A stretch of 64,000 nucleotides of DNA, taken from the NCBI GenBank assembly GCA_016712345.1, contig JADJRH010000002.1, forward strand, positions 8,466 through 72,465. Direction: 5' to 3'. Origin of the DNA: Polyangiaceae bacterium (GTDB lineage: Bacteria > Myxococcota_A > Polyangia > Polyangiales > Polyangiaceae). Positions 1-64,000 of this stretch are shown one piece after another. Every line of letters begins with the position of its first letter. Within the stretch, counting starts at the first letter, position 1. The translations under genes and the position numbers were made by a program. The notes beneath the pieces were generated by a model. The model was not told where the DNA came from and ran no database searches. It saw only the letters and a program-made list of their open reading frames with translations.

Positions 1-274
1 CGAAGCGACGAAACCAATGAACCAATGGAGCTCCATTCAATGGATCTCCACTCAACTTCACCGCACCACCTGACATACTATTCAGAGCAGTAGAAAAATC
101 CGCCTCACAAACATGCTTCTTGCCAAGTTCAGGATCCCAACCGAAGCGTAAGATTCCGGCAGCAAATTCGCCGGATGTGGCGCAAAAACAGGCACAACAA
201 CGCTTTCTCACTCCCAAGATTGACGGCGCCTTCTGAGAAAAAACATGAGCGCCTCTACCCAGAAAATTCTGTGG
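1..274 (-). repeat. 3' part of an ORF-less cassette, family N4 (truncated by window edge)
   Basis: Matches the last about 270 nt of cassettes 57150..58311, 58413..59591 and 60894..62061. Confidence 0.6.
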
Positions 275-375
275 GCCCAACGTGGTATTCTGCTGCGGGC
301 AGGCGGCGCAAGCAGAGCGGACGAAGGACGCTCTGCGCAGCAAGCCTGACCGACAGCAGCAATACCTGGTTGGAC
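275..375 (-). other. attC site 1 (family B)
   Basis: GCCCAAC...GTTGGAC boxes. Arms GGTATTCTGCTGCGGGCAGG / CCTGACCGACAGCAGCAATACC. Extra unpaired bases in the 3' arm. Confidence 0.7.
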
Positions 376-857
376 ATCCCAAGCTCCGAGCCCCACCGTT
401 TAGGATGAGGCTGAGACATGGTAGCTGACCGACGCGTCGTATACAACACGGAATCACGGAGGACACGGAGGAGCACGGAGGATTTGGGTAAAAAGACGAA
501 TCGAAACGCTAAGCCATGTCGTTGAGCACGTGCCGACAAGAAAGTCGATGAGGGTGCCGCGAGCCGAGGAGCAGCGCATCGTAGGGAGCGTCCAACCCAT
601 GCGCTGGTCGATGGCGCAGGGCAGGGCGTCGAGCCCGAGCGAGGTGGTGAAGGGGCAGGTGAAGGGGCAGACCAAAGCGGACGAAGCCAAGGGAGCGGCT
701 GCGCTCCACGGCCGTCCCGCCGCCTCTGACGCACGGGTGAAAAGAGCAAAGAGGAATCGCTGTTTTCTGGGTGAAATTGGGAGGCATCGGGGGGAGCACG
801 AAACCGACGGTCGAATGGACGCAACTCGAAGAGGGCCAAAACCGATAGATCTTCAGG

Positions 858-953
858 GGTGTCCGCAAGGGCCGGCCGGGGAGTCGCCCAGAAAGAGGAC
901 TCGAAGAGAGCAGGGCGGAGAGGGCGACTCCCCGGCCGGCCCTTGCGGACACC
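858..953. repeat. Perfect 32-bp inverted repeat (hairpin with 32-nt loop) upstream of GxxExxY gene
   Basis: GGTGTCCGCAAGGGCCGGCCGGGGAGTCGCCC ... GGGCGACTCCCCGGCCGGCCCTTGCGGACACC. Copies lie near 26425..26520 and 37160..37255. Confidence 0.85.
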
Positions 954-1056
954 CTGCGAGCCAATCGAGCGCGCCGCGTCGAAAAGTTGCGCCCAATGGG
1001 TAGGAATGGTCCTCCCCCGAAGCCCTGAAACCACCCGAGAACAAGAGCGTCTCCCC

Positions 1057-1431
1057 ATGCTGTTATACAAGGAGTTGAGTCAAGAGGTGGTGGGAGCGGC
1101 GTTGGAAGTGCACCGTCACCTGGGGCCAGGTTTGCTGGAGTCGGCCTATGACCATGCGCTATGTCATGAGCTTGGGCTTCGACGGCTGCACTACCGTCGA
1201 CAAGTGGAAGTGCCAGTCCACTACAAGGGCGTGGTACTCGGCTCGTGGCTGCGCATGGACCTTTTGGTCGAAGAGCGAATCGTCGTGGAAGTCAAAGCGG
1301 TCGAACAGTCTCTACCCATCCACGGTGCTCAACTGCTGACTTACCTTCGACTCAGTGGTTATCGCGTCGGTCTGCTGATAAACTTCAACTCGTTACATCT
1401 GAAAAGTGGCATCGTGCGTCGGGTGATCTGA
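1057..1431 (+). CDS. GxxExxY protein (PD-(D/E)XK nuclease-like, TIGR04256-type), copy 1
   Basis: 124 aa beginning MLLYKELSQEVVGAALEVHRHLGPGLLESAYDHAL...LLINFN, the canonical GxxExxY family pattern. Identical copies lie at 26624 and 37358. Confidence 0.8.
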   Translation: MLLYKELSQEVVGAALEVHRHLGPGLLESAYDHALCHELGLRRLHYRRQVEVPVHYKGVVLGSWLRMDLLVEERIVVEVKAVEQSLPIHGAQLLTYLRLSGYRVGLLINFNSLHLKSGIVRRVI

Positions 1432-1470
1432 ACGATCTGACTGTCAAGTTGCCTTACTCACATAGGGTAT

Positions 1471-1637
1471 GTCCAACGTGGCATTCAGCCGCAAAGGCCG
1501 CGTGCCGCAACGTGTCAGGTGGGAAGAGGGAAGCCGCCGAGCCACATCCGTAAAACTCAAAAAAAGTGCTCGGCGGCGACCCGCGCGAGACGTGACCGGA
1601 TGCGACGGCCTTTGTCGGCTGCAATGCCGAGTTAGGG
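1471..1637 (-). other. attC site 2 (long family L, 167 bp)
   Basis: GTCCAAC...GTTAGGG boxes. Long imperfect palindrome GGCATTCAGCCGCAAAGGCCGC ... GCGACGGCCTTTGTCGGCTGCAATGCC. Confidence 0.65.
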
Positions 1638-1690
1638 GGCTCGACCATCTTTTGTTGACCGTTCGAACGCGTACACATTTGATTCAGTGA

Positions 1691-1918
1691 CTAAGCCGCG
1701 GTTTTTGTATCAGTCCACTGAACTTTTAACTGTTTTCGAGTTTGCGCACAATCGCGAAGGTACAAGTTGATCAAAGTTTGATAGGGCATAGAGAGACTTT
1801 CCGCGAGGTTCTTGAAGTAGGAAATGGTTTCTTCGTCAAGTCGGATAGTGACCTGTTTTTTGAGTCGTTTCGCGTAGGGGTTTGGGCGTGCGTTGGAGAA
1901 GTCGTAGTTTTTTCTCAT
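1691..1918 (-). CDS. brnA: BrnA-family antitoxin (type II TA)
   Basis: About 75 aa: RKNYDFSNARPNPYAKRLKKQVTIRLDEETISYFKNLAESLSMPYQTLINLYLRDCA. ATG at 1918 (the ORF track starts at an alternative GTG at 1927). Overlaps the brnT stop codon. Confidence 0.7.
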   Translation of the reverse strand: MRKNYDFSNARPNPYAKRLKKQVTIRLDEETISYFKNLAESLSMPYQTLINLYLRDCAQTRKQLKVQWTDTKTAA

Positions 1919-1923
1919 GATGG

Positions 1924-2211
1924 TCACCGTGAATTGTATTGTTCTTGTTCGTTGGAGGTGGCGCGCCGAGCGGAAATAATGCGGATGACGTCATCTTGGC
2001 CGCGATAACAATGGCAGACGACAAGCATGTTGGCTTCCGAGCTGAGACCGAGCAAGATGAAGCGGTCCTCGTCGTCCGAATGGTCTGGGTCGTCGATCAG
2101 CAAGGCGTTGTCATCGGCGAACACCGACCGCGCTTCTTCGAAGGAGACTCCGTGCTTGCGCCGGTTTGACGCAGCCTTTTTGGGATCCCACTCAAAACGC
2201 AAACTCGACAT
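1924..2211 (-). CDS. brnT: BrnT-family toxin (DUF497 / RelE-like ribonuclease)
   Basis: 95 aa: MSSLRFEWDPKKAASNRRKHGVSFEEARSVFADDNALLIDDPDHSDDEDRFILLGLSSEANMLVVCHCYRGQDDVIRIISARRATSNEQEQY, which matches DUF497. ATG at 2211. Confidence 0.8.
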   Translation of the reverse strand: MSSLRFEWDPKKAASNRRKHGVSFEEARSVFADDNALLIDDPDHSDDEDRFILLGLSSEANMLVVCHCYRGQDDVIRIISARRATSNEQEQYNSR

Positions 2212-2795
2212 ACCGTCGAGGATACCTACATCGTATTTACACGCAAGAAAAAAATCCGTTAAACGCACCACAATGCGAATCGGATGCAGCGACTTACAAA
2301 CATTGCGGTGGTCACTTCACTATACCATTCAGAAAGAACGCAAGAGGGGTGAATCGCTGCGTTATTACCGCTCGCGAGCTTTCCTGCCGTGTGCCGCTCG
2401 CTGCATCAATCTCACGACTGCTCGGCTTGTCCGTGTTCCTCGTCAAAGGGCGGGTGCGAGTCGAGTCGTCAAGTAGAGTCGAAACGGCTCACCGAGATGT
2501 ATAGAAAACGTGAACGGACCACGCGAACGCGCAATATTGAGATCTGATATCAAGTCGGCAAGGTCATCAATGTGCGGCGTAGTTTCCGTCAAAACGACGA
2601 TGGTATCCGCCCCAAAGCGTAAGCACCGTTGTCTGGTCACGGTTCCTTCGTTGCCCTCGTATACGCCAAACTTGACATGGTTGGGTTTCGCCCTGCACTG
2701 TTCGGCACGCTCGACGAGTCAGGTTTCTGCTCCACTTGCTTGGTCAACAGGTTACCTCAACAAAAATGCCATCATAACGCATTGGGTTCCTGCCC

Positions 2796-2896
2796 CCTTA
2801 ACGTGGCAATCTGCTGCAAGCCCCAAAAGCAAGCAGAGCGGCCGAAGGACGCTCTGCGCAGCGTTGGGGATTGCCAGCAGCATTGCCGAGTTAGGT
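2796..2896 (-). other. attC site 3 (family A)
   Basis: CCTTAAC...GTTAGGT boxes. Arms GGCAATCTGCTGCAAGCCCC / GGGGATTGCCAGCAGCATTGCC. Central CAGAGCGGCCGAAGGACGCTCTG hairpin. Confidence 0.75.
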
Positions 2897-3980
2897 ACCT
2901 GACTCCCAACAAAGTGTTTTCGAATTTGTAACGCCGCACGCCGCGTTTTGAAGGGAGGAGCCGATTCCCAATTGTGTACACGAGGCAAACTCACGAACGC
3001 CGATTCGGTGTGTACACAAATCAGATTTCGAGACGCCAAGCCCACCGAAAACCTCCGCGCGAAACGAATACTACCTGTCTCAACCGGCCTGTCAACGCTT
3101 TCGAGCATGTCACCAGCGCCACCAAAATTGACGCCCACTTCACGCAACGTGGCACACGACGGGAAAGCCAAACCGCGACCACGCGGTTTGGTCCTTGAGA
3201 CAAATCTGAACGCGCCGAAATGTTGGCGAGATGGAAAACCTGCCTCTCCGAAACACAAGCTGGCTTTCGCCGAAGGCGTATAGGAAACGCTGACAATCAG
3301 GCCGTTTCGTCGATCTACCCACGCGCTCCCAACTGCGCGGTCTTCGCTCCGAATGTGTACACGGAGTGTCGACGGACACGAGGCCTCTCAGGGGCGAACC
3401 CGAAGTACAAGTAAGCTCATCCGAAGGCGCAAATGAAGCGTTTTGAGCAACGCTCCGATTCAAAAAAGAACAATGCCGCACCGAATATCAAGCGAAGCGC
3501 GATATTTGTGTACACGCACTGCGGCCACGCGTGCCGGCGTGTTTGCGTTGTTACACGAACGCCCTGAAAAGAAGCGAAGCGCGACAAATGTACCCATAAA
3601 AACCTACCCATGGCCGATTGCGCACATGTGGGTACACACAAACTTTTCGGACGAAATGAGCGCCTATCAAAGCAAAGTGATTTTCAAATGAGTCATACTG
3701 CCCACGATGTGTCGCATCGAACCCAAATCCGTCAACTCCAAATCTACCCACGGTCGGACATGGTTAGATCATGAATTGATAATGGATTAGAAGATACCCC
3801 ACCGGATGAACTACCGGTTGTCGCGGGAGTATAATTTTTGAACTTACCCACCCTCAACCCGAGCGCCGGTGAAGAACGATCAGGACATGCAAAATCCCTC
3901 GCAAAAGAGCCTCCGCGCACCAACTACCCACGTGCGCTTTCCGACAAAATTCAAGCGATTCTACCCACAAAATTCTGTGT
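2897..3980 (-). repeat. ORF-less cassette payload, family N1
   Basis: No ORF is conserved across copies. Shares TTTTCGAATTTGYAACGCCGCAC, TGTGTACAC palindromes, AAGCGAAGCGCGA and CTACCCA motifs with at least 9 other cassettes. Confidence 0.6.
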
Positions 3981-4080
3981 ACCTAACGTTGCGGTGTGCT
4001 GCGGCCGGGCGGCGCAAGCAGGGCGGACGAAGGACGCCCTGCGCAGCAAGCCCGGCCGTCAGTACCAGCGCATGGTTGGG
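3981..4080 (-). other. attC site 4 (family C)
   Basis: ACCTAAC...GTTGGGC boxes. Arms TTGCGGTGTGCTGCGGCCGGGCGG / CCCGGCCGTCAGTACCAGCGCATGG. Confidence 0.7.
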
Positions 4081-5183
4081 CACCTTGTGCTGGATGGGTT
4101 GTTTTCGAATTTGCAACGCCGCACCCCGCGTTTTGAAGGGAGAACGCCACCGCGACAAATGTACACAAGGCCATCTCACTGGCGATGATTGAATGTGTAC
4201 ACTTTTCAGCCTTGCCGCTATCAACCCCACCGTGTCCTCCGCACAATCCGTAGACTATCTGTATCAAAATGGCGGTCAAGCGCAATCTGCCCTACGAGGG
4301 TGATGCACTCGGGGTGCGCGGCCCGAACGCCGACGTCTCAAAATGTCGTGCGTACACTCGACCCACTCCGACACCGAAAATAAATTCATGAGGCCGAGCC
4401 GCGGCCTACGCGCGGCTTGGCCCTTCGAGTGCGCACGAGGGGTATCGAAGGGAGTGAGTTCTCGACGCGAGGGACCGAAATACAAGTTGGCTGACCCGAA
4501 GGCGCAAAATGAAGCGTTTCGCAAACCCGTGCGGCTAGAAAAAATACACCACGGGATCTGACATCCAGCGAAGCGCGATATTGCGTACACGCTCCGCGGC
4601 TGCGCACGCCAGCGTGTTTCCGTTGTGTCGCGGCGCTGCGAAAACAAGCGAAGCGCGACAAGTGTACCCATCAAGACCTGGCCAATGCCATTTCGTACAC
4701 GTGGGTACGCATGAACCTCTCGGGGAGAAATGGACCGCTGACCGATGAAACGAAGCTGATAGTTGAACAACCGCGCCCCCAAACAGAGGCACAGAAATCA
4801 GTCGAATCTCCACCTTCGAATCTACCCACTTCACCAACCAACTTGAACGCAAATTGAAGGTGAAGTGATGCAGCAGCTCCGACACAATTCTGGGTCGCTT
4901 CTTTTGTACAATATGACCGCGGATCTACCCATTCAATTGATCGACGTTGCACCAGTTGAGAAGAGGTAGATGCGAGAGAAAGTCCTTCAAAATGCGCCTC
5001 TACCCACCCGCAGGGCGTCAGTCTCTCTGTAAAAACAAACCTACCCATCGCGCCACTTCATCGAGCCGTTGGTGAGGAACAGTCAAGGTGCGCGCCGACC
5101 TTAAGAAAAGCGTCTCGATCGGTCCACTACCCATACCGCTTTCAGAAAAAAACGAAAACGACTCTACCCACAAAATTCTGTGT
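4081..5183 (-). repeat. ORF-less cassette payload, family N2
   Basis: Homologous to 20081..21179 and 59693..60791. Confidence 0.6.
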
Positions 5184-5287
5184 GCCCAACGCGCGCTTGT
5201 GCTGCAAGCCCCGAGAGCAAGCAGAGCGGCCCGACAGGGACGCTGTGCGCAGCGTCGGGGCTTGTCAGAACCAAGCGCTGGTTGGGC
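5184..5287 (-). other. attC site 5 (family G variant)
   Basis: GCCCAAC...GTTGGGC boxes. Arms TTGTGCTGCAAGCCCC / GGGGCTTGTCAGAACCAAG. Confidence 0.65.
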
Positions 5288-5312
5288 AGCATTCTCTCCC
5301 TATCGATATTCA

Positions 5313-6437
5313 CTACCAATCCTCCTCGCGTATAACTTCTCGCTCAATAAGGAGCGCCAAAGCATCCGCCATGTCGGTGAGTATCAATCGATCTTCTTTG
5401 GGTATGAGAGCGATCCTGCCCCGCTCACTCTGAGATGTCGTGGCCTGGTTATCAATTCGAATGGTAAGGGAACGAAACTCATAGCTCCACGTGCCAACCA
5501 TCCTGGCTTCCGACCCATGAAAATGCGCGTGGAGCTTGTGAGGCGTCGACGTGTACAGCGTTTTACCCGGCAGAAAGCGGAACGCGCATCCTCCTACGCC
5601 GCCCTTGCGAACGGTTCGAAGAATAGACTCCAATACTGCAAGTGACATGTCCGCCAGTCGCGGATCAGCACGAAACTCCAGCTTGCTTTCTTCGACGTAC
5701 ATACGAGCGCCGTAGAAGTAGATGCTTGACTCACCCACGTCGTGTTGGGGGCGACCAATAAAATTCCATTGTACATCGCCTGATTGTTGTTGCATTCCGC
5801 CTTGCAGATACTGGTGCTCGACTCCCAGCTTCTGGAGCGCCTCCGCGGTTATCTCGATGATTCGCGACGGCGGCTCGGTCGCACCGCTCTCGCGAGTGAG
5901 CGTCACACGGATGTCGTCAATGAACGCCGAGTGGCGAGCCAATGCTCCAGTTCTCGCGCCCGACTCGGTGCGAAAGAACTCGTTGTATTCATCTAGTGAA
6001 AATACCTGCGCGTGCTGATGTCCGAACTCCTCATTGGACACCGCGATCAAATTATCTAGGCCGTCGGGCGACGTTATGTTGAATCCTTGAAGGAGGCTGA
6101 TCGGTGGTGGAAGCTGCGTCAGGTCGACCCCGAAGATGCCGACCGGGATGACCCGAACTCCTTTCGCGTAAACGAAGCCAGCTTCGAAGTACACCCACCT
6201 TGAATCGAGTGACGCTGGCGATAAGAAGACGATCATAAGGGTAGCTCGTTCAAGAGCTTCCTGGACCTTGTGTACCCAATTTCGCCCGAGTGGAATGCTC
6301 TGACCGTCACTGGATAGAAACACGTCAATGGTTCCACCGGTCTTCGCCACGAACATCTGCTTTAGACGAGTAAGTCTGTCTTTGTCCCGCGGTGAGTGGC
6401 TGAAGAAAACCGTGGGTTTGCTCTTGCTCTTGCTCAT
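5313..6437 (-). CDS. TIR-domain protein with uncharacterised about 230-aa C-terminal domain
   Basis: 374 aa. N-terminus VFFSHSPRDKDRLTRLKQMFVAKTGGTIDVFLSSDGQSIPLGRNWVHKVQEALERATLMIVFLSPASLDSRWVYFEAG is a bacterial TIR pattern, including the conserved Glu. First gene of a three-gene minus-strand operon inside a single cassette. Confidence 0.75.
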   Translation of the reverse strand: MSKSKSKPTVFFSHSPRDKDRLTRLKQMFVAKTGGTIDVFLSSDGQSIPLGRNWVHKVQEALERATLMIVFLSPASLDSRWVYFEAGFVYAKGVRVIPVGIFGVDLTQLPPPISLLQGFNITSPDGLDNLIAVSNEEFGHQHAQVFSLDEYNEFFRTESGARTGALARHSAFIDDIRVTLTRESGATEPPSRIIEITAEALQKLGVEHQYLQGGMQQQSGDVQWNFIGRPQHDVGESSIYFYGARMYVEESKLEFRADPRLADMSLAVLESILRTVRKGGVGGCAFRFLPGKTLYTSTPHKLHAHFHGSEARMVGTWSYEFRSLTIRIDNQATTSQSERGRIALIPKEDRLILTDMADALALLIEREVIREEDW

Positions 6438-6579
6438 CTTCTAACCGTGTGATGTAGCAGCTTCTGCCGTGTTCCCCAATGTCTTGCCTGCCCAACGTTG
6501 TTTTCTGCTGTGGACGGGTGAGCAACGCGAGCCCGGCCATCAGCAGCAAAACAGTGTTCGGCGGCTCTCCCGTTCTCGC

Positions 6580-7080
6580 TCATGTTCCACGGTGAGTATT
6601 CTTGTGTTCCGACGTGGTGTAGATTCGTGCTCGGCACTCTTGTTCCAGAATGCGCCGGATCTCATCCTTCGAGCGGGTACCGAGCAATTTGTCAGTGAGC
6701 TCGCGCCGCGACACGACATGGTGATGAGCCAGACCAGCGACGCGCTTCTTTGAATGGCGAACTGCTGCTACTTGTCGTGCAGTGGCACTGGTTTCGTGGT
6801 GGGATGGGTCATACTTGCAGTGGTCGAGCTTTACTACGCCGTCCACTTCGCCATCCGCCGTCCATCTCCAAAGCGCCCAATCTGAGATAATGTGGCGTGC
6901 AATCTCTCTGCAGGGGTGGCGACTGTCCTGTGCCGTGCACACGGCTCGGAAAATTATTTCGATTAGCCATTCCCGGGCGCCGGGACTCAGTCGGGCCGCG
7001 ACCTCGGGAGGCACGTCCGTGTGCACGGACTCCGTGCCTGCCGTCCTTCTGCGCCTCTTAACCGGTGACCGATGGGGCAT
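6580..7080 (-). CDS. Hypothetical Arg-rich protein (middle gene of TIR operon)
   Basis: 166-aa ORF lying between the two flanking genes, starting 27 bp after the upstream gene's stop. No family recognised; start and reading frame are uncertain. Confidence 0.4.
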   Translation of the reverse strand: MPHRSPVKRRRRTAGTESVHTDVPPEVAARLSPGAREWLIEIIFRAVCTAQDSRHPCREIARHIISDWALWRWTADGEVDGVVKLDHCKYDPSHHETSATARQVAAVRHSKKRVAGLAHHHVVSRRELTDKLLGTRSKDEIRRILEQECRARIYTTSEHKNTHRGT

Positions 7081-7106
7081 ATGTCAAGTTTCCAGGTTTT
7101 AAAAAA

Positions 7107-7871
7107 CTACCGGGCGGCCTTGCGCTTACTCATGAAGTCAATCAGATCTTTGACGGCAGCGTCGGCAAGAGCGTCTGTTGCCACGTCCGCAGCGCGCACT
7201 CGACGGACCTCTACTCCTTCGTGCGTGAGCGGAATAAGACGCTTGTCCGCATCCGCTGGCGTCTCGTGATGGAAGGTGTCGCCATCGACTTCTACGACGA
7301 AGGTAAGCCCCTTAAAGATCACGACAAAGTCTGGCTCAAGGCGATGGTAGCTCTTCCCGACTCGTACAAACACGGGCAAAGGTGCAACCGCCAGCCGCGC
7401 ACGCTGCATTGCCTCAAACAGCGTAATTTCGGCACGCGAGCGAAACAATAAGCCACGGTGTTGCTGAGATGCGATATTGTCACTACGCACTCGGCCCTGG
7501 TTAGTGACCCCCTCCCCGCGGACGAATTTGAGCGCGTCCTCGCGCCAACCCTCGGGCGCTGGTACAACCGTTGGGCTCACGCTGACCCATCCGAGACAGT
7601 CACCAGGCGACGCGGAGAAGAAGGACTGGCCTACCTCGAGCACTGCGCTCTCTACCTGCTTCACCTCGGCCTCGGTGAGGGCGTGGAAGATGTGGATAGG
7701 GAGTCCAATGCGTAGGCCCCAGTTGTCCACGCCCCAGTCCGTATCGAGATGCTCGAACCTGCTGCCAATGCCCTCCAGGACGACCGCGATAGACCTGGTG
7801 TCGCCACGGATCTTGAGCGCTGCGGTGACAGATGCGAGAAAGTCCTCAATTGGAAAGGGACGATTGCTCAT
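7107..7871 (-). CDS. Protein with C-terminal DUF559/Vsr-like (PD-(D/E)XK) endonuclease domain
   Basis: 254 aa. C-terminal half LFRSRAEITLFEAMQRARL...PDFVVIFKGLTFVVEVDGDTFHH...DADKRLIPLTHEGVEVRRV matches the DUF559 endonuclease pattern (EVDG...H...D..R). N-terminal domain is unknown. Confidence 0.6.
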   Translation of the reverse strand: MSNRPFPIEDFLASVTAALKIRGDTRSIAVVLEGIGSRFEHLDTDWGVDNWGLRIGLPIHIFHALTEAEVKQVESAVLEVGQSFFSASPGDCLGWVSVSPTVVPAPEGWREDALKFVRGEGVTNQGRVRSDNIASQQHRGLLFRSRAEITLFEAMQRARLAVAPLPVFVRVGKSYHRLEPDFVVIFKGLTFVVEVDGDTFHHETPADADKRLIPLTHEGVEVRRVRAADVATDALADAAVKDLIDFMSKRKAAR

Positions 7872-7939
7872 CTTGCTTCCTCCCTACTTCTCTCTTCTCT
7901 TCAACGAATTGACCAATTGAACTGGGCGCAGCCCTGCCC

Positions 7940-8030
7940 GCTGAACGTGGCAATCTGCTGCAAGCCCCAAAAGCAAGCAGAGCGGCCGAAGGACGCTCTG
8001 CGCAGCGTTGGGGTTTGCCAGCAGCATTGC
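7940..8030 (-). other. attC site 6 (family A)
   Basis: Degenerate CTGAAC box at the 5' end, GTTAGGT box at the 3' end. Family A arms. Confidence 0.65.
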
Positions 8031-9068
8031 CGAGTTAGGTACCTGACTCCCAACAGAGTGTTTTCGAATTTGTAACGCCGCACGCCGCGTTTTGAAGGGA
8101 GTAGCCGATGCCCAATTGTGTACACGAGGCAAACCGACGAGCGCCGACTCGGTGTATACACAATTTTGACTTCGCGCTGCCAGACCCACCGAGAACCTCC
8201 GCGCGAAACGAATACTACCCGTCTCAACCGGGCTGTCAACGCTTTCGAGCATGTCACCAGCGCCACCAAAATTGACGCCCACCTCAAGCAACGTTGTCCA
8301 AGATCGGGCAGACCAAACCGCGACGGCCCGCTCTGTCCACGAAAAACGCACGAAGGTGCCGAAATGTTGGCGAGATGAAAACCAACCTGCGCGAAACAGG
8401 AAACGCCTACAAGCGGGCAGTTTCGTTGATCTACCCATGCGCTCCCAACACGGAGTGTCGACGGACACGAGGCCTCTCAGGGGCGAACCCGAAGTACGAG
8501 GAAGCTCATCCGAAGGGGCAAATGAAGCGTTTTGAGCAACGCTCCGATTCAAAAAGAACAATGCCGCACCGAATATCAAGCGAAGCGCGACACTTGCGTA
8601 CACGCACCGCGGCCACGCATGACAGCGTGGTTATGTTGTTGCGCGAACGCCGCAAAAAGAAGCGAAGCGCGACAAATGTACCCATAAAAACCTACCCATG
8701 GCCGACTGCGCACATGTGGGTACACACAAACTTTTCGGACGAAATGAGCGCCTATCAAAGCAAAGTGATTTTCAAATGAGTCATACCGCCCACGGATGTG
8801 TCGCATCGAACCCAAATCCGCCAACTCCAAATCTACCCACGGTCGGACATGGTTAGATCATGAATTGATAATGGATTATGAAGATACCCCACCGGATGAA
8901 CTACCGGTCGTTGTGGGAGTATAATTTTTGAACTTACCCACGCTCAACCCGACCGCCGGTGAAGAACATCAGGATATGCAAAATGCCTCGCAAAAGAGCC
9001 TCCGCGCACCAACTACCCACGTGCGCTTTCCGACAAATTCAAGCGATTCTACCCACAAAATTCTGTGT
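8031..9068 (-). repeat. ORF-less cassette payload, family N1
   Basis: Collinear with 2897..3980. Confidence 0.6.
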
Positions 9069-9235
9069 ACCTAACGTGGCATTCAGCCGCAAAGGCCGCA
9101 TCCCGCAACGTGTCAGGTGGGAAGAGGGAAGCCGCCGAGCCACATCCGTAAAACTTAAAAAAAGTGCTCGGCGGCGCCCCGTGCGAGACGTGACCGGATG
9201 CGACGGCCTTTGTCGGCTGCAATGCCGAGTTAGAC
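9069..9235 (-). other. attC site 7 (family L)
   Basis: ACCTAAC...GTTAGAC boxes. Long palindrome as in site 2. Confidence 0.65.
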
Positions 9236-9565
9236 CTCTGGGGGCTCATATTTCCCACGACCGGGCCAGTGTATTCCGAATCTGAATCTGTAGTCAACGG
9301 TGAAAAAAAGTTACGTTCCATTCCGCACAGTTGAGTCGCCTTGCAGTCTAATTTTTCGAATCGCGTCCATTTTGCGCAACACCCCCAATGGCCTTGATGG
9401 ATACTGACTTTCTGACTTTTCCACTCGACTGTCAGGTTAGAAAGGCGGTGTACACAACCACGGTGTTGTGTCAATCAGTTTATACAAAATAAAACGGAGC
9501 CGCCCGGTGCTTGCAACACCGAACGGCCCCTTGACCTGCCCCCCGCAGCAACGGAGAGCAAGCCC
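9236..9565 (+). promoter_or_regulatory. Conserved about 330-bp leader/promoter region of sigma-factor cassette (paralog 1)
   Basis: Conserved in all six sigma cassettes. Contains GTCAAC-N15-CGTTCC, an ECF -35/-10-like element, and an ACACAAC-N4-6-GTTGTGT hairpin before the RBS. Confidence 0.4.
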
Positions 9566-10324
9566 ATGGAAAAGAATAGTCGTGATTTGTCCGCAGCTCG
9601 AATTTTCGGAGCCGCGAATGCTGTTGAGCCTGAAAATACCGATGAAATCAAGTGGCCGCCAAACGCACCAGACAAGTGGGTCAGGAGCGTGCCGGGTCGC
9701 CGCGGTAACCACCACCCATCGCTCTACTTACCCGAACCACAAGCGCGCGACCTGAATTCACTTCGCCCGGTTATCGAAAGGATCTTGCGCCGACACCGTG
9801 TAACTGCCCGCCACATTCCTGACCTGATTCAAGAGATCTTGGCGGAGTTAATTCGCGTCGCGAGAAGCCGCGGACACAGCAGTCAACCTCCCATCAACTC
9901 AACCGCGTATGGATTTGTTGCGGTGGTAGCCCGTCGCGTGGCGCGAAACCGGTCGGTGCTCAAAGCCCTCGGCGAACGGGAAGATCTCGGTGAATTGTGG
10001 GATCTGCTCGATTGTGAGGAGTCTCCCCATTCAACTTCCACGGGCGCGACTCCACTGGACTTGATAATCGAAAAGGAAGAAGAACAGAAGTTGACCGATC
10101 GACTCGACTGGTTGAGTCAGGCCACGAAGTCGAGATATTGGCGCGCTTTTTACGCCTTCACGATATTGGCCACGCCGATTGAAGACATCGCCGAAAGTGA
10201 AAATGTCAGTCCAGCCTCCATTTACGACCGTGTTCGACGAGCACGCGAAGACATCAAAGCCGCGCTCCAACGCGACAGAGCGAGCCGCGCTCCAAAGATG
10301 GACCTGAAACCATCCCAAACCTGA
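9566..10324 (+). CDS. ECF-type RNA polymerase sigma-70 factor (cassette paralog 1)
   Basis: 252 aa. Region-2-like segment HIPDLIQEILAELIRVARS...YGFVAVVARRVARNRS. Region-4 HTH segment RYWRAFYAFTILATPIEDIAESENVSPASIYDRVRRAREDIKAAL. Six paralogs are present in the window. Confidence 0.7.
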   Translation: MEKNSRDLSAARIFGAANAVEPENTDEIKWPPNAPDKWVRSVPGRRGNHHPSLYLPEPQARDLNSLRPVIERILRRHRVTARHIPDLIQEILAELIRVARSRGHSSQPPINSTAYGFVAVVARRVARNRSVLKALGEREDLGELWDLLDCEESPHSTSTGATPLDLIIEKEEEQKLTDRLDWLSQATKSRYWRAFYAFTILATPIEDIAESENVSPASIYDRVRRAREDIKAALQRDRASRAPKMDLKPSQT

Positions 10325-10492
10325 CCTGCCCAATTCTGGCCCGCCGCCCGCGCGTTTATAAATCCCCAGAAATCCGCCATTGTTATCCAATCCGACAGTC
10401 AAGTCAGATTGTCAGGCCTCCCTGATTGTGTGATTGGGTATGCCGCAAAATCTGAATGGGCTATACCATTTTGGAAAGTGGCTACGTTGCAG

Positions 10493-10593
10493 GTCTAACG
10501 TGGCAATCTGCTGCAAGCCCCAAAAGCAAGCAGAGCGGCCGAAGGACGCTCTGCGCAGCGCTGGGGATTGCCAGCAGCATTGCCGAGTTAGGT
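10493..10593 (-). other. attC site 8 (family A)
   Basis: GTCTAAC...GTTAGGT boxes. Family A arms. Confidence 0.75.
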
Positions 10594-11629
10594 ACCTGAC
10601 GCCCATTAGAGTGTTTTCGAATTTGGAACGACGCACGCCGCGTTTTGAAGGGAGTAGCCGATTCCCAGTTGTGTACACGAGGCAAACGGACAAACGCCGG
10701 TTGAGTGTGTACGCAAATCAGATTTCGCGACGCCAAACCCACCGAAAACCTCCGCGCGAGACGAATACTACCTGTCTCAACCGTCTTGTCAACGCTTTCG
10801 AGCGCGTCGCCAGCGCAACCAAAATTGACGCCCACCTCAAGCAACCTGGTCCAAGATCGGACGTACCAAACCGCGACGCCGACCGGCAGCTCTGGCCACG
10901 AAAAAATGCACGAAGGTGCCGAAATGTTGGCGAGATGAAAACCAACCTGCGCGAAACAGGAAACGCCTACAAGCGAGCAGTTTCGGTGATCTACCCACGC
11001 GCTTCCAACACGGAGTGTCGACGGACACGAGGCCTCTCAGGGGCGAACCCGAAGTACAAGTAAGCTCATCCGAAGGCGCAAATGAAGCGTCTTGAGCAAC
11101 GCTCCGATTCAAAAAGAACAATGCCGCACCGAATATCAAGCGAAGCGCGATATTTGTGTACACGCACTGCGGCCACGCGTGCCGGCGTGTTTGCGTTGTT
11201 ACACGAACGTCCTGAAAAGAAGCGAAGCGCGACAAATGTACCCATAAAAACCTACCCATGGCCGATTGCGCACATGTGGGTACACACAAACTTTTCGGAC
11301 GAAATGAGCGCCTATCAAAGCAAAGTGATTTTCAAATGAGTCATACTGCCCACGGATGTGTCGCATCGAACCCAAATCCGTCAACTCCAAATCTACCCAC
11401 GGTCGGACATGGTTAGATCATGAATTGATAATGGATTAGAAGATACCCCACCGGATGAACTACCGGTCGTCGCGGGAGTATAATTTTTGAACTTACCCAC
11501 CCTCAACCCGACCGCCGGTGAAGAACGATCAGGACATGCAAAATCCCTCGCAAAAGAGCCTCCGCGCACCAACTACCCACGTGCGCTTTCCGACAAAATT
11601 CAAGCGATTCTACCCACAAAATTCTGTGT
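10594..11629 (-). repeat. ORF-less cassette payload, family N1
   Basis: Collinear with 2897..3980. Confidence 0.6.
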
Positions 11630-11796
11630 ACCTAACGTGGCATTCAGCCGCAAAGGCCGCATCCCGCAACGTGTCAGGTGGGAAGAGGGAAGCCGCCGAG
11701 CCACATCCGTAAAACTCAAAAAAAGTGCTCGGCGGCGACCCGTGCGAGACGTGACCGGACGCGACGGCCTTTGTCGGCTGCAATGCCGAGTTAGAC
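11630..11796 (-). other. attC site 9 (family L)
   Basis: ACCTAAC...GTTAGAC boxes. Long palindrome. Confidence 0.65.
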
Positions 11797-12125
11797 CTCT
11801 GGGGGCTCATATTTCCCACGACCGGGCCAGTGTATTCCGAATCTGAATCTGTAGTCAACTGTGAAAAAAAGTTACGTTCCATTCCGCACAGTTGAGTCGC
11901 CTTGCAGTCTAATTTTTCGAATCGCGTCCATTTTGCGCAACACCCCCAATGGCCTTGATGGATACTGACTTTCTGACTTTTCCACTCGACTGTCAGGTCA
12001 GAAAGGCGGTGTACACAACCGCGGAGTTGTGTCAATCAGTTTATACAAAATAAAACGGAGCCGCCCGGTGCGTCAACACCGAACGGCCCCTTGACCTGCC
12101 CCCCGCAGCAACGGAGAGCAAGCCC
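11797..12125 (+). promoter_or_regulatory. Conserved sigma-cassette leader (paralog 2)
   Basis: Same conserved block as 9236..9565. Confidence 0.4.
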
Positions 12126-12884
12126 ATGGAAAAGAATAGTCGTGATTTGTCCGCAGCTCGAATTTTCGGAGCCGCGAATGCTGTTGAGCCTGAAAATACC
12201 GATGAAATCAAGTGGCCGCCAAACGCACCAGACAAGTGGGTCAGGAGCGTGCCGGGGCGCCGCGGTAACCACCACCCATCGCTCTACTTACCCGAACCAC
12301 AAGCGCGCGACCTGAATTCACTTCGCCCGGTGATCGAAAGGATCTTGCGCCGACACCGTGTAACTCCTCGCCACATTCCCGACCTGATTCAAGAGATCTT
12401 GGCGGAGTTAATTCGCGTGGCGAGAAGCCGCGGGCACAGCAGTCAACCTCCCATCAACTCAACTGCGTACGGATTTGTTGCGGTGGTAGCCCGTCGCGTG
12501 GCGCGAAACCGGTCGGTGCTCAAAGCCCTTGGTGAACGGGAAGATCTCGGTGAATTGTGGGATCTGCTCGATTGTGAGGAGTCTCCCCATTCAACTACAA
12601 CGAGCACCACTCCACTGGACTTGATAATCGAAAAGGAAGAAGAACAGAAGTTGACCGATCGACTCGACTGGTTGAGTCAGGCCACAAAGTCGAGATATTG
12701 GCGCGCTTTTTATGCGTTTACCATTTTGGCCGTGCCAATCGAAGACATCGCCGAAAGTGAAAATGTCAGTCCAGCCTCCATTTACGACCGTGTTCGACGA
12801 GCCCGCGAAGACATCAAAGCCGCGCTCCAACGCGACAGAGCGAGCCGCGCGCCAAAGATGGACCTGAAACCATCCCAAACCTGA
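12126..12884 (+). CDS. ECF-type sigma-70 factor (paralog 2)
   Basis: Same architecture as paralog 1, with a few substitutions. Confidence 0.7.
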   Translation: MEKNSRDLSAARIFGAANAVEPENTDEIKWPPNAPDKWVRSVPGRRGNHHPSLYLPEPQARDLNSLRPVIERILRRHRVTPRHIPDLIQEILAELIRVARSRGHSSQPPINSTAYGFVAVVARRVARNRSVLKALGEREDLGELWDLLDCEESPHSTTTSTTPLDLIIEKEEEQKLTDRLDWLSQATKSRYWRAFYAFTILAVPIEDIAESENVSPASIYDRVRRAREDIKAALQRDRASRAPKMDLKPSQT

Positions 12885-13050
12885 CCTTACCCAATTCGAG
12901 CCCGCCGCCCTGCCTTTGCCGGGGCCGACAAAAATAGCCATTTCATTCAATCTGATAGTCAAGTCGGATTGTCAATTTTCCCGATTGGGTGATTGGGAAT
13001 GCCGCAAATCTGAATGGGCTATACCATTTTGGAAAGTGGCTGCGTTGCAG

Positions 13051-13144
13051 GTCTAACGTGGGGCTGTGCTGTGGCCGCGCCGCAGCGCGCGCGGCACCGC
13101 CGCGCGCGCTGCGGCGCGGCCATCTGCACCAGCCCGGAGTTGGG
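13051..13144 (-). other. attC site 10 (family P, GC-rich palindrome)
   Basis: GTCTAAC...GTTGGGG boxes. GCCGCAGCGCGCGCGGCACCGCCGCGCGCGCTGCGGC palindrome. Confidence 0.6.
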
Positions 13145-13228
13145 GGGCATCTTGCGGTGACGCTCTGAGTCCATGTCGTACCCGTTCCATAAATGAGATT
13201 CTCATCAGAAGGCGGTAACTTGCCAAGG

Positions 13229-14260
13229 CTATTCCAGCATCACCTCACTGCTGCAATGGGCACAGCGAGTTCCGCCCCAGTACCATATTCCGCCGAATCG
13301 CGCACAGAGCTTGTCACCGACGCGGACCAATGCCCCATACAGCAATGCGCCGAAGATCCACCAGTATGAGCGCCACATCCAGCCAGCCAATAGCGCGAGC
13401 AGCAAGAATGGCAGGCCAGCAGCATCGAGTCCGTCTGCACGAGGATACACGCGGAGGCTCCGCTGGCCGCAGCTCGGACACTCCTTCGGTGCTGTTCGCC
13501 ATGCGATGGTCAGAGTCAGCACGGCGGCAACGAGCGTTCCTGACGCGTATAGCAGCATGCACAGACCCAGCATACGCCAGGTGATGGGATGGAGTCCCTT
13601 GGCGGAGACGAAGCCCGGCTCCATCTCGAGAAACCCGTGCAGGTTGATGGTTTCCCACGTTCCTTCCAACCCCTTCGATGGGAACCCCCAATGGTATACT
13701 TCCAACGACAGCGTGTCGAGCGAACCCATGGCAAACGCCGCGAACGCGAACATGACGCCACCATGGACGCCAAGAGAGAGGAGGGCACTCTGGACCGCTC
13801 GGCAGTGCATGGTGTAGTCTATGGCCCCACCTTGGGTTACGAGACGGTTCGCCCTGAGGGACATGGTCGTGCCGAGTGTAGCGAAGCAAAGCACTGTCAA
13901 GACCAGGAGCCAATTGGCTTCGCGAGCTGCATCGATAGCTACGAGGATGCATCCTAGATGTCCGGCGTAAAGAGCGCCGCTTGTAAATGCCGTTGCGGGC
14001 ACCCAAAGTGGCATAGGCAGATGCTTTATCGTGCTCGGCGAAGCGCGATGCACAGCCGGAGCATCAGTGACGGGGTGCGCGATGGAATGGGTCCAGGCTG
14101 CGCGTGCCTTCACTGAACCGAGACGCCACATGATTGCGCCAAGGAGGATGCCAGCCGTGAGCGCCACGAGCAGCACGCGAAGTGGGGAATTGAGCACGCG
14201 AAGGTACAGGGGATTGAGCATCACCAATCCCCGTCGATGAGTGCGGTCAGGGTGCGCCAC
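13229..14260 (-). CDS. Polytopic membrane protein (about 7 predicted TM segments, Cys-x2-Cys pairs), copy 1
   Basis: 343 aa with several long hydrophobic stretches plus CPSCG and CAHC motifs. An identical copy lies at 37950..38981. Confidence 0.6.
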   Translation of the reverse strand: MAHPDRTHRRGLVMLNPLYLRVLNSPLRVLLVALTAGILLGAIMWRLGSVKARAAWTHSIAHPVTDAPAVHRASPSTIKHLPMPLWVPATAFTSGALYAGHLGCILVAIDAAREANWLLVLTVLCFATLGTTMSLRANRLVTQGGAIDYTMHCRAVQSALLSLGVHGGVMFAFAAFAMGSLDTLSLEVYHWGFPSKGLEGTWETINLHGFLEMEPGFVSAKGLHPITWRMLGLCMLLYASGTLVAAVLTLTIAWRTAPKECPSCGQRSLRVYPRADGLDAAGLPFLLLALLAGWMWRSYWWIFGALLYGALVRVGDKLCARFGGIWYWGGTRCAHCSSEVMLE

Positions 14261-14276
14261 ACTCGGCGTTGCCTAG

Positions 14277-14383
14277 CCCCCCCAACGTGGGGTTGTGCTG
14301 CAAGCCCCGAGAGCAAGCAGAGGGGCGCGTCAGCGACGCTCTGCGCAGCGTCGGGGCTTGTCAGAACCAACCCCTGGTTGGAC
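14277..14383 (-). other. attC site 11 (family G)
   Basis: CCCCAAC...GTTGGAC boxes. Arms GGGGTTGTGCTGCAAGCCCC / GGGGCTTGTCAGAACCAACCCC. Confidence 0.7.
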
Positions 14384-14714
14384 CTCTGGGGATTGCTACG
14401 ACCCATGTTTTGGAGCATCGTATTCCGAATCTGAATCTGTAGTCAACTGAGAAAAAAAGTTACGTTCCATTCCGCACAGTTGAGTCGCGTTGCAGTCTAA
14501 TTTTTCGATTCGCGTCCATTTTGCGCGCCGCCCCGAATGGCCCCGATGGATACTGACGCTCTGACATTCCACTCGACTGTCAGGTCAGAAAGGCGGTGTA
14601 CACAACCGCGGCGTTGTGTCAACGAGTTTGTACAAAATAAAACGGAGCCGGCCGGTGCTTGGAACCACCGAACGGCCCCTTGACCTGCGCCCCGCACCAA
14701 CGGAGAGCAAGCCC
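14384..14714 (+). promoter_or_regulatory. Conserved sigma-cassette leader (paralog 3)
   Basis: Same conserved block. Confidence 0.4.
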
Positions 14715-15473
14715 ATGGAAAAGAATAGTCGTGATTTGTCCGCAGCTCGAATTTTCGGAGCCGCGAATGCTGTTGAGCCTGAAAAAACCGATGAAATCAA
14801 GTGGCCGCCAAATGCACCGGACAAGTGGGTGAAGAGCGCGCCGGGCCGCCGCGGCAACCACCACCCATCGCTCTACTTACCCGAACCACAAGCCCGCGAC
14901 CTGAATTCACTTCGCCCGGTGATCGAAAGGATTTTGCGCCGCCACCGTGTAACTCCCCGTCACATTCCTGACCTGATTCAAGAGATCTTGGCGGAGTTAA
15001 TTCGCGTTGCGAGAAGCCGCGGACACAGCAGTCAACCTCCCATCAACTCAACCGCGTACGGATTTGTCGCGGTAGTGGCGCGCCGAGTGGCGCGAAACCG
15101 GTCGGTGCTCAAAGCCCTTGGCGAGCAAGAAACACTCGGTGAATTGTGGGATCTGCTCGATTGTCAGGAATCTCCCCATTCGACTGCGAGGAGTACAACT
15201 CCACTCGATTTGATGATTGAGAAAGAAGAAGAACAGAAGTTGACCGATCGACTCGACTGGTTGAGTCAGGCCACGAAGCCGAGATATTGGCGCGCTTTTT
15301 ATGCATTCACCATTTTGGCCGTACCGATCGAAGACATTGCCGAGAGTGAAAATATCAGTCCGGCCTCGACTTACGATCGGATTCGACGAGCACGCGACGA
15401 CATCAAAGCCGCGCTCCAACGCGACCGGGCGAGCCGTGCACCAAAGATGGACCTGAAGCCATCCCAAACCTGA
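14715..15473 (+). CDS. ECF-type sigma-70 factor (paralog 3)
   Basis: Starts at the conserved MEKNSRDL methionine inside track ORF 14616..15473. Confidence 0.7.
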   Translation: MEKNSRDLSAARIFGAANAVEPEKTDEIKWPPNAPDKWVKSAPGRRGNHHPSLYLPEPQARDLNSLRPVIERILRRHRVTPRHIPDLIQEILAELIRVARSRGHSSQPPINSTAYGFVAVVARRVARNRSVLKALGEQETLGELWDLLDCQESPHSTARSTTPLDLMIEKEEEQKLTDRLDWLSQATKPRYWRAFYAFTILAVPIEDIAESENISPASTYDRIRRARDDIKAALQRDRASRAPKMDLKPSQT

Positions 15474-15637
15474 CCTTCCATTTTCGCCCCGCCTGCGCTC
15501 GCTTTTCTCAACCCGCAAAATGCACTGTACAAAGGGACTTGATGGTCAAGTCGAGTGTACATTTGTGTGCCATTGAGTTGCTGGGTCTGCACCAAATGTC
15601 ACTGGGGTATACCATTTAGAAAGGCGCTATTTTGTAG

Positions 15638-15741
15638 GTCCAACGTGCTGTTCAGCTGCAAGCGCCGAAAGCAAGCAGAGGGGCGCGTCAGCGACGCTCT
15701 GCGCAGCGTCGGCGTTTGCCAGCTGCAACAGCTGGTTGGGC
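15638..15741 (-). other. attC site 12 (family D)
   Basis: GTCCAAC...GTTGGGC boxes. Arms GCTGTTCAGCTGCAAGCGCC / GGCGTTTGCCAGCTGCAACAGC. Confidence 0.7.
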
Positions 15742-16281
15742 GTGCGAGTAGGCAAGTGGCCTCGAAAGGACGACACGCCCGGCCTCAACTTGCCCGAGCC
15801 ATTTGACTCAAGAGAACACGGCCACACGCTTCGTTTCTCAGGACGCGCCGCACCGCCGGGTCGGCAATCAAAAGGCAACGGCGCAAATCTACCCATGCTC
15901 AAGTGCCCGCCACGGTGAGAGCCACGAAGCGAATGCTATCTGTGGCCCAGCGGGTGTCAATTGCCAAAATGGTCCACCATCCGAAAAAAAGCTCGACCGC
16001 TGGGCCAATGTTCTTGCGTAATTGATAACGCGCGACTCTGTTCGACGGTCAACCGCCGCCGTCAAACTTCACTACTGCCCTCGCCGTGCGCTACTACTTG
16101 CTTTGTGCCCAGGGAGGCGTGCAAGATTTCGCAGAAAAACATCGACCCGCTGACTTGAAAACGTCCGCTCCCTCCTGCCGCCAATGTGTGCGCCCCGAGG
16201 GGGCCGGTTCTCAGTTCGATACAAATTGGGTTCAGTGTGGGAATCCTGTTTGTAATAGACAGACAGACGGTCGCTCGCTCG

Positions 16282-17103
16282 CTACCTACCATCATGATCG
16301 TCCTCGTCAGATGACGATGCAGTCGGGAGCCCAGCATGTTCAAAGCAGAAAGCCAGATCTGGGCCGTACGCATGGTCGCCACAGAATGCTGCTCCGCACC
16401 ACTTCGGGTTGAGGTCACCTTCTTCGAGCGGATAATCGCAGTAGAAGTCAGCGAATGCGGAACAATTACCGTTTTCGCAAGTGAGTGATCGCTCGTTGGT
16501 CGCCGTTGGAAGTGGGTAGTATAAAGGGATGTGCTTTATTGAGAACGTGACACTTGGAATATTCGTTAGCGGCGCATCAATACGGCCCTGCGCCAGCGTG
16601 TCAGCGATCGCGAGTTTCAGATACCGTCGTACCAAGAGCAACGGAGGGAAAGCGTTCCTCAATGCGTACCACTCCAGTACGTCGCGAGCGGACTTACTGC
16701 TATTACATGAGCGACACGCCCAAACGAGATTGTCACCGGATTCAGCACCGCCGCGGTGTCTTGGAATCAGGTGATCGCCGTGAAGCTTCGGTGGCGGGGT
16801 TGCACCGCAATAAACGCAACGATCCCTGGGCATCTCGAGGACGTCGGCGAAAAGCGTTCCAAGCTTCATCGTGCCTTGGCAGAGGCCTTTGAAGAGCTTT
16901 GCTCGAACCATCCAACACCCAGCGTCGTATCTGGTGAGGCCGCGCTTTTCGGCGACACCTGCTGCCGCGAGATTTGCGTACGACCAATACAGGAGTTCGC
17001 CGACGGTTTCGATCCGCTTCGATCTATTTCCGGTCGTTCTATACCGACGAATAGGTGCGCCGCCGCTCTCGATTCCGCCCGGGATCTGATTCTGGTTTGA
17101 CAT
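16282..17103 (-). CDS. HNH endonuclease-domain protein with C-terminal Cys-rich region, copy a
   Basis: HNH motif CVYCGATPPPKLHGDHLIPRHRGGAESGDNLVWACRSCNSSK. ATG at 17103 (MSNQNQ); the track's upstream start falls inside an attC. Confidence 0.7.
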   Translation of the reverse strand: MSNQNQIPGGIESGGAPIRRYRTTGNRSKRIETVGELLYWSYANLAAAGVAEKRGLTRYDAGCWMVRAKLFKGLCQGTMKLGTLFADVLEMPRDRCVYCGATPPPKLHGDHLIPRHRGGAESGDNLVWACRSCNSSKSARDVLEWYALRNAFPPLLLVRRYLKLAIADTLAQGRIDAPLTNIPSVTFSIKHIPLYYPLPTATNERSLTCENGNCSAFADFYCDYPLEEGDLNPKWCGAAFCGDHAYGPDLAFCFEHAGLPTASSSDEDDHDGR

Positions 17104-17130
17104 CACACGTATGCGTTCACTTCTTCGTCC

Positions 17131-17233
17131 GCCCAACGTGCTGTTCAGCTGCAAGCGCCGAAAGCAAGCAGAGGGGCGCGTCAGCGACGCTCTGCGCAGC
17201 GTCGGCGTTTGCCAGCTGCAACAGCTGGTTGGG
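17131..17233 (-). other. attC site 13 (family D)
   Basis: GCCCAAC...GTTGGGC boxes. Same arms as site 12. Confidence 0.7.
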
Positions 17234-17776
17234 CGTGCGAGTAGGCAAGTGGCCTCGAAAGGACGACACGCCCGGCCTCAACTTGCCCGGAGCCATTTGA
17301 CTCAAGAGAACACGGCCACACGCTTCGTTTCTCAGGACGCGCCGCACCGCCGGGTCGGCAATCAAAAGGCAACGGCGCAAATCTACCCATGCTCAAGTGC
17401 CCGCCACGGTGAGAGCCACGAAGCGAATGCTATCTGTGGCCCAACGGGTGTCAATTGCCAAAATGGTCCACCATCCGAAAAAAAGCTCGACCGCTGGGCC
17501 AATGTTCTTGCGTAATTGATAACGCGCGACTCTGTTCGACGGTCAACCGCCGCCGTCAAACTTCACTACTGCCCTCGCCATGCGCTACTACTTGCTTCGT
17601 GCCCAGGGAGGCGTGCAAGATTTCGCAGAAAAACATCGACCCGGTGACTTGAAAACGTCCGCCCGCACCTGCCGCCAATGTGTGCGCCCCGAGCGGGGCC
17701 GGTTCTCAGTTCGATACAAATTGGGTTCAGTGTGGGAATCCTGTTTGTAATAGACAGACAGACGGTCGCTCGCTCG

Positions 17777-18598
17777 CTACCTACCATCATGATCGTCCTC
17801 GTCAGATGACGATGCAGTTGGGAGCCCACCATGTTCAAAGCAGAAAGCCAGATCTGGGCCGTACGCATGGTCGCCACAGAATGCTGCTCCGCACCACTTC
17901 GGGTTGAGGTCGCCTTCTTCGAGCGGATAATCGCAGTAGAAGTCAGCGAATGCGGAACAATTACCGTTTTCGCAAGTGAGTGATCGCTCGTTGGTCGCCG
18001 TTGGAAGTGGGTAGTATAAAGGGATGTGCTTTATTGAGAACGTGACACTTGGAATATTCGTTAGCGGCGCATCAATACAGCCCTGCGCCAGCGCGTCAGC
18101 GATCGCGAGTTTCAGATACCGTCGTACCAAGAGCAACGGAGGGAAAGCGTTCCTCAATGCGTACCACTCCAGTACGTCGCGAGCGGACTTACTGCTATTA
18201 CATGAGCGACACGCCCAAACGAGATTGTCACCGGATTCAGCACCGCCGCGGTGTCTTGGAATCAGGTGATCGCCGTGAAGCTTCGGTGGCGGGGTTGCAC
18301 CGCAATAAACGCAACGACCCCTGGGCATCTCGAGGACGTCGGCGAAAAGCGTTCCAAGCTTCATCGTGCCTTGGCAGAGGCCTTTGAAGAGCTTTGCTCG
18401 AACCATCCAACACCCAGCGTCGTAACTCGTGAGGCCGCGCTTATCGGCGACACCTGCTGCCGCGAGATTTGCGTACGACCAATACAGGAGTTCGCCGACG
18501 GTTTCGATCCGCTTCGATCTATTTCCGGTCGTTCTATACCGACGAATAGGTGCGCCGCCGCTCTCGATTCCGCCCGGGATCTGATTCTGGTTTGACAT
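17777..18598 (-). CDS. HNH endonuclease-domain protein, copy b
   Basis: Near-identical tandem cassette duplicate of copy a. ATG at 18598. Confidence 0.7.
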   Translation of the reverse strand: MSNQNQIPGGIESGGAPIRRYRTTGNRSKRIETVGELLYWSYANLAAAGVADKRGLTSYDAGCWMVRAKLFKGLCQGTMKLGTLFADVLEMPRGRCVYCGATPPPKLHGDHLIPRHRGGAESGDNLVWACRSCNSSKSARDVLEWYALRNAFPPLLLVRRYLKLAIADALAQGCIDAPLTNIPSVTFSIKHIPLYYPLPTATNERSLTCENGNCSAFADFYCDYPLEEGDLNPKWCGAAFCGDHAYGPDLAFCFEHGGLPTASSSDEDDHDGR

Positions 18599-18625
18599 CA
18601 CACGTATGCGTTCACTTCTTCGTCC

Positions 18626-18729
18626 GCCCAACGTGGGGTTGTGCTGCAAGCCCCGAAAGCAAGCAGAGGGGCGCGTCAGCGACGCTCTGCGCAGCGTCGG
18701 GGCTTGTCAGAACCAACCCCTGGTTGGAC
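18626..18729 (-). other. attC site 14 (family G)
   Basis: GCCCAAC...GTTGGAC boxes. Family G arms. Confidence 0.7.
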
Positions 18730-19056
18730 CTCTGGGGATTGCTACGACCCATGTTTTGGAGCATCGTATTCCGAATCTGAATCTGTAGTCAACTGTGAAA
18801 AAAGTTACGTTCCATTCCGCACAGTTGAGTCGCCTTGCAGTCTAATTTTTCGAATCGCGTCCATTTTGCGCACCACCCCGAATGGCTCCGATGGATACTG
18901 ACTTTCGACCGTGCACTCGACTGTCAGGTCAGAAAGGCGGTGTACGCAACCACGGAGTTGTGTCAACGAGTTTGTACAAAATAAAACGGAGCCGCCCGGT
19001 GCTGGAACACCGAACGGCCCCTTGACCTGCCCCCCGCCGAAACGGAGAGCAAGCCC
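18730..19056 (+). promoter_or_regulatory. Conserved sigma-cassette leader (paralog 4)
   Basis: Same conserved block. Confidence 0.4.
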
Positions 19057-19815
19057 ATGGAAAAGAATAGTCGCGATTTGTCCGCAGCTCGAATTTTCGG
19101 AGCCGCGAATGCTGTTGAGCCTGAAAAAACCGATGAAATCAAGTGGCCGCCAAATGCACCGGACAAGTGGGTGAAGAGCGCGCCGGGCGGCCGCGGCAAC
19201 CACCACCCATCGCTCTACTTACCCGAACCGCAAGCCCGCGACCTGAATTCACTTCGCCCGGTGATCGAAAGGATCTTGCGCCGCCACCGTGTAACTCCCC
19301 GTCACATTCCTGACCTGATTCAAGAGATCTTGGCGGAGTTAATTCGCGTTGCGAGAAGCCGCGGACACAGCAGTCAACCTCCCATCAACTCAACCGCGTA
19401 CGGATTTGTAGCGGTCGTGGCCCGTCGAGTGGCGCGAAACCGGTCGGTGCTCAAAGCCCTTGGCGAGCAAGAAACACTCGGTGAATTGTGGGATTTGCTT
19501 GATTGTCAGGAATCTCCCCATTCGACTGCGACGAGTACAACTCCACTTGACTTGATGATCGAAAAAGAAGAAGAACAGAAGTTGACCGATCGACTCGACT
19601 GGTTGAGTCAGGCCACGAAGCCGAGATATTGGCGCGCTTTTTATGCATTCACCATTTTGGCCGTGCCGATCGAAGACATTGCCGAGAGTGAGAATATCAG
19701 TCCGGCCTCGACTTACGATCGCATTCGACGAGCACGAGACGACATCAAGGCCGCGCTCCACCGCGATCGGGCGAGCCGCGCACCAAAGATGGACCTGAAA
19801 CCATCCCAAACCTGA
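19057..19815 (+). CDS. ECF-type sigma-70 factor (paralog 4)
   Basis: Paralog with the same start (MEKNSRDL) and the same region-2 and region-4 motifs. Confidence 0.7.
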   Translation: MEKNSRDLSAARIFGAANAVEPEKTDEIKWPPNAPDKWVKSAPGGRGNHHPSLYLPEPQARDLNSLRPVIERILRRHRVTPRHIPDLIQEILAELIRVARSRGHSSQPPINSTAYGFVAVVARRVARNRSVLKALGEQETLGELWDLLDCQESPHSTATSTTPLDLMIEKEEEQKLTDRLDWLSQATKPRYWRAFYAFTILAVPIEDIAESENISPASTYDRIRRARDDIKAALHRDRASRAPKMDLKPSQT

Positions 19816-19979
19816 CGTTCCATTTTCGTCCCGCCTGCGCTCGCTTTTTTCAATCCCCAAAACGCATTGTACAAACGGACTTGATAGTCAAGTCAAGTGT
19901 ACATTTGTGTGCAATTGAGTTGCTGGGTCTGCACCAAATGTCACTGGGGTATACCATTTAGAAAGGCGCTATTTTGTAG

Positions 19980-20080
19980 GTCCAACGTTGCGGTGTGCTG
20001 CGGCCGGGCGGCGCAAGCAGGGCGGACGAAGGACGCCCTGCGCAGCAAGCCTGGCCGTCAGTACCAGCGCATGGTTGGGC
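19980..20080 (-). other. attC site 15 (family C)
   Basis: GTCCAAC...GTTGGGC boxes. Family C arms. Confidence 0.7.
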
Positions 20081-21179
20081 ACCTTGTGCTGGATGGGTTG
20101 TTTTCGAATTTGCAACGCCGTATCCCACGTTTTGAAGGGATGACGCGATCGCGACAAATGTACACAAGGCCATCTCGATGGCGACGATTGAATGTGTACA
20201 CTTTTGAGCATTGCCGCTATCAACCCCACCGTGTCCTCCGCACAATCCGTAGACTATCTGTATCAAAATGGCAGTCAAGCACAATTTGCCCTGCGAGAGT
20301 GATGCACTCGGGGTGCGCATCCACAACGCCGACGTCTCAAAATGTCGTGCGTACACTCGACCCACTCCGACACCGAAAATAAATTCATCAGGCCGAGCCG
20401 CGGCCTACGCGCGGCTTGGCCCTTCGAGTGCGCACGAGGAGTATCGAAGGGAGTGAGTTCTCGACGCGCGGGAGCAAAATACAAGTTTGCTCACCCGAAG
20501 GCGCAAAATAAAGCGTTTCGTGAACCCGTGCGGCAAGAAAAAATACACCACCGGATCTGACATCCAGCGAAGCGCGATATTGCGTACACGCTCCGCGGCT
20601 GCGCACGCCAGCGTGTTTCCGTTGTGTCGCGACGCTGCAAAAACAAGCGAAGCGCGACAAGTGTACCCATAAAGACCTGGCCAATGCCATTTCGTACACG
20701 TGGGTACACATGAACCTCTCGGGGAGAAATGGACCGCTGACCGATGAAACAAAGCTGATAGTTGAACAACCGCGCCCCCCGAACAGAGGCACAGAAATCA
20801 GTCGAATCTCCACCTTCGAATCTACCCACTTCACCAACCAACTTGAACGCAAATTGAAGGTGAAGTGATGCAGCAGCTCCGACACAATTCTGGGTCGCTT
20901 CTTTTGTACAATATGACCGCGGATCTACCCATTCAATCGATCGACGTTACACCAGTTGAGAAGAGGTAGATGCGAGGGAAAGTCCAAAAAAGCGCCTTTA
21001 CCCAAGCGCAATCCGCGTCAGTCTCTTTGTAAAAACGAACCTACTCACTTTGCCACTCGACCAAGCCGCGGGTGAGGAACAGTAAGGTGCGCACCACCTT
21101 GGAAAAGCGCCTCGAACGGTCAACTACCCATACCGCTTTCTGAAAAAACTAAAACGACTCTACCCACAAAATTCTGTGT
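20081..21179 (-). repeat. ORF-less cassette payload, family N2
   Basis: Collinear with 4081..5183. Confidence 0.6.
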
Positions 21180-21283
21180 GCCCAACGTGGGGTTGTGCTG
21201 CAAGCCCCGAGAGCAAGCAGAGGGGCGCGTCAGCGACGCTCTGCGCAGCGTCGGGGCTTGTCAGAACCAACCCCTGGTTGGGC
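21180..21283 (-). other. attC site 16 (family G)
   Basis: GCCCAAC...GTTGGGC boxes. Family G arms. Confidence 0.7.
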
Positions 21284-22299
21284 ACCGTGCGCTGGGTAGA
21301 GTGTTCTCGAATTTGCAACGCCGCACGGCTTGTTTTGAAGGTGAAATGCGCGTCCGATAAATGTACACAAGGCCGTCCGAATGAGGATCGCCGAATGTGT
21401 ACACTGGTCAAGTTTCGCGCCATAAACCCACCAACCGCTGCGTACGCGTCGTAGACTACGCGTATCAAAATGACCGTCAAGTACAATCTGTGGCCGCGCG
21501 GGTGATGGCGCTTGGCGCGTGCAAGCATAACGCCAACCACACGAAATACCCGGCGTACATGCGACCGCCGACGAGTGGAAAAGAAAGCCGGAAGCCCGAG
21601 CCGCGGCCTACGCGCGAACGCGAAGTATCGAAAGCAAAGACGCCTCGCCGTGAGGAACCGAAATACAAGGTGGTTTATCCGAAGGTGCGAATCAAGCGCT
21701 TCGAAAAACCGCACGGCTTGCGGAAAAAACATCACCGCATCTGACACTCCGCGAAGCGCGATATGTACACGCACCGAAGTTACCCATGCCGACGTGTTGG
21801 CGACCGCACGCGGATGCCGACAAAAACAAGCGAAGCGCGACAAGTGTACCCATGTGAAGGCCGTCCGAATTATTGTGTACACGTGGGTACATTCTACCTT
21901 TTCGAAAAGAAGCGAAGCGCGTCTCGTGGGGCAACCGTTTCGACTCAACAATACCGCTGCTGGAGCGAAGCGACCAAACCCCGTGACGGACTGCGCCTCC
22001 ATTGAAATTGGACCCCTCCACTCAACAGTCAACCAGTCAACCAGTCAACCAGTCAACCAGTCAACCAGTCAACCAGTCAACCTTACCGCCCCACGCGATA
22101 TGTTATTTCCGAGGGTAGAAACATCTCTCTCGCAGACACGCTCATTGTCAAATTCAGAATCGCAACTGAAGGGTAAGATAGCAGGTAAAGCTTGATCAAA
22201 TGTGCCTTCAAAATAGACTCAACAACGCTTCCTCAAGCCAAGGCCTGACACTGCCTTTCTGGGAAAAAAGATGAGCGCCTCTACCCAGAAATTCTGTGT
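21284..22299 (-). repeat. ORF-less cassette payload, family N3 (with GTCAACCA array)
   Basis: Shares the N core and the 3' boundary. Contains an internal tandem octamer array. Confidence 0.6.
22027..22082. repeat. Tandem octamer array (GTCAACCA)x7
   Basis: Perfect head-to-tail repeats inside an N3 cassette. Confidence 0.85.
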
Positions 22300-22400
22300 G
22301 CCCAACGTGGCAATCAGCTGCAAGCATTCTGAGCGAGCAGGGCAGACGGAGGATGCCCTGCGCTGCGAGAGTGCTTGTCAGATGCATTGCCGAGTTGGAC
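22300..22400 (-). other. attC site 17 (singleton family E)
   Basis: GCCCAAC...GTTGGAC boxes. Arms GGCAATCAGCTGCAAGCATTCTGA / TCAGATGCATTGCC. Confidence 0.6.
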
Positions 22401-22428
22401 GGCTCTTCCGTGTGACAAATCCGCACTT

Positions 22429-22911
22429 TTATTGACCCCCCGGCTGGGTTGCTTGCTGCGACCCAATCGGCGATGCCGGCGACGACACCATGTGCGGCTG
22501 TCGCAGCTCGGTGCAATACTGGAACGCTGGAGGAGGCAGGCGCACCGCTGAAGAAGCGGATCTCGCTGGCAGTGGGGCCGGCGGTGCCCGCGGGTCCACC
22601 TCGCAGAAGCGTGTACACTGGGCGCCACTCCAGTCAAAACCAAACGGGGTGGGTGGTCTTGGGCCAATAATCGGCGGATGATTGTAAGAGACATCGGGCG
22701 AACCGCCTGCGCATGCGTACAATGCTCCTCGCCCACATCCTGTGACCCGATGCATGCCGTAACCAACGTCCTCGATGGTAAGCTGGTCCTTTGGGCACGC
22801 CAGATTAGCAGAGGCAATATTTGCTGGTGAACTGCCGCATGCAACAAGCAGATCGAGAAAGGCACACAGGCCGACAAGTGGAACGATAGGCGTGTTCAAT
22901 TGCTGCAACAT
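22429..22911 (-). CDS. Putative lipoprotein
   Basis: Starts MLQQLNTPIVPLVGLCAFLDLLVACGSS, which looks like a lipobox signal peptide. About 160 aa. Product unknown. Confidence 0.4.
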   Translation of the reverse strand: MLQQLNTPIVPLVGLCAFLDLLVACGSSPANIASANLACPKDQLTIEDVGYGMHRVTGCGRGALYACAGGSPDVSYNHPPIIGPRPPTPFGFDWSGAQCTRFCEVDPRAPPAPLPARSASSAVRLPPPAFQYCTELRQPHMVSSPASPIGSQQATQPGGQ

Positions 22912-22924
22912 GCGGTCCTGCTTG

Positions 22925-23554
22925 CTAGAAGCGAAAGCCGAGCGTGCCTGATGACGTTCTCGCGAATGTGTATTTCGTGGAGCACGTGTTGGCGACAATG
23001 ACGCCGACTACTACCATTGCTAGATTGGTTCCGATCGCGATGCCGCCGACCAGTGTTGTGGCGTCTGATTGGCCTGCCAAGAGCAGTGCACCTCCAGAAA
23101 GCGCTCCCGCTCCAGAGAATGCTGCCATGAGCAGTCCGCCGATTCGCTGCGCGCGATAACCGGCGTCGACGTGAATAGAGACGTTGGGTGGGCGATCCAT
23201 CAGAGTAAAGGTCTTGGAACGATTCACCCCAATGCCACCAAAGAAGAACTGCCCACCGGTGCGACCATCGATGAGTCGATCGCACGGCGCGACGCAAATC
23301 GGGTCGTCGCCACCCTTGCGGAACAGCGCTACGGCCGGTTCCACCGTGTCGATGTGGAGAAGTGCGATCCCCTGCCCGGCAGGCACGGCAAGTCCGGGGA
23401 TCGATCCAGGAGGCAGAGTGTACGGGTACGCTGGGGGAGCTGGCGGAGAGACTTCGGCTCCAGCGGGAGGTGCGACAGGCGCTTGTGCATAGGCAATCGA
23501 TGGGATGCTCACCAGTACCGCCACGCTGCTCTGGATGAAACGAAAGATCTGCAT
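22925..23554 (-). CDS. Secreted hypothetical protein (signal peptide)
   Basis: Starts MQIFRFIQSSVAVLVSIPSIAYA|QAP. About 209 aa. Has a hydrophobic C-terminal region. Confidence 0.45.
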   Translation of the reverse strand: MQIFRFIQSSVAVLVSIPSIAYAQAPVAPPAGAEVSPPAPPAYPYTLPPGSIPGLAVPAGQGIALLHIDTVEPAVALFRKGGDDPICVAPCDRLIDGRTGGQFFFGGIGVNRSKTFTLMDRPPNVSIHVDAGYRAQRIGGLLMAAFSGAGALSGGALLLAGQSDATTLVGGIAIGTNLAMVVVGVIVANTCSTKYTFARTSSGTLGFRF

Positions 23555-23588
23555 CGAATGTTCCTCATGTGTGGGGCACGCTTGCCCG

Positions 23589-23688
23589 TCCAACGTGGCA
23601 ATCTGCTGCAAGCCCCGGAAGCAAGCAGAGCGGCCGAAGGACGCTCTGCGCAGCGTCGGGGTTTGTCAGCAGCATTGGCGAGTTAGAG
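23589..23688 (-). other. attC site 18 (family A variant)
   Basis: GTCCAAC...GTTAGAG boxes. Arms GGCAATCTGCTGCAAGCCCC / GGGGTTTGTCAGCAGCATTGGC. Confidence 0.65.
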
Positions 23689-23750
23689 CGCTTTCTGGTT
23701 CCGTGGACCGTGAAGTTCTGACCGGTTCTGACCATCCGATTCATGGCGCC

Positions 23751-24176
23751 TCACTCTTTGACAGCCCCGAGCGCCCGGAGGGCGGTTTCCACTTCGCGAG
23801 CCACCCGGATGACCGCCTCGACCAAAGCCGCATCAATATCGAAAACACCATCGTATTCTGACTGGTTCCGCTTTCTATGGGCTTGGTCGAGAACTCGCCA
23901 CTTTTCGTTCGCGATACTGAGCGTGTGAGGTAGAACCTGGAATACGATGTATCTGTTGTCCGAGCGGTAGCCGCGCCAGCGTAAACCGCCAAGAGCGAGG
24001 GCGTGGGCTGCGTTGTATGCGAGGTCGAAGCGGCTCTCAAGGGAAAGACTGGTGTTCTCGGCGTCCTGGAGGCGACGCGCACCGGATCTCAACAGGCCAT
24101 CGATCTCCTCCTGGGCCGGATCTTCGCGCCGGAGTTGACCTGACCTCGCGAGATTTTCAAGTGCCGTGATGGTCAT
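23751..24176 (-). CDS. HEPN-domain toxin (HepT-like) of HEPN/MNT TA pair
   Basis: 141 aa with an R-x4-HxxxY type motif (AHRKRNQSEYDG). Overlaps the upstream nucleotidyltransferase gene by 20 nt. Confidence 0.7.
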   Translation of the reverse strand: MTITALENLARSGQLRREDPAQEEIDGLLRSGARRLQDAENTSLSLESRFDLAYNAAHALALGGLRWRGYRSDNRYIVFQVLPHTLSIANEKWRVLDQAHRKRNQSEYDGVFDIDAALVEAVIRVAREVETALRALGAVKE

Positions 24177-24813
24177 TCAACTCTCCCAAGAGAACGTGAT
24201 GCTTGCCGGTCAGTACTTTCGTTAGGAAAGGATTCCTGCTTTTTCTCCGCGCGTCGAACTCCACAGCGGTGTACAGAGTCGGATTAATGCGCCGCCCGAG
24301 GCGTTCTTCCACCGGGCCGAGTGTACGAAAAAGATCCTCCAGCATCAACACATTGGAGACGACGAGAAGGTCAACGTCGCTGTCGGCCTTGTCTGTTTCT
24401 TTGGCCACCGACCCGAAAAGGACCGCCACATCAATATCTTTGGCGAGCGGTGCCAATGCGCGGCGCAGCACCTCCGCGACGCCGCTGGTCTTCTCGATAA
24501 TCGAGCAGAGTTCGCCAAAGATTGGGGAGTGCTCGTTCGCCTTATAACTCTTGCGCCCATCACGGTTGAACGTCGACACGAGCCCGCCGCTAACCAGGCG
24601 AGCAACTTCCCGCTGGACCGCCCCTGTGCCTGAGCCCGCCAGAGTGATCAACTCAGAGAGAAAAAAAGCGCGCTCAGGTTGGCCGAAGAATAACCCCAAA
24701 ACTCGTTGTTGCGTCTTGGTAAACAGCTCCGAGCCCAAACCGCTTGTCCGCGCATCTTGCAAAGATGACGAAGCAGGAGCGGTCATACCCAATTTGGGTT
24801 TTCTTTTACCCAT
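24157..24813 (-). CDS. Minimal nucleotidyltransferase (MntA-like) antitoxin with N-terminal wHTH
   Basis: Nucleotidyltransferase motif VAVLFGSVAKETDKADSDVDLLVVS. ATG at 24813 (the track starts at an alternative codon at 24849). Confidence 0.7.
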   Translation of the reverse strand: MGKRKPKLGMTAPASSSLQDARTSGLGSELFTKTQQRVLGLFFGQPERAFFLSELITLAGSGTGAVQREVARLVSGGLVSTFNRDGRKSYKANEHSPIFGELCSIIEKTSGVAEVLRRALAPLAKDIDVAVLFGSVAKETDKADSDVDLLVVSNVLMLEDLFRTLGPVEERLGRRINPTLYTAVEFDARRKSRNPFLTKVLTGKHHVLLGELNDHHGT

Positions 24814-24960
24814 TTTGGGTATATTACTGTTCAACGCTAACGGGCGCAAGTGATAGTTCCGCTCGCCTTGCGGGAGTCATCCACGATGCCGCATTCAATT
24901 CAGCCTTGGTAGTCAGATCGTTGAGCAAGGTGGTTGAATACATTGCCTCCTCTTCTGCCG

Positions 24961-25062
24961 CTCTAACGTGGCAATCTGCTGCAAGCCCCAAAAGCAAGCA
25001 GAGCGGCCGAAGGACGCTCTGCGCAGCGCTGGGGATTGCCAGCAGCATTGCCGAGTTAGCGG
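24961..25062 (-). other. attC site 19 (family A)
   Basis: CTCTAAC...GTTAGCG boxes. Family A arms. Confidence 0.7.
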
Positions 25063-25105
25063 GCCTCTTTCGTAATTTCGTACCTGATACTGCCATGTGG
25101 AATAC

Positions 25106-25561
25106 TCAGGCGATCTTTTTGAAAGTAACGAAAAGATTCATGTTGAAAGCCTCTGCCACCTTCATGATTGTTTCGATCGTTGGATTCGCATCGGGATCTT
25201 CGAGTTTCGCAATTTGTTGTTGGGATACGCCAACGCGCTTCGCCAACTCGGTCTGACTCCACCCGCTCTCGTGTCGCATTGATCGGAGTTGCAATGCGAG
25301 CGCCAGTTTGGGTGAAATCGTGATGGGTACACTTCGCGCATCAGAAGTGGAACGTCGACGCACCCGTGGCAGTTCCAATCCCTCCACGAGATGGGCCTCC
25401 AACCAGCCTTCGATCGCTTCTTTAGCCATCGGATACACATCCTTCGCACTCTCTGCGAAGGTTTGACAACCCGGGGCGTCTGGAAACTCGATTAAGTAAT
25501 GCCGACCGTCTTTGCGAACGTGGGCAGTATACTGTAGCGTATCCGTGTGACGGTTGCTCAT
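25106..25561 (-). CDS. hicB: HicB-family antitoxin (RNase-H-like HicB N-domain + XRE HTH)
   Basis: MSNRHTDTLQYTAHVRKDGRHYLIEFPDAPGCQTF...GWSQTELAKRVGVSQQQIAKLE. Start derived from track ORF 25106..25882; overlaps the hicA stop codon. Confidence 0.75.
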   Translation of the reverse strand: MSNRHTDTLQYTAHVRKDGRHYLIEFPDAPGCQTFAESAKDVYPMAKEAIEGWLEAHLVEGLELPRVRRRSTSDARSVPITISPKLALALQLRSMRHESGWSQTELAKRVGVSQQQIAKLEDPDANPTIETIMKVAEAFNMNLFVTFKKIA

Positions 25562-25761
25562 GTGAGGGCTACTCCAGCCTGACGCTCGATGCTTTTTAGT
25601 GTTCCGAGCGGTAGGTCTTTCCGTGGGTGAGGCACGGTGACAATTCCTGGCTTCGTCGGATGTTTGAAGTGGTGATGCGAGCCTCGGGCACGCACCAGCG
25701 TCCACCCGTCCAGTCGAAGAACGCGTATCACCTGTGTCGAGGTCACCGGGCGATGATACAA
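25558..25761 (-). CDS. hicA: HicA-family toxin
   Basis: TSTQVIRVLRLDGWTLVRARGSHHHFKHPTKPGIVTVPHPRKDLPLGTLKSIERQAG matches HicA. Non-ATG start. Confidence 0.8.
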   Translation of the reverse strand: MYHRPVTSTQVIRVLRLDGWTLVRARGSHHHFKHPTKPGIVTVPHPRKDLPLGTLKSIERQAGVALT

Positions 25762-26424
25762 CCTTCGGGTTGTGGGTCAAGGAGTTTCGTGGTCGTATCC
25801 CGGCCGTGCCGACAAATTTATTTTCGCGTGTCGAGCTTGTCGAGATCTGTGACGTTATCACGCTAATCGACTGAGTGTACACACGGTGTCGATAAACTTG
25901 ATGTTGAAGATCTTGTTCGTTACAGCCGTCTTCCGACTCGACCGTGAATGTTCAAGGTTGGCTCGGCATAATTTGATAATTGAGGTAGGTCACGAAATCG
26001 ATCTGACCGTCAAACGAAGTTGTCCAAAAAGATCGCGCCCGGTTACAGAAATTAAAAAGACGAATCGAAACGCTAAGCCATGTCGTTGAGCACGTGCCGA
26101 CAAGAAAGTCGATGAGGGTGCCGCGAGCCGAGGAGCAGCGCATCGTAGGGAGCGTCCAACCCATGCGCTGGTCGATGGCGCAGGGCAGGGCGTCGAGCCC
26201 GAGCGAGGTGGTGAAGGGGCAGGTGAAGGGGCAGACCAAAGCGGACGAAGCCAAGGGAGCGGCTGCGCTCCACGGCCGTCCCGCCGCCTCTGACGCACGG
26301 GTGAAAAGAGCAAAGAGGAATCGCTGTTTTTCTGGGTGAAATTGGGAGGCATCGGGGGGGGAGCACGAAACCGACGGTCGAATGGACGCAACTCGAAGAG
26401 GGCCAAAACCGATAGATCTTCAGG

Positions 26425-26520
26425 GGTGTCCGCAAGGGCCGGCCGGGGAGTCGCCCAGAAAGAGGACTCGAAGAGAGCAGGGCGGAGAGGGCGACTCCCC
26501 GGCCGGCCCTTGCGGACACC
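26425..26520. repeat. Perfect 32-bp inverted repeat upstream of GxxExxY copy 2
   Basis: Same sequence as 858..953. Confidence 0.8.
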
Positions 26521-26623
26521 CTGCGAGCCAATCGAGCGCGCCGCGTCGAAAAGTTGCGCCCAATGGGTAGGAATGGTCCTCCCCCGAAGCCCTGAAACCA
26601 CCCGAGAACAAGAGCGTCTCCCC

Positions 26624-26998
26624 ATGCTGTTATACAAGGAGTTGAGTCAAGAGGTGGTGGGAGCGGCGTTGGAAGTGCACCGTCACCTGGGGCCAGGTTT
26701 GCTGGAGTCGGCCTATGACCATGCGCTATGTCATGAGCTTGGGCTTCGACGGCTGCACTACCGTCGACAAGTGGAAGTGCCAGTCCACTACAAGGGCGTG
26801 GTACTCGGCTCGTGGCTGCGCATGGACCTTTTGGTCGAAGAGCGAATCGTCGTGGAAGTCAAAGCGGTCGAACAGTCTCTACCCATCCACGGTGCTCAAC
26901 TGCTGACTTACCTTCGACTCAGTGGTTATCGCGTCGGTCTGCTGATAAACTTCAACTCGTTACATCTGAAAAGTGGCATCGTGCGTCGGGTGATCTGA
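26624..26998 (+). CDS. GxxExxY protein, copy 2
   Basis: Identical to copy 1. Same upstream 32-bp palindrome. Confidence 0.8.
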   Translation: MLLYKELSQEVVGAALEVHRHLGPGLLESAYDHALCHELGLRRLHYRRQVEVPVHYKGVVLGSWLRMDLLVEERIVVEVKAVEQSLPIHGAQLLTYLRLSGYRVGLLINFNSLHLKSGIVRRVI

Positions 26999-27038
26999 AC
27001 GATCTGACTGTCAAGTTGCCTTACTCACATAGGGTATG

Positions 27039-27141
27039 TCCAACGTGGGGTTGTGCTGCAAGCCCCGAAAGCAAGCAGAGGGGCGCGTCAGCGACGCTCT
27101 GCGCAGCGTCGGGGTTTGTCAGAACCAACCCCTGGTTGGGC
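27039..27141 (-). other. attC site 20 (family G)
   Basis: GTCCAAC...GTTGGGC boxes. Family G arms. Confidence 0.7.
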
Positions 27142-28159
27142 ACCGCACGCTGGGTAGCTTTCTCTCGCATTTGCACCACCGCGCGGCTTGTTTTGAAGGG
27201 GGAATGCGCGTTCGATAAATGTACACAAGGCCGTCCGAATGAGGATCGCCGAATGTGTACACTGGTCAAGTTTCGCGCCATAAACCCACCAACCGCTGCG
27301 TACGCGCCGTAGACTACGCGTATCAACATGACCGTCAAGTACAATCTGTAGCCGCGAGGGTGATGCGCTCGGGGGGATAACGCTACGCTCACGAAAACGC
27401 TGGCGTACATGCAACCGCCGACGAGTCGAAAAGAAAGTCGGAAGGCCGAGCCGCGGCCTACGGGCGAACGCGAAGTATCGAAAGCAAAGACGCCTCGCCG
27501 TGAGGAACCGAAATACAAGGTGGTTTATCCGAAGGTGCGAATCAAGCGCTTCGAAAAACCGCACAGCTTGCGGAAAAAACATCACCGCACCTGACACTCA
27601 GCGAAGCGCGATATGTGTACACGCACCGAAGTTACCCATGCCGACGTGTTGGCGACCGCACGCCGATGCCGACAAAAACAAGCGAAGCGCGACAAGTGTA
27701 CCCATGTGAAGGCCGTCCGAATTATTGTGTACACGTGGGTACATTCTACCTTTTCGAAAAGAAGCGAAGCGCGACTCGTGGGGCAACCGTTTCGACTCAA
27801 CAATACCGCCGCTGGAGCGAAGCGACCAAACCCCGTGACGGACTGCGCCTCGATTGGAATTGGACCCCTCCACTCAACAGTCAACCAGTCAACCAGTCAA
27901 CCAGTCAACCAGTCAACCAGTCAACCAGTCAACCAGTCAACCTTACCGCCCCACGCGATATGTTATTTCCGAGGGTAGAAACATCTCTCTCGCAGACACG
28001 CTCATTGTCAAATTCAGAATCGCAACTGAAGGGTAAGATAGCAGGTAAAGCTTGATCAAATGTGCCTTCAAAATAGACTCAACAACGCTTCCTCAAGCCA
28101 AGGCCTGACACTGCCTTTCTGGGAAAAAAGATGAGCGCCTCTACCCAGAAATTCTGTGT
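27142..28159 (-). repeat. ORF-less cassette payload, family N3
   Basis: Collinear with 21284..22299. Confidence 0.6.
27890..27943. repeat. Tandem octamer array (GTCAACCA)x6-7
   Basis: Same array in an N3 cassette. Confidence 0.8.
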
Positions 28160-28263
28160 GCCCAACGTGGGGTTGTGCTGCAAGCCCCGAGAGCAAGCAG
28201 AGGGGCGCGTCAGCGACGCTCTGCGCAGCGTCGGGGTTTGTCAGAACCAACCCCTGGTTGGGC
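28160..28263 (-). other. attC site 21 (family G)
   Basis: GCCCAAC...GTTGGGC boxes. Family G arms. Confidence 0.7.
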
Positions 28264-29280
28264 ACCGTACGCTGGGTAGACTTCTCTCGCATTTGCACCA
28301 CCGCACGGCTTGTTTTGAAGGGGAAATGCGCGTCCGACAAATGTACACAAGGGCGTCCAAATGAGGATCGCCGAATGTGTACACTGGTCAAGTTTCGCGC
28401 CATAAACCCACCAACCGCTGCGTACGCGCCGTAGACTACGCGTATCAAAATGACCGTCAAGTACAATCTGTGGCCGCGCGGGTGATGGCGCTTGGCGCGT
28501 GCAAGCATAACGCCAACCTCACGAAATACCCGGCGTACATGCGACCGCCGACGAGTGGAAAGAAAGCCGGAAGGCCGAGCCGCGGCCTACGCGCGAACGC
28601 GAAGTATCGAAAGCAAAGACGCCTCGCCGTGAGGAACCGAAATACAAGGTGGTTTATCCGAAGGTGCGAATCAAGCGCTTCGAAAAACCGCACAGCTTGC
28701 GGAAAAAACATCACCGCACCTGACACTCAGCGAAGCGCGATATGTGTACACGCACCGAAGCTACCCATGCCGACGTGTTGGCGACTGCACGCCGATGCCG
28801 ACAAAAACAAGCGAAGCGCGACAAGTGTACCCATGTGAAGGCTACGCAAATTATTGTGTACACGTGGGTACATTCTACCTTTTCGAAAAGAAGCGAAGCG
28901 CGACTCGTGGGGCAACCGTCTCGACTCAACAATACCGCTGCCGGAGCGAAGCGACCAAACCCGGTGACGGACTGCGCCTCCATTGAAATTAGGCCCTCCA
29001 CTCGACCAGTCAACCAGTCAACCGGTCAACCAGTCAACCAGTCAACCAGTCAACCAGTCAACCTTACCGCCCCACGCGAGATGTTATTTCCGAGGGTAGA
29101 AACATCTCTCTCGCAGACACGCTCATTGTCAAATTCAGAATCGCAACTGAAGGGTAAGATAGCAGGTAAAGCTTGATCAAATGTGCCTTCAAAATAGACT
29201 CAACAACGCTTCCTCAAGCCAAGGCCTGACACTGCCTTTCTGGGAAAAAAGATGAGCGCCTCTACCCAGAAATTCTGTGT
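28264..29280 (-). repeat. ORF-less cassette payload, family N3
   Basis: Collinear with 21284..22299. Confidence 0.6.
29008..29064. repeat. Tandem octamer array (GTCAACCA/GTCAACCG)x7
   Basis: Same array; one unit has a substitution. Confidence 0.8.
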
Positions 29281-29376
29281 GCCCAACGCTCGCTTCAGCT
29301 GCGGCGAGCCGAGGGGCGCCCGGAGGGCGCCACGAGGCCGCCGCCAGCTGCAAGCGGGTGTTCGGCAGCACTACCC
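29281..29376 (-). other. attC site 22 (singleton family F, GC-rich)
   Basis: GCCCAAC box at the 5' end, degenerate GTTCGGC box at the 3' end. Arms GCTCGCTTCAGCTGCGGCG / CGCCGCCAGCTGCAAGCGGG. Confidence 0.5.
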
Positions 29377-29409
29377 GCCGATAGACGTCTGACGCGATGA
29401 ACACACGGC

Positions 29410-30051
29410 TCATTGCGCGGCGCACGCTTTCTGAAAGAAGTTCCATGCTTCCGCCGCGGAGGGGATGATGAACTTTCGGAATCGGCGGTTCTCGACCAAG
29501 TAGAACTCCGATTCGATTAGGCCGGTAGTATCGAGCCAGCGCTTGTACTCGCGCATGAGCGTTTCGCGGTCCAAGGTGGAGGGCCCGAGGGCTGGTTTCC
29601 CGAAAATGTCGTGAGCAATTCCTCGGACATGGTTGTGAACGTAGAGCACTCTCGTTCTTTCCCCCTCCTTGAGTCGCACTGCGAGCTGCCGAGCCGCGCC
29701 TTCAGGAATGGCAACGTGCGTCGCCGTGCCCTTTGAAGCGAAAACAGACATGAATGGTGTGACTTCGCGAGGTGCCGACAGTGCGACCACCAAATACTCC
29801 TCATCGGCATGCTTGACGAGTCGGCGGAAAGCCTTGAGAATATCGAGGTTCTGGCAATTGTCGGCTCGAGACAATTGCGCCTGGCCCCCGGTCTGAAGAG
29901 CGTACTGGAAATGCTCGTCGAGCTTCTGCTGAAGGACAGGGTCGCAGTTCTTGATCCGAAATGGAGGCTCGAACCGCTCAACGAGGTCGTTCCACGCGAA
30001 GTCTGTTATATCGCCGATAATAGCTTCGATGCCCGAGTTGCGTGAGTTCAT
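29410..30051 (-). CDS. Hypothetical protein (213 aa), downstream partner of GIY-YIG gene
   Basis: Clean ORF with ATG start lying 60 nt downstream of the GIY-YIG gene on the same strand in the same cassette. No family recognised. Confidence 0.5.
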   Translation of the reverse strand: MNSRNSGIEAIIGDITDFAWNDLVERFEPPFRIKNCDPVLQQKLDEHFQYALQTGGQAQLSRADNCQNLDILKAFRRLVKHADEEYLVVALSAPREVTPFMSVFASKGTATHVAIPEGAARQLAVRLKEGERTRVLYVHNHVRGIAHDIFGKPALGPSTLDRETLMREYKRWLDTTGLIESEFYLVENRRFRKFIIPSAAEAWNFFQKACAAQ

Positions 30052-30111
30052 GATGCTCCAAGTTGCTTACGTCGAAAAATGACTGGGTTAGAGGGTTGTG
30101 CCCTCTTGCGA

Positions 30112-30663
30112 TCACGTCGGCCGTCGAACATCTCTGTATCGACGCGTGCTCACTTCCGGCAGAAGCGGCGCGTACTTGCCTGTGTTGAAGATGCGCAGGT
30201 GCACACCATCCAACGGATCTGGGGCGGTGGCGAGGCTCTGCGAGTTATAGGCCGGCTGATGAGCGTAAATCAGCAGGATCTCTATGGCGGCTACCAAACG
30301 GACATCAATTCGCTGGTCGTATCGAGGTCGCTTGTCAGCCACCCATTGCTCCCAGGTCGAGAACACTCCAACCGTAGCAGCTCGTACGTGGACAACGTCG
30401 GATTCTCCCGCTGCCCACGACTTGGAATGCGACTCGAGGCGGTGCTGAATTTCTTCGCTGCGACCAATATACAGCAGTTGACTGGGGCCATACAACGAGT
30501 GGTGACCACAGAGTTGATACAGCACATGTTGCTCCGTCACGGAGAAGCTCTTCAGGTCGCCGAGGTTCCCGACGATCTCCCAATGGACGTCGTAGAGCCG
30601 TTCAAGGTCTGCCATGACCCACCTCCGGAAACTCTTGATCTTGAAGGCGCGGCTCACGATCAT
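30112..30663 (-). CDS. GIY-YIG nuclease-domain protein
   Basis: HVLYQLCGHHSLYGPSQLLYIGRSEEIQHRLESH resembles a GIY-x10-YIG...R...H/E motif. Start could be ATG 30663 or ATG 30615; the track start lies inside an attC. Confidence 0.5.
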   Translation of the reverse strand: MIVSRAFKIKSFRRWVMADLERLYDVHWEIVGNLGDLKSFSVTEQHVLYQLCGHHSLYGPSQLLYIGRSEEIQHRLESHSKSWAAGESDVVHVRAATVGVFSTWEQWVADKRPRYDQRIDVRLVAAIEILLIYAHQPAYNSQSLATAPDPLDGVHLRIFNTGKYAPLLPEVSTRRYRDVRRPT

Positions 30664-30681
30664 CTGTGAGTGGCCATGCCT

Positions 30682-30770
30682 GCCGAACGTGGCAATCTGC
30701 TGCGGGCACTTGAGCAAGTGCGCTTGCGCACGCCGCGATGGTGCCCGTCAGCAGCATTGCCGAGTTAGGT
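30682..30770 (-). other. attC site 23 (family H)
   Basis: GCCGAAC...GTTAGGT boxes. Arms GGCAATCTGCTGCGGGCAC / GTGCCCGTCAGCAGCATTGCC. Confidence 0.65.
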
Positions 30771-31931
30771 ACCTGACCCCCAGTAGAGCGCTTTCGAAAT
30801 TGGAATTGCGCCGCTCGCGTTTGGTTGGGAACAAGCGTTTCCCAATTGTGTACACGACGCAGGCCCAAGAGCGCTGGTCCGATGTGTACACACAATCGAT
30901 TTCGCGCTGCCAAACCCACGAAAACCTCCGCGCAGAACGCATACTACCTGTATCAACCGCCATGTCAACGCTTTCGCGTGCGCCGCGAGGACAGCGAAGG
31001 TTGATGCCCAACGCAGGCAATGTGGCGTACGACAGCGAAGGCCAAACCGCGACCACGCGGTCTGGCCCATAACACACTACGAGCGCTCGGAGTGACAGCG
31101 AGACGGTGAGGGCGTGGTCCGAATTTCAGGGAGCTTTTCGCCGAAGGCGGAGGGGAAACGCTTACACCTGAGAGTTTCGGCGATCTACCCATGCGGCACA
31201 AAAAGCGCCTGACCTGTCGCTTTGAGTGTGTACACGGAGTGCCGACTGACGCGATGCCTCCCGGGGACGACCTGAAATACAAGTTTGCTCATCCGAAGGT
31301 GCAACTGAAGGCGTTTCGAGGCCCGCTTAGCTTGAAAAGAAACATACCAGCGCACCTGACCTCAAGCGAAGCGCGACAAAGTGTACACGCACTATGGCTA
31401 CCGATACCGTCGTGTTGGCGATATTCATGACCGCCCCGAAAAATAAGCGAAGCGCGACAAGTGTACCCATTAAAACCTACCCAATCTCGACTGCGTACAC
31501 GTGGGTACACATGAACTTTTCGAAACGAAATGAAGCGCCATCCAACACCAGGCGGTTTTCAATTGAGTCATGCCGCCCCGAATGTGTCGCATCGAAACCG
31601 AATGGGTCAACTCCAAATCAACCGACTCCCACATGGTCCGATCACAAATAGATGACGGCTTATGAATATACCCCACCGGATGAACCAGATGCGTGTTGCG
31701 GGGGAGAGCGTTTTGGACCGATCCGTTTCGCCTTTCAACCCAGCCGCCGGTGAGAAAGGTCAAGTTTGCACGACCCTTAGAAAAGCGCCTTTACCTGCGA
31801 AATACCCTACGTCACCCACCGAGAAAATTCAGGCGAGCTTACCCACACAATTGCTGCGTACCTTTATCTGCGAAATACCCTACGTCACCCACCGAAAAAA
31901 TCCAGGCGATTCTACCCACGAAATTCTGTGT
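30771..31931 (-). repeat. ORF-less cassette payload, N1-like
   Basis: Diverged N1 relative with the same motif order. Confidence 0.5.
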
Positions 31932-32033
31932 ACCTAACGTGCCGTTGAGCTGCAGACATCCTGAGCCAGCAGCGCGGCCGAAGGACGCGCTGCGCCGCGA
32001 TGGTGGCTGGCAGATCCAACGGCGAGTTAGATA
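31932..32033 (-). other. attC site 24 (singleton family I)
   Basis: ACCTAAC...GTTAGAT boxes. Arms GCCGTTGAGCTGCAGACATC / GATCCAACGGC-like inverted arms. Confidence 0.55.
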
Positions 32034-32093
32034 TTTCGTACAGGTAGGATCCGATTTCCGTCCTCCGGCGCGGCGGGCAGCGTGGTAGTCCGA

Positions 32094-33458
32094 TCATGGG
32101 TGTTTCTTCGGCGCCGCAGCGCCACTAGCCGTCGGCGGCTTCGGGATTGCAGGGCCGGCCGCGCCCGCAGGCGCATTCGCGGCGGGCAGCGACTCCGACT
32201 GCTCCGGCGGAAGGTACTTCTTGTCGACCGCCATGCCCCACGCCTTGAGGATGTCGTTGTCGGTGGCACCCACAGCATGTTTCACGAACTTGATGTGAGT
32301 CCCAAACATCAGCCACGTGGTGGAAGTGCCGCTCAGGAGCGGATGGTACTCTACGTGTCGGGGATCCTTCGATATCGGGTTCGCCGTACACAGCCCTGCC
32401 GCGTGCGCCACCGCCTCAAACGCGCGCTGCTCGTGATCGAAAAGGGAAGGGGCCTTGTCTGTTTTGTACTGTCCCTGATACGTCCCCTCAGCAGCCTTGT
32501 CGCCATAGTGGTTGACGTCGAGCGCGAGCCCCACGAGATGCCAACTACCGCCAGCCTGATGGGTCTTCCGGAACGCATCGGGATCCGGCGAACCCTTCCA
32601 CGGACCGTAGAGCTCGATGTCCCACTTATCTGCCTGGGCGACGAGATCGGTTTTCAGCTTGGTGACGAACTCTGGACACAGCTTCTTGTCGGCAAGCTGG
32701 GATTCCAGGGTCTTCTCTGGATCGAAGGGCCGGAGGACGCGGCGATACTTCTTCTCCAGCCAAAGTTTGATCTCTTTCTTCGTTTCGTCGTCCACGATCC
32801 CGTTCACGGTGCCCTTGAACGTGGGTGTGACCTCGACGACCTTTCCGTCAACCTCACGGTGCTTGAGACTCGCGTGGATCTGGAACCGTCTCACGATGAA
32901 CGCGGTGCGTGCGCCGAAGCTGCCGTCCGCCTTGCATTCCTGCGGAATCGCACCGGTGCTGGTCATGAAGAGGGCGCGGTAACCGAACCTCAAAAGGTGC
33001 TCCTGCAGATCGCTCACCCAGCGAAATGGGACCGTGGCGTCCGTGCTCCCCTGCTTCAGCTCGATCTCCGCGTCGGTCAGCGCGCTGATGGGCTTCTTGA
33101 GGTCCTTGTCGACCGCGTATGTGTACTTCGCCTTGTTGGTGCTCAGTACCTCGTAGTATGGGACAGCCTCGTCAGCCACCACCTTCACGTATGCGCCGCC
33201 GCCAGTCGCGGCTCCAGGAGAGGATGGTTGTGTTTCCGAACTGGAAGGCTGTGTTTCCGCGCCGGAAGGCTGTGTCCCCGTGCTCGACGGCTTCGTTTCC
33301 GAACTGGAAGGCTGTGTTTCCGCGCCCGACGGCTTCTTCTCTGTACCGTTTGATTCAGACGCGGCGGCCCCGCTGCCACTGCCCGTTCGAGCCTGCGCAT
33401 AGGCGACAGCGTCTCGGCCGGGTGGCTTGGGAGGATGTGGCTTGGTCTTATCGCCCAT
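32094..33458 (-). CDS. Large hypothetical protein (454 aa) with low-complexity Ser/Thr/Pro/Glu linker; possible PAAR-associated effector
   Basis: Coherent ORF (the plus-strand 423-aa ORF is its shadow). Lies 4 nt downstream of the PAAR gene. No domain recognised. Confidence 0.55.
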   Translation of the reverse strand: MGDKTKPHPPKPPGRDAVAYAQARTGSGSGAAASESNGTEKKPSGAETQPSSSETKPSSTGTQPSGAETQPSSSETQPSSPGAATGGGAYVKVVADEAVPYYEVLSTNKAKYTYAVDKDLKKPISALTDAEIELKQGSTDATVPFRWVSDLQEHLLRFGYRALFMTSTGAIPQECKADGSFGARTAFIVRRFQIHASLKHREVDGKVVEVTPTFKGTVNGIVDDETKKEIKLWLEKKYRRVLRPFDPEKTLESQLADKKLCPEFVTKLKTDLVAQADKWDIELYGPWKGSPDPDAFRKTHQAGGSWHLVGLALDVNHYGDKAAEGTYQGQYKTDKAPSLFDHEQRAFEAVAHAAGLCTANPISKDPRHVEYHPLLSGTSTTWLMFGTHIKFVKHAVGATDNDILKAWGMAVDKKYLPPEQSESLPAANAPAGAAGPAIPKPPTASGAAAPKKHP

Positions 33459-33462
33459 GAAC

Positions 33463-34008
33463 TTACACCTCCACGAGCTTGGTCACCCGAAACCTCGCTC
33501 CGAACTGCAGTCGGACCGTTCCACCAGCCGCCTCCGGCAATTCGTAGAAGCCTTCACTGTCGGTGCTTCCGCGGATCTCGGTTCCATCTGGTAGATCGGC
33601 CGAAAACGGCATGTCCGGTATCGGGACGTCAGCCGTCGTCACGAGTCGGAACCGGAGCTTGGCCGCTGACCGTTGGGGCGCGCGCGTATACTCTCCAATC
33701 AGGACATTAGGACTGCCGTCCACCAGCCGCCCACTACCGCCGCAGTGGGCGTCCTGGTCGCCGAGCCGGTGAGCCTTGCGTTCGTTAATGAGCACGCGCG
33801 GCGCTCCGCGGACGGCTGTCCACGACTGCTCGCCACAGCAGTCCGCGTGCTTCCCCTCGTCGTCCACACGGAGGGCTGGGCGGCCGTTGATGAGGACGTT
33901 GCCCGAGCCCGTCACGGCCGGCCCGATCGCTTGATGCGGACACCGTGGGCACGAATGGCCATCCGCCGCAACGTGCGAACGATCTCCTTTTCTTCCTGCC
34001 GGCTTCAT
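33463..34008 (-). CDS. PAAR-domain protein with about 70-aa C-terminal extension
   Basis: MKPAGRKGDRSHVAADGHSCPRCPHQAIGPAVTGSGNVLINGRPALRVDDEGKHADCCG...GSPNVLIG shows the classic PAAR repeats. ATG at 34008. Confidence 0.8.
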   Translation of the reverse strand: MKPAGRKGDRSHVAADGHSCPRCPHQAIGPAVTGSGNVLINGRPALRVDDEGKHADCCGEQSWTAVRGAPRVLINERKAHRLGDQDAHCGGSGRLVDGSPNVLIGEYTRAPQRSAAKLRFRLVTTADVPIPDMPFSADLPDGTEIRGSTDSEGFYELPEAAGGTVRLQFGARFRVTKLVEV

Positions 34009-34170
34009 TCGCTCTCTCCTTCGTGACGTCTCGCCGCTATCCATGAGGAATCGAGGTGCAACGTGTTCGAACCCAGGAACCTCGCAGACGGGTGGATCTC
34101 AGAGCTGGATCTAGGGCCTGGAGGGTGACGGCTCAGCGCCGCCGCTCTGCTCTCGCTGTTGTCGATACAT

Positions 34171-34274
34171 ATCTAACGTGGGGTTGTGCTGCAAGCCCCG
34201 AAAGCAAGCAGAGGGGCGCGTCAGCGACGCTCTGCGCAGCGTCGGGGTTTGTCAGAACCAACCCCTGGTTGGGC
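34171..34274 (-). other. attC site 25 (family G)
   Basis: ATCTAAC...GTTGGGC boxes. Family G arms. Confidence 0.7.
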
Positions 34275-35291
34275 ACCGTACGCTGGGTAGATTTCTCTCG
34301 AATTTGCACCACCGCACGGCTTGTTTTGAAGGGGAAATGTGCGTCCGATAAATGTACACAAGAGCGTCCAAGTGAGGATCGCCGAATGTGTACACTGGTC
34401 AAGTTTCGCGCCATAAACCCACCAACCGCTGCGTACGCGCCGTAGACTACGCGTATCAACATGACCGTCAAGTACAATCTGTAGCCGCGAGGGTGATGCG
34501 CTCGGGGGGATAACGCTACGCTCACGAAAACGCTGGCGTACATGCAACCGCCGACGAGTCGAAAAGAAAGTCGGAAGGCCGAGCCGCGGCCTACGGGCGA
34601 ACGCGAAGTATCGAAAGCAAAGACGCCTCGCCGTGAGGAACCGAAATACAAGGTGGTTTATCCGAAGGTGCGAATCAAGCGCTTCGAAAAACCGCACAGC
34701 TTGCGGAAAAACATCACCGCACCTGACACTCAGCGAAGCGCGATATGTGTACACGCACCGAAGTTACCCATGCCGACGTGTTGGCGACCGCACGCCGATG
34801 CCGACAAAAACAAGCGAAGCGCGACAAGTGTACCCATGTGAAGGCCGTCCGAATTATTGTGTACACGTGGGTACATTCTACCTTTTCGAAAAGAAGCGAA
34901 GCGCGACTCGTGGGGCAACCGTTTCGACTCAACAATACCGCTGCTGGAGCGAAGCGACCAAACCCCCGTGACGGACTGCGCCTCCATTGAAATGGACCCC
35001 TCCACTCAACAGTCAACCAGTCAACCAGTCAACCAGTCAACCAGTCAACCAGTCAACCAGTCAACCAGTCAACCTTACCGCCCCACGCGATATGTTATTT
35101 CCGAGGGTAGAAACATCTCTCTCGCAGACACGCTCATTGTCAAATTCAGAATCGCAACTGAAGGGTAAGATAGCAGGTAAAGCTTGATCAAATGTGCCTT
35201 CAAAATAGACTCAACAACGCTTCCTCAAGCCAAGGCCTGACACTGCCTTTCTGGGAAAAAAGATGAGCGCCTCTACCCAGAAATTCTGTGT
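34275..35291 (-). repeat. ORF-less cassette payload, family N3
   Basis: Collinear with 21284..22299. Octamer array present. Confidence 0.6.
35012..35076. repeat. Tandem octamer array (GTCAACCA)x8
   Basis: Same array in an N3 cassette. Confidence 0.8.
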
Positions 35292-35390
35292 GCCCAACGT
35301 GGCAATCTGCTGCGGGCACTTGAGCAAGTGCGCTTGCGCACGCCGCGATGGTGCCCGTCAGCAGCATTGCCGAGTTAGGTACCTGACCCC
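35292..35390 (-). other. attC site 26 (family H)
   Basis: GCCCAAC...GTTAGGT boxes. Family H arms. Confidence 0.65.
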
Positions 35391-36437
35391 CAGTAGAGCG
35401 CTTTCGAAATTGGAATTGCGCCGCTCGCGTTTGGTTGGGAATAAGCGATTCCCAATTGTGTACACGACGCAGGCCCAAGAGCGCTGGTCCGATGTGTACG
35501 CACAATCGATTTCGCGCTGTCAAACCCACGAAAACCTCCGCGCAAAACGCATACTACCTGTATCAACCGGCATGTCAACGCTTTCGCGTGCGCCACGAGG
35601 ACAGCCAAGGTCGATGCCCAACGCAGGCAATGCGGCAAACGATTGCGAAGGCCAAACCGCGACCACGCGGTTTGGCCCATGACACAATACGAGCGCTCCG
35701 AGTGACAGCGAGACGGTGAGGGGTGAGGGCGTGGTGCGAATTTCATGGAGCCTTTCGCCGAAGGCGGACGGGAAACGCGTACGCCTGAAAGTTTTGGCGA
35801 TCTACCCATACGCTACAAAAACGCGTGACCTGTCGCTTCGAATGTGTACACGGAGTGCCGACTGACGCGATGCCTCCCAGGGAGGAACCGAAATACAAGT
35901 TTGCTCATCCGAAGGTGCAACTGAAGGCGTTTCGAGGCCCACTTAGCTTGAAAAGAAACATACAGCGCACCTGACCTCAAGCGAAGCGCGAAAAAATGTA
36001 CACGCACTGCGGCTAACCGATGCCGTCGTGTTAGCGATATTCATGATCGCCCCGAAAATAGGCGAAGCGCGACAAGTGTACCCATGAAAACCTACCCAAT
36101 CTCGACTGCGCACACGTGGGTACACATGAACTTTTCGGAACGAAATAAAGCGCCGTCCAATGCGAGGTGGCTTTCAACTGAGTCATGCCGCGGTGGATGT
36201 GTCGCATCGAAAACCGAACGGGTCGACTCAAAATCTACCCACTCCCACATGGTCCGATCACAAATAGATGACGGCTTATGAATATCCCCCACCGGATGAA
36301 CCAGATGCGTGCTGCGGTTGGAGAACGTTTTGGACCGACCCGTTTCGCCCTCAACCGGCCGGCAGTGTAGAAAGGTCAAGTGTACACGACCTTGAAAAAA
36401 CGCCTCCATCCACCGACCTACCCACGAAATTCTGTGT
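35391..36437 (-). repeat. ORF-less cassette payload, N1-like
   Basis: Diverged N1 relative. Followed by the degenerate attC remnant. Confidence 0.5.
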
Positions 36438-36500
36438 ACCCAACGCGCCAATCTGCTGCGAGGATGAACGACACACTTGTCGCGGGAGTAGAATTTTGGG
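36438..36500 (-). other. Degenerate attC remnant (5' half only)
   Basis: ACCCAAC box followed by GCGCCAATCTGCTGCGAGG, with no matching 3' arm or GTTRRRY box. Followed by a short, roughly 140-bp cassette-boundary-only remnant. Confidence 0.4.
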
Positions 36501-36640
36501 GCCGACCGTCTTGCCCTCAGCCCAGCGGCCAGTGAAGAAAGGCCAGTGTGCTCGACCCTTAGAAAAGCGCCTCGATCCTCGAAGTGCCCGCGTCACCCAC
36601 CGAAAAAAATCCAGGCGATTCTACCCACGAAATTCTGTGT

Positions 36641-36741
36641 ACCTAACGTGGTATTCTGCTGCGGGCAGGCGGCGCAAGCAGAGCGGACGAAGGACGCTCT
36701 GCGCAGCAAGCCTGACCGACAGCAGCAATACCTGGTTGGAC
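36641..36741 (-). other. attC site 27 (family B)
   Basis: ACCTAAC...GTTGGAC boxes. Family B arms. Confidence 0.7.
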
Positions 36742-37159
36742 ATCCCAAGCTCCGAGCCCCACCGTTTAGGATGAGGCTGAGACATGGTAAAAAGACGAAT
36801 CGAAACGCTAAGCCATGTCGTTGAGCACGTGCCGACAAGAAAGTCGATGAGGGTGCCGCGAGCCGAGGAGCAGCGCATCGTAGGGAGCGTCCAACCCATG
36901 CGCTGGTCGATGGCGCAGGGCAGGGCGTCGAGCCCGAGCGAGGTGGTGAAGGGGCAGGTGAAGGGGCAGACCAAAGCGGACGAAGCCAAAGGAGCGGCTG
37001 CGCTCCACGGCCGTCCCGCCGCCTCTGACGCACGGGTGAAAAGAGCAAAGAGGAATCGCTGTTTTTCTGGGTGAAATTGGGAGGCATCGGGGGGGGAGCA
37101 CGAAACCGACGGTCGAATGGACGCAACTCGAAGAGGGCCAAAACCGATAGATCTTCAGG

Positions 37160-37255
37160 GGTGTCCGCAAGGGCCGGCCGGGGAGTCGCCCAGAAAGAGG
37201 ACTCGAAGAGAGCAGGGCGGAGAGGGCGACTCCCCGGCCGGCCCTTGCGGACACC
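37160..37255. repeat. Perfect 32-bp inverted repeat upstream of GxxExxY copy 3
   Basis: Same sequence as 858..953. Confidence 0.8.
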
Positions 37256-37357
37256 CTGCGAGCCAATCGAGCGCGCCGCGTCGAAAAGTTGCGCCCAATG
37301 GGTAGGAATGGTCCTCCCCGAAGCCCTGAAACCACCCGAGAACAAGAGCGTCTCCCC

Positions 37358-37732
37358 ATGCTGTTATACAAGGAGTTGAGTCAAGAGGTGGTGGGAGCGG
37401 CGTTGGAAGTGCACCGTCACCTGGGGCCAGGTTTGCTGGAGTCGGCCTATGACCATGCGCTATGTCATGAGCTTGGGCTTCGACGGCTGCACTACCGTCG
37501 ACAAGTGGAAGTGCCAGTCCACTACAAGGGCGTGGTACTCGGCTCGTGGCTGCGCATGGACCTTTTGGTCGAAGAGCGAATCGTCGTGGAAGTCAAAGCG
37601 GTCGAACAGTCTCTACCCATCCACGGTGCTCAACTGCTGACTTACCTTCGACTCAGTGGTTATCGCGTCGGTCTGCTGATAAACTTCAACTCGTTACATC
37701 TGAAAAGTGGCATCGTGCGTCGGGTGATCTGA
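37358..37732 (+). CDS. GxxExxY protein, copy 3
   Basis: Identical to copy 1. Confidence 0.8.
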   Translation: MLLYKELSQEVVGAALEVHRHLGPGLLESAYDHALCHELGLRRLHYRRQVEVPVHYKGVVLGSWLRMDLLVEERIVVEVKAVEQSLPIHGAQLLTYLRLSGYRVGLLINFNSLHLKSGIVRRVI

Positions 37733-37771
37733 ACGATCTGACTGTCAAGTTGCCTTACTCACATAGGGTAT

Positions 37772-37866
37772 GTCCAACGTGGGGCTGTGCTGTGGCCGCG
37801 CCGCAGCGCGCGCGGCACCGCCGCGCGCGCTGCGGCGCGGCCATCTGCACCAGCCCGGAGTTGGGG
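37772..37866 (-). other. attC site 28 (family P)
   Basis: GTCCAAC...GTTGGGG boxes. GC-rich palindrome identical to site 10. Confidence 0.6.
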
Positions 37867-37949
37867 GGCATCTTGCGGTGACGCTCTGAGTCCATGTCGT
37901 ACCCGTTCCATAAATGAGATTCTCATCAGAAGGCGGTAACTTGCCAAGG

Positions 37950-38981
37950 CTATTCCAGCATCACCTCACTGCTGCAATGGGCACAGCGAGTTCCGCCCCA
38001 GTACCATATTCCGCCGAATCGCGCACAGAGCTTGTCACCGACGCGGACCAATGCCCCATACAGCAATGCGCCGAAGATCCACCAGTATGAGCGCCACATC
38101 CAGCCAGCCAATAGCGCGAGCAGCAAGAATGGCAGGCCAGCAGCATCGAGTCCGTCTGCACGAGGATACACGCGGAGGCTCCGCTGGCCGCAGCTCGGAC
38201 ACTCCTTCGGTGCTGTTCGCCATGCGATGGTCAGAGTCAGCACGGCGGCAACGAGCGTTCCTGACGCGTATAGCAGCATGCACAGACCCAGCATACGCCA
38301 GGTGATGGGATGGAGTCCCTTGGCGGAGACGAAGCCCGGCTCCATCTCGAGAAACCCGTGCAGGTTGATGGTTTCCCACGTTCCTTCCAACCCCTTCGAT
38401 GGGAACCCCCAATGGTATACTTCCAACGACAGCGTGTCGAGCGAACCCATGGCAAACGCCGCGAACGCGAACATGACGCCACCATGGACGCCAAGAGAGA
38501 GGAGGGCACTCTGGACCGCTCGGCAGTGCATGGTGTAGTCTATGGCCCCACCTTGGGTTACGAGACGGTTCGCCCTGAGGGACATGGTCGTGCCGAGTGT
38601 AGCGAAGCAAAGCACTGTCAAGACCAGGAGCCAATTGGCTTCGCGAGCTGCATCGATAGCTACGAGGATGCATCCTAGATGTCCGGCGTAAAGAGCGCCG
38701 CTTGTAAATGCCGTTGCGGGCACCCAAAGTGGCATAGGCAGATGCTTTATCGTGCTCGGCGAAGCGCGATGCACAGCCGGAGCATCAGTGACGGGGTGCG
38801 CGATGGAATGGGTCCAGGCTGCGCGTGCCTTCACTGAACCGAGACGCCACATGATTGCGCCAAGGAGGATGCCAGCCGTGAGCGCCACGAGCAGCACGCG
38901 AAGTGGGGAATTGAGCACGCGAAGGTACAGGGGATTGAGCATCACCAATCCCCGTCGATGAGTGCGGTCAGGGTGCGCCAC
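37950..38981 (-). CDS. Polytopic membrane protein, copy 2
   Basis: Identical to 13229..14260. Cassette duplication that includes the palindromic family-P attC. Confidence 0.6.
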   Translation of the reverse strand: MAHPDRTHRRGLVMLNPLYLRVLNSPLRVLLVALTAGILLGAIMWRLGSVKARAAWTHSIAHPVTDAPAVHRASPSTIKHLPMPLWVPATAFTSGALYAGHLGCILVAIDAAREANWLLVLTVLCFATLGTTMSLRANRLVTQGGAIDYTMHCRAVQSALLSLGVHGGVMFAFAAFAMGSLDTLSLEVYHWGFPSKGLEGTWETINLHGFLEMEPGFVSAKGLHPITWRMLGLCMLLYASGTLVAAVLTLTIAWRTAPKECPSCGQRSLRVYPRADGLDAAGLPFLLLALLAGWMWRSYWWIFGALLYGALVRVGDKLCARFGGIWYWGGTRCAHCSSEVMLE

Positions 38982-39000
38982 ACTCGGCGTTGCCTAGCCC

Positions 39001-39101
39001 CCCCAACGTGGCAATCTGCTGCAAGCCCCAAAAGCAAGCAGAGCGGCCGAAGGACGCTCTGCGCAGCGTTGGGGTTTGCCAGCAGCATTGCCGAGTTAGG
39101 T
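39001..39101 (-). other. attC site 29 (family A)
   Basis: CCCCAAC...GTTAGGT boxes. Family A arms. Confidence 0.7.
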
Positions 39102-40182
39102 ACCTGACTCCCAGCAGGGTGTTTTCGAAATTGGAATTGCGCCGCTCGCGTTTGGTTGGGAATAAGCGTTTCCCAATTGTGTACACGACGCAGGCCCAAG
39201 AGCGCTGGTGCGATGTGTACGCAAAATCGATTTCGCGCTGTCAAACCCACGAAAACCTCCGCGCAAAACGAATACTACCCGTCTCAATCGGCCTGTCAAC
39301 GCTTTGTCGCGCGTCGCGAAGACAGGCGAAGTCGACGCTCATCGCCGGCAACGCGGCACACGATCGTGAAGGCCAAACCGCGATGACGCCTTGGGACAAA
39401 TCGGAGCGCGCCGAAATGTTGGCGAGATGGCACCAGCCTCCGCGAAATACAATCTGGCATTTCGCCGAAGGCGTATAGGAAACGCCGGAAAACCAGGGCC
39501 ATTTCGTCGATCTACCCATTCCCATCCAATTGCGCTGCCTTCTCTCCGAATGTGTACACTAAGTGTCGTTTGACATGAGGCATCTCAGGGACGAATCCGA
39601 AATACAAGTTGGCTTATCCGAAGGTGCAAATGAAGCGTTTTGAGAAACGCGCTGATTCAAAAAGAACAACGCCGCACCGAACCTCATGCGAAGCGCGATA
39701 TTTGTGTACACGCACCGCGGCTACGCGTGCCGGCGTGTTTGCGTTGTTACACGAACGCCCTGAGAAGAAGCGAAGCGCGACAAGTGTACCCATGAAAACC
39801 TACCCATGGTCGATTGCGCACGCGTGGGTACACACAAGCTTTTCGGACGAAATGAGCGCCGATCAAAGCAAAGTGGTTTTCAACTGAGTCACACCGCCCA
39901 CGGATGTGTCGCATCGAAACCGAACCGCCAAGTCCAAATCTACCCATGCTTGGACATGGTCAGATCATGAATTGATAATGGATTACGAAGAGAAGCCCAC
40001 CGCATGAGCGACCGGTCGTCGCGGGAGTAGAATTTCGCACGTACCCACCTCGCATCTCAACGCGACTGCCGGTGGTGAATAGTCAGAATATGCAGGGTAC
40101 CCCCAAAAAAGCCTCTACTCACCAATTGCTCAGGCCCACCTTATGACGAAATTCAAACAACTCTACCCACAAAATTCTGTGT
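39102..40182 (-). repeat. ORF-less cassette payload, family N1
   Basis: Collinear with 2897..3980. Confidence 0.6.
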
Positions 40183-40280
40183 ACCTAACGTGGGGTTGAG
40201 CTGCAGCCGTCCGCGCAGCAAGTGGCCGGCGCCGCCGGCCACGCCGCAAGCAGGCTGTCAGATCCAACCCCGTGTTGGGC
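40183..40280 (-). other. attC site 30 (singleton family J)
   Basis: ACCTAAC...GTTGGGC boxes. Arms GGGGTTGAGCTGCAGCCGTCC / GGCTGTCAGATCCAACCCC. Confidence 0.55.
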
Positions 40281-40313
40281 TGCTCTTTCTTGTGTGCGGT
40301 GTCGAAGGGCATT

Positions 40314-41798
40314 CTACTGTATCCATGATAGAGCCGCGAATGATGACAAGAATTGTTTGGGAATGTCGGCGTCCGCTCTGGGGAGATCGAAGAGAGTGAA
40401 CGCAACTTCGAGGGAGCGCTGTACTTCTCGCGCACTCTGGCCCATTCTATAAACGGACCAGATCTGCGGTCGAAACAAGCGGACAGCCGTCTCTCTCAGC
40501 CAACCGGCACCGAGCTCTGATCCGGCCTTGAGCGCCGCATGGGCAGTTTCAGCCGGAAATACTGGCACAGCGGTCTTCATCGCCACCTCGGCAATCTTCA
40601 CCACCGCACCCGTCGTCGTGGTGGCGCGGGACGTGAACTGGCCTATGTCGCCAGCTAAGGCGCGAGTGAGTTCTTCCATTTGACTCGCGTTGCCGCGGGC
40701 GAGCATCGTCTCCATTTCACCCCTTCGGCTGCGAAGCGCATGAGCATCGTCGCGCAAGGATCTTACTGCTTCTGGGATGTCCAAGGGTCCCTTGGTCCTC
40801 GCGAGGATGGCGTCAAACCAGAACGGCATGCGGACCGGGAAGTCCCTCTTTTGATAGAGCGCATGCCACTGACTTTTCAGCCAGTCTTCCGTCCGGATTC
40901 GAGAGTCAAGCATTTTCTCGGCGATGTGCGCGCGAATCATCTTCATGGGAGTGCGCAAACACCCACCGATGTAGTGAACGGGTGGTCCCTCGTGATCCGT
41001 CCGAAGAATGACCGAAAGCACGTGCGCGAGTTTCTCGTAGAACAGCGCCCGCACGTCGTTGTCAAGAATTGTCGTTCGCAGTGACTCGGCATCTCTTGGG
41101 AGGAACCGTATGTGATCGTGGCAAAAGATCATCCGGCTGCCGCTGTGACGTCGCGGTGAGGCCGAGTAACTAAGGTGGGTATCGAATCCCCGATAATTCA
41201 AGGGACGAGCCGCAGGAACAAGCGCGTGCCACAGAGCGGCGAGTTCATCAAGCCAGTTGGGGGCGTCATACTGGAAATTGATCATATCGCGAAGAGCTGA
41301 AGCGAATATGGAGTCGAGCATGACAGACCAGCGGTCCCCGACAATCGCGGATGTGGAGGCCCTGTTGATGGGGCGTATCACCTCATCAAGCATCAACAAC
41401 TTGTTTGCCTTGGCCGCCGTGTCGCCCGTGATGTCGAGAACAAGGAGACGATCGTAGAAAAGGATCGCGCCGAGAATCGTCGCGAAATCGAGAAGGGCGA
41501 CAAACGGGTCGTCGATGTCGTCACCGGCCAAGAGCCGGCAGGTATTATCCAGTGATGTCCAGTCGATGAGCGCAATAGTCGATGCTGGGTTTGCGGCGAC
41601 GTCTGCCTGATGTCGAATCGACCGCCGCAGGGCTGGCAGCTTTGGCAGCTCTTGGGCCAGGGCTTCCGGTTTATACCGGGCGCCAAGATCCCAGTTGATC
41701 GTGCCGACGAGTTCGATAGCCCACTGCGCCTCGGCCTCGGGCGTTGTGGGTTCCAAGAACCGATCGGACGAGACGTCGTGCTCGGAGTCTTCGCTCAT
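40314..41798 (-). CDS. Hypothetical protein (494 aa)
   Basis: Long clean ORF that fills one cassette. ATG at 41798 (MSEDSEHD); the track start lies inside the attC. No family recognised. Confidence 0.55.
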   Translation of the reverse strand: MSEDSEHDVSSDRFLEPTTPEAEAQWAIELVGTINWDLGARYKPEALAQELPKLPALRRSIRHQADVAANPASTIALIDWTSLDNTCRLLAGDDIDDPFVALLDFATILGAILFYDRLLVLDITGDTAAKANKLLMLDEVIRPINRASTSAIVGDRWSVMLDSIFASALRDMINFQYDAPNWLDELAALWHALVPAARPLNYRGFDTHLSYSASPRRHSGSRMIFCHDHIRFLPRDAESLRTTILDNDVRALFYEKLAHVLSVILRTDHEGPPVHYIGGCLRTPMKMIRAHIAEKMLDSRIRTEDWLKSQWHALYQKRDFPVRMPFWFDAILARTKGPLDIPEAVRSLRDDAHALRSRRGEMETMLARGNASQMEELTRALAGDIGQFTSRATTTTGAVVKIAEVAMKTAVPVFPAETAHAALKAGSELGAGWLRETAVRLFRPQIWSVYRMGQSAREVQRSLEVAFTLFDLPRADADIPKQFLSSFAALSWIQ

Positions 41799-41853
41799 GA
41801 GAAATCCCTCACTGCGGTGCCATCCGTTCCAGGTGGTGCGTGGCTGCGCGCCA

Positions 41854-41954
41854 GCCCAACGTGCCAATCTGCTGCGGCCATCCTGAGCAAGCGCGGCGGG
41901 CGAAGCACGCTGCACGCCGCGATGGTGGCCGGCAGTAGCATTGGCGAGTTCAAC
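41854..41954 (-). other. attC site 31 (singleton family K)
   Basis: GCCCAAC box at the 5' end, degenerate GTTCAAC box at the 3' end. Arms GCCAATCTGCTGCGGCCATC / GGTGGCCGGCAGTAGCATTGGC. Confidence 0.55.
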
Positions 41955-42295
41955 GGCTCTTCCATGGTCAGCGTGTCCTCATACGAGGCGATACAGTCCG
42001 CAGACCCCATAGCCTGCGGCAACGATGCGGTGGTCGATTTGGAACGAGAGAAACCGAGAATCCAGATATGACTTCTCGACGCCGGGCACTCGTTCTGCAG
42101 CATCGGACACCAGGCTCGCAGCACTGTAGTGCACTCCGGCTCCAACGCCTGGGAGCCCCCGCTGCTGGATGAGCGTATCCCGTAGTTGTGCTGGGAGAGC
42201 AGCCAAGATCTGATAAGCTGTCAAGTAGTGGTGTTCCGTGCCCTTGCCCTTTCTGGCGTGCTCGAGCACAGAGCGAACCTCGTTTGAGAATGTCG

Positions 42296-43087
42296 TCAGG
42301 CATCAAGTTCGACATACGTTGCTCTCCCGTGTCGTACGATGTCCCCGAGTCGCTCAAAATAGCAGGATTGGTTGCTGTACGCGGGGTGAATGGCAACGAT
42401 ATACACGTTCCCATCCTTCGGTACAATTCGAGCCCGTAGGCTGCGTCCCTTGCTGTTGTGAGCAATCGTTACCGCCTGCGCCTGCGACAGGTTGATTCCG
42501 GCAAGTTCGGACCAGTGCCTGACGTACCCGCTACCATAGAAGAACACGACTTTCTGACCGTTTTCTCGCAGAAGTGCAGCGAGAGATGCGAGTCTGCGGG
42601 GCAGAATGTGTTTACGATACGCGTCCCGGCGCTTGAGGTACTCGACGTCAGTCCATCTTGAGTACCGCCAGTCAGCAATGCTCGGAGAAGGAAGCGGAAG
42701 AAGCTCCACAAGACAAGTGTTGGAGTGTGCGCGGCCCCATTCCGTTTGCTGGAATCTTTTTATATCGGCCGTGGCAACGCTGGCGTCTTGAGTGGCTCGA
42801 AGAAAAAAGCGGATGAGCGGGCCCCAAGTGGATTGAATGCTGGCAGACTCTCCAAACAGCTCTGCGGCGAGTGAGACCGAGGGTTGCCGCTCGACTCTCG
42901 CGTGGAACTCGACGGCGTCAACGAGCTTGCCACACTTCAGGTCGCGCCAGGCAGAAAGCCGCTGTTGCACCTCAAGCTCGTGGACGCCGCCCCCCTCCTC
43001 CATGCCGACGAACCAGAACTCTGCGGTTGGGTTCCCGTAGCCGAAGAAGCCAGAGATGAATTCCGTCACTTCCTGATGGTTCAACAT
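42296..43087 (-). CDS. Hypothetical protein (263 aa)
   Basis: Clean ORF with an ATG start near the cassette 5' end on the top strand. No motif recognised. Confidence 0.45.
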   Translation of the reverse strand: MLNHQEVTEFISGFFGYGNPTAEFWFVGMEEGGGVHELEVQQRLSAWRDLKCGKLVDAVEFHARVERQPSVSLAAELFGESASIQSTWGPLIRFFLRATQDASVATADIKRFQQTEWGRAHSNTCLVELLPLPSPSIADWRYSRWTDVEYLKRRDAYRKHILPRRLASLAALLRENGQKVVFFYGSGYVRHWSELAGINLSQAQAVTIAHNSKGRSLRARIVPKDGNVYIVAIHPAYSNQSCYFERLGDIVRHGRATYVELDA

Positions 43088-43125
43088 GGTTGCTCATCTC
43101 CCGGCGCTGTCGTCCGTTGAACGTG

Positions 43126-43204
43126 GCAATCTGCTGCGGGCACTTGAGCAAGTGCGCTTGCGCACGCCGCGATGGTGCCCGTCAGCAGCATTGCCGAGTT
43201 AGGC
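43126..43204 (-). other. attC site 32 (family H)
   Basis: GTTGAAC...GTTAGGC boxes. Family H arms. Confidence 0.6.
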
Positions 43205-44293
43205 ACCTGACCCCAAGTAGAGCGCTTTCGAAATTGGAAATGCGCCGCTCGCGTTTGGCTGGGAATAGGCGTTTCCCAATTGTGTACACGACGCAGACCC
43301 AAGAGCGTTGGTCCGATGTGTACGCACAATCGATTCCGCGCTGTCAAACCCACGAAAACCTCCGCGCAAAACGAATACTACCTGTATCAACCGGCATGTC
43401 AACGCTTTCGCGTGCGCCACGAGGACAGGCAAGGTCGATGCCCAACGCAGGCAATGCGGCAAACGATGGCGAAGGCCAAACCGCGACCACGCGGTTTGGC
43501 CCATGACACAATACGAGCGCTCGGAGTTGACAGCGAGAGGGTGAGGGCGTGGTGCGAATTTCATGGAGCCTTTCGCCGAAGGCGGATGGGAAACGCGTAC
43601 ACCTGAAAGTTTCGACGATCTACCCATGCGCCACACAAAGCGCCTGACCTGTCGCTTCGAATGTGTACACGGAGAGCCGACTGACACGACGCGTTCTCGG
43701 GGACGAAACCGAAATACGAGTTTGCTTATCCGAAGGTGCAACTGAATGCGTTTCGAGGCCCATTCGGTTTATAAAAACATACCAGCGCATCTGACCTCAA
43801 GCGAAGCGCGACAAAGTGTACACGCACCGCGGCTGCCAGTGCTAGGTGTCTGCGTTGTTACGAAAACGCTCCAAAAATAAGCGAAGCGCGACAAGTGTAC
43901 CCATGAAAACCTACCCAATCTCAACTGCGCACACGTCGGTACACAAGAACTTTTCGGAACGAAATGAAGCGCGGTCTAATGCGAGATGGTTTTCAATTGA
44001 GTCATGCCGGCCCGAATGTGTCGCATCGAATACCCCGAATGTGTCGACTCCAAATCAACCCACTCCCACATCGTCCGATCACAAATAGATAACGGCTTAT
44101 GAATATACCCAGCGGATGAACCACATGCGTGTTGCGGGGGAGATTTTTGGACGGACCCATTTCGCTTATCAACTCGGCCGCCGGTGTAGAAAGGTCAAGT
44201 GTGCCCGACCCTTCGAAAAGCGCCTCGATCCACGAAATACCCACGTCACCCACCGACAAAAATCCAGGCGATTCTACCCACGAAATTCCGTGT
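43205..44293 (-). repeat. ORF-less cassette payload, N1-like
   Basis: Diverged N1 relative. Confidence 0.5.
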
Positions 44294-44394
44294 GCCTAAC
44301 GTGGCAATCTGCTGCAAGCCCCAAAAGCAAGCAGAGCGGCCGAAGGACGCTCTGCGCAGCGTTGGGGTTTGCCAGCAGCATTGCCGAGTTAGGT
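44294..44394 (-). other. attC site 33 (family A)
   Basis: GCCTAAC...GTTAGGT boxes. Family A arms. Confidence 0.7.
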
Positions 44395-45450
44395 ACCTGA
44401 CTCCCAACAGAGTGTTTTCGAATTTGTAACGCCGCACGCCGCGTTTTGAAGGGAGTAGCCGATGCCCAATTGTGTACACGAGGCAAACCGACGAGCGCCG
44501 ACTCGGTGTATACACAATTTTGACTTCGCGCTGCCAGACCCACCGAGAACCTCCGCGCGAAACGAATACTACCCGTCTCAACCGGGCTGTCAACGCTTTC
44601 GAGCATGTCACCAGCGCCACCAAAATTGACGCCCACCTCAAGCAACGTTGTCCAAGATCGGGCAGACCAAACCGCGACGGCCCGCTCTGTCCACGAAAAC
44701 GCACGAAGGTGCCGAAATGTTGGCGAGATGAAAACCAACCTGCGCGAAACAGGAAACGCCTACAAGCGGGCAGTTTCGTTGATCTACCCATGCGCTCCCA
44801 ACTGCGCGGCCTTCGCTCCGAATGTGTACACGGAGTGTCGACGGACACGAGGCCTCTCAGGGGCGAACCCGAAGTACGAGGAAGCTCATCCGAAGGGGCA
44901 AATGAAGCGTTTTGAGCAACGCTCCGATTCAAAAAGAACAATGCCGCACCGAATATCAAGCGAAGCGCGACACTTGCGTACACGCACCGCGGCCACGCAT
45001 GACAGCGTGGTTATGTTGTTGCGCGAACGCCGCAAAAAGAAGCGAAGCGCGACAAATGTACCCATGAAAACCTACCCATGACCGACCGCGCGCGCGTGGG
45101 TACACACAAACTTTTCGGACGGAATGAGCGCCCATCAAAGCAAATTGGTTTTCAAATGAGTCATACCGCCCACGGACATGTCGCATCGAACCCAAATCCG
45201 TCAACTCCAAATCTACCCACGGTCGGACATGGTTAGATCATGAATTGATAATGGATTATGAAGATACCCCACCGGATGAACGACCGGTCGCCGCGGGCGT
45301 ATAATTTTTGAACTTACCCGCCCTCAACCCGACTGCCGGTGAAGAACGATTAGGATATGCAGAATCCCTCGCAAAAGAGCCTCCGCGCACCAACTGCCCA
45401 AGTGCGCTTTCCGAGAAAATTCAAGCGATTCTAGCCACGAAATTCTGTGT
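44395..45450 (-). repeat. ORF-less cassette payload, family N1
   Basis: Near-copy of 8031..9068. Confidence 0.6.
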
Positions 45451-45554
45451 ACCTAACGTGGGGTTGTGCTGCAAGCCCCGAGAGCAAGCAGAGGGGCGCG
45501 TCAGCGACGCTCTGCGCAGCGTCGGGGCTTGTCAGAACCAACCCCTGGTTGGAC
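45451..45554 (-). other. attC site 34 (family G)
   Basis: ACCTAAC...GTTGGAC boxes. Family G arms. Confidence 0.7.
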
Positions 45555-45884
45555 CTCTGGGGATTGCTACGACCCAGGTTTTGGAGCATCGTATTCTGAA
45601 TCCGAATCTGTAGTCAACTGTGAAAAAAAGTTACGTTCCATTCCGCACAGTTGAGTCGCCTTGCAGTCTAATTTTTCGATTCGCGTCCATTTTGCGCACC
45701 ACCGCAAATGGCTCCGATGGATACTGACGTTCTGACTTTTCCATTCGACTGTCAGGTCAGAAAGGCGGTGTACACAACCACGGAGTTGTGTCAACGAGTT
45801 TGTACAAAATAAAACGGAGCCGCCCGGTGCTGGAACACCGAACGGCCCCTTGACCTGCCCCCCGCTAGAACGGAGAGCAAGCCC
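45555..45884 (+). promoter_or_regulatory. Conserved sigma-cassette leader (paralog 5)
   Basis: Same conserved block. Confidence 0.4.
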
Positions 45885-46643
45885 ATGGAAAAGAATAGTC
45901 GTGATTTGTCCGCAGCTCGAATTTTCGGAGCCGCGAATGCTGTTGAGCCTGAAAATACCGATGAAATCAAGTGGCCGCCAAACGCACCAGACAAGTGGGT
46001 GAAGAGCGCGCCGGGTCGCCGCGGCAACCACCACCCATCGCTCTACTTACCCGAACCACAAGCCCGCGACCTGAATTCACTTCGCCCACTGATCGAAAGG
46101 ATCTTGCGCCGACACCGTGTAACGGCCCGTCACATTCCAGACCTGATTCAAGAGATCTTGGCGGAGTTAATTCGCGTCGCGAGAAGTCGCGGACACAGCA
46201 GTCAACCTCCCATCAACTCAACCGCGTACGGATTTGTCGCGGTGGTGGCCCGCCGAGTGGCACGAGACCGGTCGGTGCTCAAAGCCCTTGGTGAACAAGA
46301 AACACTCGGTGAATTGTGGGATCTGCTCGATTGTCAGGAATCTCCCCATTCGACTGCGACGAGTACAACTCCACTTGACTTGATGATCGAAAAAGAAGAA
46401 GAACAGAAGTTGACCGATCGACTCGACTGGTTGAGTCAGGCCACGAAGCCGAGATATTGGCGCGCTTTTTATGCATTCACCATTTTGGCCGTCCCGATCG
46501 AAGACATTGCCGAGAGTGAAAATATCAGTCCGGCCTCGACTTACGATCGCATTCGACGAGCACGCGACGACATCAAAGCCGCGCTCCAACGCGACCGGGC
46601 GAGCCGTGCACCAAAGATGGACCTGAAACCATCCCAAACCTGA
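45885..46643 (+). CDS. ECF-type sigma-70 factor (paralog 5)
   Basis: Paralog with the same region-2 and region-4 motifs. Confidence 0.7.
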   Translation: MEKNSRDLSAARIFGAANAVEPENTDEIKWPPNAPDKWVKSAPGRRGNHHPSLYLPEPQARDLNSLRPLIERILRRHRVTARHIPDLIQEILAELIRVARSRGHSSQPPINSTAYGFVAVVARRVARDRSVLKALGEQETLGELWDLLDCQESPHSTATSTTPLDLMIEKEEEQKLTDRLDWLSQATKPRYWRAFYAFTILAVPIEDIAESENISPASTYDRIRRARDDIKAALQRDRASRAPKMDLKPSQT

Positions 46644-46806
46644 CCTTCCATTTTCGTCCCGCCCGCGCTCGCTTTTCTCAACCCGCAAACGCATTGCACA
46701 AACCGATTTGATAGTCAAGTCGAGTGTACATTTGTGTGCGATTGACTTGCTGGGTCCGCACCAAATGTCAATGGGTTATACCATTTGGAAAGGCGCTATT
46801 TTGTAG

Positions 46807-46907
46807 GTCCAACGTGGTATTCTGCTGCGGGCAGGCGGCGCAAGCAGAGCGGACGAAGGACGCTCTGCGCAGCAAGCCTGACCGACAGCAGCAATACCTG
46901 GTTGGGT
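46807..46907 (-). other. attC site 35 (family B)
   Basis: GTCCAAC...GTTGGGT boxes. Family B arms. Confidence 0.7.
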
Positions 46908-46938
46908 GGGTTCTTCGAATGCATGTCCGTCGTCTATG

Positions 46939-48576
46939 TCACCAATCTGAGGGAAGCAAGCGCCGCAGTGTTTCGAAGTTCGCTTCTGCTATCAGGTCTC
47001 GACGATATTGTCCGTCTGGATCGATTCTTCGGAGGGCGGCAAGCCACGCGCGCACATCGTTTTCTTCCGCAGCGGTGAGGGGGGCGCGGTGCTTGTCTCT
47101 GAGACCGGACGCGACAGACGCATTGTAGTACGCAACGTGTCGTATCCGTGCCGTGATTAGAGGGTCCGAGTTCGCAGACTCGATCTGGATGGCCTGATTC
47201 GCGAAATCTATGGTGCTTGCTATATGGCGATCGGTCTCCGCCTCAGCGCCAAGCAGAAAAGATGTTTCCGCAAGAGTGACGGCGTTCCCCGTCCCTCGAT
47301 TGTACGCACGGAGGCGGAACTCATCTGATTGAGTGAGAAACTTGTCGGACATGACAATTCGCTCCAAGAGCAGACGGGCTTCCTCGGCCTTCTGGAGCGA
47401 CAGTGTGGGATTGCTTTGAACAAGGTGCGTAGCTTCCGCCCACTCGTTCTCGCAAGCCACGAGCGTGAGTTCGAGGTCCTCCTGCGGAAGGGCCGCGGCG
47501 CGTATGAACGCATTTTGGTGTGTGACCGTCGCCGGGTGTGGAACGGCATCTCCATAGTGCCGCGCCGAGTCGAGAAAGCGCTTGAGGAGGTTCTTCTTGT
47601 GAGGATCAATGAATGCGGGGGGAAGACCGCACTCGCACTTTAGGAACATTTCGCGCATCAGACCATCGAAGTTCTTGATAGTATAGAGGAATACCTTTTC
47701 CGGGTGTTCGCGCGCGAGATGGAGTACGGAGTCGGCGATATATGGAGCACCATCGGACTTGGACGCCGTCACACACCAGTGCAAGCCGAGACGAAGATAA
47801 TGGTCGCTGCGGAGCATCTCCCGGATCGGTCCGAGTATTGATGTGTCGCCGCCGGAATACCCCACAACGATGAGGCCCGCATCCGCGCATGCGCGAAAGA
47901 GGCGATCCTCCATCTCTCGATCGAGCCGTTTCAACTCGTCACGCAGATTGCGCAGGTTATCGTAGAGAAAATCTCCGTGCAATTTTAGGATCTTCGGACG
48001 GTCGCTGTCGAATCGAACGCTTGCGATCGCTGCGTCAAAGGACAGTTCGATTGCCTTGATGTCGTAAAAGCGAAACAGCGCCTCAGCGACGAGATCGTCG
48101 AAGTTGGTAGTCAGAATACGATTAAACCGCCCCGCCGCGATGAGGCCAGAAAGGTAGAGAAAGCCCCAGGAGGGGAACCCCTTTTTCATGAGGGACTCGA
48201 TGTGAATCTGGCGCGCCGATCGGTCCTGATGAAAATGCGAGAACAGCGTGGAGTACTCGGTCTCACCGAGTCGCCGGGCCTCGTTCAACCATGAGAGATA
48301 GCCGCTATCTGAGCGGCCTAGCCAAGCTTGGTACGCTTGCTCGTTTCGATCCGCGGACGTTTCCGAATGATGCTGTTCAAAGAGTTGATGTCTCCAATCG
48401 GCGATCATCTTGCCGGCGGTTGGGATTCCGGACGACGCCGACGCGCCGGCGCCCAGGAGAAGAGCATATGGGCGATCGTGGGCAGGAGGCTCGGCGACTT
48501 TTAGAGCGAGATTATATTCGTTATAGCGTGGCTTCAGGCATGCGGCCATAATTCGCTGACGCTCGTCTTTATCCAT
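46939..48576 (-). CDS. SIR2-like (DHS-like NAD-binding, SIR2_2-type) protein with C-terminal helical repeat region
   Basis: YALLLGAGASASSGIPTA...ILTTNFDDLVAEAL...KILKLHGD...VVGYSGGD, the pattern of SIR2_2 domains found in anti-phage proteins. About 545 aa. ATG at 48576. Confidence 0.7.
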   Translation of the reverse strand: MDKDERQRIMAACLKPRYNEYNLALKVAEPPAHDRPYALLLGAGASASSGIPTAGKMIADWRHQLFEQHHSETSADRNEQAYQAWLGRSDSGYLSWLNEARRLGETEYSTLFSHFHQDRSARQIHIESLMKKGFPSWGFLYLSGLIAAGRFNRILTTNFDDLVAEALFRFYDIKAIELSFDAAIASVRFDSDRPKILKLHGDFLYDNLRNLRDELKRLDREMEDRLFRACADAGLIVVGYSGGDTSILGPIREMLRSDHYLRLGLHWCVTASKSDGAPYIADSVLHLAREHPEKVFLYTIKNFDGLMREMFLKCECGLPPAFIDPHKKNLLKRFLDSARHYGDAVPHPATVTHQNAFIRAAALPQEDLELTLVACENEWAEATHLVQSNPTLSLQKAEEARLLLERIVMSDKFLTQSDEFRLRAYNRGTGNAVTLAETSFLLGAEAETDRHIASTIDFANQAIQIESANSDPLITARIRHVAYYNASVASGLRDKHRAPLTAAEENDVRAWLAALRRIDPDGQYRRDLIAEANFETLRRLLPSDW

Positions 48577-48620
48577 CGCCAAGTTCCTTCACCTTAGAGT
48601 TCCTTCCACGGGAAACGCGC

Positions 48621-48734
48621 TTCTCGCCCCACCCAACGTGGGGTTGTGCTGCAAGCCCCGAAAGCAAGCAGAGGGGCGCGTCAGCGACGCTCTGCGCAGC
48701 GTCGGGGCTTGTCAGAACCAACCCCTGGTTGGGC
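48621..48734 (-). other. attC site 36 (family G)
   Basis: ACCCAAC...GTTGGGC boxes. Family G arms. Confidence 0.7.
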
Positions 48735-49729
48735 ACCGTACGCTGGGTAGATTTCTCTCGAATTTGCACCATCGCACGGCTTGTTTTGAAGGGGAAATGC
48801 GCCCGCGATAAATGTACACAAGGCCGTCCAAATGAAGAACGCCGGGTGTGTACACTGGTCAAGTTTCGCGCCATAACCCACCAACCGCTGCGTACGCCTC
48901 GTAGACTACGCGGATCAAATTGACCGTCAAGCACAATCTGTGACCGCAAGAGTGATGCGCTCGGGGCTTGCACGCATGACGTCGACCTCACGAGAGGCCC
49001 GGTGTACACGACCGCCCGCGAATCGAAAAGAAAGCCGGAAGGCCGAGCCGCGGCCTACGCGCGGCTTGGCCCTTCGAGCGCGAACGCGAAGTATCGAAAG
49101 CAAAGGCGCCTCACCGTGAGGAACCGAAGTACAAGGCGGCTTATCCGAAGGTGCGAATGAAACGTTTCGAAAAACCGTGCTGCCGGCAGAAAAAAACATC
49201 ACCGCATCTGACACTCCGCGAAGCGCGATGTGTGTACACGCACCGCAGCTACCCATGCCGACGTGTTAGCGACTGAACGCGGATGCCGACAAAAACAAGC
49301 GAAGCGCGACAAGTGTACCCATGTGAAGGCCGTCCGAATTATTGTGTACACGTGGGTACATTCTACCTTTTCGAAAAGAAGCGAAGCGCGACTCGTGGGG
49401 AAACCGCTTCGACTTAGCAAAACCGCCACCGGAGCGAAGCGACCAAACCCCGTGAAAGATTAGGCCTCCATTCGATGGAAACCTCCACTCAACGGACTTC
49501 CACTCAACTTCACCGGCCCACCTGACATGTCATTCCGAACGGTGGAAAAAATCTCGCTCTCACACACGCTGCTTTCCAAATTCAGGGTAGCAACTGAAGG
49601 GTAAGATCCGATGAAGAGTGGTCGCATGTGCCTCAAAAAAAATAGACTCAACAACGCTCCATCACCCCAAGGACTGACACTGCCTTTCTGGGAAAAAAGA
49701 TGAGCGCCTCTACCCAGAAAATTCTGTGT
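48735..49729 (-). repeat. ORF-less cassette payload, N3/N4 hybrid
   Basis: 5' two-thirds resembles N3; 3' end resembles N4. No octamer array. Confidence 0.5.
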
Positions 49730-49818
49730 GCCCAACGTGGCAATCTGCTGCGGGCACTTGAGCAAGTGCGCTTGCGCACGCCGCGATGGTGCCCGTCAGC
49801 AGCATTGCCGAGTTAGGT
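49730..49818 (-). other. attC site 37 (family H)
   Basis: GCCCAAC...GTTAGGT boxes. Family H arms. Confidence 0.65.
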
Positions 49819-50907
49819 ACCTGACCCCCAGTAGAGCGCTTTCGAAATTGGAATTGCGCCGCTCGCGTTTGGTTGGGAATAAGCGTTTCCCAATTGTGTA
49901 CACGACGCAGGCCCAAGAGCGCTGGTGCGATGTGTACGCAAAATCGATTTCGCGCTGTCAAACCCACGAAAACCTCCGCGCAAAACGAATACTACCTGTA
50001 TCAACCGGCATGTCAACGCATTCGCGTGCGCCACGAGGACAGCCAAGGTCGATGCCCAACGCAGGCAATGCTGCCCCACGACGGCGAAGGCCAAACCGCG
50101 ACCACGCGGTCTGGCCCGTGACACAATAGGAGCGCTCCGAGTGACAGCGAGACGGTGAGGGCGTGGTGCGAATTTCAGGGAGCTGTTCGCCGAAGGCGGA
50201 CGGGAAACGCTTACACCTGAAAGGTCCGGCGATCTACCCATGCGCCACAAAAACGCGTGATCTGTCGCTTCGAATGTGTACACGGAGAGCCGACTGACGC
50301 GATGCCTCCCGGCGAAGAACCGAAATACAAGTTTGCTCATCCGAAGGTGCAACTGAAGGCGTTTCGAGGCCCACTTAGCTTGAAAAGAAACATACCAGCG
50401 CACCTGACCTCAAGCGAAGCGCCACAAAGTGTACACGCACCGCGGCTGCCAGTGTTAGGTGTCTGCGTTGTTACGAAAACGCTCCAAAAATAAGCGAAGC
50501 GCGACAAGTGTACCCATGAAAACCTACCCAATCTCGACTGCGCACACGTGGGTACACATGAACTTTTCGGAACGAAATGAAGCGCCATCCAACACAAGGC
50601 GGTTTTCAATTGAGTCATGCCGCCCCGAATGTGTCGCATCGAAACCAAATGGGGGTCGACTCCAAATCAACCCACTCTCACATGGTCCGATCACAAATAG
50701 ATGACGCCTTATGAACATACCCCACCGGATGAACCAGATGCGTGTTGCGGGGGAGAACGTTTTGGACGGAGGCATTTCGTCCCTCAACCCAGCCGCCGGT
50801 GAAGAAAGGTCAAGTGCGCACGATCCTTAGAAAAGCGCCTTTACCTGGGAAATACCTACGTCACCCACCGAGAAAATCCAGGCGAGTCTATCCACGAAAT
50901 TCCGTGT
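49819..50907 (-). repeat. ORF-less cassette payload, N1-like
   Basis: Diverged N1 relative. Confidence 0.5.
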
Positions 50908-51011
50908 ACCTAACGTGGCAATCTGCTGCAAGCCCCAAAAGCAAGCAGAGGGGCGCGCCAGCGACCCTCTGCGCAGCGCTGGGGTTTGCCAGCAGCATTG
51001 CCGAGTTAGAC
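50908..51011 (-). other. attC site 38 (family A variant)
   Basis: ACCTAAC...GTTAGAC boxes. Family A arms around the central GAGGGGCGCGCCAGCGACCCTCTG. Confidence 0.65.
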
Positions 51012-51339
51012 CTCTGGGGATTGCACCGACCCATGTTTGGAGCATCGTATTCCGAATCTGAATCTGTAGTCAACTGTGAAAAAAAGTTACGTTCCATTCC
51101 GCGCAGTTGAGTCGCCTTGCAGTCTAATTTTTCGATTCGCGTCCATTTTGCGCGCCACCGCGAATGGCCTTGATGGACACTGACTTTCGATCTTGCACTC
51201 GACTGTCAGGTCAGAAAGGCGGTGTACACAACCGCGGCGTTGTGTCAATCACTTTGTACAAAATAAAACGGAGCCGCCCGGTGTTGGTCGCACCGAACGG
51301 CCCCTTGACCTGCCCCCCGCGTTAACGGAGAGCAAGCCC
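51012..51339 (+). promoter_or_regulatory. Conserved sigma-cassette leader (paralog 6)
   Basis: Same conserved block. Confidence 0.4.
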
Positions 51340-52098
51340 ATGGAAAAGAATAGTCGTGATTTGTCCGCAGCTCGAATTTTCGGAGCTGCGAATGCTGTTG
51401 AGCCTGAAAGTACCGATGAAATCAAGTGGCCGCCAAACGCGCCGGACAAGTGGGTGAAGACCGCGCCCGGTCGCCGCGGTACGCACTACCCATCGCTCTA
51501 CTTACCCGAACCACAAGCGCGCGACTTGAATTCACTTCGCCCGGTTATCGAAAGGATCTTGCGCCGACACCGTGTAACTCCCCGCCACATTCCTGACCTG
51601 ATTCAAGAGATCTTGGCAGAGTTAATTCGGGTTGCGAGAAGCCGCGGACACAACAGTCAACCTCCCATCAACTCAACTGCGTACGGATTTGTTGCGGTGG
51701 TAGCCCGTCGGGTAGCGCGAAACCGGTCGGTGCTTAAAGCCCTCGGCGAACGGGAAGACCTCGGTGAATTGTGGGATCTACTCGATTGTGAGGAGTCTCC
51801 CCATTCAACTACAACGAGCACCACTCCACTCGACTTGATAATCGAAAAGGAAGAAGAACAGAACTTGACCGATCGACTCGACTGGTTGAGTCAGGCCACG
51901 AAGTCGAGATATTGGCGCGCTTTTTACGCCTTCACGATATTAGCCACGCCGATTGAAGACATTGCCGAGAGTGAGAATATCAGTCCGGCCTCTACTTACG
52001 ATCGCATTCGACGAGCCCGCGAAGACATCAAAGCCGCGCTCCAACGCGATCGGGCGAGCCGCGTACCAAAGATGGACCTGAAACCATCCCAAACCTGA
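51340..52098 (+). CDS. ECF-type sigma-70 factor (paralog 6)
   Basis: Starts at the conserved MEKNS methionine (ATG at 51340) inside track ORF 51193..52098. Confidence 0.7.
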   Translation: MEKNSRDLSAARIFGAANAVEPESTDEIKWPPNAPDKWVKTAPGRRGTHYPSLYLPEPQARDLNSLRPVIERILRRHRVTPRHIPDLIQEILAELIRVARSRGHNSQPPINSTAYGFVAVVARRVARNRSVLKALGEREDLGELWDLLDCEESPHSTTTSTTPLDLIIEKEEEQNLTDRLDWLSQATKSRYWRAFYAFTILATPIEDIAESENISPASTYDRIRRAREDIKAALQRDRASRVPKMDLKPSQT

Positions 52099-52263
52099 CC
52101 TACCCAATTCTGGCCCGCCGCCCTGCCTTTCCCGGGGCCGATAAAAATAGCCATTTCATTCAATCTGATAGTCAAGTCGGATTGTCAATTTTCCCGATTG
52201 GGTGATTGGGAATGCCGCAAATCCGAATGGGCTATACCATTTTTGAAAGTGGCTGCGTTGCAG

Positions 52264-52367
52264 GTCTAACGTGCTGATGTGCTGCAAGCCCCGAAAGCAA
52301 GCAGAGGGGCGCGTCAGCGACGCTCTGCGCAGCGCCGGGGTTTGCCAGCACCATTAGCGTGTTGGGT
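52264..52367 (-). other. attC site 39 (family G variant)
   Basis: GTCTAAC...GTTGGGT boxes. Arms GCTGATGTGCTGCAAGCCCC / GGGGTTTGCCAGCACCATTAGC. Confidence 0.6.
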
Positions 52368-52482
52368 GGTGCGTTTTTCCGTGCACTCAATTGTGCGGCG
52401 AACGAAATTCCAACTCGCGATCGAGTAGTCAAGACGGGAGACTTTTGATACATGACTCCTGAGCGCCGCTCATCAAGTTGAA

Positions 52483-53238
52483 TCATTCGTCCCCCTCAGT
52501 AAGCGACTGATGCTTCCCTTTTTTGACTCGTTTAGTGCGGATCTCCCCGCCCCCTTCAAGAACTTCCCGTAGGGTAGGTCGTGAACGTTCGAGGCTTAAC
52601 GCGTATTTTGGCGTGCCACGAATCCTTTCGAAACCGAGGCGACTCCAAAGTGTACGCAACTTTTGGAGCGCGAGTTTCTGATCGGCCACGAAATCGCCGG
52701 CTCGCATCAAGGAGCACCAATTCGAGTGGTCAGCGCCTGTGTCCTTGAATTGCATCGGAAACGGCTCACAAACAGCAAGTCCACAGCCGCCGCTGAATTG
52801 TTCCAAGAAGTGCCAGACAGTGGCCAGACCAACATTCTGACCTCGGTGCGATGGTAAAATTTCTACTGTATCGGCAACGAGGACGTTGAGCGAAAACGGA
52901 GTATCAAATTGTCGTTCAAGGGACTTCTTGAGTGCCTGCTGGCGAAAGTCAAATAAGACGTTGGCATAATCGTACAAGGTTTGACTGTGTTCATCGCAGA
53001 CGTCGAGGAGATCCATGTTGTCCTCCCATGCGCGATCGACCCGTATGATGTGACCGATGAGCGTGCCGACTCGTTCGAGAGTGTCGCTGCCGTCATCCTC
53101 GGTGCACGTGATCTCCCCAAAGATATCTGAAATGTATTGTTGGCCAACCTCCGAAAAAAGGTCGGAACCAAGTCGAAAATCAACTCGATAGCTCCGGTCT
53201 GACTCCAACCCTGCATCATCGCTTTCCACGCGGCTCAT
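52483..53238 (-). CDS. Hypothetical protein (251 aa), weak GNAT-like motif
   Basis: Clean ORF with an ATG start. HRGQNVGLATVWHF resembles GNAT motif A; otherwise unassigned. Confidence 0.4.
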   Translation of the reverse strand: MSRVESDDAGLESDRSYRVDFRLGSDLFSEVGQQYISDIFGEITCTEDDGSDTLERVGTLIGHIIRVDRAWEDNMDLLDVCDEHSQTLYDYANVLFDFRQQALKKSLERQFDTPFSLNVLVADTVEILPSHRGQNVGLATVWHFLEQFSGGCGLAVCEPFPMQFKDTGADHSNWCSLMRAGDFVADQKLALQKLRTLWSRLGFERIRGTPKYALSLERSRPTLREVLEGGGEIRTKRVKKGKHQSLTEGDE

Positions 53239-53411
53239 GGCTCTCCATCACAACGTGCACGACGACATTCGAGGTGTACTGCCCAGCAGAGTACCCCACA
53301 TTCTGAATCAGACCGACGCTTCTGGTTACTCCCTTTTTGACCACACCCGCCATCTCCTATTCCAACCTTAGACGGTCAGTCGACAACCCCCGGAAAGAAC
53401 GTGCTTTGCCC

Positions 53412-53515
53412 ACCCAACGTGGGGTTGTGCTGCAAGCCCCGTGAGCAAGCAGAGGGGCGCGTCAGCGACGCTCTGCGCAGCGCCGGGGCTTGTCAGAACC
53501 AACCCCTGGTTGGGC
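53412..53515 (-). other. attC site 40 (family G)
   Basis: ACCCAAC...GTTGGGC boxes. Family G arms. Confidence 0.7.
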
Positions 53516-54558
53516 ACCATGCTCTGGGTAGACTGCTCACGCATTTTCACCACCTCCCGCCTTGTTTTGACGGGGAAATGCGCCTGCGATAAATGTACAC
53601 AAGGCCGTCCAAATGAAGAACGCCGGGTGTGTACACTGGTCAAGTTTCGCGCCATAACCCACCAACCGCTGCGTACGCCTCGTAGACTACGCGGATCAAA
53701 TTGACCGTCAAGCACAATCTGTGACCGCAAGAGTGATGTGCTCGGGGCTTCCACGCATGACGTCGACCTCAGGAGAGCCCCGGTGTACACACGACCGCGC
53801 GCGAATCGAAAAGAAAGCAGGAAGGCCGAGCCGCGGCCTACGCGCGGCTTGGCCCTTCGAGCGCGAACGCGAAGTATCGAATGCAAAGACGCCTCGCCGT
53901 GAGGAACCGAAATACAAGGTGGTTTATCCGAAGGTGCGAATCAAGCGCTTCGAAAAACCGCACGGCTTGCGGAAAAAACATCACCGCATCTGACACTCCG
54001 CGAAGCGCGATATGTGTACACGCACCGAAGTTACCCATGCCGACGTGTTGGCGACCGCACGCGGATGCCGACAAAAACAAGCGAAGCGCGACAAGTGTAC
54101 CCATGTGAAGGCCGTCCGAATTATTGTGTACACGTGGGTACATTCTACCTTTTCGAAAAGAAGCGAAGCGCGACTCGTGGGGCAACCGTTTCGACTCAAC
54201 AATACCGCTGCTGGAGCGAAGCGACCAAACCCCGTGACGGACTGCGCCTCCATTGAAATTGGACCCCTCCACTCAACAGTCAACCAGTCAACCAGTCAAC
54301 CAGTCAACCAGTCAACCAGTCAACCAGTCAACCAGTCAACCTTACCGCCCCACGCGATATGTTATTTCCGAGGGTAGAAACATCTCTCTCGCAGACACGC
54401 TCATTGTCAAATTCAGAATCGCAACTGAAGGGTAAGATAGCAGGTAAAGCTTGATCAAATGTGCCTTCAAAATAGACTCAACAACGCTTCCTCAAGCCAA
54501 GGCCTGACACTGCCTTTCTGGGAAAAAAGATGAGCGCCTCTACCCAGAAATTCTGTGT
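53516..54558 (-). repeat. ORF-less cassette payload, family N3
   Basis: Collinear with 21284..22299. Octamer array present. Confidence 0.6.
54279..54341. repeat. Tandem octamer array (GTCAACCA)x8
   Basis: Same array in an N3 cassette. Confidence 0.8.
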
Positions 54559-54659
54559 GCCCAACGTGGTATTCTGCTGCGGGCAGGCGGCGCAAGCAGG
54601 GCCGACGAAGGAGGCCCTGCGCAGCAAGCCTGCCCGTCAGCAGCAATACCGAGTTATAC
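54559..54659 (-). other. attC site 41 (family B variant)
   Basis: GCCCAAC box at the 5' end, degenerate GTTATAC box at the 3' end. Arms GGTATTCTGCTGCGGGCAGG / CCTGCCCGTCAGCAGCAATACC. Confidence 0.6.
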
Positions 54660-54706
54660 GCCGACATCTTGAAATTCCCATTGCCACAGCGAAAGCCGAG
54701 GGACAC

Positions 54707-55096
54707 TCACCAGATGGTAGCAAGCCCAGGACAATCCAAGATTAGATGATCCGAAGTTACGACCGGAATGCCTTCGAGAATCGCTGTTGCCACGATGATG
54801 CGATCAGCGGGATCATTGTGAGTGAGAGGCACCTCACAAGAGTACACCGCGATCGTTGAAGAAACCGGAATTTCGAGCAAACTAAAGGCGCTAACAGCGT
54901 GCATGAACCAGTCGCGGACCGGCCGCGTCAGCGCGAGTTTTCCTTTTCTGACCTTCACGGCAATTTCGAACGCGCTGATTGCAGAGACAAGAAGCTGCGT
55001 ATCCTTCTTGGACAGTGCATCGAGAGCCGCATCGGAGAGCTGTTCTCGATCATCCGCGAGCCAAAGAAGGGCACAAGTGTCGAGTAATAGCCTCAC
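54707..55096 (-). CDS. vapC: PIN-domain toxin VapC
   Basis: RLLLDTCALLW...SAFEIAVK...IPVVTSD gives the PIN acidic residue pattern. GTG start. Overlaps the upstream antitoxin by 4 nt. Confidence 0.8.
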   Translation of the reverse strand: MRLLLDTCALLWLADDREQLSDAALDALSKKDTQLLVSAISAFEIAVKVRKGKLALTRPVRDWFMHAVSAFSLLEIPVSSTIAVYSCEVPLTHNDPADRIIVATAILEGIPVVTSDHLILDCPGLATIW

Positions 55097-55383
55097 GGCC
55101 GAAACTCCGCTGGCCAGTCATTCTCGTCCAATGGAGCATTAGGATTTTCATGAAAAAGAACTGGCCCGAGAGTCAAATCTCTTGGAAATCGCTGGGCGAG
55201 AGCTTGCAAAAGGGCGCTTCGCTTGTGCGTGGGAGGTTCGCGCGTTTCGGACCTCGTTGGGATTGCAGCTGCCGCTTCGGATAGAATGATAACTTCAGCA
55301 TTACCCGCAGGAAAATCTGACGGCAATCGTACAACGACGTCGGCACTTGGCTCCGCCATGATCTTGATTTTGTGAGCGTACAT
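55093..55383 (-). CDS. vapB: Putative VapB-type antitoxin
   Basis: 96 aa, start overlapping vapC. Contains MAEPSADVVVRLPSDF, an antitoxin-like N-terminus. An alternative start lies at 55359. Confidence 0.5.
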   Translation of the reverse strand: MYAHKIKIMAEPSADVVVRLPSDFPAGNAEVIILSEAAAAIPTRSETREPPTHKRSALLQALAQRFPRDLTLGPVLFHENPNAPLDENDWPAEFRP

Positions 55384-55861
55384 TTGGGCGACCGCTCCTT
55401 AGCTGATAATAGTACGAGTTCAGTCTGCGGTATGTCAAGGAATGGTTGGTTGTCGGCGGGCTGCACAACGTGGCTCGCCACTCTGACCCCGCGGCTCGCT
55501 GTGGTGAGGCAATTTTTGGGGGCTGCGACGCGCGTTGGAGCAAAAGCAGCCGAATCATCGAGCTGCGCGCAGCTCGCGAGCCGTTCAACTACCCGCATGA
55601 TTTTTCTACCGTCTTGCGCGCTCCCTTTCGCTTACCCATGCGTGTAGTGCAGTGCAGCGAGGTGGGGACACGTACTGCTGGCGGCCTTGGCGACATGGAC
55701 TCGACGTTGGGAGGGTGTATAAATTCTTCGTGTCGTTTTCCGCGTTCATACCCTTGATGGGATCTCTGTGCCACGCGGAGCAAGAAAAAAGCAGTTTGTT
55801 GGGTTGATAATCCTTACCGCAACATTCGCCTTACCGCATTCTGGCGCGCTCTACTCAGTGC

Positions 55862-55962
55862 GTATAACGTGGCAATCTGCTGCAAGCCCCAAAAGCAAGC
55901 AGAGCGGCCGAAGGACGCTCTGCGCAGCGCTGGGGTTTGCCAGCAGCATTGCCGAGTTAGGT
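55862..55962 (-). other. attC site 42 (family A)
   Basis: GTATAAC...GTTAGGT boxes. Family A arms. Confidence 0.7.
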
Positions 55963-57048
55963 ACCTGACTCCCAGCAGAGTGTTTTCGAATTTGCAACGC
56001 CGCACGCCGCGTTTTGAAGGGAGGAGCCGATTCCCAATTGTGTACACGAGGCAAACCCACGAACGCCGATTCGGTGTGTACGCAAATCAGATTTCGCGTC
56101 GCCAAACCCACCGAAGACCTCCGCGCGAAACGAATACTACCTGTCTCAACCGGCCTGTCAACGCTTTCCCGCACGTCGCGAAAAGCCCAAGTCGACGCTC
56201 ATCGGAGGCAACATGGCACACGACGCGAAGGCCAGATCGTGACAACGCGGTTTGGCCCTTGAGACAAATCGGAGCGCGCCGAAATGTTGGCGAGATGGCA
56301 CCAGCCTCCGCGAAGTACAACTTGCATTTCGCCGAAGGCGTATTGGAAACGCCAGAAAACCAGGCCGTTTCGTTGATCTACCCATGCGCTCCCACCTGCG
56401 CGGCCTTCGCCCCGAATGTGTACACTAAGTGTCGTTTGACATGAGGCATCTCAGGGACGAATCCGAAATACAAGTTGGCTTATCCGAGGGCGCAAATGAG
56501 GCGTTTTGAGAAACGCTCCGATTCAAAAAGAACAACGCCGCACCGAGCCTCATGCGAAGCGCGATATTTGTGTACACGCACCGCGGCTGCGCGTGCCGGC
56601 GTGTTTGCGTTGTTACACGAACGCCTTGAGAAGAAGCGAAGCGCGACAAGTGTACCCATGAAAACCTACCCATGGTCGACTGCGCACGCGTGGGTACACA
56701 CAAGCTTTTCGAACGAAATGAGCGCCGGTCAAAGCAAAGCGGTTTTTCAAAGGAGTCACACCGCCCACGGATGTGTCGCATCGAAACCGAACGGCCAAGT
56801 CCAAATCTACCCACGCTTAGCCATGGTCAGATCGTGAATTGATAACGGATTGCGAAGATAACCCCACCAGATGAGCGATCGGTCGTCGCGGGAGTAGAAT
56901 TTCGCACGTACCCACCTCGCTCCTCAATGCGACTGCCGGGGTGAATAGTCAGAATATGCAAAGTACCCCCCAAAAAGCCTCTACTCACCAACTGCCCAAG
57001 TCCACATTCTGACAAAATTCAAGCGATTCTACTCACGAAATTCTGTGT
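55963..57048 (-). repeat. ORF-less cassette payload, family N1
   Basis: Collinear with 39102..40182. Confidence 0.6.
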
Positions 57049-57149
57049 ACCTAACGTGGTATTCTGCTGCGGGCAGGCGGCGCAAGCAGGGCGGACGAAG
57101 GACGCCCTGCGCAGCAAGCCTGGCCGACAGCAGCAATACCTGGTTGGGC
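57049..57149 (-). other. attC site 43 (family B)
   Basis: ACCTAAC...GTTGGGC boxes. Family B arms. Confidence 0.7.
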
Positions 57150-58311
57150 CCCGACTTTGATGTAACTTGGCATTCGAGTTGTAATGTCGCCGGCCGTTCT
57201 CCCTGAAAGATCGCCGACCTGACAGAACGACTTCGTGCGACAAAACTTGGCATACGTGCTGGGCTGCGTGTGTACACATTTGCGCTCGACAAATCCACAT
57301 CGCGCGCCGCGTTTCCCGCCGAGTTGCCTGTCACACCACGAATACTACCTGTACGCGAGGTGCCGTCAAGTGCGATTTTCGGGCGCTTATCACCCCACGA
57401 ACGCACCGCAACGGAGTGTACCTTTTCGCCCGAGGCTCCCAAGATGGGTAGAAGGCTGCGCTGCGTCCTCCGCGTGTACAAGGAGTATCGATTGTGGTTG
57501 TGCTCGCCGGGAGGAACCGAAACACAAGGCTGCTGATCCGAAGGCGCACATCAAGCGTTTCAAACCCCACGCGGTTTGTAAAAAACAGAAAATCGTAATC
57601 CAAAAGAAGCGAAGCGCGATATGTGTACAAGCATCGAAGCTACCCATGCCGACGTGTTGGCGACTGAACAGCGATGCCAAGAAAAACAAGCGAAGCGCGA
57701 CAAGTGTACCCATGTCAAGGCTACCGGAACTCGTGTGTACACATGGGTACATGCTACCTTTTGAAAAGATGCGAAGCGCGACTCGTGGAGAAACCGTCGC
57801 GGCTTTGCAACACCGCAGTTGGAGCGAAGCGACGAAGGGCTGATCACATAAGTCTGATTCGACTCAACTTCACTGGTCTACCTGACTTAATGTGACCTGA
57901 CCCTCTCCTTCACAACCGTAACAAATTGCTTTTCAATCTCGGGATTCCGGCAAAGGGTAGGGTGCCGTAACAAATTCACCGAATACGGAACGGAAAATAG
58001 ACTCAACAAGGTTTTCTACCCAACACCGCTGTTGGCGCGAGGTGACGAAACCAATGAACCAATGGATCTCCCTTCAATGGATCTCCACTCAACTTCACCG
58101 CGCCACCTGACATGCTATTCAGATCGGTAGAAAAACCCGCCTCAGAAACATGCTTCTTGCCAGATTCAAGTCCCAACCGAAGCGTAAGATTCCGGCAGCA
58201 AATGCACCAGATGTGGCGCGAAAATCAGGCTCAACAACGCTTCCTCACCCCAAGGACTGACGGCGCCTTCTGAGAAAAAACATGAGCGCCTCTACCCAGA
58301 AAATTCTGTGG
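57150..58311 (-). repeat. ORF-less cassette payload, family N4
   Basis: Three tandem N4 cassettes lie nearest attI. Shares the N core. Confidence 0.6.
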
Positions 58312-58412
58312 GCCCAACGTGGTATTCTGCTGCGGGCAGGCGGCGCAAGCAGGGCGGACGAAGGACGCCCTGCGCAGCAAGCCTGACCGACAGCAGCAAT
58401 ACCTGGTTGGGC
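58312..58412 (-). other. attC site 44 (family B)
   Basis: GCCCAAC...GTTGGGC boxes. Family B arms. Confidence 0.7.
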
Positions 58413-59591
58413 CCCGACTTTGATGTAACTTGGCATTCGAGTTGTAATGTCGCCGGCCGTTCTCCCTGAAAGATCGCCGACCTGACAGAACGACTTCGTG
58501 CGACAAAACGCGGCATACGCACTGGGCTGCGCGTGTACACATTTGCGCCCGACAAATCCACATCGCGCGCCGCGTTTCCCGCCGAGTTGCCTGTCACGCC
58601 ACGAATACTACCTGTACAAGAGGTGCCGTCAAGTGCGATTTTCGGACGCTCATCGCCCCACGAACGCACCGCGACGGAGTGCACCTTTTCGCCGGAAGCT
58701 CCTACGATGGGTAAAAGGCTGCGCCGTGGCCTCCGCATGTACAAGGAGTATCGATTGTGGTTGTGCTCGCCGCGAGGAACCGAAATACAAGGCTGCTCAT
58801 CCGAAGGCGCACATCAAGCGTTTCAAACCCGGCGCGCTTTGTAAAAAACAGAAAATCGTAATCCAAAAGAAGCGAAGCGCGATATGTGTACACGCACCGA
58901 AGCTACCCATGCCGACGTGTTGGCGACTGAACGGGGATGCCGAGAAAAACAAGCGAAGCGCGACAAGTGTACCCATGTCAAGGCTACCGAAACCCGTGCG
59001 TACACATGGGTACATTCTGCCTTTTGAAAAGATGCGAAGCGCGACTCGTGGAGAAACCGTCGCGGCTTTGCAACACCGCAGTTGGAGCGAAGCGACGAAA
59101 GGGCTGAGCAGATAAGTTTGATTCGACTCAACTCAACTCAACTCAAACTTCACTGCTCAACCTGACTTAATCTGACCTGACCCTCTCCTTCACAACGGCG
59201 ACAAATTGCTTTTCAATCTCAGGATTCCGGCAAAGGGTAGGGTGCCGTAACAAGTTCACCAAATACGGCCGGAAAAATAGGCTCAACAAGGCTCTCTACC
59301 CAACACCGCTGTTGGCGCGAAGCGACGAAACCAATGAACCAATGGATCTCCATTCAACGGATCTCCACTCAACTTCACCGCGCCACCTGACATGCCATTC
59401 AGATCGGTAGAAAAATCCGCCCCACAAACATGGTTCTTGCCAAATTCAAGATCACGATCGAAGCGTAAGATTTCGGCAGCAAATTCACCAGATGTGGCGC
59501 GAAAATCAGGCTCAACAACGCTTCCTCAGCCCAAAGACTGACGGGGCCTTCTGGGAAAAATATGAACGCCTCTACCCAGAAAATTCTGTGG
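58413..59591 (-). repeat. ORF-less cassette payload, family N4
   Basis: Collinear with 57150..58311. Confidence 0.6.
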
Positions 59592-59692
59592 GCCCAACGT
59601 TGCGGTGTGCTGCGGCCGGGCGGCGCAAGCAGGGCGGACGAAGGACGCCCTGCGCAGCAAGCCTGGCCGTCAGTACCAGCGCATGGTTGGGC
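59592..59692 (-). other. attC site 45 (family C)
   Basis: GCCCAAC...GTTGGGC boxes. Family C arms. Confidence 0.7.
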
Positions 59693-60791
59693 ACCTTGTG
59701 CTGGATGGGTTGTTTTCGAATTTGCAACGCCGTATCCCACGTTTTGAAGGGATGACGCGATCGCGACAAATGTACACAAGGCCATCTCGATGGCGACGAT
59801 TGAATGTGTACACTTTTGAGCATTGCCGCTATCAACCCCACCGTGTCCTCCGCACAATCCGTAGACTATCTGTATCAAAATGGCAGTCAAGCACAATTTG
59901 CCCTGCGAGAGTGATGCACTCGGGGTGCGCATCCACAACGCCGACGTCTCAAAATGTCGTGCGTACACTCGACCCACTCCGACACCGAAAATAAATTCAT
60001 CAGGCCGAGCCGCGGCCTACGCGCGGCTTGGCCCTTCGAGTGCGCACGAGGAGTATCGAAGGGAGTGAGTTCTCGACGCGCGGGAGCAAAATACAAGTTT
60101 GCTCACCCGAAGGCGCAAAATAAAGCGTTTCGTGAACCCGTGCGGCAAGAAAAAATACACCACCGGATCTGACATCCAGCGAAGCGCGATATTGCGTACA
60201 CGCTCCGCGGCTGCGCACGCCAGCGTGTTTCCGTTGTGTCGCGACGCTGCAAAAACAAGCGAAGCGCGACAAGTGTACCCATAAAGACCTGGCCAATGCC
60301 ATTTCGTACACGTGGGTACACATGAACCTCTCGGGGAGAAATGGACCGCTGACCGATGAAACAAAGCTGATAGTTGAACAACCGCGCCCCCGAACAGAGG
60401 CACAGAAATCAGTCGAATCTCCACCTTCGAATCTACCCACTTCACCAACCAACTTGAACGCAAATTGAAGGTGAAGTGATGCAGCAGCTCCGACACAATT
60501 CTGGGTCGCTTCTTTTGTACAATATGACCGCGGATCTACCCATTCAATCGATCGACGTTACACCAGTTGAGAAGAGGTAGATGCGAGGGAAAGTCCTTAA
60601 AAAAGCGCCTTTACCCAAGCGCAATCCGCGTCAGTCTCTTTGTAAAAACGAACCTACTCACTTTGCCACTCGACCAAGCCGCGGGTGAGGAACAGTAAGG
60701 TGCGCACCACCTTGGAAAAGCGCCTCGAACGGTCAACTACCCATACCGCTTTCTGAAAAAACTAAAACGACTCTACCCACAAAATTCTGTG
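59693..60791 (-). repeat. ORF-less cassette payload, family N2
   Basis: Collinear with 20081..21179. Confidence 0.6.
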
Positions 60792-60893
60792 TGCCCAACG
60801 TGGTATTCTGCTGCGGGCAGGCGGCGCAAGCAGGGCGGACGAAGGACGCCCTGCGCAGCAAGCCTGGCCGACAGCAGCAATACCTGGTTGGGC
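60792..60893 (-). other. attC site 46 (family B); belongs to first (attI-proximal) cassette
   Basis: GCCCAAC...GTTGGGC boxes. Family B arms. Confidence 0.7.
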
Positions 60894-62055
60894 CCCGACT
60901 TTGATGTAACTTGGCATTCGAGTTGTAATGTCGCCGGCCGTTCTCCCTGAAAGATCGCCGACCTGACAGAACGACTTCGTGCGACAAAACGCGGCATACG
61001 CACTGGGCTGCGCGTGTACACATTTGCGCCCGACAAATCCACATCGCGCGCCACGTTTCCCGCCGAGTTGCCTGTCACGCCACGAATACTACCTGTACAA
61101 GAGGTGCCGTCAAGTGCGATTCTCGGGCGCTCATCGCCCCACGAACGCACCGCAACGGAGTGTACCTTTTCGCCGGAAGCTCCCAAGATGGGTAGAAGGC
61201 TGCGCCGTAGCCTCCGCATGTACAAGGAGTATCGAGGGTGGTTGTGCTCGCCGGGAGGAACCGAAATACAAAGCTGCTCATCCGAAGGCGCACATCAAGC
61301 GTTTCAAACCCCGCGCGGTTTGTAAAAAACAGAAAATCGGAATCCAAAAGAAGCGAAGCGCGATATGTGTACACGCACCGAAGCTACTCATGCCGACGTG
61401 TTTGCGACTGAACGGCGATGCCGAGAAAAACAAGCGAAGCGCGACAAGTGTACCCATGTCAAGGCTACCGAAACTCGTGCGTACACATGGGTACATTCTG
61501 CCTTTTGAAAAGAAGCGAAGCGCGACTCGTGGAGAAACTGTCTCGACTTGGCAACGCCGCTGTTGGAGCGAAGCGACGAAAGGCCGAGCAGATAAGTTTG
61601 ATTCGACTCAACTTCACTGCTCTACCTGACTTAATCTGACCTGACCTCTCCTTCACAACGGTAACAAATTGCTTTTCAATCTCAGGATTCCGGCGAAGGG
61701 TAGGGTGCCGTGACAAATTCACCAAATACGGCACGAAAAAATAGACTCAACAAGGTTTTCTACCCAACACCGCTGTTGGCGCGAGGCGACGAAACCAATG
61801 AACCAATGGATCTCCATTCAACGGATCTCCACTCAACTTCACCGCGCCACCTGACATGCCATTCAGATCGGTAGAAAAAATCCGCCTCACAAACATGCTT
61901 CTTGCCAAATTCAGGATCCCAACCGAAGCGTAAGATTCCGGCAGCAAATTCACCAGATGTATCTGAAAATCAGGCTCAACAACGCTTCCCCACCCCAGAG
62001 ACTGAGGGCGCCTTCTGGGAAAAAACATGAGCGCCTCTACCCAGAAAATTCTGTG
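60894..62055 (-). repeat. ORF-less cassette payload, family N4 (first cassette next to attI)
   Basis: Collinear with 57150..58311. Ends at the GCCCAA|C boundary adjoining the putative attI. Confidence 0.6.
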
Positions 62056-62130
62056 GGCCCAACGTGTAATGGGCAGTTCCGCGGGGCGGGGCGAGACTGG
62101 AGGAACGCCAATGATGGACTGCGGAAAGTG
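62056..62130 (-). other. Candidate attI site (junction of first cassette with the intI-proximal region)
   Basis: The array ends at GCCCAA|C (about 62056-62062). Next comes GTGTAATGGGC; on the top strand this reads GCCCATTACAC-GTTGGGC, which resembles the attI1 simple site GCCCTAAAACAAAGTTAGGC. Base composition changes abruptly just beyond this point. Confidence 0.5.
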
Positions 62131-62627
62131 CCCATGAGGTACGGTGGCATACGATGGTGGGGAGGGCAAGGGAGTTGAGAAAGTCGCTGTAAGGATTGTT
62201 GGTTTTGGAGAGGCTCAAAGATTGCTACGTGGTGAAGAAATATGGAGATGGACTGTTTCTGTGGGGCAAGCTGTGATGCGCGGGAGTGACGCGCGTCGGC
62301 GGGGCGGGGCGACGATCGGGCTGAGTGCGAGCGCGCGCACCGATCAACAAGGGACGGGTTGCCTGCTGGGGTGGAAATGGACAGCGCTTTTGGGGGACAC
62401 CGAGCGGCGGGTGCGGGCATGGGTAGGGAAGTTGGGGCTTTGGGGCGGCGACTTGAGGCGTGGGGGATGCAGGTTGACCGCAGTGAACCTGACGGATGAG
62501 CGTGCGGGGGTGAAGTCAGGGGCAGGGTGGCGATGGGGTGGATAGATGGGGCTGGACAGGCACTCAACGCGGGGAAGTGGTGGAGGTATCGGGATGGTAG
62601 AGTTGACGGTTCGGGAGGGTTGGAAGG

Positions 62628-63641
62628 TCAGGGAAACGTGGTCAATTGCGGTATGGGGGTAGGGATATCGAGGGGGCTTTTGACGGCGAGGGGGCCGCTG
62701 TTGAGGACGTGGGTATAGATCATGGTGGTGGAGACGTCGCGGTGTCCGAGGAGTTCTTGGATGGTGCGGATGTCGTAGCCGGCTTCGAGGAGGTGGGTAG
62801 CAAAGGAGTGGCGGAGGGTATGGCAGCCGGTGCGTTTGTGAATGCCGGCGAGGTGTGCGGCATGGGAGACGGCGCGTTGGAGTACGGTTTCGTGGAGGTG
62901 GTGGCGGCGCCATTGTTGGGTAGGTTCGTGGTAGTAGTGGCGGGTTGCAGGGAAGACCCAATGCCAGGACCAGGAGTGTGGGGCGCTGGGTATTTTCGCG
63001 GCGATGTTGTTGGGGACTTCCACGCAGGCGTGGCCCTGTTCGCGGTCATATTCGAATTGGGCGTGGGTTTCTTTGAGGTGGTGGCGAAGGCGTTCGACGA
63101 GGCGGGCGGGGATCATGGTTTTACGGTCTTTGTTGCCTTTGCCGGAGTGAATGTGGAGTTCGCGTTTTTCAAGGTCGAGGTCTTTGACGCGGAGGGTGCA
63201 GCATTCCATGAGGCGGAGTCCGGCGCCGTAAATGAGGGCGGCCATGAGTTGAGTGGTGCCTGTCAGTTCTTGGAGGAGGGCGGCGACTTCGCGTTGTGTG
63301 AGGACGACGGGGAGTTTGAGGGGTCGTTTGGCGCGGGCGAAGGGGCCGAGTTTGTCGAGGGGTATGCGGAGGACGTGGAGGTAGAGGAAAAGGAGGGCGG
63401 AGAGGGCTTGGTTTTGGCTGGAAGCGCTGACGTTTTTGTCGCGGGCGAGGAAGGTTAGAAATTTTTCGATATGGGTAGATCCGAGTTGATGGATGGGTCT
63501 GTTGTGGTAGTGGAGGTAGCGAAGGGTCCACAAGACGTAGGATTCTTCGGTGCGGCGGCTGTAATGGAGTCTTCGCACGGCATCGCGAAGCGTGCCGAGG
63601 AGGTTTCCATAGACGGGCGGGGGTATGGGTTGAAGGTCCAT
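62628..63641 (-). CDS. intI: Integron integrase IntI (tyrosine recombinase with IntI-specific extra domain)
   Basis: 337 aa. Close collinear similarity to IntI1, including [71 protein letters not shown], and the IntI-specific insertion. ATG at 63641. Confidence 0.95.
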
Positions 63642-64000
63642 GTTTGGGGGGTTGCATTGGGTGGGCCGTGAGGATTTGGGGGAATTCAGGGCTGCTGGGT
63701 GGTCGGTGGGGTGTCGGCCGTCGGCAGTGGAGCGTCGGTCGACATTTACAAAAAGCTGCTTTCTAGCAAATTCACCTAGGCCCTGGAGTTGAGTTTCCTG
63801 TAGTCTTGCGGTTGGCCTGCGGTTGGCGGCCGCCGTCCGGGGTAAGATTCAGAGGGCCCATGATCCAGCAAAAAAGAAGCGTGGGTGTACACCGGTTGAG
63901 GGGGGCTTTCCCGGCCCGAAAGGTGGGGTGGAGCACGGCGTTTGCCGGTGCGACGTTTGTTCTAACTGCGCTGGAGAGCGGTGTGGCGTTGGGGGACGAC

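Follow-up and report, generated by a model that had tools for sequence, protein, structure and literature searches.

Reverse-oriented integron cassettes of a Polyangiaceae genome encode a predicted ECF-like sigma factor and a predicted antisense RNA across its translation start

Within a 64,000-nucleotide stretch of a Polyangiaceae MAG (hereafter the window), we find a chromosomal integron with 47 cassettes, six of which hold related genes in the reverse orientation. Each of these six units is probably a reverse cassette made up of a lone, divergent sigma gene of the ECF type (group 4), its own leader, and a predicted antisense sRNA that spans the sigma translation start. Because a conserved and strongly folded RNA gene is predicted opposite every one of these translation starts, the six units look like self-regulated regulator modules and not like ordinary passive cargo.

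The boundaries and orientation of the cassettes follow from their recombination sites. Using a covariance model built on the array's own attCs, we found 47 co-oriented attC sites in the window, which score 45-110 bits on the + strand vs at most 42 bits on the - strand. Compensatory changes occur in 22 of the 29 attC pairs, and the attCs that bound the sigma cassettes have R''/R' boxes and a covarying imperfect hairpin. The sites flanking every sigma body score 51-107 bits. In the attC consensus fold, it is the 3' arm of the + strand that carries the extra unpaired bases, and the + strand is accordingly the recombinogenic bottom strand. The Pfam-supported cargo ORFs (TIR, SIR2-like and HNH) are all on the - strand, and this is also the strand of intI, the integron integrase gene (62628..63641; TIGR02249 395.7 bits vs a cut-off of 265, with a Pfam match as well). 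Since the fold asymmetry of the attCs, the strand of the cargo and of intI, and the attC strand scores all agree, the six sigma ORFs are antisense to the array, as a first-pass annotation of this DNA had proposed. A typical cassette carries a promoterless ORF in the array sense, whereas the sigma ORF lies on the bottom strand behind a constrained leader of ~330 nt.

All six of the sigma units listed in that annotation are present, and their intervals correspond to the cassette bodies between consecutive attCs (9236-10492, 11797-13050, 14384-15637, 18730-19979, 45555-46806 and 51012-52263). One + strand ORF of 252 aa is found in each body (6/6), at 9566..10324 (identical to MBK8254996.1), 12126..12884 (identical to MBK8254999.1), 14715..15473, 19057..19815, 45885..46643 and 51340..52098, where the third and the sixth are 252 aa as counted from the conserved ATG. 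The proteins are 92-98% identical, and the variable columns among the six ORFs number 17, 12 and 83 at codon positions 1, 2 and 3. Estimating dN/dS among the paralogues, a check that the first reading had put forward, gave values of 0.04-0.14 (dS 0.13-0.36) and no pseudogene-like pattern, so we regard the sigma ORFs as real genes. Synonymous variation appears lowered at sigma codons 1-30 and 171-195, at a suggestive level. The cassettes had also been described as lacking an anti-sigma gene, and we agree that there is no candidate, as no second ORF is conserved in any sigma cassette.

How the copies arose was described only partly correctly before. The sigma cassettes had been called mobile paralogues, as opposed to a tandem duplication, on the grounds that their attC partners differ. 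They do differ: copies 1 and 2 have attCs of 167 nt (9069..9235, 51.1 bits, E 4.6e-12 on the + strand; 11630..11796, 50.9 bits), copies 3-5 share one 104-nt type (14280..14383, 94.0 bits; 18626..18729, 95.8 bits; 45451..45554, 93.5 bits) and copy 6 has another (50908..51011, 93.2 bits). The attC of the first sigma cassette has a long variable stem, with a DNA fold of -51.3 kcal/mol (z -7.0). However, copies 1 and 2 belong to a tandemly duplicated block of two cassettes (7944-10503 vs 10497-13061, 94% identity). Beyond attC, the sigma bodies showed no likeness to other cassettes in the window.

Profile searches and structure modelling indicate that these ORFs encode a rare, divergent ECF-like protein of the sigma-70 family. 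Sigma regions 2 and 4 had been called recognisable in the first-pass annotation, which is true of the family and not of the single sequence. Window proteins score below the curated cut-offs (TIGR02937 25.7 vs 42.9 bits, PF08281 16.9 vs 25.7, PF04542 12.7 vs 24), and a lone window protein searched against Pfam reaches E 0.005 for PF08281 and E 0.11 for PF04542. The TIGR02937 match of the first ORF (E 7.3e-6) is full length, aligned over model positions 8-165 of 165. A profile of the family matches Mycobacterium tuberculosis SigH (E 1.5e-10) and Escherichia coli RpoE (E 2.2e-10) across regions 2-4. Taken member by member, 15/28 proteins match Sigma70_r4_2 (PF08281), 9/28 match Sigma70_r2 (PF04542; best E 9e-8) and 15/28 match TIGR02937. 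An AlphaFold model from the six paralogues alone was unusable (pLDDT 38) and was therefore rebuilt with the family alignment, giving a pLDDT of 76.8 and two confident helical domains, with the helices at 57-140 at 80-95 and residues 163-241 above 90. When this model was compared with the PDB by Foldseek, ECF sigma structures occupied ranks 1-7 and 9-11 at a probability of 1.00.

The family is very small, with 51 representatives at ~30% identity among the 1.84 billion searched exhaustively. A word-index protein search returned nothing beyond the window's own cluster, and neither GTDB genomes nor viral contigs yielded relatives when scanned with protein patterns; relatives missed by protein-pattern scans were recovered by the DNA pattern of the leader hairpin. 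Searches for defence-system membership gave neither a PADLOC match nor a match to a toxin-antitoxin (TA) family, and the PHROG match, a weak one, is to a sigma family. Like the ECF group 4 sigmas RpoE of E. coli and SigH of M. tuberculosis, to which it has full-length profile and fold matches, the 252-aa protein is predicted to contain only two folded domains, sigma-2 and sigma-4, without sigma-1.1 or sigma-3, and it shares a DxPDxxQE-type motif in region 2.2 and a TIYxRxxxAR helix in region 4.2. It differs from that group in scoring below the Pfam and TIGRFAM curated cut-offs, in a long linker between sigma-2 and sigma-4, in having no adjacent anti-sigma gene, in its very small family size and in being borne on integron cassettes. 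A further difference is an N-terminal extension of ~55 aa, which carries a conserved M-x3-[ST]-R-x6-[ILV]-F-G-L motif and a Pro-rich linker.

The leader of each sigma gene had been reported to contain a conserved hairpin. It is conserved, but it is not a sense-strand structure, as only the strand opposite sigma gives a significant fold. On comparative sequence grounds, we favour reading this deeply conserved region as a gene for a cis-antisense RNA, with predicted transcripts on the - strand at 9478..9570, 12039..12130, 14626..14719, 18970..19061, 45798..45889 and 51252..51344 (104.5, 99.0, 92.8, 100.2, 100.1 and 100.2 bits with our model R2). Across loci whose proteins share ~30% identity and whose GC content runs from 55% to 73%, the 75-80 nt that precede the ATG hardly differ. 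Two G.U-rich hairpins of 14 bp each make up the fold. In copy 1 these are P2' (9533-9564, tetraloop 9547-9550) and P1' (9496-9530), both on the - strand, and P1' together with a U-tract at 9486-9495 was called an intrinsic terminator in a terminator scan. P1' scored as terminator-like opposite sigma in four lineages. The antisense strand of copy 1 folds at -55.3 kcal/mol (z -6.2; sense z -0.9), and antisense z-scores of -6.2, -5.7, -3.8, -2.6 and -6.8 stand against sense z-scores of -0.9, -0.8, -1.8, -1.4 and -0.3. In the antisense fold, 95.9% of cells are paired vs 43-50% when the partners are slid, and ~94 cells are G.U pairs whose sense-strand equivalents are C.A mismatches. CUCC in the 5' arm of P2' and a CAU that directly precedes the stem are the complements of the sigma GGAG and AUG; in copy 1, the Shine-Dalgarno sequence of sigma (9553-9556) and its ATG both have their complement in the antisense RNA. 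A TAnnnT box, TATTCT in copy 1 (9573..9578, - strand), lies 4 nt upstream of the CAT complement and is a putative -10 element of the antisense RNA promoter. It falls within sigma codons 3-5 at a fixed offset in all lineages, where the sense strand has an A at +8, a T at +12 and an A at +13 in 15/15 sequences even though codon 4 can be N, A, V or T. No convincing -35 element was found beside the box.

Model R2 also detects the element in a divergent locus outside its building set (L002, 9272-9365, E ~1e-10). With L002 included, 10 pairs change on both sides and 0/500 shuffles reach any of the measures, in an alignment fitted to the model and with covariation coming from few lineages, mostly from the one divergent sequence, because the hairpin stems are almost invariant. 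This invariance goes beyond what pairing needs, which suggests a further constraint. The loops of both hairpins are hypervariable, and some cassettes that are otherwise identical differ in one 4-nt block, which changes as a whole. The P2' tetraloop differs between L001 and L011. Inspecting these sequences for complementarity of the hairpin loop with the variable tetranucleotide, or for loop inversion, revealed neither. Within positions 9000-10700, no Rfam match was obtained at E up to 1, and no part of the window reached a gathering score. A riboswitch, T-box or other 5'-UTR structure on the sense strand was rejected because there was no Rfam match, no significant sense fold and no sense covariation. 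Among known RNAs, SymR/symE and IS10 RNA-OUT/RNA-IN offer the closest arrangement for comparison: each involves a small, highly structured RNA that is transcribed from a promoter a short way into the target ORF, near its 5' end, and that covers the Shine-Dalgarno sequence and start codon, and RNA-OUT/RNA-IN provides multicopy control. The predicted sigma RNA shares the structure, the position across the start and, if the TAnnnT box is indeed its -10 element, the site of the promoter. It differs in having a sigma target, two 14-bp hairpins with hypervariable loops and no Rfam match, and it is a prediction here.

The combination of sigma gene, RNA and reverse cassette recurs in three other Polyangiaceae MAGs (JAWKRI, JAWKRD and JAWKRE), which hold three sigma subfamilies, each lying by itself on the bottom strand between a pair of attCs. 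In the source genome, 11 protein accessions belong to the family, spread over two contigs. Pairs of sigma gene and RNA also exist outside integrons, and no attC sites were found around the metagenome homologues. We never met the RNA element without a sigma gene, nor did we see target duplications or a second element end. One of the loci, L001, also holds a reverse-oriented VapBC cassette.

We propose the following model for the unit. Encoded on the attC bottom strand, the sigma gene would for that reason be independent of the integron promoter Pc and would instead rely on its own regulatory leader of ~330 nt, with the sigma mRNA beginning in the distal part. On the array-sense strand, an sRNA gene of ~80 nt would start from the TAnnnT -10 box and run through P2', with its anti-Shine-Dalgarno sequence and the start-codon complement just 5' of it, to P1' and the U-tract terminator. 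We infer that both RNAs are transcribed and that the antisense RNA represses sigma by pairing with the sigma mRNA over the 5' UTR, the Shine-Dalgarno sequence and the AUG, which would reduce its translation or stability in the manner of SymR/symE and RNA-OUT/RNA-IN. The P1' terminator may also halt read-through in the array sense. The product of the cassette's sole protein gene, with its sigma-2 and sigma-4 domains behind the ~55-aa N-terminal extension, would, once made, bind core RNA polymerase and steer it to other promoters as its targets.

The distal leader offers another reading, in which the gene is an ordinary, positively autoregulated ECF sigma with a promoter of its own and a sense 5'-UTR hairpin, and no antisense RNA is involved. 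ECF sigmas are often autoregulated through AAC...CGT promoters, and the first-pass annotation had seen a promoter-like element of this type in the motif GTCAAC-N15-CGTTCC (9293-9319 in copy 1). We hold this reading to be unlikely, if less so than the other alternatives. The motif lies in block A (9275..9371), the most constrained block of the leader, which has a mean pairwise difference of 0.030 among the six copies vs 0.162 at third codon positions; overall, the sigma leader blocks are ~5x less variable than synonymous sites. GTCAAC-N-CGTT is indeed confined in the window to the six sigma leaders. Its spacing, however, is N15 in five of them and N14 in copy 4, the other sigma subfamilies have no AAC-N14-18-CGT in their leaders, so that the motif is lineage-specific, and it overlaps a sigma70-like match on the - strand (TTGACT-N18-TACACT, 9297..9268). 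The hairpins, moreover, lack significant stability in the sense orientation and depend on G.U pairs that only the antisense RNA can form. An autoregulatory distal promoter could also operate beside the antisense RNA, with both being true together. Block A further contains an 18-mer, TTCGCGTCCATTTTGCGC, that is common to the L010 and L012b leaders. We considered and set aside two other interpretations of the leader. Small or upstream ORFs were rejected because the frames are not conserved, with loops of 6, 7 or 8 nt and a 1-nt deletion in L006. The pattern CCCCTTGAC-N15-ACGGAG, tried as a regulon promoter, is confined in the window to the six leaders, with one marginal extra site in L001/L011 where ~0.08 is expected by chance, and is better seen as part of the antisense P2' and linker. 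Neither leader motif is present in any other cassette of the window, so no target is visible there.

The antisense RNA could alternatively belong to a module akin to a type I TA system. In this scenario, unchecked sigma would be harmful by sequestering or redirecting RNA polymerase, and the RNA would act as a labile antidote. We consider this improbable, and give the same low credence to the extension in which multiple copies, scattered along the array and each with loops of its own specificity, would keep the array stable, the role that type II TA cassettes play in Vibrio. Equally doubtful is the broader notion of an RNA-controlled module in which each copy answers only to its own antidote via its loops, either stabilising the array, with sigma as the toxin, or working as a private switch independent of Pc. 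The type I toxins known so far are mostly small membrane peptides, the sigma family matches neither PADLOC nor TA families, and the sigma-RNA pairs occur outside integrons too. Consistent with addiction are the position of the predicted RNA over the Shine-Dalgarno sequence and start codon, which recalls SymR/symE, the hypervariable loops on invariant stems in both hairpins, and the absence of an anti-sigma gene. The TA cassettes of the Vibrio cholerae superintegron have their own promoters, are present in many dispersed copies and can be reverse-oriented (PMC13108822), and the sigma units are likewise multi-copy (11 accessions), dispersed, reverse-oriented and equipped with a predicted promoter. 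They differ in consisting of one transcription-factor gene and a predicted RNA in place of a protein toxin-antitoxin pair.

A cassette of this kind might also serve as transcription punctuation, with P1' stopping array-sense read-through, a - strand promoter in block A restarting it, and sigma being secondary. Every copy has a strong predicted terminator in the array sense, and the promoter-like match TTGACT-N18-TACACT/TACGAT (9297..9268) faces attC from within the most conserved block. Vibrionaceae superintegrons contain promoter-bearing cassettes without genes as well as cassettes with antisense promoters (PMC11014356). Like these, the sigma cassettes would bring transcription signals into the array that could silence or activate neighbouring cassettes; unlike them, they also encode a protein regulator, and their array-sense element is a predicted sRNA ending in a terminator. 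Several observations make punctuation as the main function rather improbable, and slightly more so than addiction. Promoter-like matches are at chance level (1 found vs 0.7 expected), the match is not seen in the leaders of other subfamilies, purifying selection on the sigma ORF is strong, and RNA and sigma also occur as a pair outside integrons.

It is far less probable that the protein is no sigma factor but belongs to a small mobile element, binding DNA through a sigma-like HTH; the hairpins would then be DNA recognition sites or element ends. Such a role would fit stems more invariant than RNA pairing needs, the 4-nt block that switches as a unit between otherwise identical cassettes, and the weak matches of a few members to transposase-type HTH families. 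However, the ECF sigma match is full length and includes the core-binding motif of region 2 as well as region 4, the element was never found without its gene and shows no target duplications or second end, and the strand asymmetry of the G.U pairs favours RNA over double-stranded DNA. Decay of selfishly amplified repeats into functionless pseudogenes, which high copy number and the tandem two-cassette block duplication might suggest, is already contradicted by the substitution pattern and has a negligible chance of being correct given six ORFs intact at 252 aa, dN/dS of 0.04-0.14 and leader blocks ~5x less variable than synonymous sites.

We therefore favour the reading of each unit as a reverse cassette in which a sigma gene is paired with a start-spanning antisense RNA. 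Integron cassettes are usually viewed as promoterless cargo expressed from Pc, with TA modules as the well-known self-expressed exception. Here, the repeated cargo appears to be a regulator of RNA polymerase itself, always inverted and always accompanied by a conserved predicted antisense sRNA, and this holds in several Polyangiaceae genomes and across three diverged subfamilies. For integron biology, the units represent a candidate class of regulatory cassettes that control themselves. They also point to a new family of structured RNAs, which Rfam lacks and which is tied to a new ECF-like sigma subfamily, and they would offer an accessible system for studying how antisense RNA can control a sigma factor where no anti-sigma protein is encoded. 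Should the loops determine copy specificity, or should the module stabilise arrays, these cassettes would bear on the upkeep of very large silent arrays.

The window carries a large chromosomal integron, with an integrase and an attC array. Using an HMM and later a covariance model, both made from the array's own repeats, we found 47 attC sites (73-167 nt, most about 100 nt) in uniform orientation, scoring 45-110 bits on the plus strand and at most 42 bits on the minus strand. Compensatory changes occur in 22/29 pairs of the attC consensus fold, whose surplus of unpaired bases is on the plus-strand 3' arm. In attC sites, extrahelical bases belong to the R''-L'' arm, which in the recombinogenic bottom strand is the 3' arm, and we therefore read the plus strand as the bottom strand. 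Consistent with this, all domain-supported cargo ORFs (Pfam) are on the minus strand. They include a TIR ORF (5313-6437), a SIR2-like ORF (46939-48582) and an HNH ORF (16282-17154), the first of three copies of a 290-aa ORF (the others at 17777-18649 and 21160-22032), all of which look like defence genes. A 343-aa ORF with no Pfam match is found in two 99% identical cassettes (13229-14260 and 37950-38981) whose attCs, of about 95 nt and 79-80% GC, are short and GC-rich. The integrase gene intI (62628-63641, minus strand; TIGR02249 395.7 bits, cut-off 265; Phage_integrase and SAM-like domains in Pfam) lies on the cargo strand and reads towards the array, an 'inverted integrase' layout and not the classical divergent one.

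Six cassettes, copies 1-6, encode sigma-like proteins, and the intervals given for them by the first-pass annotation match exactly the cassette bodies that the attC covariance model sets between successive attCs. Each holds one 252-aa ORF on the plus strand (6/6). The proteins share 92-98% identity and are identical to GenBank entries MBK8254996, MBK8254999, MBK8255001, MBK8255004, MBK8255038 and MBK8255042 of the Polyangiaceae MAG, automatically annotated as sigma-70 family factors; in the source genome, 11 protein accessions on two contigs belong to the family. In DNA alignments, homology among the cassettes spans the R'' box (left) to the R' box (right). The six had been described as mobile paralogs and not one tandem duplication. 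Their attC partners do differ (copies 1 and 2 have a 167-nt site, copies 3-5 share one 104-nt type and copy 6 has another), but 7944-10503 is repeated at 10497-13061 with 94% identity, and on this alignment copies 1 and 2 stem from the tandem duplication of two neighbouring cassettes, one gene-less and one sigma cassette, and are not independent insertions. One diverged family makes up 22/47 window cassettes, mostly of about 1.1-1.3 kb and with 68-92% mutual identity (2799-3981, 3982-5183, 7944-9069, 10494-11630, 19981-22299, 27039-31932, 34172-36641, 39002-40183, 43120-45451, 48632-50908, 53413-54558 and 55865-62100), and provides the left-hand neighbour of 4/6 sigma cassettes. This family appears gene-less, because substitutions in a sampled set show no codon periodicity.

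The reverse-oriented cassettes carry an ECF-like gene under selection. Variable columns in the six window ORFs number 17, 12 and 83 at codon positions 1, 2 and 3, and pairwise dN/dS among the paralogs is 0.04-0.14 (dS 0.13-0.36), a pattern that excludes reading the ORFs as pseudogenes. Their assignment to the ECF sigma-70 factors holds at the level of family profile and fold, but not in single-sequence scores, where a window protein matches PF08281 (E 0.005), PF04542 (E 0.11) and, over its full length, TIGR02937 (E 7e-6), all under curated cut-offs. A word-index protein search with the window protein returned its own cluster only; an exhaustive search gave 51 representatives, with identities of about 30%. 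Among 28 aligned family members, 15 match Sigma70_r4_2, 9 match Sigma70_r2 and 15 match TIGR02937, and their other NCBIfam matches are nearly all ECF sigmas, save for one CobN-fusion member. M. tuberculosis SigH (1.5e-10) and E. coli RpoE (2.2e-10) are both matched by the family profile, and the matches extend from region 2 through region 4. AlphaFold, given the family alignment, predicts two helical domains with confidence, at residues 57-140 and 163-241, and the N-terminal 55 residues and the linker with low confidence. Among the best Foldseek matches in the PDB, ranks 1-7 and 9-11 all go to ECF sigma structures (probability 1.00). The family has a common N-terminal motif, M-x3-[ST]-R-x6-[ILV]-F-G-L, with a variable Pro-rich linker after it, and no PADLOC model matches the family. 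These profile and structure predictions support membership in the sigma superfamily and place the window proteins in a divergent ECF-like family.

A conserved, strand-specific RNA element, made of two hairpins and a predicted terminator, lies across the sigma translation start. All lineages have nearly the same sequence in the 75-80 nt preceding the ATG, against a protein identity of about 30%. This stretch is not coding, since its loop is 6, 7 or 8 nt long among window copies and a metagenome homologue, L006, has a 1-nt deletion. A sense-strand reading of the leader hairpin is not supported in five lineages, where the stable fold is antisense: fold z-scores on the antisense and sense strands are -6.2 and -0.9 in the window, -5.7 and -0.8 in L003, -3.8 and -1.8 in L001, -2.6 and -1.4 in L010, and -6.8 and -0.3 in L004. 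The antisense fold consists of P2' (9533-9564, minus strand; 14-bp stem and tetraloop), an AA linker, P1' (9496-9530, minus strand; 14-bp stem and 6-8-nt loop) and a U-rich tract. In a 15-sequence alignment, 95.9% of cells are paired, against 43-50% with slid partners; about 94 of the paired cells are G.U, which become C.A mismatches on the sense strand, where pairing would be about 74%. Pairing after one-sided changes is kept on the antisense strand only, and two pairs have two-sided changes, such as U.G to G.U. An RNA covariance model recovers 6/6 window copies (93-105 bits) as well as a divergent sequence absent from its training set, L002 9272-9365 (E about 1e-10), with a weaker match in L009. 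Adding L002 brings two-sided changes to 10/28 pairs, and no shuffle scores as high on any measure, although the alignment was itself fitted to the model and most of the compensatory changes come from one sequence. No Rfam family matches the element.

CUCC lies within the P2' 5' arm and CAU directly 5' of the stem, and the predicted ~80-nt RNA is therefore complementary to the sigma Shine-Dalgarno and start codon. Terminator prediction picks out P1' and its T-run in four lineages, on the strand opposite sigma. In every lineage TAnnnT (TATTCT, TATTGT, TAGCCT, TAACCT or TAGTGT) stands 4 nt upstream of the CAT complement. It fits a -10 box, because sense positions +8, +12 and +13 do not vary though codon 4 is N, A, V or T; no clear -35 was found upstream of it. 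Low synonymous variation in sigma codons 1-30 (9566-9655; 2/20 third positions variable in codons 1-20 and in 11-30, 6.6 expected) fits a putative antisense promoter there. A similar dip occurs at codons 176-195 (10091-10150; 1/20 against 6.6 expected).

In the six copies, the proximal leader is made of invariant stems broken by hypervariable positions, namely the P2' tetraloop and the P1' loop, and the invariance of the stems exceeds what pairing alone demands. Columns 9547-9549 each show all four bases, and nearly every copy examined has a different tetraloop tetranucleotide (9547-9550 and equivalents). The 1183-bp cassette bodies of two MAGs, L001 and L011, differ at 5 positions, 4 of which are the contiguous tetraloop (TACT at L001 10060-10063, GGAA in L011); by its pattern this is a block change and not piled-up point mutations. 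Such variation could arise from selection for copy-specific loops, by analogy with plasmid antisense-RNA incompatibility determinants, or could come from a mutational process at hairpin tips.

Measured against third codon positions as a neutral reference (0.162 mean pairwise difference in six copies), there are two constrained leader zones, block A (9275-9371; 0.030) and block B (9432-9470; 0.051), separated by a segment at 0.174 (9372-9431). No small ORF is conserved in frame within the leader. The promoter-like element of the first-pass annotation, GTCAAC-N15-CGTTCC (9293-9319 in copy 1), falls in block A. GTCAAC-N-CGTT is exclusive to the six leaders in the window, but its spacing is N14 in copy 4, and AAC-N14-18-CGT is absent from the leaders of the other sigma subfamilies. 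An 18-mer in block A is common to the L010 and L012b leaders. Block A also contains a sigma70-like match, TTGACT-N18-TACACT/TACGAT (minus strand, 9297..9268 and equivalents in the other five leaders), which faces the cassette's own attC, overlaps GTCAAC and alone is no better than chance. No target is visible, as neither leader motif occurs in any other window cassette. A marginal site, CCCCTTGAC-N16-CGGAG, matches the sigma-proximal motif with one mismatch at L001 6436-6465 (minus), equivalent to L011 5347-5376 (plus), on the array-sense strand immediately ahead of an attC that ends an Mrr-like cassette; over all DNA scanned, chance would give about 0.08 sites of this kind.

The gene and its leader element have repeatedly been carried as a reverse-oriented cassette. 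A DNA-pattern scan for the leader hairpin in one genome per GTDB species found it only four times, all in two further Polyangiaceae MAGs. In 4/4 cases the hairpin precedes a sigma homologue (220 or 229 aa) that is encoded on the bottom strand and is the sole gene between its two flanking attCs. Members of two different sigma subfamilies occupy adjacent cassettes in one instance. An additional variant leader copy lies at L010 3300-3480. P0052, a 30% identity homologue in MAG GCA_041389705, is likewise the sole gene between its flanking attCs; in its array of 9 co-oriented attCs, the TA, Mrr and AAA cargo is encoded on the opposite strand. The same leader element is present at metagenome homologues L003-L007 (GC 65-73%) and at L002, where no attC was found, and so the element goes with the gene and not with the integron. 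At L002 9272-9821, outside any integron and adjoining a tyrosine integrase, a divergent copy of the predicted antisense RNA is followed by a truncated sigma-2-only ORF and then by P0034, a full-length family member. In the related L001 array, a VapBC toxin-antitoxin cassette (4481-5088) is reverse-oriented like the sigma cassettes.

No description of integron cassettes encoding sigma factors, of type I TA systems carried in cassettes or of the present RNA element turned up in full-text literature searches. Self-promoted TA cassettes (PMC13108822) and gene-less cassettes bearing a promoter or an antisense promoter (PMC11014356) come closest among described cases. Each ingredient (ECF-like sigma, cis-antisense sRNA, self-expressed cassette) is of a known kind, and it is their combination and recurrence that are new. 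We propose that the antisense RNA would be transcribed from the TAnnnT promoter, or would be the 3' end of array-sense read-through, and would pair with the sigma mRNA and repress its translation or stability, much as SymR represses symE and RNA-OUT represses RNA-IN by pairing. The P1' terminator would also stop array-sense transcription at each sigma cassette, and the sigma protein would redirect RNA polymerase.

Follow-up and report, generated by a model that had tools for sequence, protein, structure and literature searches.

The conserved block at the 5' end of many cassettes in this Polyangiaceae integron is almost certainly the signature of one repeated cassette family and not a universal cassette boundary. 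The family is gene-less and comprises 22 of the 47 complete cassettes (47% of the array). The explanation that best covers the observations overall, and one we regard as probable, is that of an amplified family of promoter/leader cassettes, with the block and the heptamer TGGGTAG (CTACCCA on the opposite strand) as its hallmarks. The first-pass annotation had described the block as a near-universal, cargo-independent element, found in almost every cassette, coding or not, and conserved beside unrelated cargos. Its placement holds, since GAGCGCCTCTACCCAGAAAATTCTGTGGGCCCAAC spans 62029-62063 on the cassette-internal side of the crossover point, and so does the conservation beyond chance near the recombination point. 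The distribution does not: the block occurs at 23 of 48 boundaries and in no coding cassette, and all 22 complete cassettes that bear it form one homology cluster.

The window, meaning the whole stretch of 64,000 nt analysed here, comes from a Polyangiaceae metagenome-assembled genome (MAG) and is a large chromosomal integron with cassettes reading on the minus strand; both the array and this direction had been read correctly from the start. The locus is an integron in the full sense, with an integrase, an attC array and discrete cassettes. IntI is 100% identical to a protein titled 'MAG: integron integrase [Polyangiaceae bacterium]', and its homologues named integron integrase number in the thousands. 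The array lies 3' of intI in the same orientation and on the same strand, a layout shared with the related Polyangiaceae loci L049 and L050, and attI was placed at the last RYYYAAC box, with no attC hairpin to its right. A covariance model search of the window, using a model built from sites inside it, found 47 attC sites in a single orientation (36-114 bits). Each is an imperfect palindrome with RYYYAAC ... GTTRRRY cores; one arm carries unpaired bases, the single-base bulges lying on the 3' arm of the + strand. Together with attI they give the 48 boundaries counted. A cassette unit consists of a body and its own attC, bounded at G↓TTRRRY, as C11 and C29 show: the 1229 nt that run from TTGGGG through their low-coordinate attC agree with 0 mismatches, and different flanks surround them. 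All annotated cargo is on the minus strand, and the 25 non-family cassettes carry TIR, SIR2, HNH, PAAR, BrnT, HicB-like and unknown cargo.

The block corresponds to the near-invariant first 21 nt of the family cassettes, (A/C)CACAGAATTT(T)(C/G)TGGGTAGA; on the sense (minus) strand it comes straight after the TTRRRY half of the crossover box. Its 27-nt core, CTACCCAGAAAATTCTGTGNNCCNAAC, has 18 matches in the window at ≤3 mismatches vs 0 expected. At the boundaries, 18 copies have at most three mismatches and five have a one-base deletion; besides these there is one internal remnant (in C27). The other 25 boundaries differ from the block at 9 or more of 19 positions, and the block is absent from all 25 non-family cassettes of the window. 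A longer form that includes GAGCGCCT occurs five times and is specific to one subfamily. Between subfamily representatives, the first 21 nt are 92% identical, followed by 64% over the next 80 nt and 60% over the 200 nt after that, which is near the shuffled control (56-59%). The block contains a small palindrome, CACA-GAATTT-TGTG, and then TGGGTAG; the palindrome is kept through compensating changes, reading CACA..TGTG in B and C, CACG..CGTG in C33 and C38, and CAGA..TCTG in the A versions. Many TGGGTAG copies are followed by T runs. Over the first 100 nt of the cassettes the predicted folds differ among subfamilies, and a consensus scan found fewer terminator-like sites than in shuffles. Compared by eye with textbook consensus sequences, the block, the heptamer and an invariant 22-mer described below resemble the DnaA box, sigma-54 (-24/-12), CRP-like, IHF and FIS sites partially and inconsistently.

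The family cassettes are 1.0-1.26 kb long (995-1260 nt) and fall into five subfamilies (A1, A2, B, C and D; Table 1), between which identity is 50-67%, except for B vs D (70-76%). Since they also share a central module, a promoter-like element and a 3' hairpin, the recurrence of the block is mainly explained by common descent. Preferential placement upstream of coding cassettes was considered and rejected: a non-family cassette comes next in 12 of 22 cases, about what random order would give, and this counts against the promoter/leader reading.

Table 1. Positions in the window of the integron platform, the family cassettes and their conserved elements.
Feature	Position	Strand	Remarks
intI, integron integrase, 337 aa	62628..63641	-	100% identity to named protein; PF13495, PF00589
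attI junction (site at about 62063)	62057..62110	-	reads ...CTGCCCATTACAC G↓TTGGGC, then first cassette
Block named in the first-pass annotation	62029..62063	-	first 35 nt of C47: TTGGGC CCACAGAATTTTC TGGGTAG AGGCGCTC
Second TGGGTAG of C47	61760..61766	-	example of internal, non-boundary copy
Invariant 22-mer of C47	61434..61455	-	GGGTACACTTGTCGCGCTTCGC, once in each of 22 family cassettes
Promoter-like element of C47	61086..61113	-	TTGACG-16-TAGTAT
Homologous promoter-like elements, examples	3068-3095, 20251-20278, 35551-35578	-	
Sense-strand hairpin of C03, 46 nt	2973..3018	-	downstream of promoter-like element; arms are two GTGTACAC palindromes
C47	60799..62062	-	A2; first cassette after attI; own attC 60793-60893
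C46	59598..60798	-	C; almost identical to C16
C45	58318..59597	-	A2
C44	57055..58317	-	A2
C43	55868..57054	-	B
C41	53418..54564	-	A1
C38	49736..50913	-	D
C37	48637..49735	-	A1
C34	44300..45456	-	B
C33	43122..44299	-	D
C30	39007..40188	-	B
C27	35298..36646	-	D; fusion; second block copy 36418-36444 adjoins truncated attC
C26	34177..35297	-	A1
C24	30688..31937	-	D
C22	28166..29286	-	A1
C21	27044..28165	-	A1
C17	21186..22305	-	A1
C16	19986..21185	-	C
C09	10499..11635	-	B
C07	7946..9074	-	B
C04	3987..5189	-	C; six TGGGTAG
C03	2802..3986	-	B; five TGGGTAG
23rd family cassette, 5' end	1..280	-	cut by window edge; A2-like block 247-281

The family is very probably non-coding. Substitutions lack 3-periodicity in every subfamily, the only recurrent ORF has a pN/pS of 0.8-1.2 between subfamilies, and the family cassettes differ by frame-shifting indels. 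No Pfam match above threshold and no transposase domain was found in them; the searches also found no tRNA, and a comparison of the whole window with Rfam 15 at gathering thresholds gave 0 matches, as did one of 55900-62100 at E<=1. Three protein-coding candidates were rejected, namely the longest ORFs on both strands, an apparently recurrent + strand ORF of 202-216 aa in A2, and a 290-aa ORF of C17 equal in length to the HNH ORF: their translations are of low complexity, with neither codon periodicity nor a Pfam match nor similarity to the HNH protein. The proposal that the block is a ribosome-binding site for the cargo is excluded, because no conserved ORF follows it: GAGG-N5-ATG is confined to A2, A1 having ATC in place of the ATG and B, C and D lacking the codon, and the sequence downstream carries no coding signal.

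Also improbable in the extreme is that the block acts as the promoter or ribosome-binding site of the cassette content, with a -10 (TAGAAT or TAGAGG) within TGGGTAGA.. and the R' box as -35, or with a GAGG Shine-Dalgarno before ATG. Subfamily B does read TTAGGT-N17-TAGAAT, and in A2 TAGAGGCGCTCATG precedes an ORF of about 93 codons. However, the -35 matches at 2 of 6 positions, the consensus scan did not return these sites, the -10-like hexamer differs by subfamily, the ATG is the one that varies as described above, and the stretch behind the block is the one with no coding signal. The weak best -35/-10 fit leaves the block poorly supported as a promoter, which the first-pass annotation had listed among its possible roles.

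The enrichment of the heptamer over a shuffled background was borne out, with 93 copies of CTACCCA in the window vs 2.62 expected and 8 in the richest shuffle. In cassette bodies, TGGGTAG occurs 75 times on the sense strand, 68 of these in block-bearing cassettes. The 4-7 copies per noncoding cassette first reported proved too high a count, as family cassettes have 1-6 (mean 3.1), and A1 cassettes have one or two plus one inverted copy. In the subfamily representatives (5.6 kb), TGGGTAG ranks first among the 7-mers and occurs 19 times, vs twice in 21 kb of unique cassettes outside the family, with a strand bias of 19:2. The copies occupy about 13 non-homologous positions, gained and lost between subfamilies, and their columns are less variable than other columns in four of the five subfamilies. 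One is found in a hairpin loop; the stem there reads GCGCAC/GTGCGC in B and CGGT/ACCG in C. The idea that the heptamer is displayed in unpaired RNA loops was dropped, since its predicted accessibility in the sense RNA is not raised (mean percentile 0.46). The block and the polar TGGGTAG appear to be family-specific cis elements, and the role given to them below is a proposal.

Downstream of the block, each of the 22 family cassettes carries a promoter-like element, TTGAC-N17-TAGTNT (TAGT(A/C)T), at a fixed distance before attC, 168-171 nt from the cassette end (192 nt in A2). Its TTGAC and TAGTNT hexamers are invariant and its spacers variable. The match to consensus, together with this pattern of conservation, makes us favor, with moderate confidence, its identity as a promoter. 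The hairpin downstream of it has homologues in subfamilies A1, B, C and D. In the alignment, 95.8% of its cells are paired vs 16-54% in slid controls, five of six inner pairs covary with changes on both sides, and the many G-U pairs fit the sense strand only. The central module holds the invariant 22-mer and two to three copies of TCGCGCTTCGC per cassette with a period of 80-82 nt (about 81 nt). A structured RNA in this central conserved region was rejected, as 1 of 35 pairs shows covariation; the constraint there is on sequence and not on RNA pairing, and DNA-binding proteins would fit equally.

We lean toward a promoter/leader function of the family. The predicted sigma-70-like promoter would drive transcription in the direction of its own attC and the cassette beyond, yielding a structured leader RNA. 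A consensus scan found no sigma-70-like site between intI and attI, and the family may supply transcription within an array that has no recognisable Pc there. The palindrome with its TGGGTAG and the internal TGGGTAG copies would be sense-strand-specific cis elements of this non-coding unit; our best guess is that a heptamer-binding factor reads TGGGTAG on the transcript or on single-stranded DNA, while the boundary copy may also end translation that enters through the upstream attC. This role of the block and the heptamer is put forward tentatively. Against the model, the block and most heptamers precede the promoter, so that transcribing these would need read-through from the preceding cassette.

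A different reading takes the block as a family-specific extension of the recombination site, in which a small hairpin or palindrome next to the R' box, together with TGGGTAG, would boost IntI excision or integration, so that a 'selfish' cassette overran the array. We consider this unlikely. In its favor, no other part of the 5' third is as conserved as the block, which adjoins the crossover box, and the palindrome of the block is maintained by the compensating changes noted for B/C, C33/C38 and the A versions. The family fills the first five positions from attI and 14 of the 24 attI-proximal positions vs 8 of the 23 distal ones, and C46, the second cassette of the array, has a practically identical counterpart in C16, 40 kb away. 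In the circular form of A1 cassettes, moreover, the 3' tail CTCTACCCAG is paired over the attC with CTGGGTAGAG at the 5' end. Against this, the 25 cassettes that manage without a block share the same attC types, and some of them were recently duplicated as well (C11 and C29, C13/C14 and one six-copy family). The tail-block pairing is limited to A1, by which we also rejected the block as a general attC hairpin extension, and the internal heptamers are left unexplained. Furthermore, no attC function is known to need sequence outside R''-R'. The recombination enhancer suggested in the first-pass annotation is dispensable for the 25 cassettes that lack the block; for the family itself its probability is low.

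Somewhat less probable still is that the boundary TGGGTAG serves as a translation stop or hand-over point. Here a leader ORF of B, C and D (GGAGG-N5-6-GTG), beginning just after the promoter, would run through its own attC and end in the first codons of the next cassette, melting the attC hairpin and delivering ribosomes, and in family neighbours would stop at the TAG of the block. GGAGG with an in-frame GTG at -149 is present in 13 of 13 B, C and D members, and the same frame has GTG at -149 in A2 and ATG at -140 in A1. The ORF is uninterrupted over 49 codons and the whole attC; its stop falls 11-92 nt inside the next cassette and is the block TAG in about 17 of 23 block copies. One attC frame is free of stops in 47 of 47 sites here and in 9 of 9 in two related genomes, and attC length is 2 mod 3 in 54 of 56. 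Translation of upstream sequence and the small ORFs ORF-11 and ORF-17 are known to affect expression of downstream cassettes (PMC11511950). A pN/pS of about 1, by which a conserved leader peptide was rejected, fits a peptide whose sequence is irrelevant. However, attC sites are simply stop-poor, with only about four recurrent stop positions, and the equivalent bottom-strand frame is also open in 45 of 47. The tails are open in two of three registers in every subfamily, and their openness is thus not clearly frame-specific. A1, in addition, loses the in-frame TAG by a 1-nt deletion, and the palindrome and internal heptamers go unaccounted for. What stands of the translation-coupling role first suggested for the block is a hint, namely that TGGGTAG has its TAG in the frame that stays open through the upstream attC.

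An extension of the same idea, equally doubtful, combines the promoter and the SD-GTG leader ORF into a self-propagating Polyangiaceae 'expression module'. The ORF would pass through its own attC and end at the TAG of TGGGTAG or near the next gene start, so that both transcription and ribosomes would be delivered, and the block would be at once a stop signal and a recombination-proximal element. Such a dual role, with the supply of ribosomes and transcription, would explain the spread to half of the array.

Searches of other genomes bear on the origin of the family. Among 185,579 species genomes (the window's own genome not being one of them), the block matched chance singletons and, in a Sedimentisphaerales MAG, the end of one IS-like repeat that shares nothing beyond the bases searched for. 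An identity of the family as a non-autonomous transposable element (MITE- or IS-derived), with the block as terminal repeat, is hardly credible: eight contig ends of that MAG do carry ...CTACCCACAAATTCTGTGGAAGAACC at the end of a repeated element, in the same relative position as here, but the similarity is confined to the searched 18-19 nt, and with 46 matches vs about 140 estimated by chance one multi-copy element is unremarkable; the copies here are bounded at the canonical crossover by complete attC sites, terminal inverted repeats or end complementarity exist in A1 only, and no transposase is present. The invariant 22-mer had 0 matches in a metagenome scan. The pattern TCGCGCTTCGC-N60-80-TCGCGCTTCGC gave more than 120 metagenome matches, which were discarded as unrelated GC-rich tandem repeats with no blastn similarity, the pattern being too generic. 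The related Polyangiaceae integrons L047-L050, the comparison that the first-pass annotation had called for, have the same layout, and the family motif is absent within 10 kb. A distant blastn search of a plasmid collection gave no match to the family either. By sequence comparison, the family has no similarity to anything in the searched collections.

A cargo-independent element beside the crossover would have meant a new component of integron recombination or expression, and the finding is largely explained as one repeated cassette. What deserves attention is the cassette itself: a non-coding family of 1.1-kb units fills nearly half of a 47-cassette array whose other cargo is of the TIR, SIR2, HNH, PAAR and toxin-antitoxin types, and it has an invariant promoter-like element, a covarying leader hairpin and a strictly polar heptamer. 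Should the promoter be real, this would be a clear case outside Vibrio, in the Myxococcota, of internal promoter cassettes rather than a platform Pc driving a large chromosomal array. The block and the heptamer would then be testable candidates for the regulation or spread of such cassettes.

Sedentary chromosomal integrons, such as the Vibrio cholerae superintegron, contain near-identical cassettes at distant positions of one array. The repeats described here are likewise far apart, as expected from excision and re-insertion at attI; unlike those duplications, the dominant repeat is non-coding, with five subfamilies that keep short invariant elements. The candidate leader ORF resembles ORF-11 and ORF-17 of attI1 in being a short ORF with no functional product whose translation over a recombination site could aid the next cassette (PMC11511950). 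It differs from them in that it would start in a gene-less cassette and cross attC instead of attI, and it is predicted from its SD-GTG context and its openness, which is not clearly frame-specific. Another close parallel is with the gene-less cassettes of Vibrio superintegrons, for which sense-strand promoter activity was shown experimentally (Blanco et al., Nucleic Acids Res 2024, PMC11014356). As in these Vibrionaceae cassettes, the family members are attC-bounded, lack ORFs and are interspersed among the coding cassettes of a large chromosomal array; the family shows no periodicity, a pN/pS of about 1, frame-shifting indels and no Pfam match. The promoter predicted here from TTGAC-N17-TAGTNT likewise faces the sense direction and the downstream cassettes, and the same study states that cassette promoters cannot be reliably predicted in silico (PMC11014356). 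In contrast to the Vibrionaceae cassettes, those of the present family are long (about 1.1 kb) and a single family accounts for 47% of the array, and it adds to what has been described in Vibrio a 5' block, a polar heptamer, an 81-nt-spaced TCGCGCTTCGC and a covarying hairpin.

In the first-pass annotation, the conserved block at the start of many cassettes had been described as present in almost every cassette, coding or not, and the motif CTACCCA, the complement of the sense-strand heptamer TGGGTAG, as pervasive. The enrichment and the conservation are both real, since CTACCCA occurs 93 times in the window against 2.6 expected and the 27-nt core of the block, with up to 3 mismatches allowed, has 18 matches where 0 are expected, but the near-universality did not hold. 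When the 45 nt before every attC site were compared, only 23 of the 48 boundaries showed the block, 18 of them as close matches and 5 with one base deleted, and each of the remaining 25 had at least 9 mismatches in 19. Block-bearing cassettes begin on the sense strand with TTRRRY-(A/C)CACAGAATTT(T)(C/G)TGGGTAGA..., and the long form of the block, with GAGCGCCT, was found five times. Furthermore, when the 47 cassette bodies were compared with one another by blastn (all against all), all 22 complete block-bearing cassettes fell into one homology cluster and the 25 without the block into 16 others, which leaves a boundary element independent of cargo unsupported. A 23rd family member is truncated by the left window edge. 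The family bodies measure 995 to 1260 nt and fall into five subfamilies (A1, A2, B, C and D), with identities of 87-100% within subfamilies (80-97% in B) and 50-67% between them, except for B versus D (70-76%). One cassette, C27 (35381-36640), has an inner block copy (36418-36444) adjoining an attC of which the 3' half is left (GCAGCAGATTGGCGC GTTGGGT). C27 is therefore a fusion of two family cassettes that lost most of an attC by deletion.

The array was delimited by taking RYYYAAC...GTTRRRY palindromes to the left of the integrase gene intI as seeds, of which 21 were aligned to build a covariance model. This model detected 47 attC sites in the window, in a single orientation and mostly 101 or 104 nt long. 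The recombinase is 100% identical to a deposited 'MAG: integron integrase [Polyangiaceae bacterium]' from a 738-kb contig, and Minicystis rosea and other Polyangiaceae are among the sources of the next closest sequences (57-64% identity). Since the attC sites lie to the left of the minus-strand intI and of attI, the array is located 3' of intI on the same strand, a layout also seen in two related Polyangiaceae loci. Cassettes C11 (13057-14285) and C29 (37778-39006) lie 24 kb apart and match at every position over 1229 nt, a stretch that takes in the TTGGGG half-box, the cassette body and the low-coordinate attC (95 nt, 80% G+C); their flanks are different. This identity is evidence for a very recent duplication of a cassette within the array, and the shared unit implies that each cassette owns its low-coordinate attC and that the sense (top) strand is the minus strand. 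Every Pfam-matched cargo gene (TIR_2, SIR2_2, HNH, PAAR, BrnT and the HicB-like/HTH protein), all defence- and toxin-antitoxin-type, is also on the minus strand; ownership and cargo thus agree with the orientation first assigned. The ORF of a six-copy cassette family runs antisense to the array direction and had no Pfam match.

Features of the integron platform and of the cassettes outside the block-bearing family
Feature	Position	Strand	Remarks
Tyrosine recombinase gene (intI), 337 aa	62628-63641	minus	right end of window
attI junction	62057-62063		last RYYYAAC box; hairpin absent to its right
Coding cassette, TIR_2	5313-6437	minus	Pfam
Coding cassette, SIR2_2	46939-48582	minus	Pfam
Coding cassettes, HNH (two copies)	16282-17154, 17777-18649	minus	Pfam
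Coding cassette, PAAR	33463-34044	minus	Pfam
Coding cassette, BrnT toxin	1924-2271	minus	Pfam
Coding cassette, HicB-like/HTH antitoxin domain	25106-25882	minus	Pfam
Six-copy cassette family	9566-10324, 12126-12884, 19057-19815, 45885-46643	+	ORF 252-301 aa
Six-copy cassette family, related members	14616-15473, 51193-52098	+

As expected, the attC sites have their single-base bulges on the + (inferred bottom) strand, on its 3' arm (e.g., 60793-60893). The bulge near the R box is a C and the other an A, unlike the G and T of class 1 and Vibrio attC sites. G+C content is 53-59% in the array (62.5% in one 2-kb stretch), 60.5% at the intI end of the window and 66-71% in the genomic surroundings of intI genes from related Polyangiaceae (L047-L050); the cassettes are much lower in G+C than the probable host genome.

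The family cassettes look non-coding. No 300-nt window within any subfamily showed an excess of third-position substitutions, and the conserved centre has frequent indels of 1-2 nt. On either strand, the longest frames from stop to stop gave no Pfam match above cut-off, the Rfam search returned nothing even at E<=1, and no tRNAs were found. Two candidate ORFs were discarded: a recurrent + strand ORF of A2 (202-216 aa), whose translation is low-complexity, Arg/Cys/Lys-rich and without conservation, and a 290-aa ORF of C17, which matches the HNH ORF in length by chance and is unrelated to that protein.

On the sense strand, the first 21 nt of the block are 92% identical between subfamily representatives, compared with 64% at positions 22-100 and 60% at positions 101-300 (56-59% in shuffled controls). 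Compensating changes keep a small palindrome in the block intact (B and C, CACA-GAATTT-TGTG; C33 and C38, CACG-GAATTT-CGTG; A, CAGA-ATT(T)-TCTG), and TGGGTAG comes after it; beyond this, the 5' third is subfamily-specific. In A1, this third contains 6-7 tandem GGTTGACT octamers (~27878-27925 in C21, with homologous places in C17, C22, C26 and C41). The central region of ~300 nt has an invariant 22-mer, GGGTACAYTTGTCGCGCTTCGC, in 22/22 cassettes and two to three copies per cassette of TCGCGCTTCGC with an 80-82 nt period (53 in the window, all on the sense strand); RNAalifold detected no covariation there. All 22 members also possess TTGAC-N17-TAGT(A/C)T, with invariant hexamers and differing spacers, and the distance from the end of this promoter-like element to that of the cassette body is 168-171 nt, or 192 nt in A2. 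Between 50 and 95 nt 3' of it lies a 46-nt hairpin whose arms are two GTGTACAC palindromes, with 95.8% of cells paired versus 16-54% with a slid partner and 5 of 6 inner pairs changed on both sides. Many of its pairs are G-U, equivalent to A-C mismatches on the opposite strand, and together with the pairing changes they point to a sense-strand transcript. Judged from these sequence features, the best-supported reading is an amplified gene-less cassette that would carry an outward-facing promoter and a structured leader.

The heptamer follows the same family limits, as 68 of the 75 sense-strand copies in cassette bodies fall within the family and the unique non-family cassettes, 21 kb in all, contain only two. 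Among the 7-mers of a set with one representative per subfamily (5.6 kb), it is the most frequent, with 19 copies versus 2 of its complement. The 5' third holds zero to five further copies at ~13 non-homologous positions, gained and lost between subfamilies, and heptamer columns vary less than the surrounding ones in 4/5 subfamilies. Such polarity, positional turnover and low variability argue for a function. One copy sits in the loop of a hairpin with different stem sequences in B and C. Predicted accessibility of the heptamer in the sense RNA is average rather than raised, which argues against a simple RNA-loop motif. Block and heptamer are family-specific cis elements with a putative role. 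In the attI/intI sequence of 1.9 kb, the + strand also has four copies of TGGGTAG (62420-62426, 62794-62800, 62917-62923 and 63472-63478), with polarity opposite to the array and ~0.6 expected by a base-composition estimate; three are inside intI, as xCT-ACC-CAx codons using NCT.

Single matches at chance level were all that the block pattern returned from 185,579 species genomes, apart from the end of one repeated element in a Sedimentisphaerales MAG (JAFGTG01), where the likeness stops at the searched bases. Seven examined contig ends of this MAG (L003, L017, L022, L028, L035, L036 and L037) share an 85-nt terminus, ...CTACCCACAAATTCTGTGGAAGAACC, followed by unique DNA, and this is the end of a multi-copy element, probably an insertion sequence. 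The element has 18-19 nt in common with the block at an equal distance from the element end, a likeness most likely due to chance. The invariant 22-mer had no match in the metagenome collection, a looser two-11-mer pattern matched GC-rich tandem repeats only, all of them unrelated, no family motif was present in related Polyangiaceae integrons within 10 kb after intI, and a plasmid search for the family found nothing. To judge by these collections, the family occurs in this genome alone.

A rival reading, a family-specific aid to recombination, is suggested by the position of the block at the cassette 5' end, by the fact that the five cassettes nearest attI all belong to the family, and by the near-identity of C46, second from attI, to C16, 40 kb away. 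Additionally, pairing across attC joins the A1 3' tail CTCTACCCAG to the 5' CTGGGTAGAG, but this pairing is limited to A1, and block-free cassettes duplicate too. A translation-related role is a second rival. In published work, translation of upstream sequence affects expression of the downstream cassette (PMC11511950). Subfamilies B, C and D have GGAGG-N5-6-GTG ~22 nt after the -10-like box of the promoter-like element (e.g., 2897-3045 in C03), opening a leader ORF of 85-109 codons that runs through 49 codons and the whole attC to a stop 11-92 nt into the next cassette, which in most family neighbours is the TAG of the block. This attC frame is stop-free in 47/47 sites here and 9/9 in two related Polyangiaceae integrons (56/56 together), and attC lengths are 2 mod 3 in 54/56 sites (86, 89, 95, 98, 101, 104 and 167 nt; e.g., 275-375, 5184-5287 and 35292-35380), the rule being broken in the window by a 73-nt site (6490-6562) and kept in 8/9 sites of the related integrons L049 and L050. 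The open frame and the length rule could mean translation through attC, and the leader peptide is unconserved (pN/pS ~1), as expected if translation alone mattered. However, attC sites hold very few stop triplets overall, the equivalent bottom-strand frame is open in 45/47 and cassette tails are open in 2/3 registers in every subfamily, so the translation signal is weak and amounts to a hint.

The promoter-bearing, gene-less cassette remains the preferred reading. Since we found no sigma-70-like site between intI and attI, internal promoters would matter in this array, although family cassettes showed no preferential placement ahead of coding cassettes. Experiments in Vibrio superintegrons have shown gene-less cassettes driving the cassettes downstream of them (PMC11014356), and the family described here would be of the same kind, with promoter activity measured there and predicted from sequence here. 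The family cassette would be a gene-less regulatory cassette of a kind already known, and its size, copy number and conserved short elements are what make it unusual.

Follow-up and report, generated by a model that had tools for sequence, protein, structure and literature searches.

The 64,000-nt stretch of Polyangiaceae DNA analyzed here, which we call the window, very probably holds a complete integron, sedentary and chromosomal, which belongs to the "inverted integron-integrase" type, comes from the Myxococcota, and is equipped with a predicted attI. Its integrase gene, intI, is co-oriented with the cassette array and turns its 3′ end toward attI, giving the layout intI, attI, cassettes. 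This co-orientation is supported and confirmed because four independent lines of evidence agree: the bulged bases of the attC sites, the strands of the cassette genes, the junction at the array's edge, and the arrangement seen in relatives. The integron is real, but its layout is already known and named. Cury et al. described an "inverted integron-integrase group," which proved paraphyletic in their analysis (PMC4889954), and for the authors of a recent soil study integrons come in two known structures, one per orientation (10.1101/2025.02.12.637893).

Sedentary integrons are recognized by more than about 20 cassettes with similar attCs on a chromosome; here, the attCs number at least 47, the identical IntI sits on a 738-kb contig, and housekeeping genes neighbor the corresponding loci of three relatives (L081-L083). 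A CALIN, by definition a cluster of attCs with no integrase nearby, is a poor description of an array whose first cassette boundary is 565 nt from an intact intI. The inverted type is defined by an intI that shares its strand with the attC top strand and directs its 3′ end toward attI, and this is the arrangement found.

An intact integrase gene

An intact integron integrase of 337 aa is encoded by the minus-strand ORF at 62628..63641. The product scores 395.7 bits on the curated NCBIfam model TIGR02249 ("integron integrase"; cutoff, 265) and matches both Pfam integrase domains, Phage_int_SAM_4 and Phage_integrase. Residues 15-324 align with VchIntIA (PDB 2A3V) over its full length at 268 bits, and no gap interrupts residues 205-260 (including WHWVFP), which take in the IntI-specific insertion around patch III. 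Relative to VchIntIA the motifs GLRLMEC, GKGNKDR, LGH, and IYTHV are kept; they contain what we take to be the catalytic R-K-H-R-H-Y residues. The product is 100% identical to a protein annotated at NCBI as "integron integrase [Polyangiaceae bacterium]", whose gene lies on a 738-kb contig. The initial annotation had placed intI on the minus strand at these coordinates, and the TIGR02249 match bears out its identity.

The attC array and its recombining strand

The cassettes form one array spanning positions 1-62062, in which a covariance model detects 47 attC sites in a single orientation; beyond the first cassette the array occupies 1..60893 on the minus strand. It runs past the left end of the window, making 47 a minimum. 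A crude search of the window for RYYYAAC…GTTRRRY hairpins returned 17 sites. Thirty-four of the 47 attCs score 93-113 bits on one covariance model, which was made from 12 of the 17 sites and is biased toward sites similar to those of its own array. In the alignment of these 12 sites, 18 of 33 predicted pairs show compensatory changes, and as single-stranded DNA the attCs fold far better than shuffled sequences (z = -6.9 to -8.0). AAC and GTT are invariant across the model-based alignment of all 47. An Rfam scan of the window matched no family.

In well-studied systems such as VchIntIA-VCR and attC-aadA7, the bottom strand is the one that recombines, and it carries its extrahelical bases in the 3′ (R″/L″) arm. 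For every one of the 47 attCs the + strand far outscores the minus strand, and in every one the 3′ arm on + carries a bulged C plus a second bulged base (T in 27, C in 12, A in 6, and G in 2), both facing a gap in the 5′ arm. A model-free hairpin detector agrees, placing the extra bases in the 3′ arm of 28 of 28 window attCs while returning no hits on shuffled window sequence. Because the bulges lie in the 3′ arm, the rule drawn from VchIntIA-VCR and attC-aadA7 supports + as the recombining bottom strand and minus as the top strand of the array. The initial annotation had reported extrahelical bases in the 3′ arm of every attC on +, and had assigned the strands in this way; both statements stand, the latter backed additionally by minus-strand cassette genes, the junction, and the relatives.

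A candidate attI downstream of intI

The first cassette (60799..62062, minus strand, 1264 nt) was delimited by its boundaries and by cassette clustering, and belongs to a three-copy, ORF-poor family. It includes the attC at 60793-60893, which scores 110 bits on the covariance model and has a DNA fold of -43.1 kcal/mol (z = -6.9). Immediately left of 62063, 60 nt match almost perfectly the 5′ ends of the cassettes that begin at attCs 275, 58312, and 59592; this similarity to paralogues stops at AAC/G (the slash marks the cut), with unrelated sequence beyond. The array thus ends on its intI-proximal side in a half-site only, and because those 60 nt match the 5′ ends of three cassettes and the match ends at AAC/G, the half-site is no chance match. 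Such a junction is what attI x attC recombination should produce when the cassettes lie to its left, and is impossible if the array is read the opposite way.

The core that spans this boundary lies at 62057..62074 on the minus strand. The + strand here reads GCCCAACGTGTAATGGGC and its reverse complement, the top strand, GCCCATTACACGTTGGGC, which resolves into GCCCAT-TACAC-G/TTGGGC: an L box, GCCCAT (62069-62074 in + coordinates), a spacer, TACAC (62064-62068), and an R box, G/TTGGGC (62057-62063). The crossover falls between 62062 and 62063, 565 nt from the intI stop at 62628, in line with the approximately 570 bp given by the initial annotation for the distance from the 3′ end of intI to the first cassette, although longer than the roughly 70-500 nt seen in relatives.

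Relatives with downstream arrays show the same build, an L box, a 5-nt spacer, and G/TTRRRY, at the first GTTRRRY after intI. For example, the cores read GTCTAA-TTGGC-GTTAGGC in L020, GTCTAA-TTTAC-GTTGGAC in L082, and GTCGAA-TGATC-GTTAGGC in L083, the last with a boundary set independently by a repeated cassette. L4 pairs with R3; most relatives have T:A here, and the window has C:G, a difference that reads as a compensatory change. Among the 167 listed IntI loci, the motif G[CT]CNA[AT]-N5-GTTRGRY has 17 occurrences in the 700 nt following intI on its own strand, 95.6 kb in total; the rest of that strand (1.31 Mb) holds 2 and the opposite strand (1.41 Mb) holds 6. This amounts to an approximately 60-fold enrichment downstream of intI (17 versus 8 in about 2.7 Mb elsewhere), for a motif whose definition drew partly on loci later counted, 12 of the 17 not being among the defining ones.

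We regard 62057-62074 as attI because of the boundary of the first cassette and the enrichment of the core downstream of intI in relatives; it is a candidate with good, purely comparative support. The proposal of a candidate attI directly downstream of intI thus gains from the recurrence of the core in that place. The junction sequence originally reported is exactly right, and its likeness to the attI1 simple site holds for architecture, an inverted repeat around G/TT, but not for sequence. In practical terms, the core GYCNAW-N5-G/TTRGRY, which related environmental loci have in common 120-500 nt past intI, could aid annotation of attI sites and first cassettes, which integron surveys usually ignore.

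attI1 has accessory sites in addition to its simple site. A copy resembling the R box, ATGGGC on the top strand (62130..62135, minus), can be read from the sequence 72 nt upstream of the crossover; alone it is without statistical significance, and TTAGGC-like boxes lie 26-76 nt upstream of the core in relatives. It is possible that this copy is a candidate accessory IntI-binding site, perhaps paralleling those of attI1. For the local hairpin that it can form with the L box, z is -1.8. We considered whether the junction might be a degenerate attC or hairpin and rejected this, since 62050-62160 folds like shuffled sequence (z = -1.8) and gives no model hit; nor does the covariance model match any attC between 62063 and intI.

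The same geometry in related loci

Listed IntI matches reach at most 58% identity to the window protein, and relatives at 59-66% were added one by one. Among the relatives examined, the nearest genomes are Minicystis rosea CP016211 (L081), CAXXYL010000008 (L082), Minicystis sp. (L083), and L085, at 59-63% identity. All four carry attCs solely downstream of intI and in co-oriented sense, and in these four nearest relatives with an array there is no significant attC match upstream of intI. In L081-L083 the 5′ side of intI is instead occupied by housekeeping genes (Lon, formyltransferase, EF-P).

A broader survey applied the model-free hairpin detector to the 167 listed IntI loci, each turned so that intI lies on +. 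It yielded 81 oriented hairpins: 63 downstream of intI with the minus strand as bottom strand, and 13 upstream with the plus strand as bottom strand. Five of the 81 are discordant, four of them in one locus. Thus, for 76 of 81 hairpins across these loci, the array is on the side of intI that the bulge rule calls for, and because of this success we take the rule as valid for the window.

Thirty-nine of the 167 listed loci have a detectable array, of which 27 are inverted, 9 classical, and 3 mixed; L063, for instance, has attCs on both sides of intI. The inverted loci come from Acidobacteriota, Gemmatimonadota, Eisenbacteria, Elusimicrobiota, Coriobacteriia, and Myxococcota, and the classical ones from Methylobacter, beta-proteobacteria, Desulfobacterota, Anaerolineae, and Planctomycetota, with further classical loci in Verrucomicrobia (L018) and a gamma-proteobacterium (L044) contributed by covariance-model searches. 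In a neighbor-joining IntI tree, rooted on VchIntIA and built without support values or a Treponema reference, the window IntI falls in a Polyangiaceae subclade within a mostly inverted clade, and 7 of the 9 classical loci cluster nearer the VchIntIA-rooted base. The initial annotation had suggested asking whether IntI groups with inverted lineages; in this tree it does sit among inverted loci. That annotation was also right that the inverted layout has been reported in Treponema, but its description of the layout as uncommon is inaccurate for this branch of IntI, because inverted loci outnumber classical ones by 27 to 9, with 3 mixed, and the type has already been named. The survey suggests, rather, that the co-oriented, "atypical" layout is the majority among related environmental IntIs (Acidobacteriota, Gemmatimonadota, Eisenbacteria, Myxococcota, Coriobacteriia), to which the window adds a well-delimited and very large inverted integron (at least 47 cassettes) in Myxococcota.

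Alternative explanations

It is conceivable that the array is a CALIN abutting an integron whose real attI and cassettes lie 5′ of intI, past position 64000. Just 359 nt upstream of intI are visible in the window, and one related locus, L063, has attCs on both sides of intI. We nevertheless judge this very unlikely. The half-site that closes the array stops exactly at the R′ crossover and is followed by a core of a type known downstream of intI in 17 relatives. Upstream of intI, the four nearest relatives with arrays show no significant attCs, and the 5′ side in L081-L083 is housekeeping territory. In the window itself, a plausible ordinary ORF starts at 63861 on +. The operational rule for a CALIN is that no integrase lies within about 4 kb, and intI is only 565 nt from the first cassette.

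Misassembly at repeats or a recent local inversion of intI, which would make the co-orientation something other than a stable property, deserves thought in a metagenome-assembled genome with a highly repetitive array (30 of 44 cassettes fall in multi-copy families), particularly as one class 1 integron with an inverted intI has been reported by Cury et al. (PMC4889954). Yet complete or long assemblies of the nearest relatives show the same geometry, and the conserved type of core recurs downstream of intI in many lineages. Moreover, a block of skewed base composition (described below) runs unbroken from upstream of intI to about 70 nt from the junction, which argues against an internal join, leaving this account most unlikely. 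The least probable of the three, and in our view barely credible, is a mistaken strand assignment, under which + serves as the top strand, the array reads toward intI and stops beside it, and 62057-62074 is no attI but the remnant of a truncated attC. In well-studied attCs (class 1, Vibrio) the usual bulged base on the bottom strand is G, whereas the first bulged base here is an invariant C on + and hence G on minus; in addition, about 20 cassettes have in common a conserved stretch of roughly 45 nt on the left side of the attC (in + orientation), which could be taken for an extended attC 3′ end. Against this stand the 3′-arm bulges, which fit + as the bottom strand in 47 of 47 attCs, the success of the bulge rule in 76 of 81 hairpins among the 167 listed loci, and the cassette genes with family matches, which lie on minus. 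Truncation at R″ corresponds to no recombination product, while divergence at the G/TT of R′ is what an attI x attC junction should show. The stretch of about 45 nt was itself examined as a general extension of attC, and rejected as such: it is limited to particular cassette families and absent from others.

Predicted mechanism and comparison with known integrons

The co-oriented reading, with minus as the top strand, suggests how the platform would operate. intI would be transcribed from the minus strand toward the array, with attI 565 nt past its stop and at least 47 cassettes following on the same strand. By homology with VchIntIA and IntI1, IntI would bind the folded bottom (+) strand of the attC hairpins, the choice of strand being set by the two bulged bases in the 3′ arm. 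In well-studied systems, bottom-strand attCs are cleaved at AA/C in the 5′ arm; IntI would be expected to cut there in the same manner, joining the hairpin to double-stranded attI at G/TT. Because recombination would pair a bottom-strand attC with a double-stranded attI, new cassettes would enter in sense orientation beside attI, between 62062 and 62063.

The closest parallel in layout is with Treponema, where intI is transcribed toward attI, according to Wu et al., and where T. brennaborense has a GTTAGGT R box between intI and the first attC (PMC3607928). The chromosomal integrons of Treponema denticola and other Treponema spp. likewise have long sedentary arrays and ORF-less cassettes (PMC3607928, PMC4889954, PMC8876359). 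The host phylum differs, the window being from Myxococcota, and the likeness drawn here is one of layout. The Vibrio cholerae superintegron offers a second point of reference: like the window, it is a large sedentary chromosomal array with homogeneous attCs, and the two have a common attC plan of R box, unpaired spacer, and L box with a bulged base. The full-length alignment to VchIntIA (268 bits), with catalytic motifs and IntI-specific insertion kept, extends the resemblance to the integrase. The V. cholerae integron has the classical divergent geometry, unlike the window, and its attC bulges are T and G, differing from the invariant C and variable second base seen here.

The comparison with attI1 is similarly mixed. 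Both the attI1 simple site and the window candidate are imperfect inverted repeats of L and R boxes around G/TT, with possible R-like boxes upstream, and the two sequences are alike in GTTRRRY only. attI1 lies upstream of a divergent intI1, which contains Pc; the window attI, by contrast, lies 565 nt downstream of the intI stop, and a scan for consensus promoters in 61500-64000 found no Pc. In class 1 integrons the promoters of intI and of the cassettes overlap face-to-face, an arrangement that co-orientation removes.

Cassette content

Most cassettes have copies elsewhere in the array, clustering having placed 30 of 44 in multi-copy families. Pfam matches identify minus-strand cassette ORFs for TIR_2 (5313-6437), PAAR (PAAR_motif; 33463-34044), and SIR2_2 (46939-48582), the last also scoring 210 bits on a model of pAgo-associated SIR2. 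These TIR, SIR2/pAgo-associated, and PAAR cassettes agree with the recent view of chromosomal integrons as banks of defense genes (bioRxiv 10.1101/2024.07.02.601686).

Expression signals and base composition

Between intI and attI lies a non-coding spacer (62075..62627, minus strand) with no attC or other model hit; its long ORFs are a chance product of C-rich sequence, and one of them spans the cassette boundary. Upstream of intI is a G-poor leader (63642..63760, minus strand), delimited by a strand skew that extends to about 63750 and then drops, and the intI promoter presumably lies just beyond it. Scans of 61500-64000 found no sigma-70 consensus promoter, in a search restricted to consensus promoters, and no intrinsic terminator, and the whole window has no match with up to two mismatches to a Myxococcus-type LexA box. 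Because there is neither a terminator nor a consensus promoter between intI and attI, the cassettes are most likely transcribed by read-through from intI, from an unrecognized promoter in the spacer, or by both.

The region also has a striking base composition. From about 63750 to about 62080 the sense strand is extremely depleted in G and more mildly in T, the + strand showing a GC skew of +0.3 to +0.6 over about 62080 to about 63750 and the cumulative G-C minimum falling at 61996. In sense, the third codon positions of intI are 66% C, 19% A, 9% T, and 6% G, compared with 45-52% G in L081-L083, and first and second positions are shifted the same way. The protein is correspondingly altered, with less Gly, Val, Ala, and Arg and more His, Thr, Lys, and Tyr. 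The top strand of 62064-62627 is 46% C and 16% G. Among the 167 listed loci, L062 alone, from an Anaerolineaceae MAG (49.5% identity), is equally extreme (6% G and 2% T at third positions); its skewed block takes in leader, intI, and about 400 nt downstream, and then ends. The extent of the block would fit that expected of an intI transcription unit.

Several explanations were considered. Polyangiaceae relatives prefer C to G at third positions in genes of both strands, and host codon usage as the full cause is partly plausible, but leaves the non-coding spacer, the leader, and L062 unexplained. A C-rich, G-poor spacer as a general trait of inverted integrons was rejected, only L011 being similar and L081 and L083 showing the opposite; G-quadruplex motifs fare no better as a reason for the G-rich + strand, with one motif only in the skewed block. 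That the depletion arose independently in the window and L062, and belongs to the integron platform and not to host codon usage, strikes us as unlikely. As to its cause, unstructured or Rho-loading C-rich RNA may insulate the cassettes from intI read-through, selection against self-complementarity may keep the platform from forming pseudo-attC hairpins, or the depletion may be the mutational footprint of strong antisense transcription from the first cassettes, through deamination of the + strand.

attC sites and hairpins

On the bottom strand of an attC, the bulged base 9 nt away from the 3' GTT would be expected to be a G; throughout the window, all 47 attCs carry an invariant C as this bulged base (the site at 60793-60893, for example). 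The bulged C recurs in related inverted-type loci, those in which the integrase gene intI is co-oriented with its array (L004, L007, L010, L025, L027, L040, L083 and L085), and a G sits at the same position in loci from Coriobacteriia (L046 and L052) and in the classical, divergent-intI locus of Methylobacter (L078).

Three attCs are unusually long at 167 nt (1471-1637, 9069-9235 and 11630-11796). Recovered by the default-filter search alone, these sites divide apparent cassettes of 2.5 kb. A GC-rich hairpin of 96 nt, GGTGTCCG…CGGACACC, is also present within cassettes in three copies (858-953, 26425-26520 and 37160-37255), with termini and flanks identical among all three. These hairpins lack AAC/GTT boxes, match the attC model weakly (E ~0.06) and are not attCs.

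Cassette redundancy and gene content

The array is highly redundant, with 30 of the 44 cassettes delimited at 1-62062 of the window belonging to eight multi-copy families of 8, 6, 4, 3, 3, 2, 2 and 2 copies. The family that includes the first cassette has three members (57055-58317, 58318-59597 and 60799-62062), each ORF-poor, approximately 1.2 kb long and bearing internal AAGCGAAGCGCGA repeats. A conserved stretch of 45 nt, reading GTTRGGYACACAGAATTTYGTGGGTAGA… on the top strand, opens the 5' end of some 20 cassettes.

Among the encoded products are a SIR2 protein (46939-48582, minus strand) that scores 210 bits against pAgo-associated SIR2-PNTD models, although its cassette encodes no Argonaute; a TIR-domain protein (5313-6437, minus strand) with weak ThsB-like matches; and a PAAR-motif protein (33463-34044, minus strand). 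The cassettes carrying these three genes are of defence or toxin type. An ORF of 252 aa with an ATG start lies on the plus strand, antisense to the array, at 9566-10324, 12126-12884, 19057-19815 and 45885-46643, and related ORFs occur at 14616-15473 and 51193-52098; the cassette segment bearing it is present in six copies that are 94-99% identical. The ORF, which has no match in Pfam or PADLOC, could have arisen by chance or could represent a cassette gene in reverse orientation.

Composition and repeats around intI and attI

From the leader through intI and along the spacer as far as attI (62080-63750), the integron platform has an extreme strand composition, its sense strand being poor in G. 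Third positions of intI are 66% C and 6% G on this strand; between the intI stop and the crossover, C makes up 46% and G 16%. The amino-acid composition of the intI product is skewed in the same direction, and the bias is absent from the cassettes adjoining the platform in the window.

The palindrome GGTGTACACC, allowing at most one mismatch, is found nine times in the window versus 1.1 expected: at eight cassette sites and at 63884-63893, the sole perfect copy, which lies upstream of intI, approximately 245 nt from its start, and within a possible divergent ORF opening at 63861 on the plus strand. A 17-nt direct repeat, TC(C/G)GCGGGGCGGGGCGA, occupies 62078-62094, immediately adjoining the attI L box, and 62296-62312, with 16 of 17 positions identical; it may be a chance occurrence within a G-rich stretch.

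Related loci

Elsewhere in the survey of 167 IntI loci, a sense strand depleted of G and T like that of the window was seen only in L062, from an Anaerolineaceae MAG (CAZAWS010000167, 1-1500; T3 2%, G3 6%), where the depleted block spans the leader, intI and approximately 400 nt downstream. The contig is short, and no attC turned up on it. A direct repeat matching at 13 of 14 nt (ATCTGTGGATAAT / ATCTTGTGGATAAT) has copies just 5' of the L062 intI leader and just past intI. In a Blastocatellia MAG (L063, CAVTUR010000008), attC-like hairpins in a single orientation flank intI, four upstream and two downstream, as if the integrase gene lay inside a co-oriented array.
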